Assembly (NCBI GenBank): GCA_002633005.1
Contig: NMRA01000770.1
Span: forward strand, 30,352 to 94,351
Source: Phoronis australis
Taxonomy: Eukaryota; Animalia; Phoronida
DNA length: 64,000 bases
Reading direction: 5' to 3'
The notes below the pieces were generated by a model, which saw only the letters and a program-made list of their open reading frames with translations, was not told the DNA's origin and searched no databases. Positions 1 through 64,000 of the stretch are shown piece after piece; positions within the stretch are counted from its first letter, which is position 1, and every line of letters begins with the position of its first letter. Both the position numbers and the translations under genes were made by a program.

Positions 1-394
1 AATGGCAGCCATAACTGAGCGCCATCTGCAGGATATTAGAATATTTCATTTACAATAAAAACATGTTTTGGCCACTCGTCCGAAGAAACAGCAATTGCAG
101 AGTGGCATGAACAGAACCAACGTAATTTTTTCATCATCGCAAACACGTTAATTAGAATTCACCAGTCCATAACTTTAAATTATTGGGTCGAGTTTAAGGC
201 CTGAACCCATCAGCAGATTTGTCATTAACAGCTCTCCAAAGTCGGTTGACGCAAACTCCTTCTTTTGAATGCGTGCTCTTTTTGGAGACACTCTTTTAGA
301 GGTGCATTTTTATAATTTCCAATTGATTTCAACATGAGCGCGCAATTTGCAACTTTAAAGCAAAGGTAAATGCTTAATCTGGAGGTAAACTAAA

Positions 395-680
395 GTACAA
401 GCAGACACATAAACACCTGCAGTACTCCTGGCGCACTGAGCAAGCAGACACATGTACACCTGCAGTACTCCAGGCACACTGAGCAAGCAGACAAATGTAC
501 ATCTGCAGTACTCCAGGCAGTCGCACACTGAGCAAGCAGATACATGTACATCTGCAGTACTCCAGGCAGTCGCACACTGAGCAAGCAGACACATGTACAC
601 CTGCAGTACTCCAGGCACACTGAGCAAGCAGACACATGTACACCTGCAATACTCCAGGTGCAATGAGCAAGACAATACTG
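395..680. repeat. Minisatellite, 43/49-bp units, ~6 copies
   Basis: GCACACTGAGCAAGCAGACACATGTACACCTGCAGTACTCCAG, with or without GCAGTC. Confidence 0.9.
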
Positions 681-1248
681 TTCATTGGCAAGAATCTTCA
701 CTGCCTTCACAACCAAACACAGTGGCAGATTTATGGGGGTGGGGGGGAAGGGCCCCCAAAATTCTCCTAGACTCAATTTGGCAATTTAGGGGTGCAAATG
801 CCTGGGTAAATACTCTGCCCTGCCACCCTAACTCAAAACCCTGGATCTCTCCCTGAAATACCTTAGTTACAAAGGAAAACACAAACTTAACTCTCACAAA
901 TTATTTCAAAAAAAGAAACACAAAATGACAAGATATGACACAATTGAAAAACAGAAAGAAATATCTATCTGTAAATAACTATAACCTAAGTTTATAAATA
1001 ACTATAACTTAGCTCACATAAAGTCAGCCTTAAGACATTCAGTAAAAAAATAGCCACTGAATGCAAAGGAACCATGATATGACACAACATCCTAATACTC
1101 AGGTTTCGTAATAAAGGTCATGACATATCAACAGAAGAACAGCAGTTACAACGCCCCCCCCATTTCTGGTTTCTTCTCTTGTAGTTTTACAATTTTTGAG
1201 TTCAAAACAATGAAAAAGTTCAATTTGCAATGACAAACTTTTTCTGGT

Positions 1249-1348
1249 CCGCAGAGTCTAGAATGGGTGGGGGAACGTTCCTGCAGAGTCTAGAATGGGT
1301 GGGGGAACGTTCCTGCAGAGTATAGAATGGGTGGGGGAACGTTCCTGC
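1249..1348. repeat. 32-bp tandem repeat x3
   Basis: CTGCAGAGTCTAGAATGGGTGGGGGAACGTTC. Confidence 0.9.
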
Positions 1349-2671
1349 GAACAGGCAATAGTTACCACTGCCACCTAACTCTGTTCCCTAATCCTAAAAC
1401 AAAAGAAGCCTATAGGCACAGCTGCAACCGTGAGTACCTTTTCCATCCCTAATCAGTACAAATCACTCATGACTGCCGCTTAGGTCCTGGATTTTGAGAG
1501 CCAGTTTTCACCACTATGATAGTGAATAACAGGCATCAAATTAGTTCTCAAAATCCTGGACCTGTGTAGATAACTATGACTGCCAAAATTCCAGCGTTCT
1601 TGAAATTTTTGAGAAGCACATCCTTGACAATATCTTTCACTTAACTCATGTGATAAGAGTGTCAGTCACCATCTAGGGAGAACATTCATGTCACAACATT
1701 CAAGAAACAAGTATGAAGTAGTAATCGTGTCAAAGGTCAAAGGTAATAACCACATCAAATGAGAGATCCAGCTTGAAAATGGCTCCATGGCATTACATTT
1801 ATAGTACATCAGACACAAGAAACATGGGCAGTGTAACTCTAATCAACATGGTCTGACATGTAAAACAGAGACGAGGCAACACATACATTAAGTAAAAAAA
1901 ATCACAGCTATTACATGTACATTTCAAAAGAAAATGCACAAACAAAATTGTATAAGAGCACAACATACAAGTGCGAAGACAATTAAAAGCAGAGATAACC
2001 TCACTTAAAACTAATACACAACTAATCCTGAACAGATGAACAAAATCAACTTTTGAAGCCACGTGTAGAGAGCTCCATCTGGTGACAAGCATGATTGTTT
2101 TGGTTAAAGTTTCGAGGAAGAACCCGTTTACATCGATTTCTAATACCGCGGGAATGAATGCAGTCTATTGATTGCTTCAACGAGAAGTTTAACCCCCGCT
2201 AGCTTGATATATAACAATTTCAAGTTTGCCGTTTTGGCTTAGCTTAATTAGCACTCTGTGGGACTAAATCAAACGTTATGTAAATGTAGATCACATGACC
2301 ATGATCGCACGACTGTATTCTTCAAGAAAATGGAATGTCATTTCTTGTGCATTACACAATGCTTACTAGAAACAAAAATGGACAAATACACTTTTTAAAA
2401 ACACGACTTGTTGGAATGATGCAGTGCTTGTATTTTAGACCTTGCTTTAGGAGTCTGATACTCAATATTACACCCCAAATGCTAGAGCTCTCCCTCAGAC
2501 ATGAAGAAGCTAGGGGTATTGACTAGCCTTATGAGAACTAAAACAACACGGACCAGTGAAAAATAGACATATCCAAACATACTGGTATACTAGCTATGCA
2601 ACAGAGTTACGTGCGGACAACTTTTTGAGAAGTATCGCGTCAAAACACGGTAAGCGACGTTCCTGAGCATC

Positions 2672-5600
2672 TTACAGTGACCCACAACATGGCGTCCACT
2701 CACTCTCGGGAAAGCCGTGCCAGAAAGTATTCCACAAGACAGCGAATAAGACGAGAAGGAAGTAGCTGACAATGGCCACCCACAAGAAGACGCGCTCCCA
2801 CCGTTTCTCTTGAAGATTCCTCAACACGGGAATCCCGATGAGAAGACCTGTAATGAAGAAGAGTGTTACGCCATATTGATGAAGCAATACAAAGCTTTCA
2901 AAGATAACATTCCACGAAAGAAATGAAAATTCTCCGTCTCAACACATCTCCGCAGTGTAGCTGTGCAAATATGATTTGTTAAGAAGTTTTTGAGATATAC
3001 AAGGCAAGGAAAGGTAATTACGCAAGCAGATGCTTAGATACATAAATGTGTCATCACTTGGCACGACACGTGTCCCTTACACTATGAGACGTACTTTGCA
3101 TCTTGTGTTGACAAAATGTATGACTGAGACTGCTGAAGTCATACAAGCGTGTTAAATGCTGCCGGTAAAGCTGTCGTCTATACGAGACTGCAAATTTTGT
3201 ACGAGTGCATAAAAATCTCGCGTGCTTATTTGGGATGCTAGAAATGCAAAACAGCGCTACACGTGAAATTCACCATGGGCATTTTGATCCTAAGAAGTAA
3301 TCTGCACAGTTCGACAAAATGAAAACTGACCAGAGAGGGCACCACCAAAGTGAGCCGCATAGCTCGTGTTACTGCTTCCTGGGGTGTAGCGTTGGTAAAT
3401 AGCGACCCCGGTGTCTGCGACAACTGTAAATGAGAGTCGAATTCAAATGTCTGCATCACTAATTTACTTTTTCCTGATCAAAGTCTGAAAAATGGACTAT
3501 GAAACTAATTTTCAAAAAAATAATTCTTTTCGTATTTCAATGGCAACAGTGAATTGCTTTGAAGATAAGTAATAATAATATTAAGTTTTCTTTACCTATC
3601 AATTAACACATAGTTTCTTCAACAATAGTTGACAAAATTTTCAATAACATTTTCGCAAAAAGGCTCAGAATTTTTTCTAAAGTTAATTGTTATGTGGTGA
3701 TATTTCAATCGAAAATCATTGAGGTAAAACCACATTCATCGTGACACAAAATATTTTTTCTTGCTTATGCAAAAATTCTTAAGGTGTTAGAATTTCAAGA
3801 CAATAGCTCAACACAATGCAATCATCAATTATGACATAGCAGCACTACGACGAGCTGAAGTTTACAGGAGTTGCCACAACAATAATCCAATCACATGTTG
3901 AAACTCACCAAAGAGAAGTATCAATGCTAACCGAACGGTGGCACTGCATATTATTTTCGTTACTTTGGATGTCCATTCATGGTTCATCTCTTGCCAGTTC
4001 TGCAAAATAAAGAGAATGTATTAACACATAAGGTCATGCAATGCCAACATGGCACAATGTTGATTGTGGTGACATCCCAACTGTGACCTCCCAACTGTGA
4101 CCTCCCAACAGAAAGGACAATTTAGTTTAATTTTGTACGATTCCCTTTTATTTTCCTTATTATTTTCTTTGTGTTATGGCTGATTGTTAAATTATTTTTA
4201 CCTAAATAATTCATTACTACCTACACGTAAGCCAAGATTGAATGCTTCATTTTCTGGGCCAAATCTCCATTATTACCATTATTGCATTGTCTTCTACGTG
4301 TGTAGCAGTAAAAAAGGCCAAGGATTCGATCCCAGAATCCATGCTGTAGTCAAGCTGCTGTAGCTTAGGTAAAGGCACTGCACTGCTTTAGCCAGTTCTG
4401 CAAGTCATGGCTGGGAAGTGAACTCTGTCTTTAAATAAAGGTTGAACAAAGGGAGAGCTGAAAGACTCAGATCTCCACCTGTGTTAAAGTTGCATCTGGC
4501 TAAAGATGGAAATTCACATTAGGCGTTATACTTTCATAAATCTGTCTCATAGCAACAATAACAATCCTTATAGCATCATTAGGATCACACTTGTGCAGCC
4601 AAAAACAAGAAAATGCTTTAATAAACAATTATTGTGGTGGCCCATCGTAAAATTGGCAATTTGAAAATGATATATGTAGTGTGCAGTGCCTGTGAATTGA
4701 GTTGACAGCCCAATCAGCAACAATCAAGATCCGATAAGCATGGGGAAAGTAGAGCCAATCCGAATACCGTAGAGGCCATATTTAACGCCAGAAGCCGTAT
4801 TTCAGGGTTGATGAGCAGTCTCCTGGTGGAGTAAATTCACAAGTGCAAGCCAAATTTGACTGAGCTCGTTCATTTGGGTTACCAATGTCATTAATACAAG
4901 GCGTCGTTCCTGAAAAAGCAGTTTTACTGCTCCAAAAACAGATTTACCGATGGAAATTACGCAGCATGGCGACCAAGCGGCTATTTTTGGGCCTTTCTGA
5001 AGTTTCATTCTCGGACATCATCAATAGGACAAACTAGATAGCGTCCCTGGCAAACAAAATCAGCCAAAAATTCAAATCCAATGAAAACGTTTCGTTATGG
5101 ATGCATACAGTATATGTACACTGAGAGCTAAGGTCTTTACTAGAAATTGCAGTAACCTAATACTAACCATTGTGTTTTTTACTGAGACAATCGTCTGCAC
5201 GAGGGTCATAGAGTAATATCTGCTTTTTGAGATACAGTCCTTACCTCAAGTTTTGCAACAACAGCACAGTTTCCACTGTTATTTTCCAGTGCTGTGGCTA
5301 ACATGGTAAAATGTTTTTATTACTATTGACAGTCCAGAAACTAAGACACAAAAACAGACCAAAGAAACTATTTGAAACTAAAACGACACACTGCTGCACA
5401 ACTGTTCAGGGAATGTTTTGATTTTTACATTCCCGGTTGGATTTTTTTTTTCTAAGTTTCCAACAAACTTTTGATATTATTGAATGGCTCAGTTCTTTAA
5501 CTTGTATATTTCACAAACTGAAAATTCTAATCAATTCATTATAAGATAAATCTTTATTGATTACTCAACACTTTTACAGCTGGATAGTCTTGTCACTTAA

Positions 5601-8600
5601 CCAGCTTGGTACCGTACTTGGCATACAAATGACGTCATAAAACAACAAGCAGGAGCACACAACAAGGTTTTGCGGCAATGATGCAAACAAGTCCATCCAC
5701 ATGGGATTAATAGGTCAACCTACATACATGAGAATACTGCTGCGATATCATATCAATAAATCTATGCCACTTCTAGTTCTCTGTTTGCTTTGTCAAACAA
5801 TCTGTCATTATCTTATAGAGAATCATAACCACTAGTAAGAGTGGACATTCAAATATTCTTTCTAAAGATTTTATTTTTTCTTTCTGAATTCTTTCTCTTA
5901 CAAAAATGCATCATTTTTGATCTGATATTCATTAGTGGACACTTGAAAACAGGAGTTGTTGCCCAATCTACATCTTGGTACAAAATAAGAACAAAATTCT
6001 AAAGCGTACTTCTTGACATATCACGTCAACAACATATTACAGACAGAAAGACAACTGTAACTCAGCACCCCGCTTAGTGCCAATGCCTGACAGGAAACAA
6101 AGGACTACCCTGTAACTCACCATAATTGTGTTAGCAAGATGTGCACCAATGAGAGCGTAGACGCCACCACTGGCGCCACCCAATGTTGTCCAAGGGTCAA
6201 CGACTGAGCTAGCCAGTGAGCCTATAATACAAAAATAACATAGACGGCAAGAAGTCTCAAAACAATCTTATTCACAGTCTGAAACAATGAAATTGACAGA
6301 ACACTGGAACCCACAATAACGCCATATCAGATAACTAATACAACATCCAAATTATTACCATGAAATGTCAAAAATGAACCATTTAAGTATTAAAAGCATG
6401 TAAAATAACCCTCATACAGCCATCAACTATTGTCACGTTCCCGGATACCGTCATCAAAAAACTCTCGTTTGAAAATTTATTTTTTTCTATACCTAATTCA
6501 ACTTCAATTCACTTATTAATTTGAACTTTCATGTTTGTCTGTACTCTGATCCACCATACTAAGCATGAGCTATGAGAGTTGTTGATATGTTTCTATGGTA
6601 TTCTTCGTTAGATCACGTGATACACCGCTTCTGGATCTTGACACGATAGTCGTCAGTCTCATTCGCATTTAGTAGCTTAAATTGTCTGACAATAACGTCA
6701 CGATTACATCACAGACACTCATCACATTTACAACAGTGGTTACAAAATCTCTGCCAAATCAGAGCACGCTGGGAGGTGCCGATGTTATCCTAAGACAAGC
6801 TACACGCTGTACCTTCTGAAGAAACTTCTTACGGTACAGTTTGTTAATTCCACTAACCCTGGAAACGCATACGTAAGATCGGTCTTATCAATAAAGCAAT
6901 GGATATCCAATTCCTGGTGTTAGGTTTTAAACCTCATGTTTTGCCCATAAGTTGCTTCAGTCCATATAAGTTACGGTGGACAAAGTGTCGCTGTCTCTAC
7001 TTAACAGCAGAGACCTGGATGCTCCCATAGAGCCTTTCATATGCTGGAAGCTTTTCGGCGGATTAGGCTTCACACTGATTAAACCACGCCACGTTGCTAC
7101 AAGCCCAAGTACTTTTGCGCATAGAGGGACACCTTAGGAAGTTGTTGATGTCTAATTCCTTTCAACTCGAACAAACACTCCCGTAATCAAACTTTTTTTG
7201 GGCAGTCCTTGCTCAGTTGCCAATTTGGGCAACTGAACAAGGGACTACTTGAATAAAAAGCCATTGTGACACTGCCCGCACCAGGGGATATGACGTCATA
7301 TCTCCTGGCGTGAGCAGAGTAAAAATGGCCACTGGTCAATTTGGGCAACTGACTGAAGGACTGTTCGAAAAAAGTTTGCTTAGGGGAGAATTTGTTTGAG
7401 TTGGAAAGAATTAAAAACATCGAGGGCCTCCAAATTAAAATGACTCTATATGCGCAAAAAGTACTCATAGCAACTTGGACGGTTTAATTAGTGTGAGGCA
7501 TATGAAGGCCCATGAAAACATCACCACCTCTATGGCTAAGTAGAAACAGTAGTACTGTCTAAAGTTATGGATGAGATAGCTTACCTCCCAAAACCCCTAG
7601 GATGTAGACCAAGGGGACTCGCCACCAATGGTGCACCATTTCCAGGGGTATGCTCAGCATCAACTGTACCACTATGTTGAGGATGAGGTGGACATATCTA
7701 AAAGGGGACGAATAACTTATATATACTGTTCATAAGCAAATTGTAATTTTGACCTGTTGCCAACAATTAAAACTAACAATTTTGTGATTTTTATTTGTCA
7801 CAACTGAATATCAAAGCGTCCATGAACCATATGATTGTTCCTAACTTAAGACGTAGACTACTTTAATTACCACTATAAAATTGGGTTCACTTGTTCTTTA
7901 ATTAAAAAAGAAGTAGTTTTGGGTCTTGCAACTGATAGTTGCTAAAATTAGACCATTTCAATACCTAAAAGTCTAAAACTTTAACTCAGGTAAATCTCAA
8001 AAAGATAGTAAAACCCTGTCTTCATGGTTTCAATCAAACATCTCCTAATGCATCGTTGGCTTCAATCTAAGAATTACTCATCCTCCATAAGTCACAGATT
8101 GGACATTCATGGTCCATGGTGGGTGGCATATTCCCACAGTTGCAGTGTAGTTTGCTAAAAGCAGATAGTTCACGCCTGCCCATTTAGAAGACTTTGAAAG
8201 GATTTTTCAAATTTTCCTACAAACGTATGAGGGTTTTCAAGGGTTATGGAGGATTGGAGGGTAAAGTGATTTTAGTATCTGATAAAAGGCCAAAACATTT
8301 ACATGCGTAAGAGTGATCTAAACAACATACACGACTGCATGATAGTTCCCAAAATCGTAGAAACGGGGCATTTCGTTCAGATAGGGACATGCTCCTTGAA
8401 AACGCACAAAATATCATTTACAGAAAAATTCTCCAATTTTGAAAAGTCTCTAATATTTGTGACATAGAAACTCAAGCAAAAACAAATATTGATTCTGCAG
8501 TGCTCGACACTTGACGCACAGTCACATTTGGCAACTCGTCAAAAATTCCAGGTTGCCAAACAAAATCTGAGGTTGCCAAAACTGATATCGAATTGGTAGA

Positions 8601-9714
8601 CAAAAAAAAATCACTAATAACAAAAAATGTCTGAGAAACTTACGCATACATCATTAAAAAGGTTACCATTCAATCTCTAACTTGACTGCCAACAAAGCTA
8701 TAACGCAATGCAAACTTTGAAGTGAATTTCGGGGGAATTATTGTCTGACTTTGATACTCCCAGTGCGACTTGGTGGTGACTTGGGATTTTTTCCAGATCA
8801 CCAATGAAATATGAGGTCACATTGGCGAGCTGCGGGTAGCCAAATCACAGAAATATTCCGAAACCTTCAACGATTCTGATGAAATTTTACAGCAGATTAC
8901 GGTTCCCGGACAGAACAAATGGACCTCTGTTCATCACTCACCCTATATGAATGAACATGTAACTGATGAATCGCCATGCCTCCCACCTTCTCCTGGGGTT
9001 GTAGATAAGAGGGCTGTCCCGAGGATATCCATTATCTGCTGTCACAGCATAAGGTGTGTTCTGTAGCTCTACTGCATAAACGATGAACACAATGAGCTGC
9101 AAAGGACAAAAATTGATAATGAAGCCCAAAAATGGGCGAGAGGAATGCAGGTAAGCAATGGTTAAATTCAGTCTAAGAAAAAACCCTTCACTTGAAAACT
9201 GACCAAATCCACTTCATGGAATTTCACAGCGACTTCGGAGATTCTGAATTTACCCATAGGGTACTTTATGGGCCCCAGTTGTAAACTACCAATCATAGGC
9301 GTGTGTTTGCCACACGTTTGTATCAAACATAATTCACAAGGTAAAAGTTTGCTGTGTGCTTACAGCGACATCTGCAGTTGGGTTGAGGAAAAGTTATAAC
9401 CACTCTTTAGCCAGATTTCCAAGTGTTTGCAACTGGTTTGCAGAAATGTTTGTTGCGTTTCTAAGAATGGGTCTTTTTCTTAGTAGCTTCAAACACAACT
9501 TACTTGATTACTTTATAACCAATGAAATAAGCCAGTCCTAACAAACCTGAGCAAGACTAATGAATATGATAAATAGAGGCGGCGGCATGCAGGTGTACTG
9601 CTCTAGGTAAGCAACGTCATCCCCTTTCTTAGCGACAGTCTGTATGGCGGCCAACTTAACCTTTTCGTAGCGGGAGAGGTTTCTCAAATCCATTCGGTCT
9701 TTATCCTTCGTCAT
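2672..9714 (-). CDS. Rhomboid family intramembrane serine protease (RHBDL/rhomboid-related), ~298 aa, 7 coding exons
   Basis: Hand-spliced GT-AG exons with consistent phases: 9547-9714, 8942-9096, 7585-7697, 6121-6221, 3909-3999, 3331-3423, 2672-2847 (897 nt). Motifs: YTCMPPPLFIIFIS, WR motif EAWRFISYMFIH, HLILN...PLEMVH, catalytic Ser in GGASGGVY, catalytic His in SYAAHFGG. Confidence 0.95.
6991..7549. mobile_element. Long-TIR fold-back element, family shared with 11201-11800
   Basis: The ends are reverse complements (CTGTCTCTACTT / AAGTAGAAACAG), the interior is symmetric, and it is similar to the element in peptidase intron 1. Confidence 0.65.
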
Positions 9715-10699
9715 CTAGCAAGAAACAGAAAAAAGTTATACTTATAGCCAGCATGGCACTGTTATCCTACGTGAGTGAGGCAAGCCACATGCAAGCTGCA
9801 CCGTCTCCTACAGCGTTGACAAGAATGGCAAGCCACATGCAGGTTCACTGTATCCTACAAGTACAGCGTTCACATGAATAGCATGTCTGTATACAGTGTT
9901 CACATGAGTTGGTTTTTAAAGAGAGAAGCAGATAGCCCTAACTGTATTGTACAGCATATTTAGCAAGGTCCACTGTTTGCCCACTATGTGAGTAATATGA
10001 GAAATTATATCACCATGCATATGTATAGTCAACAAAATCATCCGTGCCAATAAAATGCTAACACATGTGAATCACTGAAAAAATTGCCAAAGATAAGCAT
10101 CAAGTGGGATATTCTGACCATTGCTGCTTTGGGTCACCCAAGAAACCTCAAAATGGAAATCATTATCACTTCACCACAAGTTCTTAAACCAATCACGAGC
10201 AAGGTTCACTAGCTTCCACTGGGCATTACAAATGGATTACATGTCAAGTGAGCGTTATTTACCTGTGGTGGTTGCGCGAGAACAGGCAAATTTTCCGTTG
10301 GCTCTGAACCCTCAGATGGGAACTCTATGTGCAGACGAGTATGTTCTTCCATGGCCACGAAGTCAATTGAAACTTGTTTACTTTTACTTGCTTATATAGC
10401 CCCAGCACTGGGTTTTTTTTCTTGAAGGCTGAATCAGTGAGTGAATCAGTGAATGACTCATCCCGCGATAAATATAGCACTAATATAGCACGGGCATTTT
10501 TCCACTATCGGACACGTGTCTACATTCTGTTTTTCCGTGACGCTGAAAAAAAATCACATCACGGCTGTAAGCGTTAGACAGTAATTACCAGGTATCCGCT
10601 TCCATACTTATTTACAGGAGGGTATCGTTAGGTAAAGACTGAATACTAAGTAAAGTCTTTACTACAGAAAGTGTTCACGTCCTGAATTGAAATAGCCGG

Positions 10700-10964
10700 G
10701 CGCTAACCTGAAAACCTTGTTTGGCCGAGAGACCGTAGCATCTACCACCTAGCGGGCAAGCAGGGAACCTGCGAGAATGTTTTCCTAGAAATTAATTTGT
10801 AATGTTTAAGAAAAATTAATATTTTCAATAACTATGTAGCTAGAAATTAGCTCGTCGTAATTTAATATTTTCCGAGGTTTTTAACATGAAAAGAAAAATC
10901 CCTCTGCTCTTCGGGAACCTCACCGGAAGTCCTTGAAACCCCTGTCAACTCCGCAAGCTTGAAA
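10700..10964. promoter_or_regulatory. Probable bidirectional promoter between the rhomboid and peptidase genes
   Basis: The genes diverge. An ETS-type CCGGAAGT lies at 10923-10930, ~35 bp before the peptidase ATG. A minus-strand donor-like CAG|GTTAGC at ~10707 is a candidate end of a non-coding rhomboid exon 1. Confidence 0.5.
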
Positions 10965-13900
10965 ATGTCCGACGGGTTTGAGTTGCTGTGCTCTGTGAAG
11001 GCAAACGATCTGATACCCGTGGAGAAATACCGTTCCAAATCCACTGGTTTCACTGTCATTATAGCCCAGGTTGAAGGACCGTTAGTAAACGGCTATTTTT
11101 GTCTGGGTGTGTTCACTATTTTCTAAATTCTACCTTTGGCTTTTGCAGTTTTGGCTAAACAACGTCAACGACAACGACTGGTTTAGAAATTATACAATGA
11201 CCTTCATCTCTACTGGCTGTGCGAACAGAAACGATGGAGCTCCTATAGGAGCTTCATTCACCAGAAGCTTTTTAGCTAATTATGCCTTGCACTGACTAAA
11301 ACATCAAAGTCACGTTGTTATAAATGCTTTTGGGCATAGAGGGACACCTTGGCCCAAGCCGGGGCTTGGCTTAGGTCAGGAGCTCGTCGATGGCGATGTA
11401 TTTAATTGCTTCCAACTCAAACAAGTACTCCAGTTATCAAACTTTTTCTTCAAGCAGTCCCTCATTCAATTCCCAAATTGGGTAACTCGCCATTTTTTAA
11501 CCCTGTGCTGGCAGTTAATGGGCATGACGTATGTATCCCCTAGTGTGCTCAGTGTAAAAATGGTGAATAACCGATTTTGGGAACTGAACGAGGGACTGCT
11601 CGAAGAAAAAGTTTGAGAACAGGAGTATTTGTTTGAGTTGGAATAAATTAAGTACATCGATGACCTCCTAAGGTGTCCTATGTGCAAAAAGTATAAAACA
11701 ACATGTCTTTGATGTTTTAGTCAGTGCAAGGCATTATTCGCCGAAAAGCTTCCAGCATATGAAGCTCCTATAGGAGCTCCACAGATTGCAGAGGCGATGG
11801 TCTCTGTCTACATCTTGTTATAAATATACGATTAGGAAAAGATGCTCAATTTTGGCCAACTTCAGAACATCATATCTCTGAAGTAGCAGAACGAATTCAA
11901 AGAAACAGATATTATGCGTTATGTATTGTTCTCGAATACTAGTAGGAATTGTTTTTAAGGTGTTCCACTTTTACACGAGGGGCTGTCAAAAGTAGAACCT
12001 ATGACTTTTGAAAAACCTTTAAAAATTGCATTAAACGAAAACGAAATAATAATTTGGACAACTGTTGCGGCGTTTTTGATTTTTTTTCTTGAACATTTCA
12101 TATGCACTTTGATCATGAAATTGATCCTGTTGTTTTGCCTCAAATGTATCTTTACTAAAAAGCATGGTCACGTGACCTTACGTACGGCATAGTGGTATAG
12201 ATTAAACAATCAAACTCAACGGAATTTCTGTTTCCAGGAAATATTTACTTTTGCTGAGTTTGTAGATATTAGGCTGAATGTACTGTATTGTATTTTGTCA
12301 TACATTATCATAAATTATCATACATTATACATTCCAATGTTCATTTACAGCCACTGAAGCTCACGATGATGATGGCCTGCCGCATACATTGGAGCACCTC
12401 GTATTCATGGGAAGTGAAAAGTATCCTTTCAAGGTATGCAGCCGTTCAGCTCATAAAAGCCTAGTAACGTGCAGTTATTATTAGTTAATCGATGTTGCTG
12501 TAAAATTCAGTTGGTATTAACAATACAGTCATTTCTGTAATAGTTCGTACATCACCCTTGAAACCGTATTTCTCTCCAATAGTATGTACAGTAGAGGTCT
12601 AAGGGAAAAGTAGTTTTACACGTATCTGCATTCATGGCAAAAATAATTTGTACACGAAGTGCAACTTTAAGGATAATCGGCATCCATGCTTTGGTGTTTG
12701 AATAAACTAATAATGAGCTGTTGCAGTGCATCCTTTATTGAGTATGCGAAATCCTTGTTGTCGTTTATCGGGCGCTTGACATAATGAGCTGCAGGTCGCA
12801 TTTGCGTTGCGGAGAAATTCTCAAGCCCTTCTCTCTGGGGCTGAGGACTTGACGAGTCATCTGTCACTCACATATTGTGGCAATGTAACGTATGCCCCAG
12901 CTACTCAAGTGGGGAAACTTGCCACCACTCCAAAGTCACACATCAAAAGAGAGCCACTATTGTCCCTAAGTTAAAGAGTGTACTGGCTTTGCTCTGTATG
13001 TTAAACGTCCTGGTGTTTGACAATGAATTTGGACCCCCGGCTGTTGTAAATTACCCAATGCTTTACGATATTCCTCAGGCCCAGTGTTCCCGAAAACCGA
13101 AATTCTCCTATTCCGATGTTTCCCGCGCTCCGAATCTTCCCTATGCCCGTTGTTCAATGAACTTAGCCATCTATTGCAACTAAACGGGCACGAAATTTTG
13201 GTTAGCAAACTTTATGCTTCTCCTTGTACACTACCCCCACGCCAATTTTCTCTGCCAGGCTCGTCAGTGGACTACGTCGTGGATTTTTCAGACACGATTG
13301 GAAGGAATATTGCTCCGGCTGAAGTGGGCCACTGTTAGAAGCAAAATTATTTCGGATGGCCAAAAATGGTAGATGATAATGATATACACACAGTGACGCC
13401 ATCTGGTGTAGTTTGCTGCACAACATCGTAGTATAATAACATTTCTTACTGTATTGCAGTCTTTCAATTTCTTATACCACAAACATTCGCGTTAACGACT
13501 ACGTTCACGTATTCTTTTTGTGAATAAGTCCCCACTACTGTACTAGGCACCCCCTTAACTTTGAGGATTTCCAATTAAACATCAGGCTCATAACGTTCTT
13601 TCTCAGTTAGTTCTGATCGACCCTGAGTAAACTGATGCTTGTGTGTACAGTTGTCAAAATTTCTGAAGACACCAGCGACGTTGGTGCAGGCTAATCTAAT
13701 GTCAGACTGAGATGCAATAAGTGAAAAACAATCCTTGGCTTCCATTTTTTATCTGTTCAAGATGATTCGCAAATATTCACTTACGTTGTGCCAACCTTTG
13801 AGTTTCGAAATGGAGAGGCTGCAGAAACATAGTGCAGCACACTGTCTTCTTAGTTACCACACACCTGGTCATTACACTTTTAGAAAACTGGGAGAACTAG

Positions 13901-16900
13901 TTCAAAGTCGGGGGAATTCCATCAAAATAGGGAGAATTTGATGCTTGTCTGAGAGTGGGAATTCTTCAAAATCAGAGAGCTTCTCACCTAAGTCAAATTG
14001 GTAGGGTTGGCAAACCCATTGTCACAGGGTCTGGCCTGATTTTTCGAATACATGTTTTATGTAGTGCACTGCAGTTGGAAACTCAGTGGGGGCAGACATC
14101 GTCGTTGGCAGTAGAAGTGTTGAAGGTGGCTTTGTTTTTGAAGTTCGCGAACATAAGAAGGGAATGAAGTGGCAAAGCATTCAAGTTCAAGTATTGTATT
14201 TTAAAGTAACGCCATCGTTTGGGACTTACAATGATTTGTTACTCACACTGCTAAACTACCATCTCCGAGGCCGTCAATGCCGTCAGCAATTCATTGTTAT
14301 TGTCAGTGTTTTACCTCTATTAAATCAAACACTTGAGTTTCGTCTCTGATAGTATGCCCAATTTTGTCAATTGGAACATGAAGCTGTCAAGGGAAAGGTA
14401 GTTCGTACAACTGTAAGAGAAATCACTGTAACTCATTACTGGTAATGGTATAAAGTTGTCAAAAATTCACAAAATATTTTGTAGTTCTTCAAATCAGAGA
14501 AACTGAGAACAAAAGTTTAAAGCTAATGTTTGAATATGTTAAGAGTATTCTTTGTGGCCTTTGCCCTTCAGTTTGTTTGGCTTAAGAATTTATGTGTAAT
14601 TTTTAACAAACTCTGCACTATTCTACAAATTTTGGCATAGCCATGATTCTGAAAAGATATCACAAGCTGAGACAAGTAAAGTTTTATCAACCATAGCTTC
14701 TGCAGTTGTCTTGTTTATGTCACCAGGGGGTGTTGGACCTGCTGGCTAATCGGTGTCTGGCTTCTGGCACAAACGCGTGGACGGACACTGACCACACCTG
14801 CTACACGATGACCACTGCAGGCAGTGAAGGGTTCTTGACACTCATGCCTATATATCTTGACCACATTCTCTACCCTACGCTTACTGTAAGTTATTGGCAT
14901 GAACAAGTATGTATCCACATGGATAACAGCCACATGCAGGGATCATGCATTTTGAGAACCAGTATTCTCCACTGAGCGACTGGCACCAAACTGGTTCTCT
15001 TAATGCGGGATCCCTGTTAGTGGCTATTGTCTTGGTATCCTTAGCCTTATACGAAGCAAACACAGTATTCGGGATACGGGGTACTTTACACGAAATGCGC
15101 TTTATAAATGTTTCAAATAAACACAGAAAATTAGGAACCCCAACTTGGAATCGAACCACAGGTCTCTAGATTGCAGGTCTAGTGCTCTCACCACTGAGCT
15201 ACTGAGGACCTATATATGTGCAATTACAGTCAATGGTTACGTCATAAATCCCATGAGTGGCATTTCGCCTTATTCACATGAGTTTTAGACATTAGACCGT
15301 CAATCTAGAGACGTGAGGTTCGATTCCCAGTTGAGGTTCCTGATTTTCTGTGTTTTTTTGATATATTTCTCTGCTGGCCAACCTGAGCATCTATGTATTT
15401 ACTATATCTAATTATTAAGGTTCTTGTTGGTAACAGTGCAGTTCTACCCACAATCAAATCCGGTTGTATGTAGAACGTTTCTGTGTAACAGACTCGGCCC
15501 AAATAACAAGTCAGATTTTGTCTTACCCCAGTGCCAGTTTTACAATACTTTAAAGTGTGTACACTTTCTGAGTTGACAAGATCTCCAACTTCAGACTATG
15601 ATAACAGCAGGCTGGTGGAGCACACTGATGCGTTCTACACTCAGTGCAGTCGTGGTTAATCCTTGGAAAGTCTTATTTCAGATCTTTTTCATGACTTGAC
15701 TTTAATAATATATGTAAAGAGGTACGTGTAAATGAATGTGTGATGATTCACATGCACATGCGCTCATACACACACGTAGACACTCACCAACCAATGCTCA
15801 GTCTGACAGTGAATTTGAAGCGGGCTATCATTCAGAGAAACTAAAGACCCTAAGGATTAAAGAAATTTGGGTTGACGAGAGATGATAAATAAGTAAATTT
15901 TGCATTTTTGGAAAATAACCATCGACTTTTAGCCGACCTTTATTTCAACACTTTAGGTATTTTTTGTAATGAATGCAGAATTAAAACAACTTGGAGTCCT
16001 GTGTGCATGTGGCAACATAATGGTCAAATTAGCTGTGACTCACTGAGGTGCGCACATCATCTTGCTTTGAAATTTCTTTATACTCTAACTGCAATGCCCC
16101 CTGTAGGACTCTGCATTCATTACGGAGGTTCACCATGTGAATGGAGAGGGCGAGGACGCCGGTGTAGTCTACTGTGAGATGCAAGGCTGTGAGAACACGG
16201 GCGAGAACCGCACTCACCTTACCATGTTGCGGGAGATTTACCCAGGCAAGTGCGGTTACAAATCCGAGACGGGAGGAAGGATGGAGAACTTGAGGAAGAG
16301 TACAACCAATGAAAAGGTTAGTATGGGGTGTTATGGTGAGTGAGGTCTATGTCAGTATGAGGGAGGTCTATGTGAGTATGAGGTGGCATGGTGAGGGAGG
16401 TCTGTGTGAGTATGGGGTGTCATGGTGAGGGAGGTCTAAGTGAGTATGGGGGGTCATGGTGAGGGAGGTCTATGTGAGTATGGGGGTCATGGTGAGGGAG
16501 GTCTATGTGAGTATGGGATGTCATGGTGAGGGAGGTCTACGTGGTGTACTTAGATGCTGTATGTGAGATCGAGTCGACAAAACAAATTTGTAAAGTGGTT
16601 GAGGGGGCACCTTGCTAGATCGTTGAGTCTTCTTTTTTACCATCTGCTTCTGTATTCACTAACCCCTCTGAGGATTGTTATGGAAAGTGAAGGATATGTT
16701 CCTATAGACATGAGCACCACTGGTGGGGATTTTCAGGTGAGTCCAACTACTGTGGTACCCCTGATGACGTCATTTAATTTGCATCTGTGGTCCTATCTAC
16801 TAAACCCCTTGCAAGATCACAATTTGTTGAGTCTAGTCCTATTCCTATTCCTATCAACCTGATAGCAGATGGAGGGATTGGAATACTGCTGTGCCCTCTG

Positions 16901-19900
16901 GTGGCAATTTGTTTTTTACATCTGCCTCTGTATCTTTAGAGTCCTTTGATTGGTGTATTTTCATGAAAGTTGACAAATATTTCTGTAATAGAGAGGCGAT
17001 GAAGCTTTCTCAATTGTGGTCGGGTTTTTATGTATTCTGCGCCATCTGATGGCAATTTTCCTGTTATGAAAGAACACCATTAGGAGCACACTATTTGCCT
17101 TGCAGTTATGGGCGCAATTCGATACTCTGCATTGCTCTTGTTTTATATTCTATTATTTTTACTGTTGACTAAGTCTTTGGTGTAATTTTAGGTGCGAAGC
17201 TACCACAAGACATTCTACCGTCCAGAGAACCTGTGTCTTGTCATCACTGGGCAAATTGAGGCAACTAAGGTGTTTGAATCTCTCAAGCCTTTTGAGAATA
17301 AAATCCTCTCAAAGGTAACATATTATAGTATTCAGTTGTCATGCACATTCCTTGCACTGTAACTAGTATCAACAAACTGCTACATGAGCCTGGTGCAAAT
17401 TACAAATCCTTTCAGAAGTTATTAACAAAAATTTAAAGCGGCTGCAAACTCGTATCCCGTCCAAGAAGCGAATTTTTGACTCAGACCACTGACTACTATT
17501 AAGCTGGTCTTGACTCGTCCCTTGCTTTGTTGAGAAATGATTTCTGGGTTTACAAAGAAGTGATATTTTCATCGAGATCATGCTTGTCACATAAAATGAC
17601 AAACCGTGGCAAGCCAACTTGTAGAGCCTGATACCAAGCAATAACAAATGAAGCAAGCCAACCTGTAGAGCCTGTTATCGAGCAATAACAATCCGTGGCT
17701 AGCCAACCTGTAGAGCCTGATACAGAGCAATAACAAACGGGGCAAGCCAACCTGTAGAGCCTGTTATCGAGCAATAACAAACCGTGGCTAGCCAACCTGT
17801 AGAGCCTGATATAGAGCAATAACAAACGGGGCAAGCCAACCTGTAGAGCCTGATATCAAGCAATAACAAACTGTGGCTAGCCAACCTGTAGAGCCTGATA
17901 TCAAGCAATAACAAACTGTGGCTAGCCAACCTGTAGAGCCTGATAACGAGCTATAACAAACTGCCAGTTCTTTCATAGCCCTCAAATCATATACCAAATT
18001 TGCCTCATGGAAAAATTTGGGGCCTATTTATAACTAAGTGGTCGAAATCTAAATTGTTTTGTGACGAAGAGCAGGATTAAAGACGCCTTCAAGTGAAACT
18101 TGCACGCTTATTCTTTAGTTCTGCAATTGCTTGGTCAAATTAGTTAGAAACACAAGATTTTGCTGTGAATGTGACAGAGGTTGGTTGAAAATTGGCAATT
18201 TTTTTTGTGTTGAAAACGGTCCACCCCAAATCACTCAACTGTGTCCAGTAAGTATGGTGACATTTTGGCGAATAACTCTGCATGAGGCAGGCTATGTGAG
18301 CCAACGAGGTACGTCGTTAGTGCAAAGGTCACGTACTTGCAGATTTTTTTGTTTTGTTTTCGCATTTACAAGCTGTCAATGAATATAGCTGTATTGTGCT
18401 TAGCATAAATTATGTTAAGTAGCATTGTGAGTCGTCTAGTTTCTGCTGTACATTAGCATAGCAAATACACCTTTACAGTGTGCCAGCTCATCTCAACTAA
18501 CTCCAACTTTTTTGTTACATATGGCTTGCACACTCCTTGTTGATCATTTCCTTAGAGTTAAACTGAGAATGACTACTGCAACAATACGCAGACATTAGAG
18601 GCGGAAAAGGCAAACGTTCATTGTCATTCGAAGTATTCTGTTGGATATATGTGAATGCGCTATCACAAACCTCAACGTGGGCATAGTATCTGTGATTCAG
18701 AGATGCGGCACTTGGATTAAAAATGTCACAATTTATTGAATTGTTCTTAGAAATTACTACAAAATAGGAATCTGTCAGTATCAAACAAAACCTTCACGTT
18801 GATTTGACGTATGTAGACATAGTGTTCAAGGAATTGAATTTCACTTTTTTGCAAAATTTGCAATTATGTAAATTTTTTTTATTTAAGTTTTGTATTGCTG
18901 AGTTTACAATGTCATTCATGGTAACTGTACTTTGTTATTGCATTTCTTACCAGGGAAAACTCCCAGACCATGTTAGGCCTTGGCAAAGCTCGGTACCTAA
19001 ACTCCCCTCTACTGTGGAAAAGCTGCACCCGTATCCTTCTGATGATGAGGAACATGGAATGGTCTATATTGCATGGAGGGGACCAAAGGCTAATGTACGT
19101 ATTCAGCAATTTTATTGATCTGGTTTAACTGTCTTCTTTGCACAGGCATTTTCATTGTTTTATATTTTGCCTTAGTTTGTTAGATATTCGTTTTTTTATA
19201 AGCTGTATACTCTTCTATTCTACCCTAACTTACAAATTTGCAAGTTGTTTTTTCATGAATCATAGTTGTATCCAATTATAGTTTTCAATACAGTTCTCGA
19301 CCATGCCCCCTGTTGGTGTTCATAGGCACCTTTGTAAAATCACTTGATTACAGTGTTGACCCTGTGCTGTCAAACAAATAGAGCCTGTGGATCTGCCTTC
19401 CCGTGTTTTTTGGTTTCATTTCAGTCTTAATGAATCTACCTCTCTGGAAATCAATATTACAACCGAGGTAAAAAGACACGGCGTTGGACAGCTGTTGTGA
19501 TCATGTTATTGAAAAATATTTGATTAGCTTTTAAGCTAAATGTCCAGTTGTCATGGTTACGTTGTTGCGTCTGTTTCCAGGAGCAACTCCGATTTTCTGC
19601 TGTTCTTATTCTACTGGAGTACCTGACGGACACGTCAATCTCACCTCTACAGAGGGACTTTGTCGAGCGGGAAGACCCTTATTGCAGCAAGGTAGCCTTG
19701 TTAGCTGTCAGTCAATTGACGAATGTGGAAGTTTTGATTAATTCCATACGTACACATTTTTTCGGGAAGAAATTAAATAAAAAATTTCTCTCGTCACATA
19801 TTATTGATAGTTGTGAAAAACATTGACTTCAAAATTTCAAGAAGTGTGGTTTTGTTATTGTTTTGTGGGATTTTCACAAAGATTTAGACAATATTGAAAT

Positions 19901-22900
19901 AAGTTAGTCTTCAACAAAGCAAGATTCAAGCTTTTTGTGACACCTCTAGATTATTCCATTTTGTATAACTTTTCTGCTTCAAATCTCAGTGACTTCATGT
20001 TTTATTGCATTTAATGTATATTACATTATCTCATAACAAACAAATACCTTTATGGTTCATGATGCCAAAAGTCCAAGAGTCTTGTCAAACAGCGTCTTGC
20101 CTCAAAACCAAACTTTTTGATTTGACAAGGAAATTTCTAATTTTGGTCTTTTAGTATTAACAGTTATAACATCGGTCTCACCGTGTTGCTTTCTTAGATT
20201 AGAACTGAATTTTAGTTCTGAAAAGAATTGATCAGAGCAAATTAGTTGGTTGCCGTGGCTGGTTGATGTCCGGTGCTAAGGCAGTATCACTGCCGGGAGA
20301 ACAGCAGGAGGTTCGAAACGGAGGATGAGGTCTGTATCTGATTGGTTTTGAAGAACAAATTTTTGCAGTGAAAGCGGATGTTTTTTAAAACCAGAACATG
20401 GTTTTGAGTATTGTGTAACTGACAAAATTTGAATAGTTTTATGGCCTTTCAGTACAAAGGCAAAGTTCCTCGAAATCTGAATGTAGTAGTAATAAAAGTC
20501 GTGATATGAGCCAAGTTTATAGAAATTATATTTCGAATTACTTCCGCTGTGAACTGATGCAAAGGAACTTTATCTGTTTAGTTTTTCAATTCTTGTTCTT
20601 GTGGTTTATTTAAGTCTTTACCTTAACACTAACAGGTTCGCTATTCCATCATTGAGAACTCAGAAGGGTGTATTTACTTGAAGTTTGAAAACGTTCCCAC
20701 CGCCAAGATAAAGGAAATCAAACCACGGTTTGTTTCTTTGCAATTACTTCCCGCTTTCAGCGCACTAAGCATTGAGTGTTTTCAAATGAGATTTTTTTCT
20801 GATGTACTTTGTAAGAGTTTTAACCTGATTTTTAAATTATGTTTTGGTAAGTTGCGCACATGGCCGATAAACCGGTAATGGTCGGATATAACGTACCTGC
20901 AGTTTGAGAACCAGTTCTCTCCACTGAGTAACTGGCTTTAAACTGGTTCTCATAATGTGGGCACACTATATCTGACTATTGCTTGTAAATCTACTCATAC
21001 CATCACGACAACTCACCAGTTAATTGTGCTGTAAAATGTAAAGGCGCCCGAGCAGGCGGCAAAACTGAAATCGTGAGCAGACGACTTTTAATTGTCAATG
21101 TACGTCTGTATCAGATGCTTCAAGAGTCGTTACAATCTGCCTAGTTCCCTTTTTTTGAGTTACTTAGCCAAAAGGTGACACTCATTTATCAACATGACTC
21201 ATGCAGGAGACTGTCTTCAGCTTGTCTGTGTCTGTCAGCAGTTTGTTTGATGTTCTTGCCAAGAGGTGGCGATCGATCGATGAAAGCACAGAATTCATGG
21301 TAGAACGCACGTTATAGGTTTTGTTAAGGTAGAACTTTATAAAACATGGATAAATCCCTGGCCATGCCTTTAAAGTAATGTGAATCTGTACGCTTAAAAA
21401 TTTGGTTGCATTCCGTGATAACGTTTGGGCTGGCTTGTTGTTGTCGCTTGTTTGATTTTGTCTTGTCTTTTCCAGGCTAATGGAGACTTTGGAAGGTCTG
21501 GTCAACCGGTCTGAGCCAATCAACGAACAGAGGATGAGCGATGTAATTCAGAAGAGGATACTAGAGTCATTGAGTCAGGTAGGCTTGGGATGANGGACCC
21601 AGTCGGTGTGAGTGGGGGGGTGACTAGAGTCACTGAGTCAGGTAGGCTTGGGATGAAGGGACCCAGTCGGTGTGAGTGGGGGGGTGACTAGAGTCACTGA
21701 GTCAGGTAGGCTTGGGATGAAGGGACCCAGTCGGTGTGAGTGGGGGGGTGACTAGAGTCACTGAGTCAGGTAGGCTTGGGATGAAGGGACCCAGTCGGTG
21801 TGAGTGGGGGGGTGACTAGAGTCACTGAGTCAGGTAGGCTTGGGATGAAGGGACCCAGTCGGTGTGAGTGGGGGGGTGACTAGAGTCACTGAGTCAGGTA
21901 GGCTTGGGATGAAGGGACCCAGTCGGTGTGAGTGGGGGGGTGACTAGAGTCACTGAGTCAGGTAGGCTTGGGATGAAGGGACCCAGTCGGTGTGAGTGGG
22001 GGGGTGACTAGAGTCACTGAGTCAGGTAGGCTTGGGATGAAGGGACCCAGTCGGTGTGAGTGGGGGGGTGACTAGAGTCACTGAGTCAGGTAGGCTTGGG
22101 ATGAAGGGAGCTAGTCAGTGTGAGTAGGAGGACTGTAAAGATTGTTGAACAGCCCCATTGCAAAGCATGACTTTATTTTCAGCGCACATATAAATTTGTG
22201 ATCTTTGTTCTGCTTTTGTGATCCAAAAATCATTATTTATCAGAAAAAAGAAACGGATCGGAATCAAATTAGTGAACGATTCTCGTTTTCTGTTATACTG
22301 TTGTCAGAATGGAGCTCATAGTTTTTTAATTTTGAACTTTTTTATTTTATCTTACTTTGATGTTCGCCGTTTTTGACCCAGTGACGTAGCACACAGTAGA
22401 ACTTAAAAGATGGCCTGGTTTGGAGCTTTAATTGACGAAACGCATTTTAATGTGTAACAACCTGCCGTAACCGACAGCACGAGTTACTCGTCGTATTTCC
22501 GGGATCCAAACTTACGAAAATAAACATGATTTTACATGTACTCCAAAATAAAATGACCGTTCCTTATGTAATTGCTCTGCGCATGCCAATAGGAAGTGTG
22601 TGTTTACAAATTAAACAACTATGAGTGATGCGGTAATAGCAAGCCTATCATAAGAACCCGGGACGTTAAACGTATAATATTATTTGTGACCGTTTCGGCT
22701 TACTCCAATGTCAGAGCGTGTAACCAAATTAAATCATTATTCTCTTGTAGCTTGAGGAGGACCCACATGACAAGTTTGCGTTTGTTGCTATCGGCGACTT
22801 CTTGTATGGGAACACGAAAGATGAGGTACTGGCTGAAAAATTATTTATAGTTTGCAGCTGGATTTAATCGAGTTTAGTTTCTAGGTATAGAATCTGATGT

Positions 22901-25900
22901 ATTTTGTATGTTTTTCTGTAAAATATGGGTTTTGAAAATGCAGTCATAGTTTGAAAAGTCAAAAGACCTGGTGCAGTTATTTTGTACATTGGTTTGTTGC
23001 TATGGTGAATGACTTGTTTTATACAGCAGCAAAACGGAAAATTTTCATTTTTTCTTAGACTATACATAAATGAAGGCAAGTGCAGTCGGTATGTTTGGCT
23101 TTAAGGTGGATCTTTACGTATTGCTAGTGTTTCTTTGTTTGTTTGTTTGTTTGTTTCCGTGAAACAGGCTCAGTGTGCGATGTGCAGTAGGAAGTGAGAA
23201 AGTCAGATTCTCACTTATAGTTCTGCAGTGCTGTTGCTATACTTTCTCCACTCCACTCTTCGGATAAGTCACATTTTGTCTGCTTGTATCCAACTTATTC
23301 GAGTGTTTGCTTACTTCCAGCTAGAGGAGAGGGTGAACCAGGTGGACAACTTCAAGAAGTTGAAGAAGGAGCCCATGTCGTTTTGGACGAGCCTGCTGCA
23401 GACCTACTTTGTGGGCACCAAGTGTGTGGCTGTGTTAGCTGAGCCCAGCACTGGACTGATGGAGGAGTTGGCGGCGGTGGAGAAGGAGCGGGTGAAGGGG
23501 CAGCAGGAGCATCTGGGGGAGGCGGGGCTGAAGGAANCTATGAAGGAAAAGTTCCAAGTAGAAATTTGTTTCTGGCATTCTAATGCTGTGCTAATCTCGT
23601 ATGTTGGTAAATTTTGTTTTTAATTCTATGTTTCTGTGGTGCTTTAAGCAGCTGGTGTATAGGATGTGCTTGTATTATGAAGATTACTCACATTTTGCCC
23701 CTAGCCTATTGAGGAGACAAGGACCATGCCTTTCCATTTTGCAAAGTACAACATACTACATATATGCCCTCTACTGGCCACTTTATAGTACCAATAAACA
23801 ACCCTAGAAGGATACCATATGCGGTGCAATTGTGGGCGCATTTCAACGCTCTGCGTTGCTCTTGTTTGTTTTGTTTTCACATTTACAAGCTGTCAATGAA
23901 TATAACTGTATTGTGCTTAGCATAGATTATGTTCAAGTAGCATTGTGAGTCGTTTAGTTTCTGCTATACATTAGCAAAGCAAATACACCTTTACAGTGTG
24001 CCAGCTCATCTCAACTAATTCCAACTTTTTTGTTACATATGGCTTGCACACTCCCTGTTGACCATTTCCTTAGAGTTAAACTGAGAATGACTACTGCAAC
24101 AATACGCAGACAATAGAGCCGGAAAAGGCAAATGTTCATTGTCATTCGAAGTATTCTGTTGGATATATGTGAATGCGCTATCACAAACCTCAATGTGGGC
24201 ATAGTATCTGTGATTCAGAGATGCGGCACTTGGATTAAAAATGTCACAATTTATTGAATTGTACTTAGAAATTGCTACAAAATAGGAATCTGTCAGTATC
24301 AAACAAAACCTTCATGTTGATTTGACGTATGTAGACATAGTGTTCAAGGAATTGAATTTCACTTTTTTGCAAAATTTGCAATTACCGTATTCGCCGTAAT
24401 AACCGCCCATGCCCCTATAAGCGCCCCCCCACGCGTTTTCAGACTTTGCTGAAATAAGCGCCCAGTCCATGAACGTGTACATGCGAACAATGACGTACCT
24501 ACAGTCCTAAAACTCGGCTACAGTAACGTCTTCAACTTATCAAAAAATTTTTGCACGGGTCTTCTAGACCACAAGCGGCACTGCTACGTTTGTATTTAGC
24601 CGTGACAAAGTAACGCAGCGCTTCAAAAAGAATGCAACAGCGTTGCTACGTTCTCGCGACGACCGTGTCCCATGGTCTGACCTTTCAGTAGACACATGAC
24701 TGTCTCATGAACAAAAATAACTCGGTGTTAAACGCACGTGGCCAGGAAGCGCGCGCTACATAACCTGTCATCAAAGACATTAGTTGGGAACTATCCATTC
24801 ATGAAGCGGGTAGCATAGCATCGATAAGAAATGAATATTGGAACTAATTTCCGACAATTTCTAATACTATCAACATGTTTGCGTTATTTTTGAGATGGAT
24901 AGTTTGATTAACCGTAACTGGTGTTATTAAGCCGAATATCCGATAAAATGACAACCGACAGTGAATGCTTACACACCCTTACACCGAAAAATAACTGTTA
25001 GATAGTTACGTACGCATCCAGCTACACGGCGACTAATATGGGCTTTGCCGAGACAAATGTCGAAAGTTTTTAGCACGGGAGACCGGCAAGTGCTGAATGA
25101 AACACGCTCTGGTTTAGGTCTACTGCTTGTGCAAATTTCTTTAGACACATCTAGCTAGTTAGATTGCGTGGCTCTGGCCGAAAGAAGGTCTCTGCTTTGG
25201 CAAATGAACTCCGTTGACACGCACGCGCTCGCTTACTCGCATGCAGACGAACTTCAAAACAAACGTCACGTGACAACAACTTTGTGTTCGGCCAGACATT
25301 TTTCTCGCCGTGTTGCCGATCATACATGTACATGTAGATGGCACGATGTTGCACAGATTTATACTTACTGAACCTGTCGTTAATCCAGACTCCACGGGAA
25401 CTTAAAAACCTTAGAGACGCTACTTATAAAATTTAATGAGGATTTCAGGTATCGAAACCATTTTTATTCAAGCATTGAAGTCGCCATATCGAATACTGCG
25501 ATTTCGAAGCAGTCAGTTGGCGAGTTTTCGCNAAACCATTTTTATTCAAGCATTGAAGTCGCCATATCGAAGACGGCGATTTCGAAGCAGTCAGTTGGCG
25601 AGTTTTCGCTCTGGGATTTCAGCACAATTTTCTGTAAAATGATCGTAATTTAGCAGCAAAGTTTGATAGCAATGCACCACAGTTTTGTTGAAAGTCTTTA
25701 ATAGATTACATGCGTCACAGGGCGTAAATTTGATGAATCTTAGCTTCCGATTTCACCCGTTTCGGAGACCGGGTTTCAACCACCTTGGGTTATAATAAGC
25801 GCCCCCCCTGAACCGAACTTTTCTAAGCGCCCTGGGCGGTTAATACGGCGAATACGGTAATAACCTTTTCAAACAAATATTTTACTAAATGGTACTAGAC

Positions 25901-28900
25901 CGGTACTAAAAACATGCAACAAAGAAAGCTGCTACATTTTTAGCGATAACATGACTCTTTATTTTCTTCAATATCGGTGTACCAGAGAAATCTAGTATTA
26001 TATACAGTGTACAACAACCCTTGCTTTAAGTTTATATGCCGAGTACGACATTATATGCCGAGTGCGATATTATATGCCGTCAACCCAGGGGTAGCATCAC
26101 CATAGGCCCATATTATCATACCATGAGACATCACCATAGGCCCATATTGTCATACCTTGGGGCATCACCATAGGCCCATATTATCATACCTTGGGGCATC
26201 ACCATAGGCCCATATCGCACGTTACAACAACTTTCATGAGAGAGNNNNNNNNNNNNNNNNNNNNNNNNNNNNNNNNNNNNNNNNNNNNNNNNNNNNNNNN
26301 NNNNNNNNNNNNNNNNNNNNNNNNNNNNNNNNNNNNNNNNNNNNNNNNNNNNNNNNNNNNNNNNNNNNNNNNNNNNNNNNNNNNNNNNNNNNNNNNNNNN
26401 NNNNNNNNNNNNNNNNNNNNNNNNNNNNNNNNNNNNNNNNNNNNNNNNNNNNNNNNNNNNNNNNNNNNNNNNNNNNNNNNNNNNNNNNNNNNNNNNNNNN
26501 NNNNNNNNNNNNNNNNNNNNNNNNNNNNNNNNNNNNNNNNNNNNNNNNNNNNNNNNNNNNNNNNNNNNNNNNNNNNNNNNNNNNNNNNNNNNNNNNNNNN
26601 NNNNNNNNNNNNNNNNNNNNNNNNNNNNNNNNNNNNNNNNNNNNNNNNNNNNNNNNNNNNNNNNNNNNNNNNNNNNNNNNNNAGGCTAATGTACGTATTC
26701 AGCAATTTTATTGATCTGGTTTAACTGTCTTCTTTGCACAGGCATTTTCATTGTTTTACATTTTGCCTTTGTTAGATATTCGTTTTTTTGTAAGCTGTAT
26801 ACTCTTCTATTCTACCCTAACTTACAAATTTGCAAGCTGTTTTTTCATGAATCATAGTTGTATCCAATTATAGTTTTCAATACTGTTCTCGACCATGCCT
26901 CCTGTTGGTGTTCATAGGCACCTTTGTAAAATCACTTGATTACAGTGTTGACCCTGTGCTGTCAAACAAATAGATCCTGTGGATTTGCCTTCCCGTGTTT
27001 TTTGGTTTCATTTCAGTCTACCTCTCTGGAAATCAATATTACAACCGAGGTAAAGAGACACGGCCTTGGTCAGCTGTTGTGATCATGTTATTGAAAAATA
27101 TTTGATTAGCTTTGAAGCTAAATGTCCAGTTGTCGTGGTTACGTTGTTGCGTCTGTTTCCAGGAGCAACTCCGATTTTCTGCTGTTCTTATTCTACTGGA
27201 GTACCTGACGGACACGTCAATCTCGCCTCTACAGAGGGACTTTGTCGAGCGGGAAGACCCTTATTGCAGCAAGGTAGCCTTGTTAGCTGTCAGTCATTTG
27301 ACGAATATTTTTTCGGGAAAAATTTAAAGAAAATTTTCTCTCGTCACATATTGATAGTTGTGGAAAACATTGACTTCAAAATTTCAAGAAGTGTGGTTTT
27401 GTTATTGTTTTGTGGGATTTTCACAAAGATTTAGACAATATTGAAATAAGTTAGTCTTCAACAAAGCAAGATTCAAGCTTTTTTGACACGTCTAGATTAT
27501 TCCATTTTTGTATAACTTTTCTGCTTCAAATCTCGGTGACTTCATGTTTTATTGCATTTAATGTATATTACATTATCTCTTTACAAACAAATACCTTAAT
27601 GGTTCATGATGCCGAAAGTCCAAGAGTCTTGCCAAATAACGTCTTGCCTCAAAACCAAACTTTTTGATTTGACAAAGAAATTTTTAATTTTGGCCTTTTA
27701 TTATTAACAGTAACATCGGTCTCACCATGTTCTTTTATTAGATTAGAACTGAATTTTAGTTCTGAAAAGAATTGATCAGAGCAAATAAGGTGGTTGCCAT
27801 GGGTGGGTAATGTCCGGTGCTAAGGCAGTATCACTGCCGGGAGAACAGCAGGAGGTTCGAAACGGAGGATGAGGTCCGTATCTGATTTGTTTTGAAGAAC
27901 AAATTTTTGCAGTGAAAGCGGATGTTTTTTAAAACCAAAACATGGTTTTGAGTATTGTGTAACTGACAACGGCCCTTCAGTACAAAGGCAAAGTTCCTCG
28001 AAATCTGAACTTAATAATAAAAGTCGTGATATAAGCCAAGTTTATAGAAATTATATTTCGAATTACTTCCGCTGTGCACTGATGCAAAGGAACTTTATCT
28101 ATTTAGTTTTTCAATTCTTGTTCCTGTGATTTATTTAAGTCTTTACCTTAACATTAACAGGTTCGCTATTCCATCATTGAGAACTCAGAAGGGTGTATTT
28201 ACTTGAAGTTCGAAAACGTTCCTACCGCCAAGATAAAGGAAATCAAACCACGGTTTGTTTCTTTGCAATTACTTCCCGCTTTCAGCGCACTAAATATTGA
28301 GTGTTTTTAAATGAGATTTTTTCTGATGTACTTTGTAAGAGTTTTAACCTGATTGTTAAATTATTTTTTGGAAAGTTGCGTACGTGGCCGATAAACCAGT
28401 AAATGGTCGTATATAATGTACCTGCAGTTTGAGAACCAGTTCTCTACACTGAGTAACAGGCTTTAAACTGGTTCTCATGATGTGGGCCCAGTATATCCGA
28501 CTATTGCTTGTAAATCTACTCGTACCATCACGACAACTCACCAGTTAATTGTGCTGTAAAATGTAAAGGCGGTCGAGCAGGCGGCAAAACTGAAATCGTG
28601 AGCAGACGACTTTTAATTGTCAATGTGCGTCTGTGTCAGATGCTTCAAGAGTCGTTACAATCTGCCTAGTTCCCTTTTTTTGAGTTACTTAGCCAAAAGG
28701 TGACACTCATTTATCAACATGACTCATGCAGGAGACTGTCTTCAGCTTGTCTGTGTCAGTCAGCAGTTTGTTTGATGTTTTTGCCAAGAGGTGGCGATGA
28801 AAGCACAGAATTCATGGTAGAACGCACGTTATAGGTTTTGCTAAGGTAGATTTTTATAAAACATGGATAAATCCCTGGCCATGCCTTTAAAGTAATGTGA

Positions 28901-31900
28901 ATCTGTACACTTAAAAATTTGGTTGCATTCCGTGGTAACGTTTGGGCTGGCTTGTTGTTGTCGTTTGTTTGATTTTGTCTTGTCTTTTCCAGGCTAATGG
29001 AGACTTTGGAAGGTCTAGTCAACCGGTCTGAGCCAATCAATGAACAGAGGATGAGCGATGTAATTCAGAAGAGGATTCTAGAGTCANGCTTGGGATGAAG
29101 GGACCCAGTCGGTGTGAGTGGGGGGGTGACTAGAGTCACTGAGTCAGGTAGGCTTGGGATGAAGGGACCCAGTCGGTGTGAGTGGGGGGGTGACTAGAGT
29201 CACTGAGTCAGGTAGGCTTGGGATGAAGGGACCCAGTCGGTGTGAGTGGGGGGGTGACTAGAGTCACTGAGTCAGGTAGGCTTGGGATGAAGGGAGCTAG
29301 TCAGTGTGAGTAGGAGGACTGTAAAGATTGTTGAACAGCCCCATTGCAAAGAATGACTTTATTTTCAGCGCACATATAAATTTGTGATCTTTGTTCTGCT
29401 TTTGTGATCCAAAAATCATTATTTATCAGAAAAAAGAAACGGATCGGAATCAAATTAGTGAACGATTCTCGTTTTCTGTTATACTGTTGTCAGAATGGAG
29501 CTCATAGTTTTTTTTAATTTTGAACTTTTTTATTTTATCTTACGTTGATGTTCGCCATTTTTGAACCAATGACGTAGCACACAGTAGAACTTAAAAGATG
29601 GCCTGGTTTGGAGCTTTAATTGACGAAATGCATTTTAATGGGTAACGACCTGCAGTAACCGACAGCACTCGTTACTCGTTGTATTTCCGGCATCCAAACT
29701 TACGAAAATAAACATGATTTTACATGTACTCCAAAATAAAATGACTGTTCCTTATGTAATTGCTCTGCGCATGCCAATAGAAAGTGTGTGTTTACAAATT
29801 AAACAACTATGAGTGATGCGGTAATAGCAAACCTATCATAAGAACCCGGGACGTTAAACGTATAACATTATTTGTGACCGTTTCAGCTTACTCCAGTGTC
29901 AGAGCATGTAACCAAATTAAATCATTATTCTCTTGTAGCTTGAGGAGGACCCACATGACAAGTTTGCGTTTGTTGCTATCGGCGACTTCTTGTATGGGAA
30001 CACGAAAGATGAGGTACTGGCTGAAAAATTTATATTTTCCAGCTGCATTTAATCGAGTTTAGTTTCTAGGTATAGAATCTGATCTATTTTGTATGTTTTT
30101 CTGTAAAATATGGGTTTTGAAAATGCAGTTATAGTTTGAAAAGTCAAAAGACCTCGTGCAGTTATTTTGTGCATTGGTTTGTTGCTATGGTGAATGTCTT
30201 GGGACTTGGTTTATACTACAGCAAAACTGAAAATTTTTATTTTTTCTTAGACTATACATAAATGAAAGCAAATGCAGTCGGTATGTTTGGCTTCAGGGTG
30301 GATCTTTACCTATTGCTAGTGTTTGTTTGTTTGTTTGTTTCTGTGAAACAGGCTCAGTGTGCGATGTGCAGTAGGAAGTGAGAGAGTCAGATTCTCACTT
30401 ATAGTTCTGCAGTGCTGTTGCTATACTTTCTCCACTCCACTCTTCGAATAAGTCACATTTTGTCTGCTTGTATCCAACTTATTCGAGTGTTTGTTTATCG
30501 TATATACCTTTATCTACCTCCAGTTAGAGGAGAGGGTGAACCAGGTGGACAACTTCAAGAAGTTGAAGAAAGAGCCCATGTCATTTTGGACGAGCCTGCT
30601 GCAGACCTACTTTGTGGGCACCAAGTGTGTGGCTGTGTTAGCTGAGCCCAGCACTGGACTGATGGAGGAGTTGGCGGCGGTGGAGAAGGAGCGGGTGAAG
30701 GGGCAGCAGGAGCATTTGGGGGAGGCGGGNNNNNNNNNNNNNNNNNNNNNNNNNNNNNNNNNNNNNNNNNNNNNNNNNNNNNNNNNNNNNNNNNNNNNNN
30801 NNNNNNNNNNNNNNNNNNNNNNNNNNNNNNNNNNNNNNNNNNNNNNNNNNNNNNNNNNNNNNNNNNNNNNNNNNNNNNNNNNNNNNNNNNNNNNNNNNNN
30901 NNNNNNNNNNNNNNNNNNNNNNNNNNNNNNNNNNNNNNNNNNNNNNNNNNNNNNNNNNNNNNNNNNNNNNNNNNNNNNNNNNNNNNNNNNNNNNNNNNNN
31001 NNNNNNNNNNNNNNNNNNNNNNNNNNNNNNNNNNNNNNNNNNNNNNNNNNNNNNNNNNNNNNNNNNNNNNNNNNNNNNNNNNNNNNNNNNNNNNNNNNNN
31101 NNNNNNNNNNNNNNNNNNNNNNNNNNNNNNNNNNNNNNNNNNNNNNNNNNNNNNNNNNNNNNNNNNNNNNNNNNNNNNNNNNNNNNNNNNNNNNNNNNNN
31201 NNNNNNNNNNNNNNNNNNNNNNNNNNNNNNNNNNNNNNNNNNNNNNNNNNNNNNNNNNNNNNNNNNNNNNNNNNNNNNNNNNNNNNNNNNNNNNNNNNNN
31301 NNNNNNNNNNNNNNNNNNNNNNNNNNNNNNNNNNNNNNNNNNNNNNNNNNNNNNNNNNNNNNNNNNNNNNNNNNNNNNNNNNNNNNNNNNNNNNNNNNNN
31401 NNNNNNNNNNNNNNNNNNNNNNNNNNNNNNNNNNNNNNNNNNNNNNNNNNNNNNNNNNNNNNNNNNNNNNNNNNNNNNNNNNNNNNNNNNNNNNNNNNNN
31501 NNNNNNNNNNNNNNNNGTAAATGGATGAGGCGAGTGCGTGTGGGTGAGGTGGGTGGATGAGTGGATGGGTGTACGGGCTGCTTCTGTACATCAGCTTTGA
31601 ACGGCAGTTGAAGTTACAGAAGGTGAAGGAAAGATGGACACATGGGTGGTGGCAATGAGAGGTGAGTCTGAGGTGGAGATGGAGAAGGTACAGGCCATGC
31701 AGCTGAATGAGATGATGATGTGTTGAAGTGGGTGTGTGAGTGAGGTGGGGTGGCTGGGTGATGCGGGTTTGAAGCTGAAATGAGGTTGATACAGTCACTG
31801 AGGCAGGGGGAGGTTGAAGTATGAGGGTGGTGAGGTAGACTTGTAGTTGACCTGATTTGGAATTGAGATGAACTTGTGTTTTCATTGGTGTAGGTAACTA

Positions 31901-34900
31901 AGTTTTTGAGTAAGGTAGATAGTTTGATAAATTTTTGTCACGAAAATTCAACTTTAAACAAATCCACGTTGTCATTGGTTTTCTCAAGGTTAATTAGATT
32001 TCCTGTATGGTTCATAGGTGGAGCCACCTGAGGAGATGATCACCAGTGTGAGTGTACCCAATGTGGAATGTATCAAATTCCATCCAATCACAACTGCCAA
32101 CAGCAGGACCGCACCAGGTGCCATCAAGCAGTTCCCATTGGGTAATANTGCCAGTGCACTTCCAGCTGGACCATGTGAATTCTAATTTTGTCATGGTGAG
32201 TCTGCTATGTATTTCATAAGAACTTGAAGTTTGACCTATATTGCAAACACACGCTCATTGACCTAATTAAAGAGAAGTCTCAGGATGTGTTCTTGGGATG
32301 TGTTGAGTAAGCCTTCCTTGTGAGATTGGTGAGATCATGCGAGTGAAAGGCTAGTGTTGTACTTGTAAACTCGGGACCTTACCAGTGAATACAAGCTGAA
32401 TGGACGCCATTGGAGTGATTGGTCGGCGAGTTTGAAATGTTGGGAAAATGTCCGTAATCTCACTGTTTCCAGTAGCCACAAATTACTATTAATGAGTTAC
32501 TAGTGCTGCTCTGGGCGTTACTTGAGTTACTAGTGTTGCTCTGGGCATTACTTGAGTTACTAGTGTTGCTCTGGGCGTTAGTTGAGTTACTAGTGTTGCT
32601 CTTGGCGTTACTTGAGTTACTAGTGTTGCTCTGGGCATTACTTGAGTTACTTCTTGTGAGAGACTGTTGAATCAAGATTAAAAAGTTGAAATTTAAAGTA
32701 AATTTTTTGCTGCAAACTACCATTTTGCCGCGTCTCTGTTTAGGGGTAGGATGTGCCTAGCATTATTTATGATATCGTTATTTGTAATATCATATTTGTA
32801 GCAATGTGTGTTCATTGCTTTCAAAAAATAACAAAATTAGGGTTTTGGGCTCAGTTGATGAACACATTAGGTGAGAGATGACGTCATTTGACAGAAGGGA
32901 AGCTTCACCTTCATTCTGTTCTCTTAAGAGAATGTGACGCTTGGCTCTAAGTATCACGTCTGTTAGAGGATTTTTCTTTTTTCCTTTATTCCTTCTAATA
33001 AACAAACTCAAAACTACATCTTGCCATTTTTCCTCACACTGTATTGTGGGTAAAACCAAAGATAACAATGACGGTAACAAAATTGTTACAACATGCGCCA
33101 CCTATTGGACAAAGCTAATATTAACATACTAATAATCTAGTGTCTCTTGTGAACGGCGTCTACATAGAGACGAAATCCATGGTGATGTATATTTGAAGAA
33201 AACAAATTATAAGTACAGTTCATTTGAGTGTTGGTGGCTGGGGACACCAACTTCTGGGGGGAACTCGTGAGGGGTGAAAAAGGGCCAATCCAAGCAGTGA
33301 ACACTTGCAATATTGTTGGGGGATGCTCATACTGATAAGACTTGAATGACAACTGTCGATGATTTTTATGCGCCCATATATTTATATGTGGACGCATTAT
33401 GCCGTCATCTCCGTCCGGGCGGCGTCCGTCCGGCGTCTGGCGTCCGGCGTCCGCTGCTTTATCTCCAAAACCCTTTGACATACGTTCATGAAATTTGGCA
33501 CATATGTTCCATTCATGAATGGGACGGCATACGCGAACTTTCGGACAGATCCGACTACCGGTGTGCCCCCTAGTGGCAATTTTAGTTTTTTAAGCTTACC
33601 TTTGTATCTTCAAAAGTCCTGAACGGATTTTCATGAAATTTGGTATGTAGGCACCTATTAGTGAGATGNNNNNNNNNNNNNNNNNNNNNNNNNNNNNNNN
33701 NNNNNNNNNNNNNNNNNNNNNNNNNNNNNNNNNNNNNNNNNNNNNNNNNNNNNNNNNNNNNNNNNNNNNNNNNNNNNNNNNNNNNNNNNNNNNNNNNNNN
33801 NNNNNNNNNNNNNNNNNNNNNNNNNNNNNNNNNNNNNNNNNNNNNNNNNNNNNNNNNNNNNNNNNNNNNNNNNNNNNNNNNNNNNNNNNNNNNNNNNNNN
33901 NNNNNNNNNNNNNNNNNNNNNNNNNNNNNNNNNNNNNNNNNNNNNNNNNNNNNNNNNNNNNNNNNNNNNNNNNNNNNNNNNNNNNNNNNNNNNNNNNNNN
34001 NNNNNNNNNNNNNNNNNNNNNNNNNNNNNNNNNNNNNNNNNNNNNNNNNNNNNNNNNNNNNNNNNNNNNNNNNNNNNNNNNNNNNNNNNNNNNNNNNNNN
34101 NNNNNNNNNNNNNNNNNNNNNNNNNNNNNNNNNNNNNNNNNNNNNNNNNNNNNNNNNNNNNNNNNNNNNNNNNNNNNNNNNNNNNNNNNNNNNNNNNNNN
34201 NNNNNNNNNNNNNNNNNNNNNNNNNNNNNNNNNNNNNNNNNNNNNNNNNNNNNNNNNNNNNNNNNNNNNNNNNNNNNNNNNNNNNNNNNNNNNNNNNNNN
34301 NNNNNNNNNNNNNNNNNNNNNNNNNNNNNNNNNNNNNNNNNNNNNNNNNNNNNNNNNNNGTGGCAGTTTTTTTTTTGCGCCTATGGCTGTATCTCCTAAA
34401 CCGTTCGTAGGATGTTTACGAAATTTAATAAGTGTATTTATATTATGTAAACAACAGACGATGACGACTTTTGGACGGATCCGCCTACCAGTGTGCCCCC
34501 TAATGGCAATTTTATTTTCTTACATTTACCTCTGTATCTTCACAAGTCCTTAACGGATTTTCATGAAATTTGGTATGTAGGCACCTATTAGTGCGATGAC
34601 GCTATCCTCCTGTTTTCGGATAGATTTGACCTAGTTTGCGACACCCAGTGGCCATTTTTACTGTTTTTGAGTCTGTTTTTTGGCGTCCACCCCTCTATCA
34701 ACCAAACCGCTATAAGTATGATTCAGGGCTTGGAATTTCCGCGGAAACGCGGATTTCCGCTTTTTTCAAATGTGCTTTCCGCTTTTTTTATAATATTTCC
34801 GCGTAAAAAAATCGGATTTGATTTAAAATTTCCGCGGCAAATTCCTTTCTTACCGCGACATTGCAGAAGACGTTCACCTCGAAAAGCGGAAGTTGCTCTT

Positions 34901-37900
34901 TATGTTTCGGAGGAACGTAAATTGTCAACATTGCCGGGGCATCTGGACAGCGTGGTGGGATTTTCAATGGCGTCTTGTGTTATTGTTAAGCGCGGCGACA
35001 AATACTACCGCCCTGCAGCCAAAAATGTGTGGGTTGGGAGTGGACGGGCGAGCTAAAAAGGACGCAGACGCACACTACTGATGGTGGTAACGTTTTTTTT
35101 CTTTTTTTTTTTTAGTCCTGATTTTTGTCGGGGAAAGGCTCACATTTACCATTTCAAGATTGGTTATCGGGCTTGATTTGGGCCGTAAAAGTTTCAAAGT
35201 TTCCGCTTTTTTTGTCATTGGTCATTCCAAGCCCTGATGATTGTGAAAATTGGCATGTATGTTCTTACTATGAAGAGGACGGTTGACGCTGAATTTTCCA
35301 TGACTTTGATTACTGTGGCGCCTCCTAGTGGCAGTTTTTTTTGCGCCCATGGCTGTATCTCCCAAACCGTTTGCATGATCTTTACCAAATTTAGCAAGTG
35401 TATTTATGTGATGTTGAGAATGGACGATGACGACTTTAGGATGATTCTGACTACGGGTATGCCTCTAGTGGCAATTTTGGTATTTTACATTGACCTCTGT
35501 ATTTTCATAGGTCTTCAGGTGTATACTTTGTGTTGCTTCGTGACTATGAAGGAAAAGTTCCAAGTAGAAATTTGTTTCTGGCATTCTAATGCTGTGCTAA
35601 TCTTGTATGTTGGTAAATTTGTTTTTAATTCTATGTTTCTGTGGTGCTTTAAGCAACTGATGTATAGGATGTGCTTGTATTATGAAGGTCACTCACATTT
35701 TGCCCCTAGCCTATTGAGGAGACAATGACCATGCCTTTCCATTTGCAAAGTACAACATACTACATATGTGCCCTCTACTGGCCACTTTATGGTACCAATA
35801 AACAACCCTAGAAGGATACCGTATGCGGTGCAATTGTGGGCGCATTTCAACGCTCTGCGTTGCTCTTGTAATAATAAAAGTCTGACAGCCATGCTTTAAA
35901 AAATGATGTGGTCTAACAATCAAGCAATCCAGGAGGCATGTTCTTGCTGTAGTATACTTTTTAAAGAACAAGAAAAGTGGCCAGACATTTTGTATTTAAT
36001 GGCTGTTCTTTGCTAATTAGCCAGATATTTCATAATTAATGACTGCGCTTTGCCTTCTTGTTTCTTTATAGTTTTATGCTCTGCTCAACTCGAGCGCCTT
36101 ACCAAGTGAACTTCAACCTTACATTCCACTCTTCACTGAGGCAATATTTGAGTCGCCTATCATGAGAGATGGAGGTAATAGAGTGACTCCTGTTGGATTG
36201 TTATGAAGCTGATTCTGCAGAATATTTACTCGCTCAAAGAAATGTAAAAGCCAACTATTCCCTTTATGCTATGAGGTAGTTTGTGGAAAATATTGGTTAC
36301 TATCATTGGGTTACTGCACACGTCAGTTTTGTGGTTTTGTTCAGATATGCATAACTGGCTTTAAATCATGTTTCGTAGTTAGTTTTAGCTGGCTAATATG
36401 TTCATAATTTGTGTAATGTATTCATGTGGTTCATTAAGCTTATGATGTGTTGACTCATTATTCCTGCCACTTTTTGAGGGTGTTGGGCCCCCAGGCTCTT
36501 GTTTTAATCATATTTTGACCTCCAGGTTCAAATTTAATCATCAAATTTAAGTTTTGACTGCAGTGCTGAAATGTCGTAATAACCCCATTTTTCAATAATA
36601 AAAGTGCAACTGGCAACCCAAGTTTTATCAAAGCAATCATTTAAGTTTCTAAGTGTTTGCCAAAAAAATTATTTGCCATGACGATTGACATTTCCAGCAT
36701 TTCCCCGTTGCCCCCCACCCTCAACTTAAGTCCTGATGAGAATAGTTTGATTTTAGAATTGACAAGAACTATTAAGTTTCGTCACTGCAGCTGTTCACCA
36801 TGTTTTTGTTTCCAGCCCTCGTACCTTACGAGCAAGTCGTTGCCCAGTTAGCTGCTGACACGGTAAAAAATGGATCCACAGTTGGGGTCACGGGGTCAAG
36901 GTTCATGTGCGGGGACTTTGCTCAGGTCGTCACTATCAAGTTGAAGGTAAAAGTGTCTCATTATGACCACTCTGTTGTGCTGTCAAGCATGAGCAGGGCC
37001 AGGTTTTCAATTATAGTGTAATCCACTTGAGCCTTGGGATTTTTGGCAGACGTGTGTTTTTATTAATTTTAAAAGATTTTGGGAAAGTTGCAGATTCTCT
37101 GATGTCTTTTTCACAAATGTTGGGAAAATGAACTTTTGAAGATTCCAATTTTTTGTCAGAATTTGACTTAATGCGATCGCAGTTGTGGTCAAACAGTTTA
37201 TCTCCTTTGTACATTAATTGTTCCGAATACTTGCTAAGACCTTTTGTCCCTAGTACAAAACGTGTGTCTTCGCTCAATATCTACCAAGTTTATTGAAGGA
37301 CGGATATGTTCCCATTGATGAGAATGTGGTAGTCATTGATTTCCGGATCTGGTTACTGCAATGCCCTTTAGTGACAGAGTTTGTCATGCCTGCCTTCAGT
37401 GACAGATATGGTTCTAGTGTAGAGAGCATGTTACTTTTTGAGAAAGTGTTAGAGCTGGAACTTCATTGCAGATGTATTTCTTCTAATAGAAAGACAGCAT
37501 CTTGCGATTTCACATAGCTTCAACTTGTTGTGCGCCACCTAGTGTCAATTTTAGATATTTTTGGTGTTCGTTATTGGTGCCCACCTTTGTATGTGCCAAG
37601 CAGTGTGGAAAATCATATTCGACACGGGCATTTCTATTGACGGAGACCTGACTGACTTTGATTTTTAGCCACTGTGGACCGTTTTTATTTTTTTGTGTTG
37701 TCTACTAAGTTTAAAAAGATATCAAACCTTGTTTTGACTCCTCAACAAATACTAAAAATGACTTTCCCTTCCAAGTCTCAGAAACGAAAGAGTGCTCTGT
37801 AACCCTCGATAACCCTCAAAAGTGTGTTGAAAATTTTGAAAACTTTTTTCAAGTCTGCTAAACGGGCCAGCATGACCATGCTTTTAATGCATTACCACGG

Positions 37901-40900
37901 CAACTGTGGGAAAAGACCTCCCACCAAGGACCATAATGTCTCAATTTGTGAGATAGGGTTATGAGTTTGTTGTTAGTTCCTGCTTTTATCTTTCAGGATT
38001 GACAACAATGATGCATTTAGCAGGTGACAGAATGAGGATTGGTTGAAATCATTAAAACACGATTTAGTGTCCTTAAAATGAAGGATTTTTTCGCAATTTT
38101 ATGGAAAAACTTTTATCCAATAGAGAGCAGCACGTGTCCATTTTTAGACAATTTGGTATTACTCACTCTTAGTATAGCGTGTAATTGTTTCAACAAATGA
38201 ACATCGCTTGTATCTTTACAATTTTTTCAATTTTTTTATCTTTACAATTAACAGTATTGCTGTTGTATTGAAGGTCGAGATGGAGAAGTATGCCAAAGGT
38301 GTTCAGTGGTTACGTGACCTGCTCTTCAACAGTCAGTTCACAGCGGCGCGTCTGAAGATCATTGCTACGAAAATGGCAAATGACGTTGCTCGAATGAAGC
38401 GCAAGGGCCGCCTCTTAGTCAAGTCACTGATAAAAGATGTCAATTATAGCCCAGGTATGTCACGAGTAAGGGGAGAGGCCATGTAAGCTGTCGCTGAGAC
38501 GGATCATTTTATGCCATGTGAACAGTCGATGACTCGGATCATTTTGTGTCGTGTTAACAATTGCTGACACAAATAATTTTTTCCATGTTAACAGTCACTG
38601 ACCTGGATAATTTTGTGCCTTGTGAAAAGTCACTGACAGGGATCATTTTGCGTCAGGAACCTGTAAAAAGTCACTGAAACCGATCATTTTGTGCCCTGTA
38701 AAAAGTCACTGACACTGATCATTTTGTTCCCCCTAATAAGTCACTGACAGGGACCATTTTTCGCCCTTTAAAAAGTCACTGACATGAATCATTTTGTAAC
38801 ACGTAAATAGTCACTAAGACACGGGTCATTTTGCACCCTGTTAAAGGACACGGACATGGATAATTTTTGTGCCTTGTGAACATGCACTGACACGGGTCAT
38901 TGTTTGCCATGTAAACTATCACTGACGGGTCATTGTGTGCCATGTAAACTATCACTGACACGAGTCATTGTGTGCCATGTAAACTATCACTGATGGGTCA
39001 TTGTGTGCCATGTAAACTATCACTGATGGGTCATTGTGTGCCATGTAAACTATCACTGACACGGGTCATTGTGTGCCATGTAAACTATCACTGATGGGTC
39101 ATTGTGTGCCATGTAAACTATCACTGATGGGTCATTGTGTGCCATGTAAACTATCACTGACACGGGTCATTGTGTGCCATGTAAACTATCACTGATGGGT
39201 CATTGTGTGCCATGTAAACTATCACTGATGGGTCATTGTGTGCCATGTAAACTATCACTGACACGGGTCATTGTGTGCCATGTAAACTATCACTGATGGG
39301 TCATTGTGTGCCATGTAAACTATCACTGATGGGTCATTGTGTGCCATGTAAACTATCATTGACATGGGTCATTGTGTGCCATGTAAACTATCACTGACGG
39401 GTCATTGTGTGCCATGTAAACTATCACTGACNTGTGGTCTATTCCTAAACAACGAGAAATTTAGACATAATTTTAATAATATTTCGGCTCTGTGTTCATG
39501 TGGAGATACCCAGACATATCCTCATGTTTTCTTTGCTTGTGAGGTATGCAAGGAGGAGAGGGTACAGCTCTTCCAGGCACTCGAACAATACCCCAATGTT
39601 TATAAAAAATACTCTGAAATTCCGCAATATTGTACAACAAAATTAATTTCTTTCTATATGGATGTCAAGAACTTAACTCAAACGAAAATATGGTTTTATT
39701 TGAAATAGTATCAGAATTTCTTTATAACATTAAATCTCTTTGTGTGAGTGGATAGAATTTTATACATCTGTATGAAAATGAATTATTTTCATTCGTTGTC
39801 ATATATCATTGTATTCTTAATATCAGTTTTTTTATTTATGTATTTGTATATAATCATTGTATATAGACTTCTTTGTATTTTTTACCCAGATCTAATGCCT
39901 CTTGGCGCTTTCTGGGTTATGTATATTCATTGTATTCTGAAGATTTCGTAATAAACATTAAAAAAAAATGTAAAAATATGCATGCGAGTGAAGTTGAGAA
40001 ATATGCAACGCCTGATTTCGTTAAAAAAATTCATTAACTTGTGAATGATAATTTTTTTCTTTTTCAGGCAGTAATCACTATGTGGCAAACATGATGAGGC
40101 AACATTCTTTTTTAACTTCACTACAGGAGAGGTTGGAGAAAGACCCTAAAGAGGTAGAGTCATAATCAGAATAAACTGTAGACAGACTTCGCGTGAACTC
40201 CGTCATACCTTGCCAAACTTGCACAAACTTCTTTCCAAAATTATTTGGCAATTTGGTCGAGCTGCTGTGATAATAGAATGGCATTTTTGTTGAATTTAGT
40301 CAAAAACAGCATAGCTACTGACTGCTTATTTGAGAAATTGGCAGATGTGCTAGTTACGTTGTTGCAATTATGACAAGTTTCATAGAGCTACAATTTTATC
40401 ACAATTGAAATTGGTTCTTTGCAAAAAAGTGGATATATGGTTGAGGTTTTGAGCATCGAAACTTTGTTGAATTTCGAAGTTGTCCCCAGTTTATTATGAA
40501 TCTACTGTCGTTAAGTTTCCCTTTCCTGTTCGTAAGGAATATTCCAGTTGATCAAAACTTCTTCAAAACTTCTCTAACTTACTGTCAAGTTTTAGTTGTA
40601 CGCCAGCATAGAGTCTATAGTAGAGTGGGCCCTCTGTTGGCTTGTCTTGATATGCACAATCTTTATAGTAGAGTGGTCCCTCTGTTGGCTAGTCTTGATA
40701 TGTGCTGTTGATGAAACAATAATTGAATGAGTGATATTTTAGGTTGAAAATGACATGAATAAGGTTCGAGACTACCTGACTGCCACGGACAACTTGTGTA
40801 TTCACTTGGCGACAAATGTTGAGAAACTGGCGAAACATGGAAAACCACAGCAGCCCTGGTTAGAGTTTCTACCCAGTGAAGCAGCACCTAAGAAACAATT

Positions 40901-43900
40901 GTAAGCTGTTTTTCGTGTAACTTTTGACAATGATAACCACATCCCAAAATACCACAGTTCTGCTCTGTTTCTGTGATATTTACCCACAATGCTACACTGA
41001 TATTGCTCAGTGAGCTGTAACTGTGACATAAGCAATTTGAAAAATCCTGTGGGGTGTGATATATCATTCTTACAAGTCCGATTTGCCTCTGTCAGAAATC
41101 TTAGCAGCCAAACATTGACCAATATGGACAAAAACACCGTATTTGATTTTGGCCATGACTAATGTCTGTAACACGGTGATGAGATTTGAAGCCAGTTGCA
41201 CACTATGCAGCAATAGCCACAGGAGTCACAGTTTTTCAACCTTGTGCCCTTAATTCATTGGAAAAGATGGTTTTCAAAATGCGTAACTATTACTCACTAT
41301 GCCAACAAGACTTGAGATGAGTTGCAGTAGGTACATTGCACGTAAAAATAGTCTTGCAAAATGAGCCGGAATTCTCTGTTATTCCAGTTGAGGGCAAGTA
41401 GTGAAACCTAGTAAGTGGAATGATGAGTTGTGAAAGGTCATGACCCATGATGAAAGGTCATGACCCATGGTGAAGGGTCATTACAATCGTGAAAGGTTAT
41501 GTCCCGTCATGATGTGCAATTATTGTTCTATTTAGTTCATTATAAGTTGTAATACTACAATGTTGTGGTATTGCAGCCGTGTTGAGCTGTGTTGTGTTGT
41601 TTGCTGTGCCATGGTTAGGCAACAATACTGATGAGTTGAGTTGAGCCAAGTCATAAAGTGTGCAGCAGGCTTGATGGAATAACTTTATTCAGCGGTGTTG
41701 GGCATTTATGTCAGTTTACATTACCGTCTTTACTCTTTACAAAAGACATGATAGGGCTGTTCTATTGCAATCAGTATGGGTGAGTGAGGCACCTGAGGTA
41801 AAAAAATAGGCTTGGGAAAAATTGGTGATTTGCTGAAGATTGGAATCATGAAGTTACCCTTAAAAGTTTTCTGTTTTGTGTATTGAAAAGCAGCATGACT
41901 GGGCCCCGCAGGATTTGTGCGCCCTCTTTTGTCAGCAACTATTTTAATATCAATGTATGAACGCAATAATGTTTTGAAAGCACAAACACAACTGTAGAAA
42001 AATGTGTCCGCAGTTTCAAAAGTGATTGGTTCGGAAATTTTTTATTAACTCACACTCCTCAGATTTTAAACAACTGCATATCACACAGTTTTAATTTTTT
42101 CTTTCAGTCATCTTGAGGTACCTTGAATTAAAAGATTGAGTTAGAGTATACAAATTATTCTGGTCAAAGCGACATTTTTCCCTTTATGGTTGGATAAAAA
42201 ACAAAAATTGAGTCAGGCTTTATCCCTCGTAAAATCGGTCTCGTAATATTTTTTACCTAAAGTTTGATAGGATTCTGTTCTTGTTACCAACAAGAACTTC
42301 AAAACCACCAGAGACACAAGCAAATGGACAACTCTTTGAGAATGGAGGTCGTACGCGTTGTGTGTGGCCAATTGACAAATCAAGATAGGATGAGTGCTGT
42401 CATGTTTGTTTTTAACCAAAATGTTTAAATTCCAAAGCACTTTCAATGGTTAAGAATTGGACGTTGGCAGATTATCTGGCCCGAAAATGCAGCTTTAGTA
42501 ATGCCTGGATTGTTTTGTTGCAAGGTCTTCTCGTCTATTCAAAACTGTTGGAATTATTTTAGGGTATTAAGATCTTTCAGATAAGCCCTCTACTTAGTAG
42601 ACAACTTTCAAGGAGTGGATACTAACGACATCTGGTGGCTGGGCTGGTTATGTAAATACAGTTCCATCCATTCGTTTCTCTTGGTTTTGAAGCACGTGTC
42701 GTTCACGATGTGCCAGCGTAATAGAAGCTTTTTTAGCTCACAGCGTATTTTGTGATGTCTCGTGGTGTACACGATCGGATCCGCGATTTGGTTCAACGAT
42801 AACAGAATCATAGTTGCAGCCACGATTTTGGGGATGAGCGTACTTGTCGATTTGGCGTCTTGATTGTCGTAGAGATATAAATACAAAACAGTTGATGGTA
42901 GCCATAGTAACACGAACGTCAACGCTATGAGGCAGATTGTTGTTATTCCACTCGACTTTTTCTGATGTTTGATTTTGATCAGTAGCAGTATGAGAGAGAT
43001 GATGATCCCTATCACCATTATCAATCCCAGAATGCATTGTGCCAGCTGAAACCAGTTGTCTGGGCTGCTCTCTGATTTGTTGGAGCTAAGGATCACCAGA
43101 GCTTGACCAATCGCAAGGATAATGGCAACAATCCAGTGTAAGCAAATGAAGACAATGACGCGATGTCGCGTAAATAACCGTTTGAATTGATGTGGCTGGT
43201 ACGACGCCACGATTCTCTCTATGGTCATGAAAAACATGGCAAATAGTCCCGCGTAGAGCGATGCCATGGCCTTCAGTTGGAATATGTTGCTAACGAGCTG
43301 TAAAATATTCAATTTCTCATGCTGAACACGGTGTGATTTACCGAAGCACTGACAGATGAAGCAGCACAACACTGCGCTAACGAGCTTACTGACGGAGAAT
43401 AAAATATCGGCAACACCAAGACTTGCGATGGTGTATATGGTGTTGTCTTTCTGTTTGACGTTCACCAAGGCCAACATGCCGACGGTGTTAAGGAGTATCG
43501 CCACCAAACTAATGCTTATTATCCCCCCTGAGACGACGCAGACAGGCATACTGGCGCACGTGTCCAACGAGGTGTTGGTCATCATGTTCAGTGTCTGTTC
43601 AGCAGTGGTGGTGATGGCCGTCATCGCCATGGCAATACTTCTTACATGTCAGTCACTCAGATGTTGGTATCAATAAATATTTGGACACTCTTCTGGAGTG
43701 AATTACCTGTTATGAAAAAAAAGAAAACATTAATGTTTATTTCTGGTTCTTTATTGTCTATAAACTATGTAGGTAAGTATGATCTTACTGTTGGTTTAAC
43801 CTGTAACCAATTTTCTGGTGCTAAAACCTACTTCTTCACTGGTGTGCACTGTGTTGAAGACTGATAATATAACACCCGACATATCTCTGATGGTTATACA

Positions 43901-46900
43901 CAGCATTGGCGACCGATAATAAAATACCGGGCATATCCCTGATGGCTGTGCACTGTATTGGCGACTGAAAGTAATCTGCTTCAATATTGGCAAACTTACC
44001 GAGTATGTTTTGAAGCAGTAACAAACTGTCAGATCTTCTCAAGCCAAGAAGTCGCCTTCTAGTCTGAGACTAGTAATTAGAAAATGTCAACCGTTGTCAA
44101 GTCCTTTCACATTTTGTTCTATTAATTAAAGCTCGATGAAAGTACAGTGTAAGACAAATTTAAAGTAATCAGACAAAATACAGTGCAAGACAAAAGTAAT
44201 CAGACAAAATACGGTTTCCCTGTCATGATTGTTGACACCGTTATGATAGCTAATGTGGTCAGAACCTGCTAACGGACAGAATGACTTGTAATAAGTAATA
44301 GGCTGGCGAAATTCGTGATAACTTTCTTGTTAATTTCCCGTCATTCTCGGTCACGAGGAAAGTCTGCTCTGATGTTGAATTCTGCTTCAACCCCGCCATC
44401 ACGACAGAATTCTGGTTAATTTTGTAGGACTACTGCCTAGTGCCGTATATTATTTTCTGAAATCGCAATGACTGCAATTTTTTAATTTGTCTCTAATAAT
44501 ATAGCACATTGTTTATAATCATGAGACGATTGTTGAGAAAATGTTCATCTTTTTTACTTTGAACTTGAATTTCTGAAAAAAGTGCTTGTAACTTCACGTT
44601 TAAACTATATATTATACTTACTTTGGTGTAGAATTTCCCTCATAGTTATTCTTATTGAGGAACTTGATACAGGTATAAAATCCTTTTATTTGGAATATTT
44701 GATTGCCAAGTAGGTTAAGAATTACCCTGAATTTTGTTATTTTATATGATGTAATTTTTCAATTTTTGACTCAAGTGTAGTTTTTGTTTTCAGACCCAGG
44801 AGTTGCACATTTTTTTAAACGTCAGTCATTTCCAGTAAACTGTATCTCACTTGATTACGAATCTCATATAAGGTTCTACAAAACAGTTGTTTTGATGGTC
44901 AATTGAAAACATCAAAACCTGAGAAAACTTGAAAGAAAAACACGGATCAAATATCCATTTCCATTCAACTGAAGTAATTCAAGTAATTCTGGCGAGAAAT
45001 TCATCCAAGTTTGGCAGAGTATGACGCAATTCTAGTATATTTTTAATTCATGCACGATTTTCGTACATTAGCAAAGAATTAAGCATTTCATTGACTCAAG
45101 ACTTCTAATGGATTTTTTGTGTTAGAAACTTTACAGTTGTACAGTCTGATATTGATCAGTGACCCTATTTATAACTTGATTGCATTTAAATATTCATTGC
45201 TTATAATGCTGACTAGTTACACAAACATGAATAATGCATAGTATTACTAGCACCTTTTGAAACAGAGAGAGAGGAGCCTTCTTCCTCCATGAGGCATGGT
45301 ATTTGTTATGCATTTTCGTAATCTGTCTGAGATTGATTATGAATCTTCGAATATTGTATATTGTCGTCTATCTGTGCTCACAAAGTACTTTGAATAGGCC
45401 CGTCCTGAAATACCAGACCACCACTCTTTCTATGTTCAAAGATCTAGTCAGAACTACAATAAAGGTTCGTTATCCACTTCCAGATGAAATTTATAGGTAC
45501 CAACCTGTCGTTGATTGGGTCACATGACCGAGTGTTTTTGTAATAGTAGTCAAACAGAATGGCATGCGGCTGCCCATACTGGATGAAAGATAATGATATC
45601 AGTAGCATAGTACAATTTCATTTGTGGAGACACTCTTATGACTGTCACTAGGTGGCGATGAAGTAGTCAGTGGATATCATTCTTGGAAAGGGATTCAATG
45701 CAAAGGAAATTTACAGCATTTTTATGCGGCGCATTATGCCGTCATCTCCGTCCATCCGTCCGGGCGGCGTCCGGCGTCCGCTGCTCTATCTCCAAAACCC
45801 TTTGACATACGTTCATGAAATTTGGCACATATGTTCCATTCATGAATGGGACGGCATGTGCGAACTTTCGGACAAATTTGACTACCGGTGTGCCCCCTAG
45901 TGGCAATTTTAGTTTTTTACGCTTACCTTTGTATCTTCAAAAGTCCTGAACGGATTTTCATGAAATTTGGTATGTAGGCACCTATTAGTGAGATGACGCT
46001 ATCTTGCCGTTTTCAGATGGATTCGACATAGTTTGCGCCACCTAGTGGCCATGTTTAGTGTTTTCGAGTCTGTTTTTGTGCNAGTCGCCTTCTAGTCTGA
46101 GACTAGTAATTAGAAAATGTCAACCGTTGTCAAGTCCTTTCACATTTTGTTCTATTAAAGCTCGATGAAAGTACAGTGCAAGACAAAAAAGTAATCAGAC
46201 AAAATACAGTGCAAGACAAAAGTAATCAGACAAAATACGGTTTCCCTGTCATGATTGTTGACACCGTTATGATAGCTAATGCGGTCAGAACCTGCTAACG
46301 GACAGAATGACTTGTAATAAGTAATAGGCTGGCCAAATTCGTGATAACTTTCTTGTTAATTTCCCGTCATTCTCGGTCACGAGGAAAGTCTGCTCTGATG
46401 TTGAATTCTGCTTCCACCCCGCCATCGTGACAGAATTCTGGTTAATTTTGTAGGACTACTGCCTAGTGCTGTATATTTTTTTCTGAAATCGCAATGACTG
46501 AAATTTTTTAATTTGTCTCTAATAATATAGCACATTGTTTATAATCATGAAACGATTGTTGAGAAAATTTTCATCTTTTTTACTTTGAACTTGAATTTCT
46601 GAAAAAAAGTGCTTGTAACTTCACGTTTAAACTATATACTTACTTTGGTGTAGAATTTCCCTCATAGTTATTCTTATTGAGGAACTTGATACAGGTATAA
46701 AATCCTTTTATTAGGAATATTTGATTGCCAAGTAGGTTAAGAATTACCCTGAATTTTGTTATTTAATATGATGTAATTTTTCAATTTTTGACTCAAGTGT
46801 AGTTTTTGTTTTCAGACCCAGGAGTTGCACATTTTTTTTAAACATCAGTCGTTTCCAGTAATCTGTGTCTCACTTGATTACGAATCTCATATAAGGTTCT

Positions 46901-49900
46901 ACAAAACAGTTGTTTTGATGGTCAATTGAGAACATCAAAACCTGAGAAAACTTGATAGAAAAACACGGATCAAATATCCATTTCCATTCAACTGATTCAG
47001 AAGTAATTCAAGTAATTCTGGCAAGAAATTCATCCAAGTTTGGCAGAGTATGACACAATTCTAGTATATTTTTAATTCATGCACGAATTTCGTACATTAG
47101 CAAAGAATTAAGCATTTCATTGACTCAAGACTTCTAATGGATTTTTTTGTGTTAGAAACTTTACAGTTGTACAGTCTGATATTGATCAGTGACCCTATTT
47201 ATAACTTGATCGCATTTAAATATTCATTGCTTATAATGCTGACTAGTTACACAAACATGAATAATGCATAGTATTACTAGCACCTTTTGAAACAGTGAGA
47301 GAGAGGTGCCTTCCTCGTCCATGAGACATGGTATTTGTTATGCATTTTCGTAATCTGTCTGAGATTGATTATGAATCTTCGAATATTGTATATTGTCGTC
47401 TATCTGTGCTCACAAAGTACTTTGAATAGGCCCGTCCTGAAATACCAGACCACCACTCTTTCTATATTCAAAGATCTAGTCAGAGTTACAATAAAGGTTC
47501 GTTATCCACTTCCAGATGTAATTTATAGGTACCAACCTGTCGTTGATTGGGCCACATGACCGAGTGTTTTTGTAATAGTAGTCAAACAGAATGGCATGCG
47601 GCTGCCCATACTGGATGAAAGATAATGATATCAGTAGCATAGTACAATTTCATTTGTGGAGACACTCTTATGACTGTCACTAGGTGGTGATGAAGTAGTC
47701 AGTGGATATCATTCTTGGAAAGGGATTCAATGCAAAGGAAATTTACAGCATTTTTTATGAATTCTTTGTGATCATAGCATCTAGTTTCCCTTGTTGTGCA
47801 TTAGGATGTTCAGATTTCCCTTGTTGTGCATTAGGATGTTCAGATTTCCCTTGTTGTGCATTAGGATGTCCAGATTTCCCTTGTTGTGCATTAGGATGTT
47901 CAGATTTCCCTTGTTGTGCATTAGGATGTTCAAATTACCCAATTGTAAGTTAGGAGTTTTTCACACAGTTGTATGTTAAAAATGTCTTTGAATTAAAAAA
48001 GTTGCGTTCCATCCTTGTAAATGAAACCAGACGTGCACTCCAGGTGGGTAATGTGACCATGACTCTTTGTAAATTATAGTGTTATTTAGTAATTGATATT
48101 GCTGTTTAATGAATTATAGTGCTATTTAGTAAATTATAGTGTTATTTAGTAATTTAAAAATATAGCAAAACAAACCTACATTGATAGCAAAATGACAGTA
48201 TCATTAATGTGAAATCTCATTTCCTGTAAATTTTTTATGTAGATCCTCAAAAAATCTTTGAAATTTTCTACACATGTCATTCTTCACTGACAGCAAAAAG
48301 TCATACTTTCCCTAGTCTCTCTTGCAAAAGTGGAACTTTTTAATTACAATTCCTAGCAGCGTGTTCTGAAATTCGTCAAAACTTTCCAGAGTCCCACGTA
48401 ACTTTGATCTATGATAGTGAGGTTGAGGTGACTGACACTGTGGATTAATTGTGCCAGGCTCACTGGTTATGATATGAAACCTAGTCACTTAAAGTAGCCT
48501 GTAGACCGTTTGCTCATGGTTATGAAACCAAGTCACTTAAAGCACCCTGTTGACCGTTTGCTCATGGTTATGAAACCAAGTCACTTAAAGCACCCTGTTG
48601 ACCGTTTGCTCATGGTTATGAAACCAAGTCACTTAAAGCACCCTGTAGACCGTTTGCTCATGGTTATGAAACCAAGTCACTTAAAGTACCCTGTAGACTG
48701 TTCGCTCACACCACTGCTTTGAGATGGATGCTACATAACTGCAAATAACATCAAGTGATTAATGATTAAATAATGGTGAACGTCAGTCTATAAAGTAATG
48801 AATCCAGCTTTCTTATGCTTTATCACATGCCTGCTCATGGCTTAGTATGCAATATTTGAGACCGTTAATGACCTGTAAAAATCATACATTAGTGTAATTG
48901 GTTTTATAGTTTTGATAAATAATAAAAATTCTATTATAATTTTATGAGAGTACAATTGGAAAGTACCAGTATTGACAGACTGTGCAAACATGTTATCTAA
49001 TATTTGAAGTTTGTGGGAGAAACCGCACCAGTCATACCTTCAACTTGCCTCTTCATAATAGACAGTGTCTCAATGCCATTATTTTCTCACAGTGCTTCAC
49101 TTCTTCAGCACTGGTCTCACAGTTGAACAGGCCTGGTGATCACTCAAGTTTGCATCATTTGTTATTTTAGTTTCAGTTACACCCCCCTCAGTTAAATGGG
49201 TAATGGTCTGATATAGCATGCAGAAATTTTGAGAACCAGTTTTCTCCACTGAATAACAGGCATCAAACTGGTTCTCAAAATACGGACACGTTATATCAGA
49301 CTATTGCCGTTAAATGTGTTTACTAATAACCGGGTGCATGGCAACGTGTGATGTCATTGTTTCGTTTTTTCAACTGATTAGAAGTAAACTTCCTTTTCAT
49401 TATGGTAAAATTTTTTTGAAAATTTCAACGCAGTGTGGCGGAACTGTAAGATTTCATTTTGGAAGTAATTTCAACAAGAGTAAACACTTATTTTATTATT
49501 TGAAAATTCTATTTAGTGCGGCTGTCATCAACAAGCTCACGATGAAATTTTGGACATTTTTGGCAATGCAGCAACCATTTGAAAAATTGAAAAAAATTTT
49601 GGCCACTTTTATTATGCGCCCACATATTTAATATGTTGACGCATTATGCCATCATCTCTGTCTGTCTGTCCGTCTGTCCGGGCGGCGTCTGTACGGCATC
49701 TGTCCGACATCAATGTTCCGCTGCTAAATCTACTTGTTTATTGCAAACTTATCGGATGCTTTTAATTTTAATCGAAGACTGAAGTTAATTGTTCATTCTA
49801 ACCACAACTCCCCAAAACATTGACTCTGTTGAGTGCACAAAGTCAGGAGTTGTAGAATGAGGTGCAGAGTAGTGAAACAAGAGTCAGCACAATGAGATTA

Positions 49901-52900
49901 TTTTATAACCTCAAAACCAATTATCAGGAAGTAGTTAACTGTGGGAGACATGCACAACTAAATCCCCATGCGTCTGTGTACTATTGGATCAGATTGAACA
50001 CTTGTCTCACATCAAACATCAAATTCTTCACGCAATCTACGTTCAGAAAAAATATATACCATAAACTCGCCCATTCCCGAATTTTCATCAATTTTCAGTT
50101 TAAGCGCCCACTGCTTGGGTAATTGTCCACCCCCCATCTCAGGGTTTCCCAATTTAAGCGACCAGGGCGTTAACCCGCGAGTTTACGGTACTTTAATTTG
50201 GTTAAAATCTATGATTTTGTAGGTATTTGGCTAAATAGTTACACAGGCTTGTCAATAAGGCATTTATACACTGTAAGCTTAAAACACACTGTGTTTGTTT
50301 GTGTGTAGTCACTAGAAAGGCTTGTATTTGGTGTTATGTACTGCAATCATAATGCCAGGTTTGTGACAGCAAATCTGTCATGCTAAGCTAAGAGTGTACA
50401 GTTCTTTCAAACAACATGCATTGATATACAACTAAAACGCTAACATGATTGTGTACTAACTGGTGCATTAACCTTATACTGAAATGAAATATTTTAAATG
50501 AGGAATATGAATCAGAATTACCTGAATTACCTTCTGCGAGAGGGTTCCTTGAAGATGTTGGGCACAAACCCTGTCCCCATAGGTACACCCAAATGAACAT
50601 GTTATAGAAATATAGACAAAAATATTGAAAAATAAACAAGCTGCTGTACAGATTTTTACCTTTTCTCAACAAAAGATACGAATTATGGAAATCTCACCTT
50701 TTTCTGAAGGCGTCCCGAGCTGTAGAGACCACCCACTTACATCAGTAGTAATGCCTAGCTGTAACACCTCTAGCCAGCTGAACACTTTAATACTTTGAAC
50801 AAATTGATTTAGAGTTGAACAACCGTGTACAAATCAATGGTCTTGTTGCGGTGATAGACACCCAGCAGAAGGGCTTGATGATCACCTGCTGGTCACAGGA
50901 GTACTTAATGATGATACATTTTCTGTCAGTTGAAAATTTATTCAAGAGTATCGTATAGCAACTACAATTATTATACAAAAATTTGTTACAAGTTCTCGTT
51001 CGTCTCAATACAAGGCAATGGTGTGGTAAGGACTCTCCTGTTAGGGGCAGGAAAAAAATTAGTTTGCTCAAGGTTGGAGATTGTACCAAATTTTACTCGT
51101 AGATATAGGCAGAATTGGCTGTCCCAAATTCAAGAGTTGCGAGAAAGAATTTTACTTTGGCAGCTATTTTTGATGATTTTGATAGTTTCTGATACTTGAA
51201 AAACTGACTCCAAAATTATCCGTACCTCAAATGTTAGGAATCAAAAAAAATGTTAAAATTTGGCTTGAATTTAAGTGTCCCAAATTTTAGAGACTCCCAA
51301 ATTTTAGAAACTTTCCCAAATTTTAGAGACTCTCAAATTTTTACCATCAGAATGTTAAAACTAGTTTTTTTATTGATAAAAGCATAAACATTTTGTTTTA
51401 CATTTTACAGGTAGTAGTTGCTGTGGTTACAGTATGGATGTAGAAATCCTGTGCTCATGATTTGCACCTGATGTATAATTGCCATGGTTACGGTATAGAT
51501 GTAGAATGGAAATTAATGACTGTGCCCATTTGTGAATTCTTATTCCATTTAATTAATTTCTGAGCAAGTAGTCACCATTATAAGCACCCATACTGCTTAG
51601 GGAAGTCAAATGAAAGTGGGGCGCCGAATTCAGACTTCAAATCACCGTTGTTTGAAATTCTCAGTAACTGGGTTTGGAATTTTCCTTTTTTAAGAGGATT
51701 TCTTCTTTTTTGGTTTCCATTTCCTCTAATTTGATTTCCAGTTTTCTCTTTTCAATTTATGTTCATGTTAAATTTAATTTTACAACACAAAAATATTTAT
51801 ATCACAGAAGCCCATTTACTTCACCTGAAAATTTTTCATTTTTTTGTCATTGGTCATTCCAAGACGTGCAGTGATCATTGGATTGGGATTTATGTTTTAT
51901 TTTTCCGTAACTGACTCTCTGGGGAAGCTGTGAATTTGTTCAATGCTGAGACTTAGCATACTTAGAGTGTATGACTTCTGAACTTGAGTCTTGACTATTC
52001 AAACGTTACCCACAGTGTTCAAACAGGGTGTAGCATAGGTCTTTTCAAACTTGTAAAGTTATATGTTCCTGAAGGTGACTTTAGGTGCAGTTTGCCTTGT
52101 GTAGCTGGCTAAAATGAAAATAGGCTTTTTACTGTCATAAACTGGTTACATAATATTCCTTACCGCAATAGAATAATCATTTCCGTTATCAGTAAGAAAA
52201 TCCCTTGTGACCCAAAAATGTCCTTCAAATTATTTTGAGTCTACCAAGCTTTTGAAAATAGCACATGTAGACATTGCCTGCGACTTAAATTGCCTACAAT
52301 AATCCAAGGTCTGATAACTATGGTACTATTTTAAACCCTAAAGATCTTCGGGTTAAGACCTCAACATTGCCAGCTAAATACATTAAGCAAAATTCATCTT
52401 CAAATAACTAGAAAAGTAATATCAAAAATATATAGAAAAATCAATGCCACAAATTCATCTTCTCATTTCAGATCGGCTGTTGTCCACTCGCACCAGCTGC
52501 TGGCCTCCCAGAATGCCTCACCGTCCCAGCATGCCATTGTTGGCGTGGGCGCCATTGAATCGTCTTACTTCTTGCAGACGGTACCCTGCCTGTCGTCATA
52601 CACCCATGATGATCTGCCTGCTATCATGGTATTCATACAATACTTGGTCCAACTAGAGGGTCCAATGTGGAGACAGATTAGAGGTCTGGGCCTGGCCTAT
52701 GGTTACTTGTAAGTGAAAATACTTGTGATAATCATTATGATTTTCCTATTGAATACCATTCACACAGTGTTTGTTGCAAGTAGAGTAACTGATGTTCAAG
52801 CAGATTGGAGGACTGGGACTGGCTTATGTTTAGTGGTGGGAGTTCTAACGATAATGTGAATGGAATACCAACCCTACAGTAATTGGTCCAGCTATATGAC

Positions 52901-55900
52901 TCCATGTGAAGGCGTAGACAAATCTGTGGAGGGGTGGGTGCTCGCTAGGACTGGCTTATAGCTACTTGTGAGGGTACTGTTTACTTACTGTGATGAATAT
53001 TCATAATTATTGTAATATATGCAGACCCATTGTTGTCAAGACTGGCTTAAGTAATAAAACCAGTGATACCCCCGAATTGTTTGACCATCAAGCCACCGTT
53101 AGTTGGTTTATGGAATCAAATTTGCGTAGTACTGAAACATGTTTATTTGAGCTTACCCGCTTGAATTTTATGTGAATTGTATTTGGTTGTGTTCGGCTCT
53201 ATGTTGCTATAGTTGGGCCAATGTCAGAGTGTGGCAGAATGTGAAACATTTGAGCAAAACCACGGAGCAAATTTTTAAAGCATCACTCGGAGAGACTTAT
53301 CTGTTATGACGTAGTAGATGCTGGTTGTATTCTGTTGAGCCCTACGCACTCTCAATGGAAGCATATGGGCCTACTTATGTGTTATGCAGTTGGTGGTATC
53401 CAGTAAACTGTGATACGAATTTGGTGTTTTTGTTTTTAAGGGACGTTTATTGGTTTACGTCCGAAAAATGCATTTTGCATGGAATAGACTTCTGAGCTTT
53501 GACCAGGACTATGAAACGATGAAATCTGTTGCATTTTTCTGACGTCATTACAAATCACCAATTCTTGTCGTTGTCTGCCAGGCATTTGCTGAGATCGAGG
53601 CTGGTGTCTTTGGCATTTAAATATGCTGATTGTACTCAGATGTTATACGCACGAGTTCTAGCTACTAATGCAAAGCTAGTTGGCCCTTCTTTGCTCTATT
53701 GCTAATTTCTTTAGAATGAACTTTCTTGCGGAGACTGTCCCTTTAAGAGATTTTGATGTTATTGAATCGATGTTTTGAGTTCATTTTCCCGGTGCTCCTT
53801 TTCCAGCATGTATGTCTCCCCAGAGCAAGGTCTACTGTTCTTCACTCTGAGTGACTGTACTCATGCTGTGGACGCTTACAAGCAGGCACACACCATCGTG
53901 GTGAGTTGGTGTTATTCGCTTATAAATACTCAAAAGCCGTTCAGTGCAGTTACACATTACAGGCAACAGATTTGCGACTACAACACGTTTTTATGAAATT
54001 CCCATAGGTGGCGACACCTTCTTGGGCTTCCCTCAGCTTCCCGTTAATGTGTACGGACGTGAAATTGCGGTATCTGTTTTAGTGCTTAGCATTTTGAGCG
54101 TCTTCCTTTTTGTGAGTTATTTTGGGAATAGCTCAGAAAGTGCAGTTTGGCAATCTACAAAAAACATCGTAACGTGCACGTGCAGTGATCTCCATGCAAC
54201 GTATTGCTCTGTGTCGGCCATCTTCCTTTCACTGTGTTACTTATTTGCAGACTAAGTGTCTAATCATGTGGGGCTTTATCTACAACTTTGAGATTTGCAT
54301 ATTTTCACTTGAGAGTGCCCATGCAGTCCAATTTATATGATCGAAACTTCATTGAAAGCACCCCTGTCTTTATGAACACTCATCTCGCACATACTTTTTC
54401 TCTCGAAACGCAAGAAATTGGCTTATCTTTTGTGTAACAAGCGGTTATATTTTCAATGGCAGCTTGCCACCAGTCTTGTGCTATATTCTATTTAACTGTT
54501 GGGCAAATCAAAGCTCAATAATGGCCACGATTGCACAAAAAACTTGGTTTTCTTGCTCATGTGCTCGACTTAATACACATCTTATTTGTGAGTTCCCCAG
54601 TGGAAGTGCCCTGGAGGTTAAGGCGAGTCGTACAGTAAAAATTATGTGATGATAGACGACATCTTTTGATTGCATCAAATAACAGCGCATATTACTCACC
54701 TGGTGGGGGTCAGTGAACTTTAGGATTGAGACGTGGAAAGCTGGATTCAAAATCAAACAACGAACTATTTGTCCCTTTGATTGGTTGAGTACAAAGCATT
54801 ATCCTGCTGTGATTTATAAGTGCTCTGCTACAAATATTTAATGTATTGATTTTTGACTTGCACTAATTGGTCGCACTGATAACAGTATGACACTTTGTGG
54901 GGCTGACCTAGTGACAAGTTCAGTTATGGTCTGGGAATTTTAAATAAATGGTTTTAGTGCAGATAGTTTCCCGTGAAAATTTATCGACACAACTTCTCAG
55001 AAAGAATGGAGTTTTATATCATCAACTTTTCCAAGAAAAGTAAATTCACAATGATTGTCATAGTTTTTGTCTGGCTTGATAAAATAATTTAATGTAAAGC
55101 TAGTTTGCAAGCACAATTTAGTCAACTTTTTGACATTGTGAATTCTGCAAATAGCGACACCTAATGCTTTTGATCAAAACTAATGACACTCATGGCTCAC
55201 ATCTTTTTCAGATACATTCCTCTCCACCATCACAAGATGTTGACTCGGCTCGTAGTTCAAAAATAAGAAAATCACACTGTGACTGACTGAGATTTCAGTG
55301 CTTGTAAAGTTTGTCAGACTCGTAAATGCAGGGGAGATAATTTCAAAGGACTGCGCCATAAATTGCATTTTAAGACAGACTTGCACTTTTTGTCTGACAA
55401 CAACAGTCCTGTGTGTCATCTTTAACGTTAAAATAATTTGAAGTTGAACTTATGACCCGACCGTATTACTGTATGTGACTCTAACATTGGTTACAGGATG
55501 GTTACATTAGTGGGAAGACGCCATTTTCTGAAGTCGAACTCGAGACATCTAAGAGCAGCCTGATCTTTGAGATTATTGAGAAGGAGACGACCATCGGTGA
55601 TACAGTTCAGCAGTCCCTCCAGTCATACTACAAAGGGGTCGGTACAGACTATAACAGGTATGGAGGGCACGGAGGGCTGATTTCCTGTGGCATGCATTGT
55701 GGGTATGCGTGTAGGCCATGTGCATTTTTATTAAAAAGCTGCTTGTATTCATATTTAGAGGTTGTGCCAGAATGCGCTCTGGTGACGAAGGTTGGTGGTT
55801 GGCTTCACTTTATTGAGTCCTGTAAAAGCCAAAAGTATGCAGACAAAATGACCCAGAATTCCCTTCCATGATGGCTGGACGGAAGCAAAATTCATCATTC

Positions 55901-57228
55901 ATCTGTCGACAGAATTTAATTTAGCTGTCATGACAGGAAAATTGTATTTTGTATGATTACCTTTTTCTTGCAGTGTTGCAGCTTGTTAGTGTGCTGTACG
56001 TCTTGGTTGTTAACAGCGACGGCAAAGAAAATGTCTTCCTCCCTTTCCAGTTGTATTGGTCAGCAGTTCACCAGGCTTACACCTGTGTTTCACATGCTTG
56101 GTCATTAAAACTGGGCAGATTCTGAATGAACTCTTAAACTGTTACTCAGTGAACAATGTTATGCCTAAATTCCCATTGTCTTTGAATAAAAAATACTATG
56201 AATTAATTTTTTTCTGTGTTAAATGTACACGGTGTGTATGTTGTTAGCTGTAAATAGTGAAAAGTGGAGTATATTGCCTGTGTGTAAATTTGATGTTCCG
56301 TACAGGGACTTGCTGAAGAAGGTGTCTGCGGTCACTCTGGACGACTTGAAGAGGGTGGGGCCTAAGTACTTCACACCGCTCTTTGACCCCGCCCAGTGTC
56401 GGTCTGTCGTGGTCGCACACCCGTCTAAGGTGGAAGAGATCGTCAACAACTTCAAGGAGTGAGTAGTGTGTAGATGACATTTTGGGGGCTGTGTATATTG
56501 TATTGGGTTTGTACCTGAGTGAAGCCCTCCACACTTATTGGTGTTTTCATTTGCAAACACTACATTTTCTTTTTGAATCTGTCTTCTGTCCATGTGTAAG
56601 TCCATGTTCATGTTCAAGCTATGTTCATGCAGAGGCTTATTGTTCATGTACATGTTCTTGTTGGTGAACAAGGTTGATGTGTCCATGTACTAGCTTATGT
56701 TCACGTGCAAGCTTAGGTTCTTAAACACGTTTAACTTGTTCTTGTACAAGCTCATACTCGTTATTATGTACACTTAGTGTTCATGCAATCTTCACATCAC
56801 GCTTATTTTCAAGCTTCTGCACACATTCCTGTTCATGATCATGTTCATACTTTTGCTGTGGCTCAAGTTCATGTTCATACTTTTGCTGTGGCTCAAGTTC
56901 ATGTTCATAGTTATGTTCATGTTCATGCTTATGTTCATACTTATGTTCATGTTCATAGTTATGGTTATGTTTGTGTTTATGTTCAGTGACATGATCATGC
57001 TTATACTCATTTTGATGTCTGTGGTTTTGGTGATGTTGTGACACCAGACAATTAAGAAACGAGACCTTTTTTGATTTTGCACCTAAGTGTTTGTGTGAAA
57101 GAACGCCAAATTTGCTAACAACTGTGATGGTGTAAATCTTAATACTTTGATGTTTTTATCTTTTCAGCTTCGGGTGTCAGTACACTGCATTGGAGTCACT
57201 GGAGAACAGCTTCTTAACCAAACTCTGA
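10965..57228 (+). CDS. M16-family (inverzincin, HxxEH) zinc metallopeptidase, C05D11.1-like, ~1000 aa, 22 exons
   Basis: Exons: 10965-11106, 12351-12433 (DDDGLPHTLEHLVFMGS), 14727-14885 (GTNAWTDTDHTCY), 16107-16316 (GVVYCEMQG, third Zn ligand), 17192-17314, 18954-19094, 19581-19691, 20636-20727, 21476-21578, 22751-22825, 23321-(broken at N 23537), 32018-32195, 36072-36174, 36816-36946, 38274-38454, 40068-40153, 40743-40900, 52472-52708 (MWRQIRGLGLAYG), 53807-53900, 55497-55657, 56306-56458, 57168-57228 (TGA). Splice sites are GT-AG and phases match. The end of exon 11 is lost at an assembly break, and a stray N at 32148 disturbs the frame. Confidence 0.93.
11201..11800. mobile_element. Long-TIR fold-back element
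   Basis: GGAGCTCCTATAGGAGCTTCAT and TGCCTTGCACTGACTAAAACATCAAAG are mirrored at 11710-11780. Confidence 0.7.
15114..15362. repeat. Inverted pair of tRNA-derived (SINE-like) sequences
   Basis: Minus strand 15136-15209 has an A box (TAGCTCAGTGG), an anticodon-like arm CTAGA-CCTGCAA-TCTAG and a B box (GGTTCGATTCC). The plus-strand mirror at 15290-15362 keeps the B box. Confidence 0.6.
16317..16545 (+). repeat. ~34-bp G-rich minisatellite starting at the exon 4 donor
   Basis: GTGAGTATGGGGTGTCATGGTGAGGGAGGTCTAT units. Confidence 0.85.
16555..17142 (+). mobile_element. Decayed HINE remnant (3' part)
   Basis: Degenerate internal repeats (GTGCCCTCTGGTGGCAATTT) and a decayed end TGGGCGCAATTCGATACTCTGCATTGCTCTTGT. 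Confidence 0.55.
17595..17962. repeat. 44/45-bp minisatellite, ~8 copies
   Basis: CAATAACAAACTGTGGCTAGCCAACCTGTAGAGCCTGATATCAAG and variants. Confidence 0.9.
21560..22130 (+). repeat. 64-bp minisatellite x9 that includes the exon 9 end and donor; collapsed copy at 29088-29320
   Basis: ACTAGAGTCACTGAGTCAG|GTAGGCTTGGGATGAAGGGACCCAGTCGGTGTGAGTGGGGGGGTG, with units starting at 21560, 21623, 21687 ... 22071. Confidence 0.95.
23538..23865 (+). mobile_element. 3' end of another copy of the same HINE family
   Basis: About a dozen differences from 35544-35869. It ends with the subTIR and hairpin, directly joined to a T-run that is empty in the other copy (18344-18350). Confidence 0.8.
24385..25857. 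mobile_element. Non-autonomous Tc1/mariner-pogo-type DNA transposon (TA target)
   Basis: 25-bp TIR CCGTATTCGCCGTAATAACCGCCCA (1 mismatch) with TA on both sides and subterminal TAAGCGCCC motifs. The site is empty in the other copy (~18865). No transposase ORF. Confidence 0.8.
26095..26215. repeat. 34-bp tandem repeat, ~3.5 copies
   Basis: CATCACCATAGGCCCATATTATCATACCTTGGGG. Confidence 0.85.
26683..30729 (+). CDS. Second copy of M16 peptidase exons 6-11 (probably the other haplotype)
   Basis: Exon 6 end 26683-26690, then 27163-27273, 28161-28252, 28993-29086 (N), 29939-30013 and 30524-30729 (gap). Translations are identical to the first copy; the 10 exonic differences I counted are all synonymous. 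Confidence 0.85.
32492..32651. repeat. 30-bp tandem repeat x5
   Basis: TGAGTTACTAGTGTTGCTCTGGGCATTACT. Confidence 0.9.
33363..35869 (+). mobile_element. Non-autonomous Helentron-associated element (HINE/DINE-1-like), near full length, with an internal gap
   Basis: T-run, then 5' subTIR ATGCGCCCA (33368-33376) with an adjacent partial inverted repeat and a CGTC/GTCC microsatellite. Internal ~145-bp subrepeats follow, then 3' subTIR TGGGCGCAT (35837-35845) and terminal hairpin CAACGC-TCT-GCGTTG. No TSD. Confidence 0.8.
34724..35236. mobile_element. MITE with 13-bp TIR and 6-bp TSD (hAT-like), nested in the HINE
   Basis: Perfect TIR CAGGGCTTGGAAT / ATTCCAAGCCCTG, flanked by the direct repeat ATGATT (34718-34723 and 35237-35242). 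Confidence 0.85.
38478..39431. repeat. 33/35-bp minisatellite with 101-bp higher-order structure
   Basis: CACTGA(CAC/T)GGGTCATTGTGTGCCATGTAAACTAT; degenerate on the left, homogeneous on the right. Confidence 0.92.
39433..39968 (+). mobile_element. 5'-truncated non-LTR retrotransposon (LINE) 3' end
   Basis: C-terminal CCHC-like knuckle LCSCGDTQTYPHVFFACEVCKEERVQL, an AT-rich 3' UTR with a small hairpin, then AATAAA and an A-tail at 39950-39968. Confidence 0.7.
42608..43630 (-). CDS. Rhodopsin-class (class A) orphan GPCR, 340 aa, intronless CDS, nested in intron 17 of the peptidase
   Basis: Seven hydrophobic segments: TM1 LLN, TM2 SLGVADILF, TM3 MTIERIVA (DRY-like), TM4 Trp, TM6 FVLLWLP, TM7 NQIADPIVY. 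An upstream pyrimidine tract plus AG (43707-43708) implies a non-coding 5' exon. Confidence 0.9.
   Translation of the reverse strand: MAMTAITTTAEQTLNMMTNTSLDTCASMPVCVVSGGIISISLVAILLNTVGMLALVNVKQKDNTIYTIASLGVADILFSVSKLVSAVLCCFICQCFGKSHRVQHEKLNILQLVSNIFQLKAMASLYAGLFAMFFMTIERIVASYQPHQFKRLFTRHRVIVFICLHWIVAIILAIGQALVILSSNKSESSPDNWFQLAQCILGLIMVIGIIISLILLLIKIKHQKKSSGITTICLIALTFVLLWLPSTVLYLYLYDNQDAKSTSTLIPKIVAATMILLSLNQIADPIVYTTRHHKIRCELKKLLLRWHIVNDTCFKTKRNEWMELYLHNQPSHQMSLVSTP
44050..47759. repeat. ~1.68-kb direct duplication (44050-45726 and 46083-47759), probably allelic
   Basis: Near-identical copies with scattered SNPs and indels, separated by a HINE fragment and N 46082. Confidence 0.9.
45722..46081 (+). 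mobile_element. 5' part of a HINE copy, cut at N 46082
   Basis: Near-identical to 33394-33668 and continues like 34560-34680. It sits in a T-run that is empty in the duplicate at ~47751-47759. Confidence 0.8.
47785..47940. repeat. 30-bp tandem repeat x5
   Basis: TTTCCCTTGTTGTGCATTAGGATGTTCAGA. Confidence 0.9.
48457..48705. repeat. 48-bp tandem repeat x5
   Basis: GACCGTTTGCTCATGGTTATGAAACCAAGTCACTTAAAGCACCCTGTT. Confidence 0.9.
49607..49730 (+). mobile_element. Decayed HINE 5' end
   Basis: TTATGCGCCCACATATTTAATATGTTGACGCATTATGCC followed by a TGTC/CGTC microsatellite, as at 33366. Confidence 0.6.
50059..50188. mobile_element. Short TA-flanked MITE related to the 24385 element
   Basis: TA-CCATAAACTCGC ... 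GCGAGTTTACGG-TA with an internal TAAGCGCCC. Confidence 0.5.
51668..51868. mobile_element. Decayed relative of the 34724 MITE
   Basis: CTGGGTTTGGAAT ... TCATTGGTCATTCCAAGACGTG, flanked by CAGTAA and CAGTGA. Confidence 0.55.
56590..57015. repeat. Degenerate (ATGTTC)n low-complexity tract
   Basis: Hexamer-based repeats with a local 36-bp duplication, in the last intron of the peptidase gene. Confidence 0.8.
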
Positions 57229-57994
57229 AGACGGAGTCATTAGTTTGAGCAAACGTCTCTTATACTCCGCGTAATTACTGCTCCTCTTTTATCTTGTAAC
57301 TGTAGTCCCAGTGCTCTGGGCTTCATTAATGTCAGATTGTAATCTCGGTGTTAGTCGATAGCTGTAACTTATCCAAGGAGCCAGTTGGGCTCAATGGGTA
57401 TGGAGAAACATTTCACATAATAGTTTGTTTTTGTAATAACTACAACGTTACTTGTCTGGGTTACCGCATGTGTTTGGCTGAGGCACTTACTGCAAAATTT
57501 TGCAAATTTTGTTTGTAAAAGTCCATAAACAGCTTATCTCTCACCCTCGGTTCATACGATCAAGATTTCATTGAAAGCGCCTGTGTTACGTCTCGTGTGA
57601 AAAGTTTCCCAAAACATATGAAACGGGCTTTGAGCTTTCAGTAAGTTATGTACAGAAACTCAGCGGCACCCTGCNCCATCAACGTCACACAAATTTTGTT
57701 TTTAAACTTGCTCTTCCCACCCCTTTATTTTGCAGTTCTTCAATATAACCCCCTTGCCTGTTAACCCTGATGAGTATGGTAAAATCGTGTTATGATTAAT
57801 TTTTGTTGTGAAACTATCAGTAGGTTGTCGCTTTCAGTTATACTAGATAACTGTACTTTAGGTTAAGGATGTCTCAAGCCTACAACTACTTCACTGCCCC
57901 CTGTTGCCTAAAGCCGCATCAAATACCCACATGTTTATGTATTGTCTTTATGGCGTTCTCATTAACGTAATCTTTTTGTTATTGGTTTTTCTTG

Positions 57995-58000
57995 AATAAA
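57995..58000 (+). terminator. Candidate polyadenylation signal of the peptidase gene
   Basis: AATAAA ~770 nt after the stop codon, followed by T/GT-rich sequence. Confidence 0.45.
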
Positions 58001-58892
58001 CTGGTAGCAGGTCTGCCTTTTTCATTAGATTATTGTTTTTCACATTTTCGAAAGCTGTGATTTTCGTACTGTCAATACAGTTCTTGAGTGCATTTGTGGA
58101 GTTGTGTTTGTACTTTCTGTTTAGAACTTATTGGTAAGGCGGTGGGTGGATAAGTTAGAAGCCAACAGCATCATGATAACTATTGGCCAATAAGTAAGGG
58201 TGTGGCAATTAATTGACTTGTAATCAAGATGTGTCAGATTTTAATACTGATAGGTTAAGGTCCATTTTGATTCGATTCTTATCTCAGTTTTTGCTGTTAG
58301 GTGTCTTACAAAGATATCCATTACTTGTATCTTGAAGGGCATTATTGAGATATTGAGCCAATTAAAAGCTCAGGATCATTCTGAAATCTTGTCACATCTA
58401 AGAATTTTCCACAGCAAGCACAGCTGTCCCCATAAAATGCTGACACTCGCATTGTCCTAATGAAGCCTAAAAGGACACTTAACCCTGTTTTGGTGATTTC
58501 AATCAACCCTCTTTCTGCCACTTGCAAATGTATCATTGGCATCACACTTCAGTGATAAAAGGATTCTACTAAAAATTTCGTGCTGTCTGTGTCACAGATA
58601 GGTTATAATTCTCGATGGGTGGTCTTTCCCTACAGTTGAGGTGTAGCTGCGGATAGGGTAGGTGAGGCTTGGGGTTTTAGTAGACACTTTTTAAAGAATT
58701 TTTAAGTTTTGCTCAAAACATTTGAGGGTTGTGGAGGGTTACATAACATTATTTTGCTTCAGAGAACTAGATGCAAATGTCTTTTTTGACTTTTTTGGAG
58801 AATAGGCTCCTCATTGGTCTCTAGAAGCATTGTATATAAAATGTTCACTTTACGTTGAGACGTGGTTGGTTGTTGGCAGACGTTTCGACCTG

Positions 58893-59298
58893 GGCCCGGT
58901 CTCCAATCTTTTTACTCGAAATGGAACTCGAAATTAGGTTTGGCATTTTCTTTTCTACTTTTGGGCGAATTCAAGATAAGTGTCTATTATTCTATGCTCG
59001 AGTACACAATAACTTACCTAGACAATTTATTGCCCTTAGTTCACAGTTTGTAAACCCAATATTAATTTAAAGCAATAAGTTCGAGTTTGAACTCGAAATT
59101 TCGAGTTTTTACTCGAGTTTGTAGCACGAATTTAAGGGTCTTCAAGGGCAAACTTGAACTAGAAACTGCTATGCATAAACTATAATGTATTCGAGCATAG
59201 TCTGATTACCAATTATTTTAAGTTCGCACAAAAGGAGCAGAGAAATTGCCAAAAATAGTTTCAAGTTCGTTTCGAGTACAAATATTAGAGACCGGGCC
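58893..59298. mobile_element. Fold-back MITE, PIF/Harbinger-like (3-bp CTG TSD)
   Basis: TIR GGCCCGGTCTC.AAT / ATT.GAGACCGGGCC with imperfect symmetry extending inward, and CTG on both sides. Confidence 0.75.
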
Positions 59299-59961
59299 CT
59301 GGTCTGCCAGGTCTTTGTCGATGAATGAGGGATTTCCCGCCTTACGCTCGTTAAGAATGCTGGAGTACACGGGGATAGGTGGAGTCCTCTGTCTGGGTTC
59401 AAGAGGGGGCGCTGACTTGATGTTTATGGCCTCTTGAACATTTTATAATATACTATACAGTATGTTTATAGGTCAAAACGGGGTTTGGTGTCCTTTTAAA
59501 TGAAAAGTAATAAAAGGTTGACATTGTTGATTTTTTTCATGCAGGAATTTGCTAAAATTGATATGAGTGGTAAGTTAACTACTTGTAGCTCAAAAAAATG
59601 AATACATTTGACAAACAAGAATGGAAACAATAGAAGTAATCAAGTTCCTCCTTAATAGGTTCCTAAAATGTTTGTGGTCCCACCCATACATATTACTTGT
59701 TGTTTTTATATCCATGGCTTCGCCCCTTTGGATAATGCAGAGGACATTCACTGGCAGCCCTATGGGTCAATAACCCTAAAGTTTTTCGTTTGCCGTGAAT
59801 TTGTCTCCCTTACTTAGCCTTTATTTTTTCTCTAAATATCAGGACGTGACGAGACCACATGACAATTGTTCGTATTACCGAGGTGCTATAATTAACCAGC
59901 TGGAGCGATAGAGGCAGGTCGACACGTAGAAAACAAAGGTTTGTCAGTATGTTAGAGACAC

Positions 59962-62900
59962 TTAAGAGCAAACCGTGTATACGGTGCGCGACTTGTGTGT
60001 AATGCCAGTTAGCGCGTTGCTGCTTTTCTCCGCTGTCTTGTGGCAACTGCTCGTGCCGTCGTCTTGGCTGCACTCGAAGAAGCCCATCGTGTTGCTATGC
60101 GTGATGTCATTCTCCGAAGCGAACACTCGAGACGCGTACTTGGCTATCGCCCAGTTGGGTGAACAGTCGAAATCCGACACGAAGGAATCGACGTTGTATC
60201 GAATGCAACTGAAATCAACAAAACGACACAATTGACGTTCTTCATCAGAACCGCGATCGAAATGCCTCGTTATTTTCCGAATATTTTGTCACCATATTTA
60301 TAGAATTACAATAAGGGGTAGATTTTCTTTGCGTATTACTGACAAAAACAGTTACAATCCGAAGAATACCGTTCGCCAGAAAAATGCCTTTGACAAGAAA
60401 TGGATGCTGAATGTTGGACCTGAAGTTTTGTACTGGGCAACCTGCAGTTCGTGAGAAAAGAACAGTGTTGACGAGAAGTGCACTCGAAGCAGAACTGGAA
60501 CTGATGAAAATTTGTCCGTAAGTAGAAGTCACGAACTTTAAAATTAGGGCGTTAAGTGAAGAAAGACATATTGATCCGACGTTTCGGTTTATTACTTTGA
60601 ACCATTCTCAAGTAAACTGTTCACATATTCAAACAGGCGACGCAGGTGGAGAACAGACTGTACAGGTACACATCAAAATGCATTGTGAGGAGGGAGAGAC
60701 CAGAAATCAAAACCCTCCCCCTCGCAATGCATTTTGACCTGTACCATTACAGTGTGTTCACCACCTGTGTCGCCTGTTGGAGTATGTGGACTGTTTTCTT
60801 GAGAATGGTTTACGTAATAAACCGAAACGTCGGATCAATATGTCTTTATTCACTTACGCGCTAATTTTAAAGTTCGTGCTTCTGTTTTGGCCGAAAACAA
60901 ATATAAGTAATGCCATTTCGTAACTGAGTCGCACTGAGTTGTGTGTGTGAGTACTGTTGACTAACTCCTGTTCTTACTTTTAACTTTTACCGTGTGTTAC
61001 GTGCTGGTCTTGATCCTTCGACTTGATGCACGTCCCGTGCACTTGTGGCCGAAATCGAACGTTGTTATCGAATGTTTGCGTCTTCAGAAAAAAAAAAAAT
61101 TTCAAAGTATTAAATTCATGCAAAAAGTTGTTTCCACTCTCTGTTGAGGGTTCATCAGGTCCACAAAACGATAAACATTTCTGATCTGCAGGTGCCAGAG
61201 ACAAACTCTATTTCGGGGCAATACACTGTTGATCTTAGCACGCCAACGATTTCCACCCCTCGTCGCCCCAAATTAATCGCATCATCGCCACCATTTTCAC
61301 CGCGCCCGGTCGCTGCCCATTTCGCGCAGCAATGACCTCCACCCGCCGACGCATTTTATTGGCCTTGTTGGGAAAGAAACGGTGCGGAAGTTGCGAGTAT
61401 TTTTAAGTAGTAACCTGTACAATTGTCATTAACCGATGTTGAAAATCTCTGAAACAGCGTATCAAGTATTTAAAGGGTTAATTCACTAGAAAATTCATGC
61501 AGTGGAATAATAATAATAATAATAATAATTTCGAGCTCGATTTCTACTAAAAAGTTTGGTCCTCGGACCCAGCTGGCCTCGCAATAAGTGTTGCGCGAAC
61601 AAACCCCTGTATTCAATGCCTCAGTCAGTTTCCTAAATAACCGTCTTTAAAACAAACACTATTCACGAACTTATAACGTCATCGCGAAAATTGCTTTTGA
61701 AAACGAGATGTATAGACTTTCAAGTCATTGTTGCAATACATTTTGAAACTGCGACGCGTAACCTTGGAATATTTCGGTTATCCCGCAGCTTGAAGTGGCC
61801 TCAACGAAGAGACCCTGTTGGAAAGTGATCCTTCTATACGAAAGGGTATATCTTAAAAAGGAGTAACAATGATAATCTGGGGTCTCCCTCCCTCCGAGAG
61901 CTCCTTTTTCAGATAAAAGAGTGCTGATGAAAACGGTATAAGAGCCTTCATGGATGCCATCATCGAACCCTTTTCAAATAGACCCGCTCTAAATATGAAA
62001 GAATAATATGTAACGTCGCGAAGACTGAACAGGAAATGATTAAAGAATTGTATAGTTTCAAGGAACGAGAAAAGAGAGATGTACGATTCTATGCCAAAGA
62101 GGGTTTTTTAGAGAATAGCGGCTTTGAAAGTTATTTTCATGAATTGTGACTAAATTTGCTTTGGAATGTCTGCTATTATCAAGAAAACCCACTTTAATTT
62201 TCATGTTTATTTTAAAAAAGCACGTGATTTTATGGTAAAGTGTCCATTCTTATGTGCGAGCAGACGATGCCTGCTACAGAAAATTGAAGTGGTTTTCTCC
62301 TATAACAAAAATGGCTCGTCCGGTGCCTTACATAGGCCCAAGGTAAGTGACGCTTACAAATTATTAGAGCGCATGTTCCCAGCACGACGTCCTAGGACAC
62401 TGGTTGGACTTTACAAACACCCACTTACGCCTGTACGCCGTTGATGTAGTTGTAACCCACGTGACAACCGATCGGCTGCCGACCAAGATGGGCACACAAG
62501 TTGCGGTAGTCGAGACACCAGTTGGCGGAATCGGAGCGTCCACTCTTCGGAATTCTCACCTTTAAGAATACGATGGACCTATTTCCCACGATATAGGTCT
62601 CCTCCATTCGTTGAATTTCGAACGCCGTGTCGTTCAGTGTTAGACCTGAATATAGAAAGATAATCATATCGTTGGAGACTCTTACGTCTCGGAATTCAGT
62701 ACCGGTGCACATTGTGCTTTTAGCGAACCTCAAGCCCAAGGGTCATTTTTGTAAAAAATCGCGCAAGTCTGGCCTTATCCAGTGATTGTATCTCTTTGCT
62801 AAATTTTAATTGAAAGACACGATCACATTTCTCAATGGCAAATTGTTGCAAAGTAAAAATATAATTCTACTGGCTTCCTGCAGTTACAGTTTATAATCTT

Positions 62901-63936
62901 GTATAAATTGTAGTTCATTAAATGCACAGACTTGTCGAAACTTAGCATGGTCCCAAAACCCTTACTTCCATTGAAAGGCATCGTCCATGGCGAGGCTATG
63001 GTGGCGACTGTCGTGGGTGGCGCGGAACAGTTGAGTAGCAGCGCTTGAAGGTGGTCTCGTCCTTTCTGGAAATGTGAAAGACATGTTGCGGGTCCAGGAT
63101 GTTGCAAAGAGGAGTACTCTTCGTTTATTTCGTAAGCTGATCTATATGTACTAAGCCCACCACTAATGACTACCAAAATTGATGTTTGTTCGAGGATCCT
63201 TCCTCGCCAGTCGTGACGCGAATCTCTCACCTGTTTGATTTATCATCTCCTCATAAAAGGACAGACAAGATGAGCTGCAAAGTGCGTGGTTTACTAGCTT
63301 AATAATGGTGAAACATATATCTACTGAAGGCACCTTCCAGTATAAATTCAGTTTTCAGGAGGTAGACCGGAAACGTATCTCTGCCTTCAATTCAAGGAGA
63401 TGATAAATGAATGGGGCAAAACATGAGCGGCGCAGACCTAAAGACAGTGTGCGTGTGGGGGGGTGCACCGCCCATAGACCGTGGGCTCCGGAGCCCTGAA
63501 AAAATGGGGGCTATTGCGTTCCCTATTCAAAACAAAATTTCTGACTAAAATGTGTCACTGTGATGTCTTAAACTTTAAACGGTGTTAGGGCGTACAGGTG
63601 AATGACCTCGCAATGTAATGTTACTGTTGAGGGACAGCATCGGATGCTCTAGCCCACTATCATCCCATCCACAGAGCTGACTAAAAGCGGTTCAGTGTTA
63701 GAAGTGTAACCCCCCCGGTTCAATGATGAACGTCTTGGTGAACCCGTTATAACTTTCCCCGTAATGCTCATATTTCAAAGTAGAAATTTTGCCCTCCGTC
63801 GTTCCCGACAGCGCTTCTTCCCATTTGTTGGGATACGGGCATTTTTTCACGAGTTTCAACCCTTTTCTTGCTGCGCACTGCGTTTCCCTTTTGAATCGCA
63901 GTTCTGATGACTGGCACGTGCTTGGTACAAACCGAA
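59962..63936 (-). CDS. Uncharacterised Cys-rich protein, 3' exons only; possible degenerate vWA-like segment
   Basis: Exons 62966-63230, 62429-62645 and 59962-60208 join in frame via GTAAGG and GTAAGT donors and CAG acceptors, giving ...NWCLDYRNLCAHLGRQPIGCHVGYNYINGVQA/CIRYNV...TVYTVCS*. A further candidate exon at 63658-63936 needs a -1 correction in a G7 run. The 5' end lies outside the window. Confidence 0.7.
60575..60614 (-). ncRNA. Second minimal hammerhead-like motif (mirror copy)
   Basis: The minus strand reads TAC-[TTGAGAA]-T-GGTT-CAAAGTAATA-AACC-[GAAA]-CGTC-GGA. Confidence 0.5.
60796..60834 (+). ncRNA. Minimal type I hammerhead ribozyme-like motif (U3-A8 core variant)
   Basis: TTC-[TTGAGAA]-T-GGTTT-ACGTAAT-AAACC-[GAAA]-CGTC-GGA. 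Confidence 0.55.
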
Positions 63937-64000
63937 CTACGACAGGTACAAGAACAGTTTACGCCCATTTCCTGTCAGTGGGGGGTGGGGGACGGGGTGG

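Follow-up and report, generated by a model that had tools for sequence, protein, structure and literature searches.

The palindrome and its host intron

In the 64-kb window, the whole stretch of DNA that we analysed, an imperfect palindrome of ~380 bases lies inside an intron of an expressed gene. We resolved the gene by aligning three raw RNA runs (X6, X7 and X8) and one contig set, all with the same species label, to positions 59400–64000. Spliced reads joined 60208 to 62429 (19 reads in X6, 20 in X7 and 0 in X8; CT..AC on the plus strand) and 62643 to 62964 (cut +2; 26 and 12 reads and 1 contig, again with CT..AC ends). As the joints have CT..AC ends and the first mates lie on the plus strand, the host gene is on the minus strand, and the joint 60208/62429 places the palindrome inside an intron of 2,220 nt:

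59965..60208, minus strand, coding part of the last exon seen of the host gene (read depth and open spliced frame)
60209..62428, minus strand, host intron GTAAGT...TTTCAG (spliced reads), with the element 310 nt from the acceptor
62429..62645, minus strand, host exon upstream of the intron (joints 60208/62429 and 62643/62964)

The spliced frame is open as far as the stop at 59962–59964, and the gene was expressed in three of the four runs, X8 being the exception. The host protein showed no Pfam family, no Atlas match and no homolog at E ≤ 0.001 among eight candidates (72-aa exon, longer proteins only). The spliced C-terminal region of the gene (59962–63067, minus strand) is cysteine-rich.

An inverted-repeat search found three collinear pairs of inverted segments, 60600–60693/60717–60810 (94 nt, 85%), 60553–60595/60814–60856 (43 nt, 98%) and 60530–60552/60856–60878 (23 nt, 96%), together spanning 60530–60878, and blastn widened the fold-back to 60524–60883. 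The minus strand folded at −241.3 kcal/mol (z = −28.6), and none of 100 shuffles was equally stable. Together with the spliced reads, the inverted segments and the fold bear out the intronic fold-back of ~350 bp reported at 60530..60879 in a preliminary description made from the letters of the window; with its tail and candidate duplication the whole unit is bigger, covering 60519–60909. It is a single copy within the window and is made up as follows:

60519..60524, plus strand, candidate target-site duplication, left, TAAGT or TAAGTA (6-nt direct match at both boundaries)
60524..60713, minus strand, left arm (arm alignment and paralogous reads; outer boundary 60524 or 60525), probably the 3′ end of a Penelope-like element with the last 4 coding bases, the stop and the 3′ UTR/pseudo-LTR, ending at the tail-less short end
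60714..60883, plus strand, right arm, an inverted and more 5′-truncated second copy (arm alignment)
60884..60903, plus strand, one-sided 20-nt tail (covered by paralogous reads at 60893 in three runs, which diverge heterogeneously behind 60902)
60904..60909, plus strand, candidate target-site duplication, right (6-nt direct match)

Aligned in element sense over ~171 columns, the arms show 18 substitutions and 4 single-base gaps. The 170-bp hairpin that they could form in an expressed gene might have been retained as functional intronic dsRNA, serving as a source of small RNAs against the family, as an editing substrate or as a modulator of splicing, and its outer part is more perfect than the inner (4 differences in 72 nt vs. 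13 in 91; Fisher P = 0.077). However, the arms differ at 22 places in all, their longest identical run is ordinary (P = 0.12), and a wobble bias towards the pre-mRNA strand is absent, only 2 of the 18 substitutions being G–U compatible there and 4 of 18 on the other strand. Nor were any reads tied to the palindrome locus: read depth was 0–0.05 in the intron bins 60324–60477 and 60940–61093, the palindrome itself was covered on both strands, and most of these reads run on into unlike sequence, so they come from other copies of the family and not from this pre-mRNA. We consider retention for such a function extremely unlikely. A bolder version holds that head-to-head Penelope stumps in the introns of expressed genes are self-silencing cassettes, in which the 170-bp hairpin would be diced to small RNAs against the pseudo-LTR of the whole family, which is still transcribed, and pairing of the outer 72 bp would be maintained by selection or arm-to-arm conversion; this is a long shot. 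The A>G and T>C differences seen in the reads were considered as A-to-I editing and rejected, as they come from paralogues and other individuals.

Hammerhead motifs and their predicted folding

Each arm contains UUGAGAA-U-stem II-GAAACGUC-GGA. The pattern TTGANAANG-N(8-24)-CGAAACGTC had two matches in the 64 kb, at 60578–60611 (minus strand) and 60799–60831 (plus strand), and none of 100 shuffles had any match. There is thus, as the preliminary description held, one U3–A8 minimal hammerhead-like motif on each strand:

60575..60614, minus strand, minimal hammerhead, sense to the host pre-mRNA: U3–A8 core 60611–60605, extra U, 4-bp stem II, GAAA, ACGU helix III, GUC
60796..60834, plus strand, minimal hammerhead, antisense to the host pre-mRNA: core 60799–60805, 6-bp stem II, C17 = 60831, 3-bp helix I with one G–U

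Both motifs are of minimal type I, having U3–A8, an extra base after A9, G10.1–C11.1, GAAA, an NUH site and the palindromic 15.1–16.1. Reads from the family give a 3-bp helix I, UCC/GGA, with C at 2.2, and U at 60599. The left arm instead has A and C at these two sites, so helix I of the sense motif is broken at 2.2 (A opposite G, 2.2/1.2) and its stem II is 4 bp, and it is the more damaged of the two; the plus-strand motif keeps 3 bp including the wobble. The earlier statement that U3–A8, stem II and GUC are intact in both arms therefore holds for U3–A8 and GUC, and for stem II only the plus-strand motif has 6 bp. The splice-site strand of the spliced reads confirmed that the minus-strand motif is sense to the host pre-mRNA. 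The cut expected at 60831 lies in the antisense motif; the sense motif has its C17 at 60578 and would cut after that position. None of five Rfam matches (E ≤ 10) was a hammerhead, only weak matches to microRNA hairpins being found, as might be expected for motifs without helix III. The 16 defining bases are unchanged between the arms, but at the arm-wide difference rate this identity is not significant (P = 0.11) and is not evidence of selection.

With core nucleotides, GUC and ACGU intact, the minus-strand motif could function as a ribozyme of the intron, active or switchable, and by itself or in an intermolecular dimer sever the pre-mRNA after 60578. In the available part of PMC11167929 the hammerhead of an anole Penelope-like element (PLE) cleaved in vitro but needed the help of protein to do so, and insertion did not require cleavage. 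Our folding model, which is without proteins, points the other way: forcing the ribozyme fold cost +43.4 kcal/mol on the minus, pre-mRNA strand and +42.3 kcal/mol on the plus strand, the probability of stem II was ~1e-13, that of the 10.1–11.1 pair was 1e-10 or lower in nascent-chain folds, and the isolated motifs and their homodimers did not adopt a hammerhead fold. Transcription of a head-to-head unit always reaches the antisense arm before the sense arm, and because there is one motif per strand the pair cannot dimerise in cis, within one transcript. Helix I at 2.2 and stem II are altered from the family state, and the identity of the cores is within chance. In the excerpts available of PMC4209133, in vitro cleavage was absent for minimal motifs as monomers and weak for dimers. 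No pile-up of read ends was seen among the best-supported positions, where the reads stem from other family copies and not from this locus. An active ribozyme is the most remote of the readings that we considered, and the earlier proposal that the intron can form either a long dsRNA hairpin or a ribozyme fold lacks support in view of the cost of the latter and the order of transcription. The motifs are predicted by the model to be locked shut in the hairpin and inactive.

Copies of the family and the putative end of an open reading frame

The paralogous reads outline the family to which the arms belong; differences and loose ends are given for the best-supported cases, beyond which there were another 57 differences and 52 loose ends. 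Reads followed the left arm to 60713 and continued with one consensus in all four runs (36, 71 and 18 reads and 1 contig). Since they run on past 60713, what looked like a loop is part of the left arm, and the shorter inverted copy that forms the right arm begins at 60714–60715. Between 32% and 94% of the aligned records continued into unlike sequence, with several break points among the best-supported ones; there, other copies stop at 60679–60690 or join up again with the right arm at 60821 (4+4 reads), at 60852 (weak, with a 21-nt side) or at 60863 (2 reads), so head-to-head junctions differ between copies. The reads thus reveal a family of multiple dispersed copies, 5′-truncated to different extents, with transcripts from both strands in all four runs. 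Relative to them, both arms share three states (60633, 60851 and N7), consistent with one parent for both arms. On the right, one contig stops at 60878, close to where the tail-less end lies, and the tail extends 20 nt past the end of the inverted match and is family-derived by the reads; its end point comes from one run, X6, where 12 reads diverged behind 60902 with an agreement of 0.58 among the best-supported cases. Direct matches of at least 6 nt, as in the candidate duplication, occurred in 0.6% of 19,075 random position pairs in the intron.

The continuing reads also give a hint of what preceded the arm in a complete element. Translated on the minus strand, the overhang reads RNI(R/G)SFELQ, the junction codon is L, and the window then gives F and a stop:

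60707..60709, minus strand, TGA, putative stop of the RT–endonuclease ORF of the element, 95 nt upstream of the hammerhead U3

The overhang consensuses show three differences, two of which, judged by eye, leave the amino acid of this frame unchanged. The likeness to PLE C-termini was noticed first and then tested with two profiles, a narrow one built from 37 coral-type C-termini and a broader one from 38 of 149 diverse representatives found with a PLE protein. On the narrow profile the 9 residues from the reads, taken alone, did not stand out (top 11–14%), and the 11 positions plus the stop were in the top 0.05–0.08%. On the broader profile the 9 residues were in the top 0.2–0.4%, and the 11 positions scored 3.97, which equals the upper quartile of leave-one-out members; only 3–6 of the 66,387 window positions scored as well, none of them followed by a stop. 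In the nearest relative, P0170 (RVT_1), the C-terminus is NNIYSYQIKLF. Judged by these letters, the left arm looks like it starts in the last codons and the stop of a Penelope-like ORF, of which 11 residues and the stop are visible, 9 of the residues coming from a 30-letter read consensus. No convincing PLE ORF or ORF body was found within the 64-kb window (best E = 0.004), and other families that share the motif were the only ones to show RT and GIY-YIG. A family-specific pattern had 0 matches in metagenome contigs, and two patterns had 0 matches in viral contigs.

These observations bear on whether all 380 bp of the palindrome move together as a non-autonomous mini-element of a retrozyme-like or MITE-like kind. 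The perfectly terminal inverted arms do resemble a fold-back element, and transcription of the family from both strands would suit such a unit. Like the palindrome, non-LTR retrozymes are, in the accessible text of PMC7229834 and bioRxiv 10.64898/2026.07.22.740005, short, non-coding, hammerhead-bearing and PLE-related. However, beyond 60713 the reads pass from the left arm to ORF-like sequence, the junctions vary among copies, the tail is one-sided and unlike terminal inverted repeats, and the window holds a single copy. As far as those same texts go, retrozymes are arranged in tandem head to tail and bear their motifs on a single strand, canonical type I motifs in PMC7229834, whereas the palindrome is a head-to-head pair. 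We regard a mobile mini-element as very unlikely; the suggestion of a small retrozyme-like element found no support, as there is no head-to-tail tandem, one motif per strand and no second copy in the window. A MITE or fold-back DNA transposon was rejected because the right arm runs 20 nt past the inverted match before the duplication, leaving no symmetric terminal inverted repeats.

Related loci and probable origin

A relaxed motif pattern found the same motif variant at 102 public loci, 100 in metagenomes and 2 in genome contigs, and since none of them resembled the arms by blastn beyond the motif, they represent other families. PLE ORF remnants lay upstream in 12 of the 102. Among these is L101, whose RT ORF (RVT_1) has a GIY-YIG-like end and one in-frame stop and ends ~80 nt before the motif; the named relatives of this ORF are stony-coral proteins. 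The layout recurs in DNA from other animals: a head-to-head second motif was present in 4 of the 50 loci with at least 300 nt upstream. In L005, L033 and L102 one arm is longer by 36, 23 and 22 nt and the direct repeats are 8, 10 and 12 bp, and L102 encloses RT remnants. Among 42 distinct motifs stem II covaries, with 10.3–11.3 paired in 32, six pair types and 0 of 5,000 shuffles reaching this, relatedness being uncontrolled and the core fixed by the pattern; the motif is thus under selection in active PLE families, which says nothing about the copy in the palindrome. We also considered near-equal arm lengths (~190 nt each with tail) as a general rule, which we rejected as L024, L033 and L102 are lopsided. 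Both L101 and L102 are contigs of a metagenome-assembled bacterial genome; their Penelope-like sequence, with its hammerheads, is of animal type, which suggests host contamination of that bacterial assembly.

The layout of the palindrome is that of an EN+ Penelope-like insertion unit, which in the available parts of PMC3846280 and PMC8557442 consists of a pseudo-LTR, an adjacent inverted 5′-truncated copy, a one-sided tail and a target duplication. Shared with this unit, as far as it is described there, are head-to-head inverted copies, one of them shorter at its 5′ end, a tail on one side only, a short direct repeat outside, and a hammerhead in the pseudo-LTR behind the ORF stop, here a putative stop. 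Differences are the extreme truncation, the palindrome having no ORF body, and a family that was not assigned to a named one; the tail is 20 nt vs. 30–40 nt and the candidate duplication 5–6 bp vs. 8–10 bp in those sources, and shorter too than the 8–12 bp of the parallel loci. Metazoan PLEs carry minimal type I hammerheads, including a U3–A8 variant and "dual min-HHRs" 100–700 bp apart on opposite strands, according to the portions available of PMC4209133. The motifs here match that account in U3–A8, the extra base after A9, G10.1–C11.1, the palindromic ACGU without loop III, the short helix I and the placement of the pair on opposite strands, 187 nt apart; unlike it, the family has a 3-bp helix I, here damaged, and stem II is 4–6 bp vs. 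7–8 bp. Poseidon of Anolis carolinensis (PAc), in what PMC11167929 offers in part, likewise has two 3′ ends differing by the tail and an AT-rich target; its hammerhead is C3–G8 vs. U3–A8 in the palindrome, and its ORF starts inside the hammerhead.

The palindrome is thus very probably the remnant of a single, old and heavily 5′-truncated insertion of an endonuclease-bearing Penelope-like retroelement, with the hammerheads as passengers that are predicted to be inactive. The putative ORF end, the tail, the candidate duplication and the parallel loci all support the inverted Penelope terminal-repeat relic of the preliminary description. In a scheme of two-end priming taken from PMC11167929, the protein of the element would nick both strands of an AT-rich site 5–6 bp apart, and cDNA would be primed from each end, starting at two neighbouring sites of the RNA. 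One start would give the tail-less left arm and the other the right arm with its 20-nt tail; both cDNA copies would stop after ~190 nt and be fused head to head. As the host pre-mRNA is made, the antisense arm would appear first and pair with the sense motif, giving an imperfect hairpin of 170 bp and no ribozyme.

The palindrome neatly fits what two-end priming with two start sites would produce, and it flags a PLE family of this animal that is transcribed and could be curated. Alone it has little significance, the layout having been described in 2013–2021 and opposite-strand hammerhead pairs in 2014, and it would matter more only if the intronic hairpin yielded small RNAs or altered splicing.

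Several other features of the window came to light. At 58860–59345 (minus strand) there is a second, unrelated minimal-hammerhead-like motif with stem II GACCTGG/CCAGGTC, GAAACGTC and a core C at position 4. Its stem II is interrupted by a 406-bp element, which may be Harbinger-like and shows perfect terminal inverted repeats of 11 bp together with a CTG duplication of 3 bp. Two related fold-backs at 11235–11781 and 7016–7502, ~68% alike, are MITE-like and without hammerhead motifs. A degenerate palindrome at 15106–15368 has an arm with tRNA-like sequence (ARAGORN tRNA-Ala TGC at 15134–15208; Rfam 50.3 bits) and is likely a tRNA-derived repeat. Kilobase direct duplications of 93–97% identity pair 19087–23526 with 26683–30729, beside N gaps and with repeated exons, and 44050–45723 with 46083–47755; they are likely both haplotypes assembled in tandem. 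Finally, 42608–43648 (minus strand) encodes an intronless rhodopsin-family receptor of 346 aa (7tm_1, E = 1.3e-12). It appears to sit, in antisense orientation, within an intron of a multi-exon gene on the plus strand, which, with exons assigned by eye, seemingly ends near 57229.
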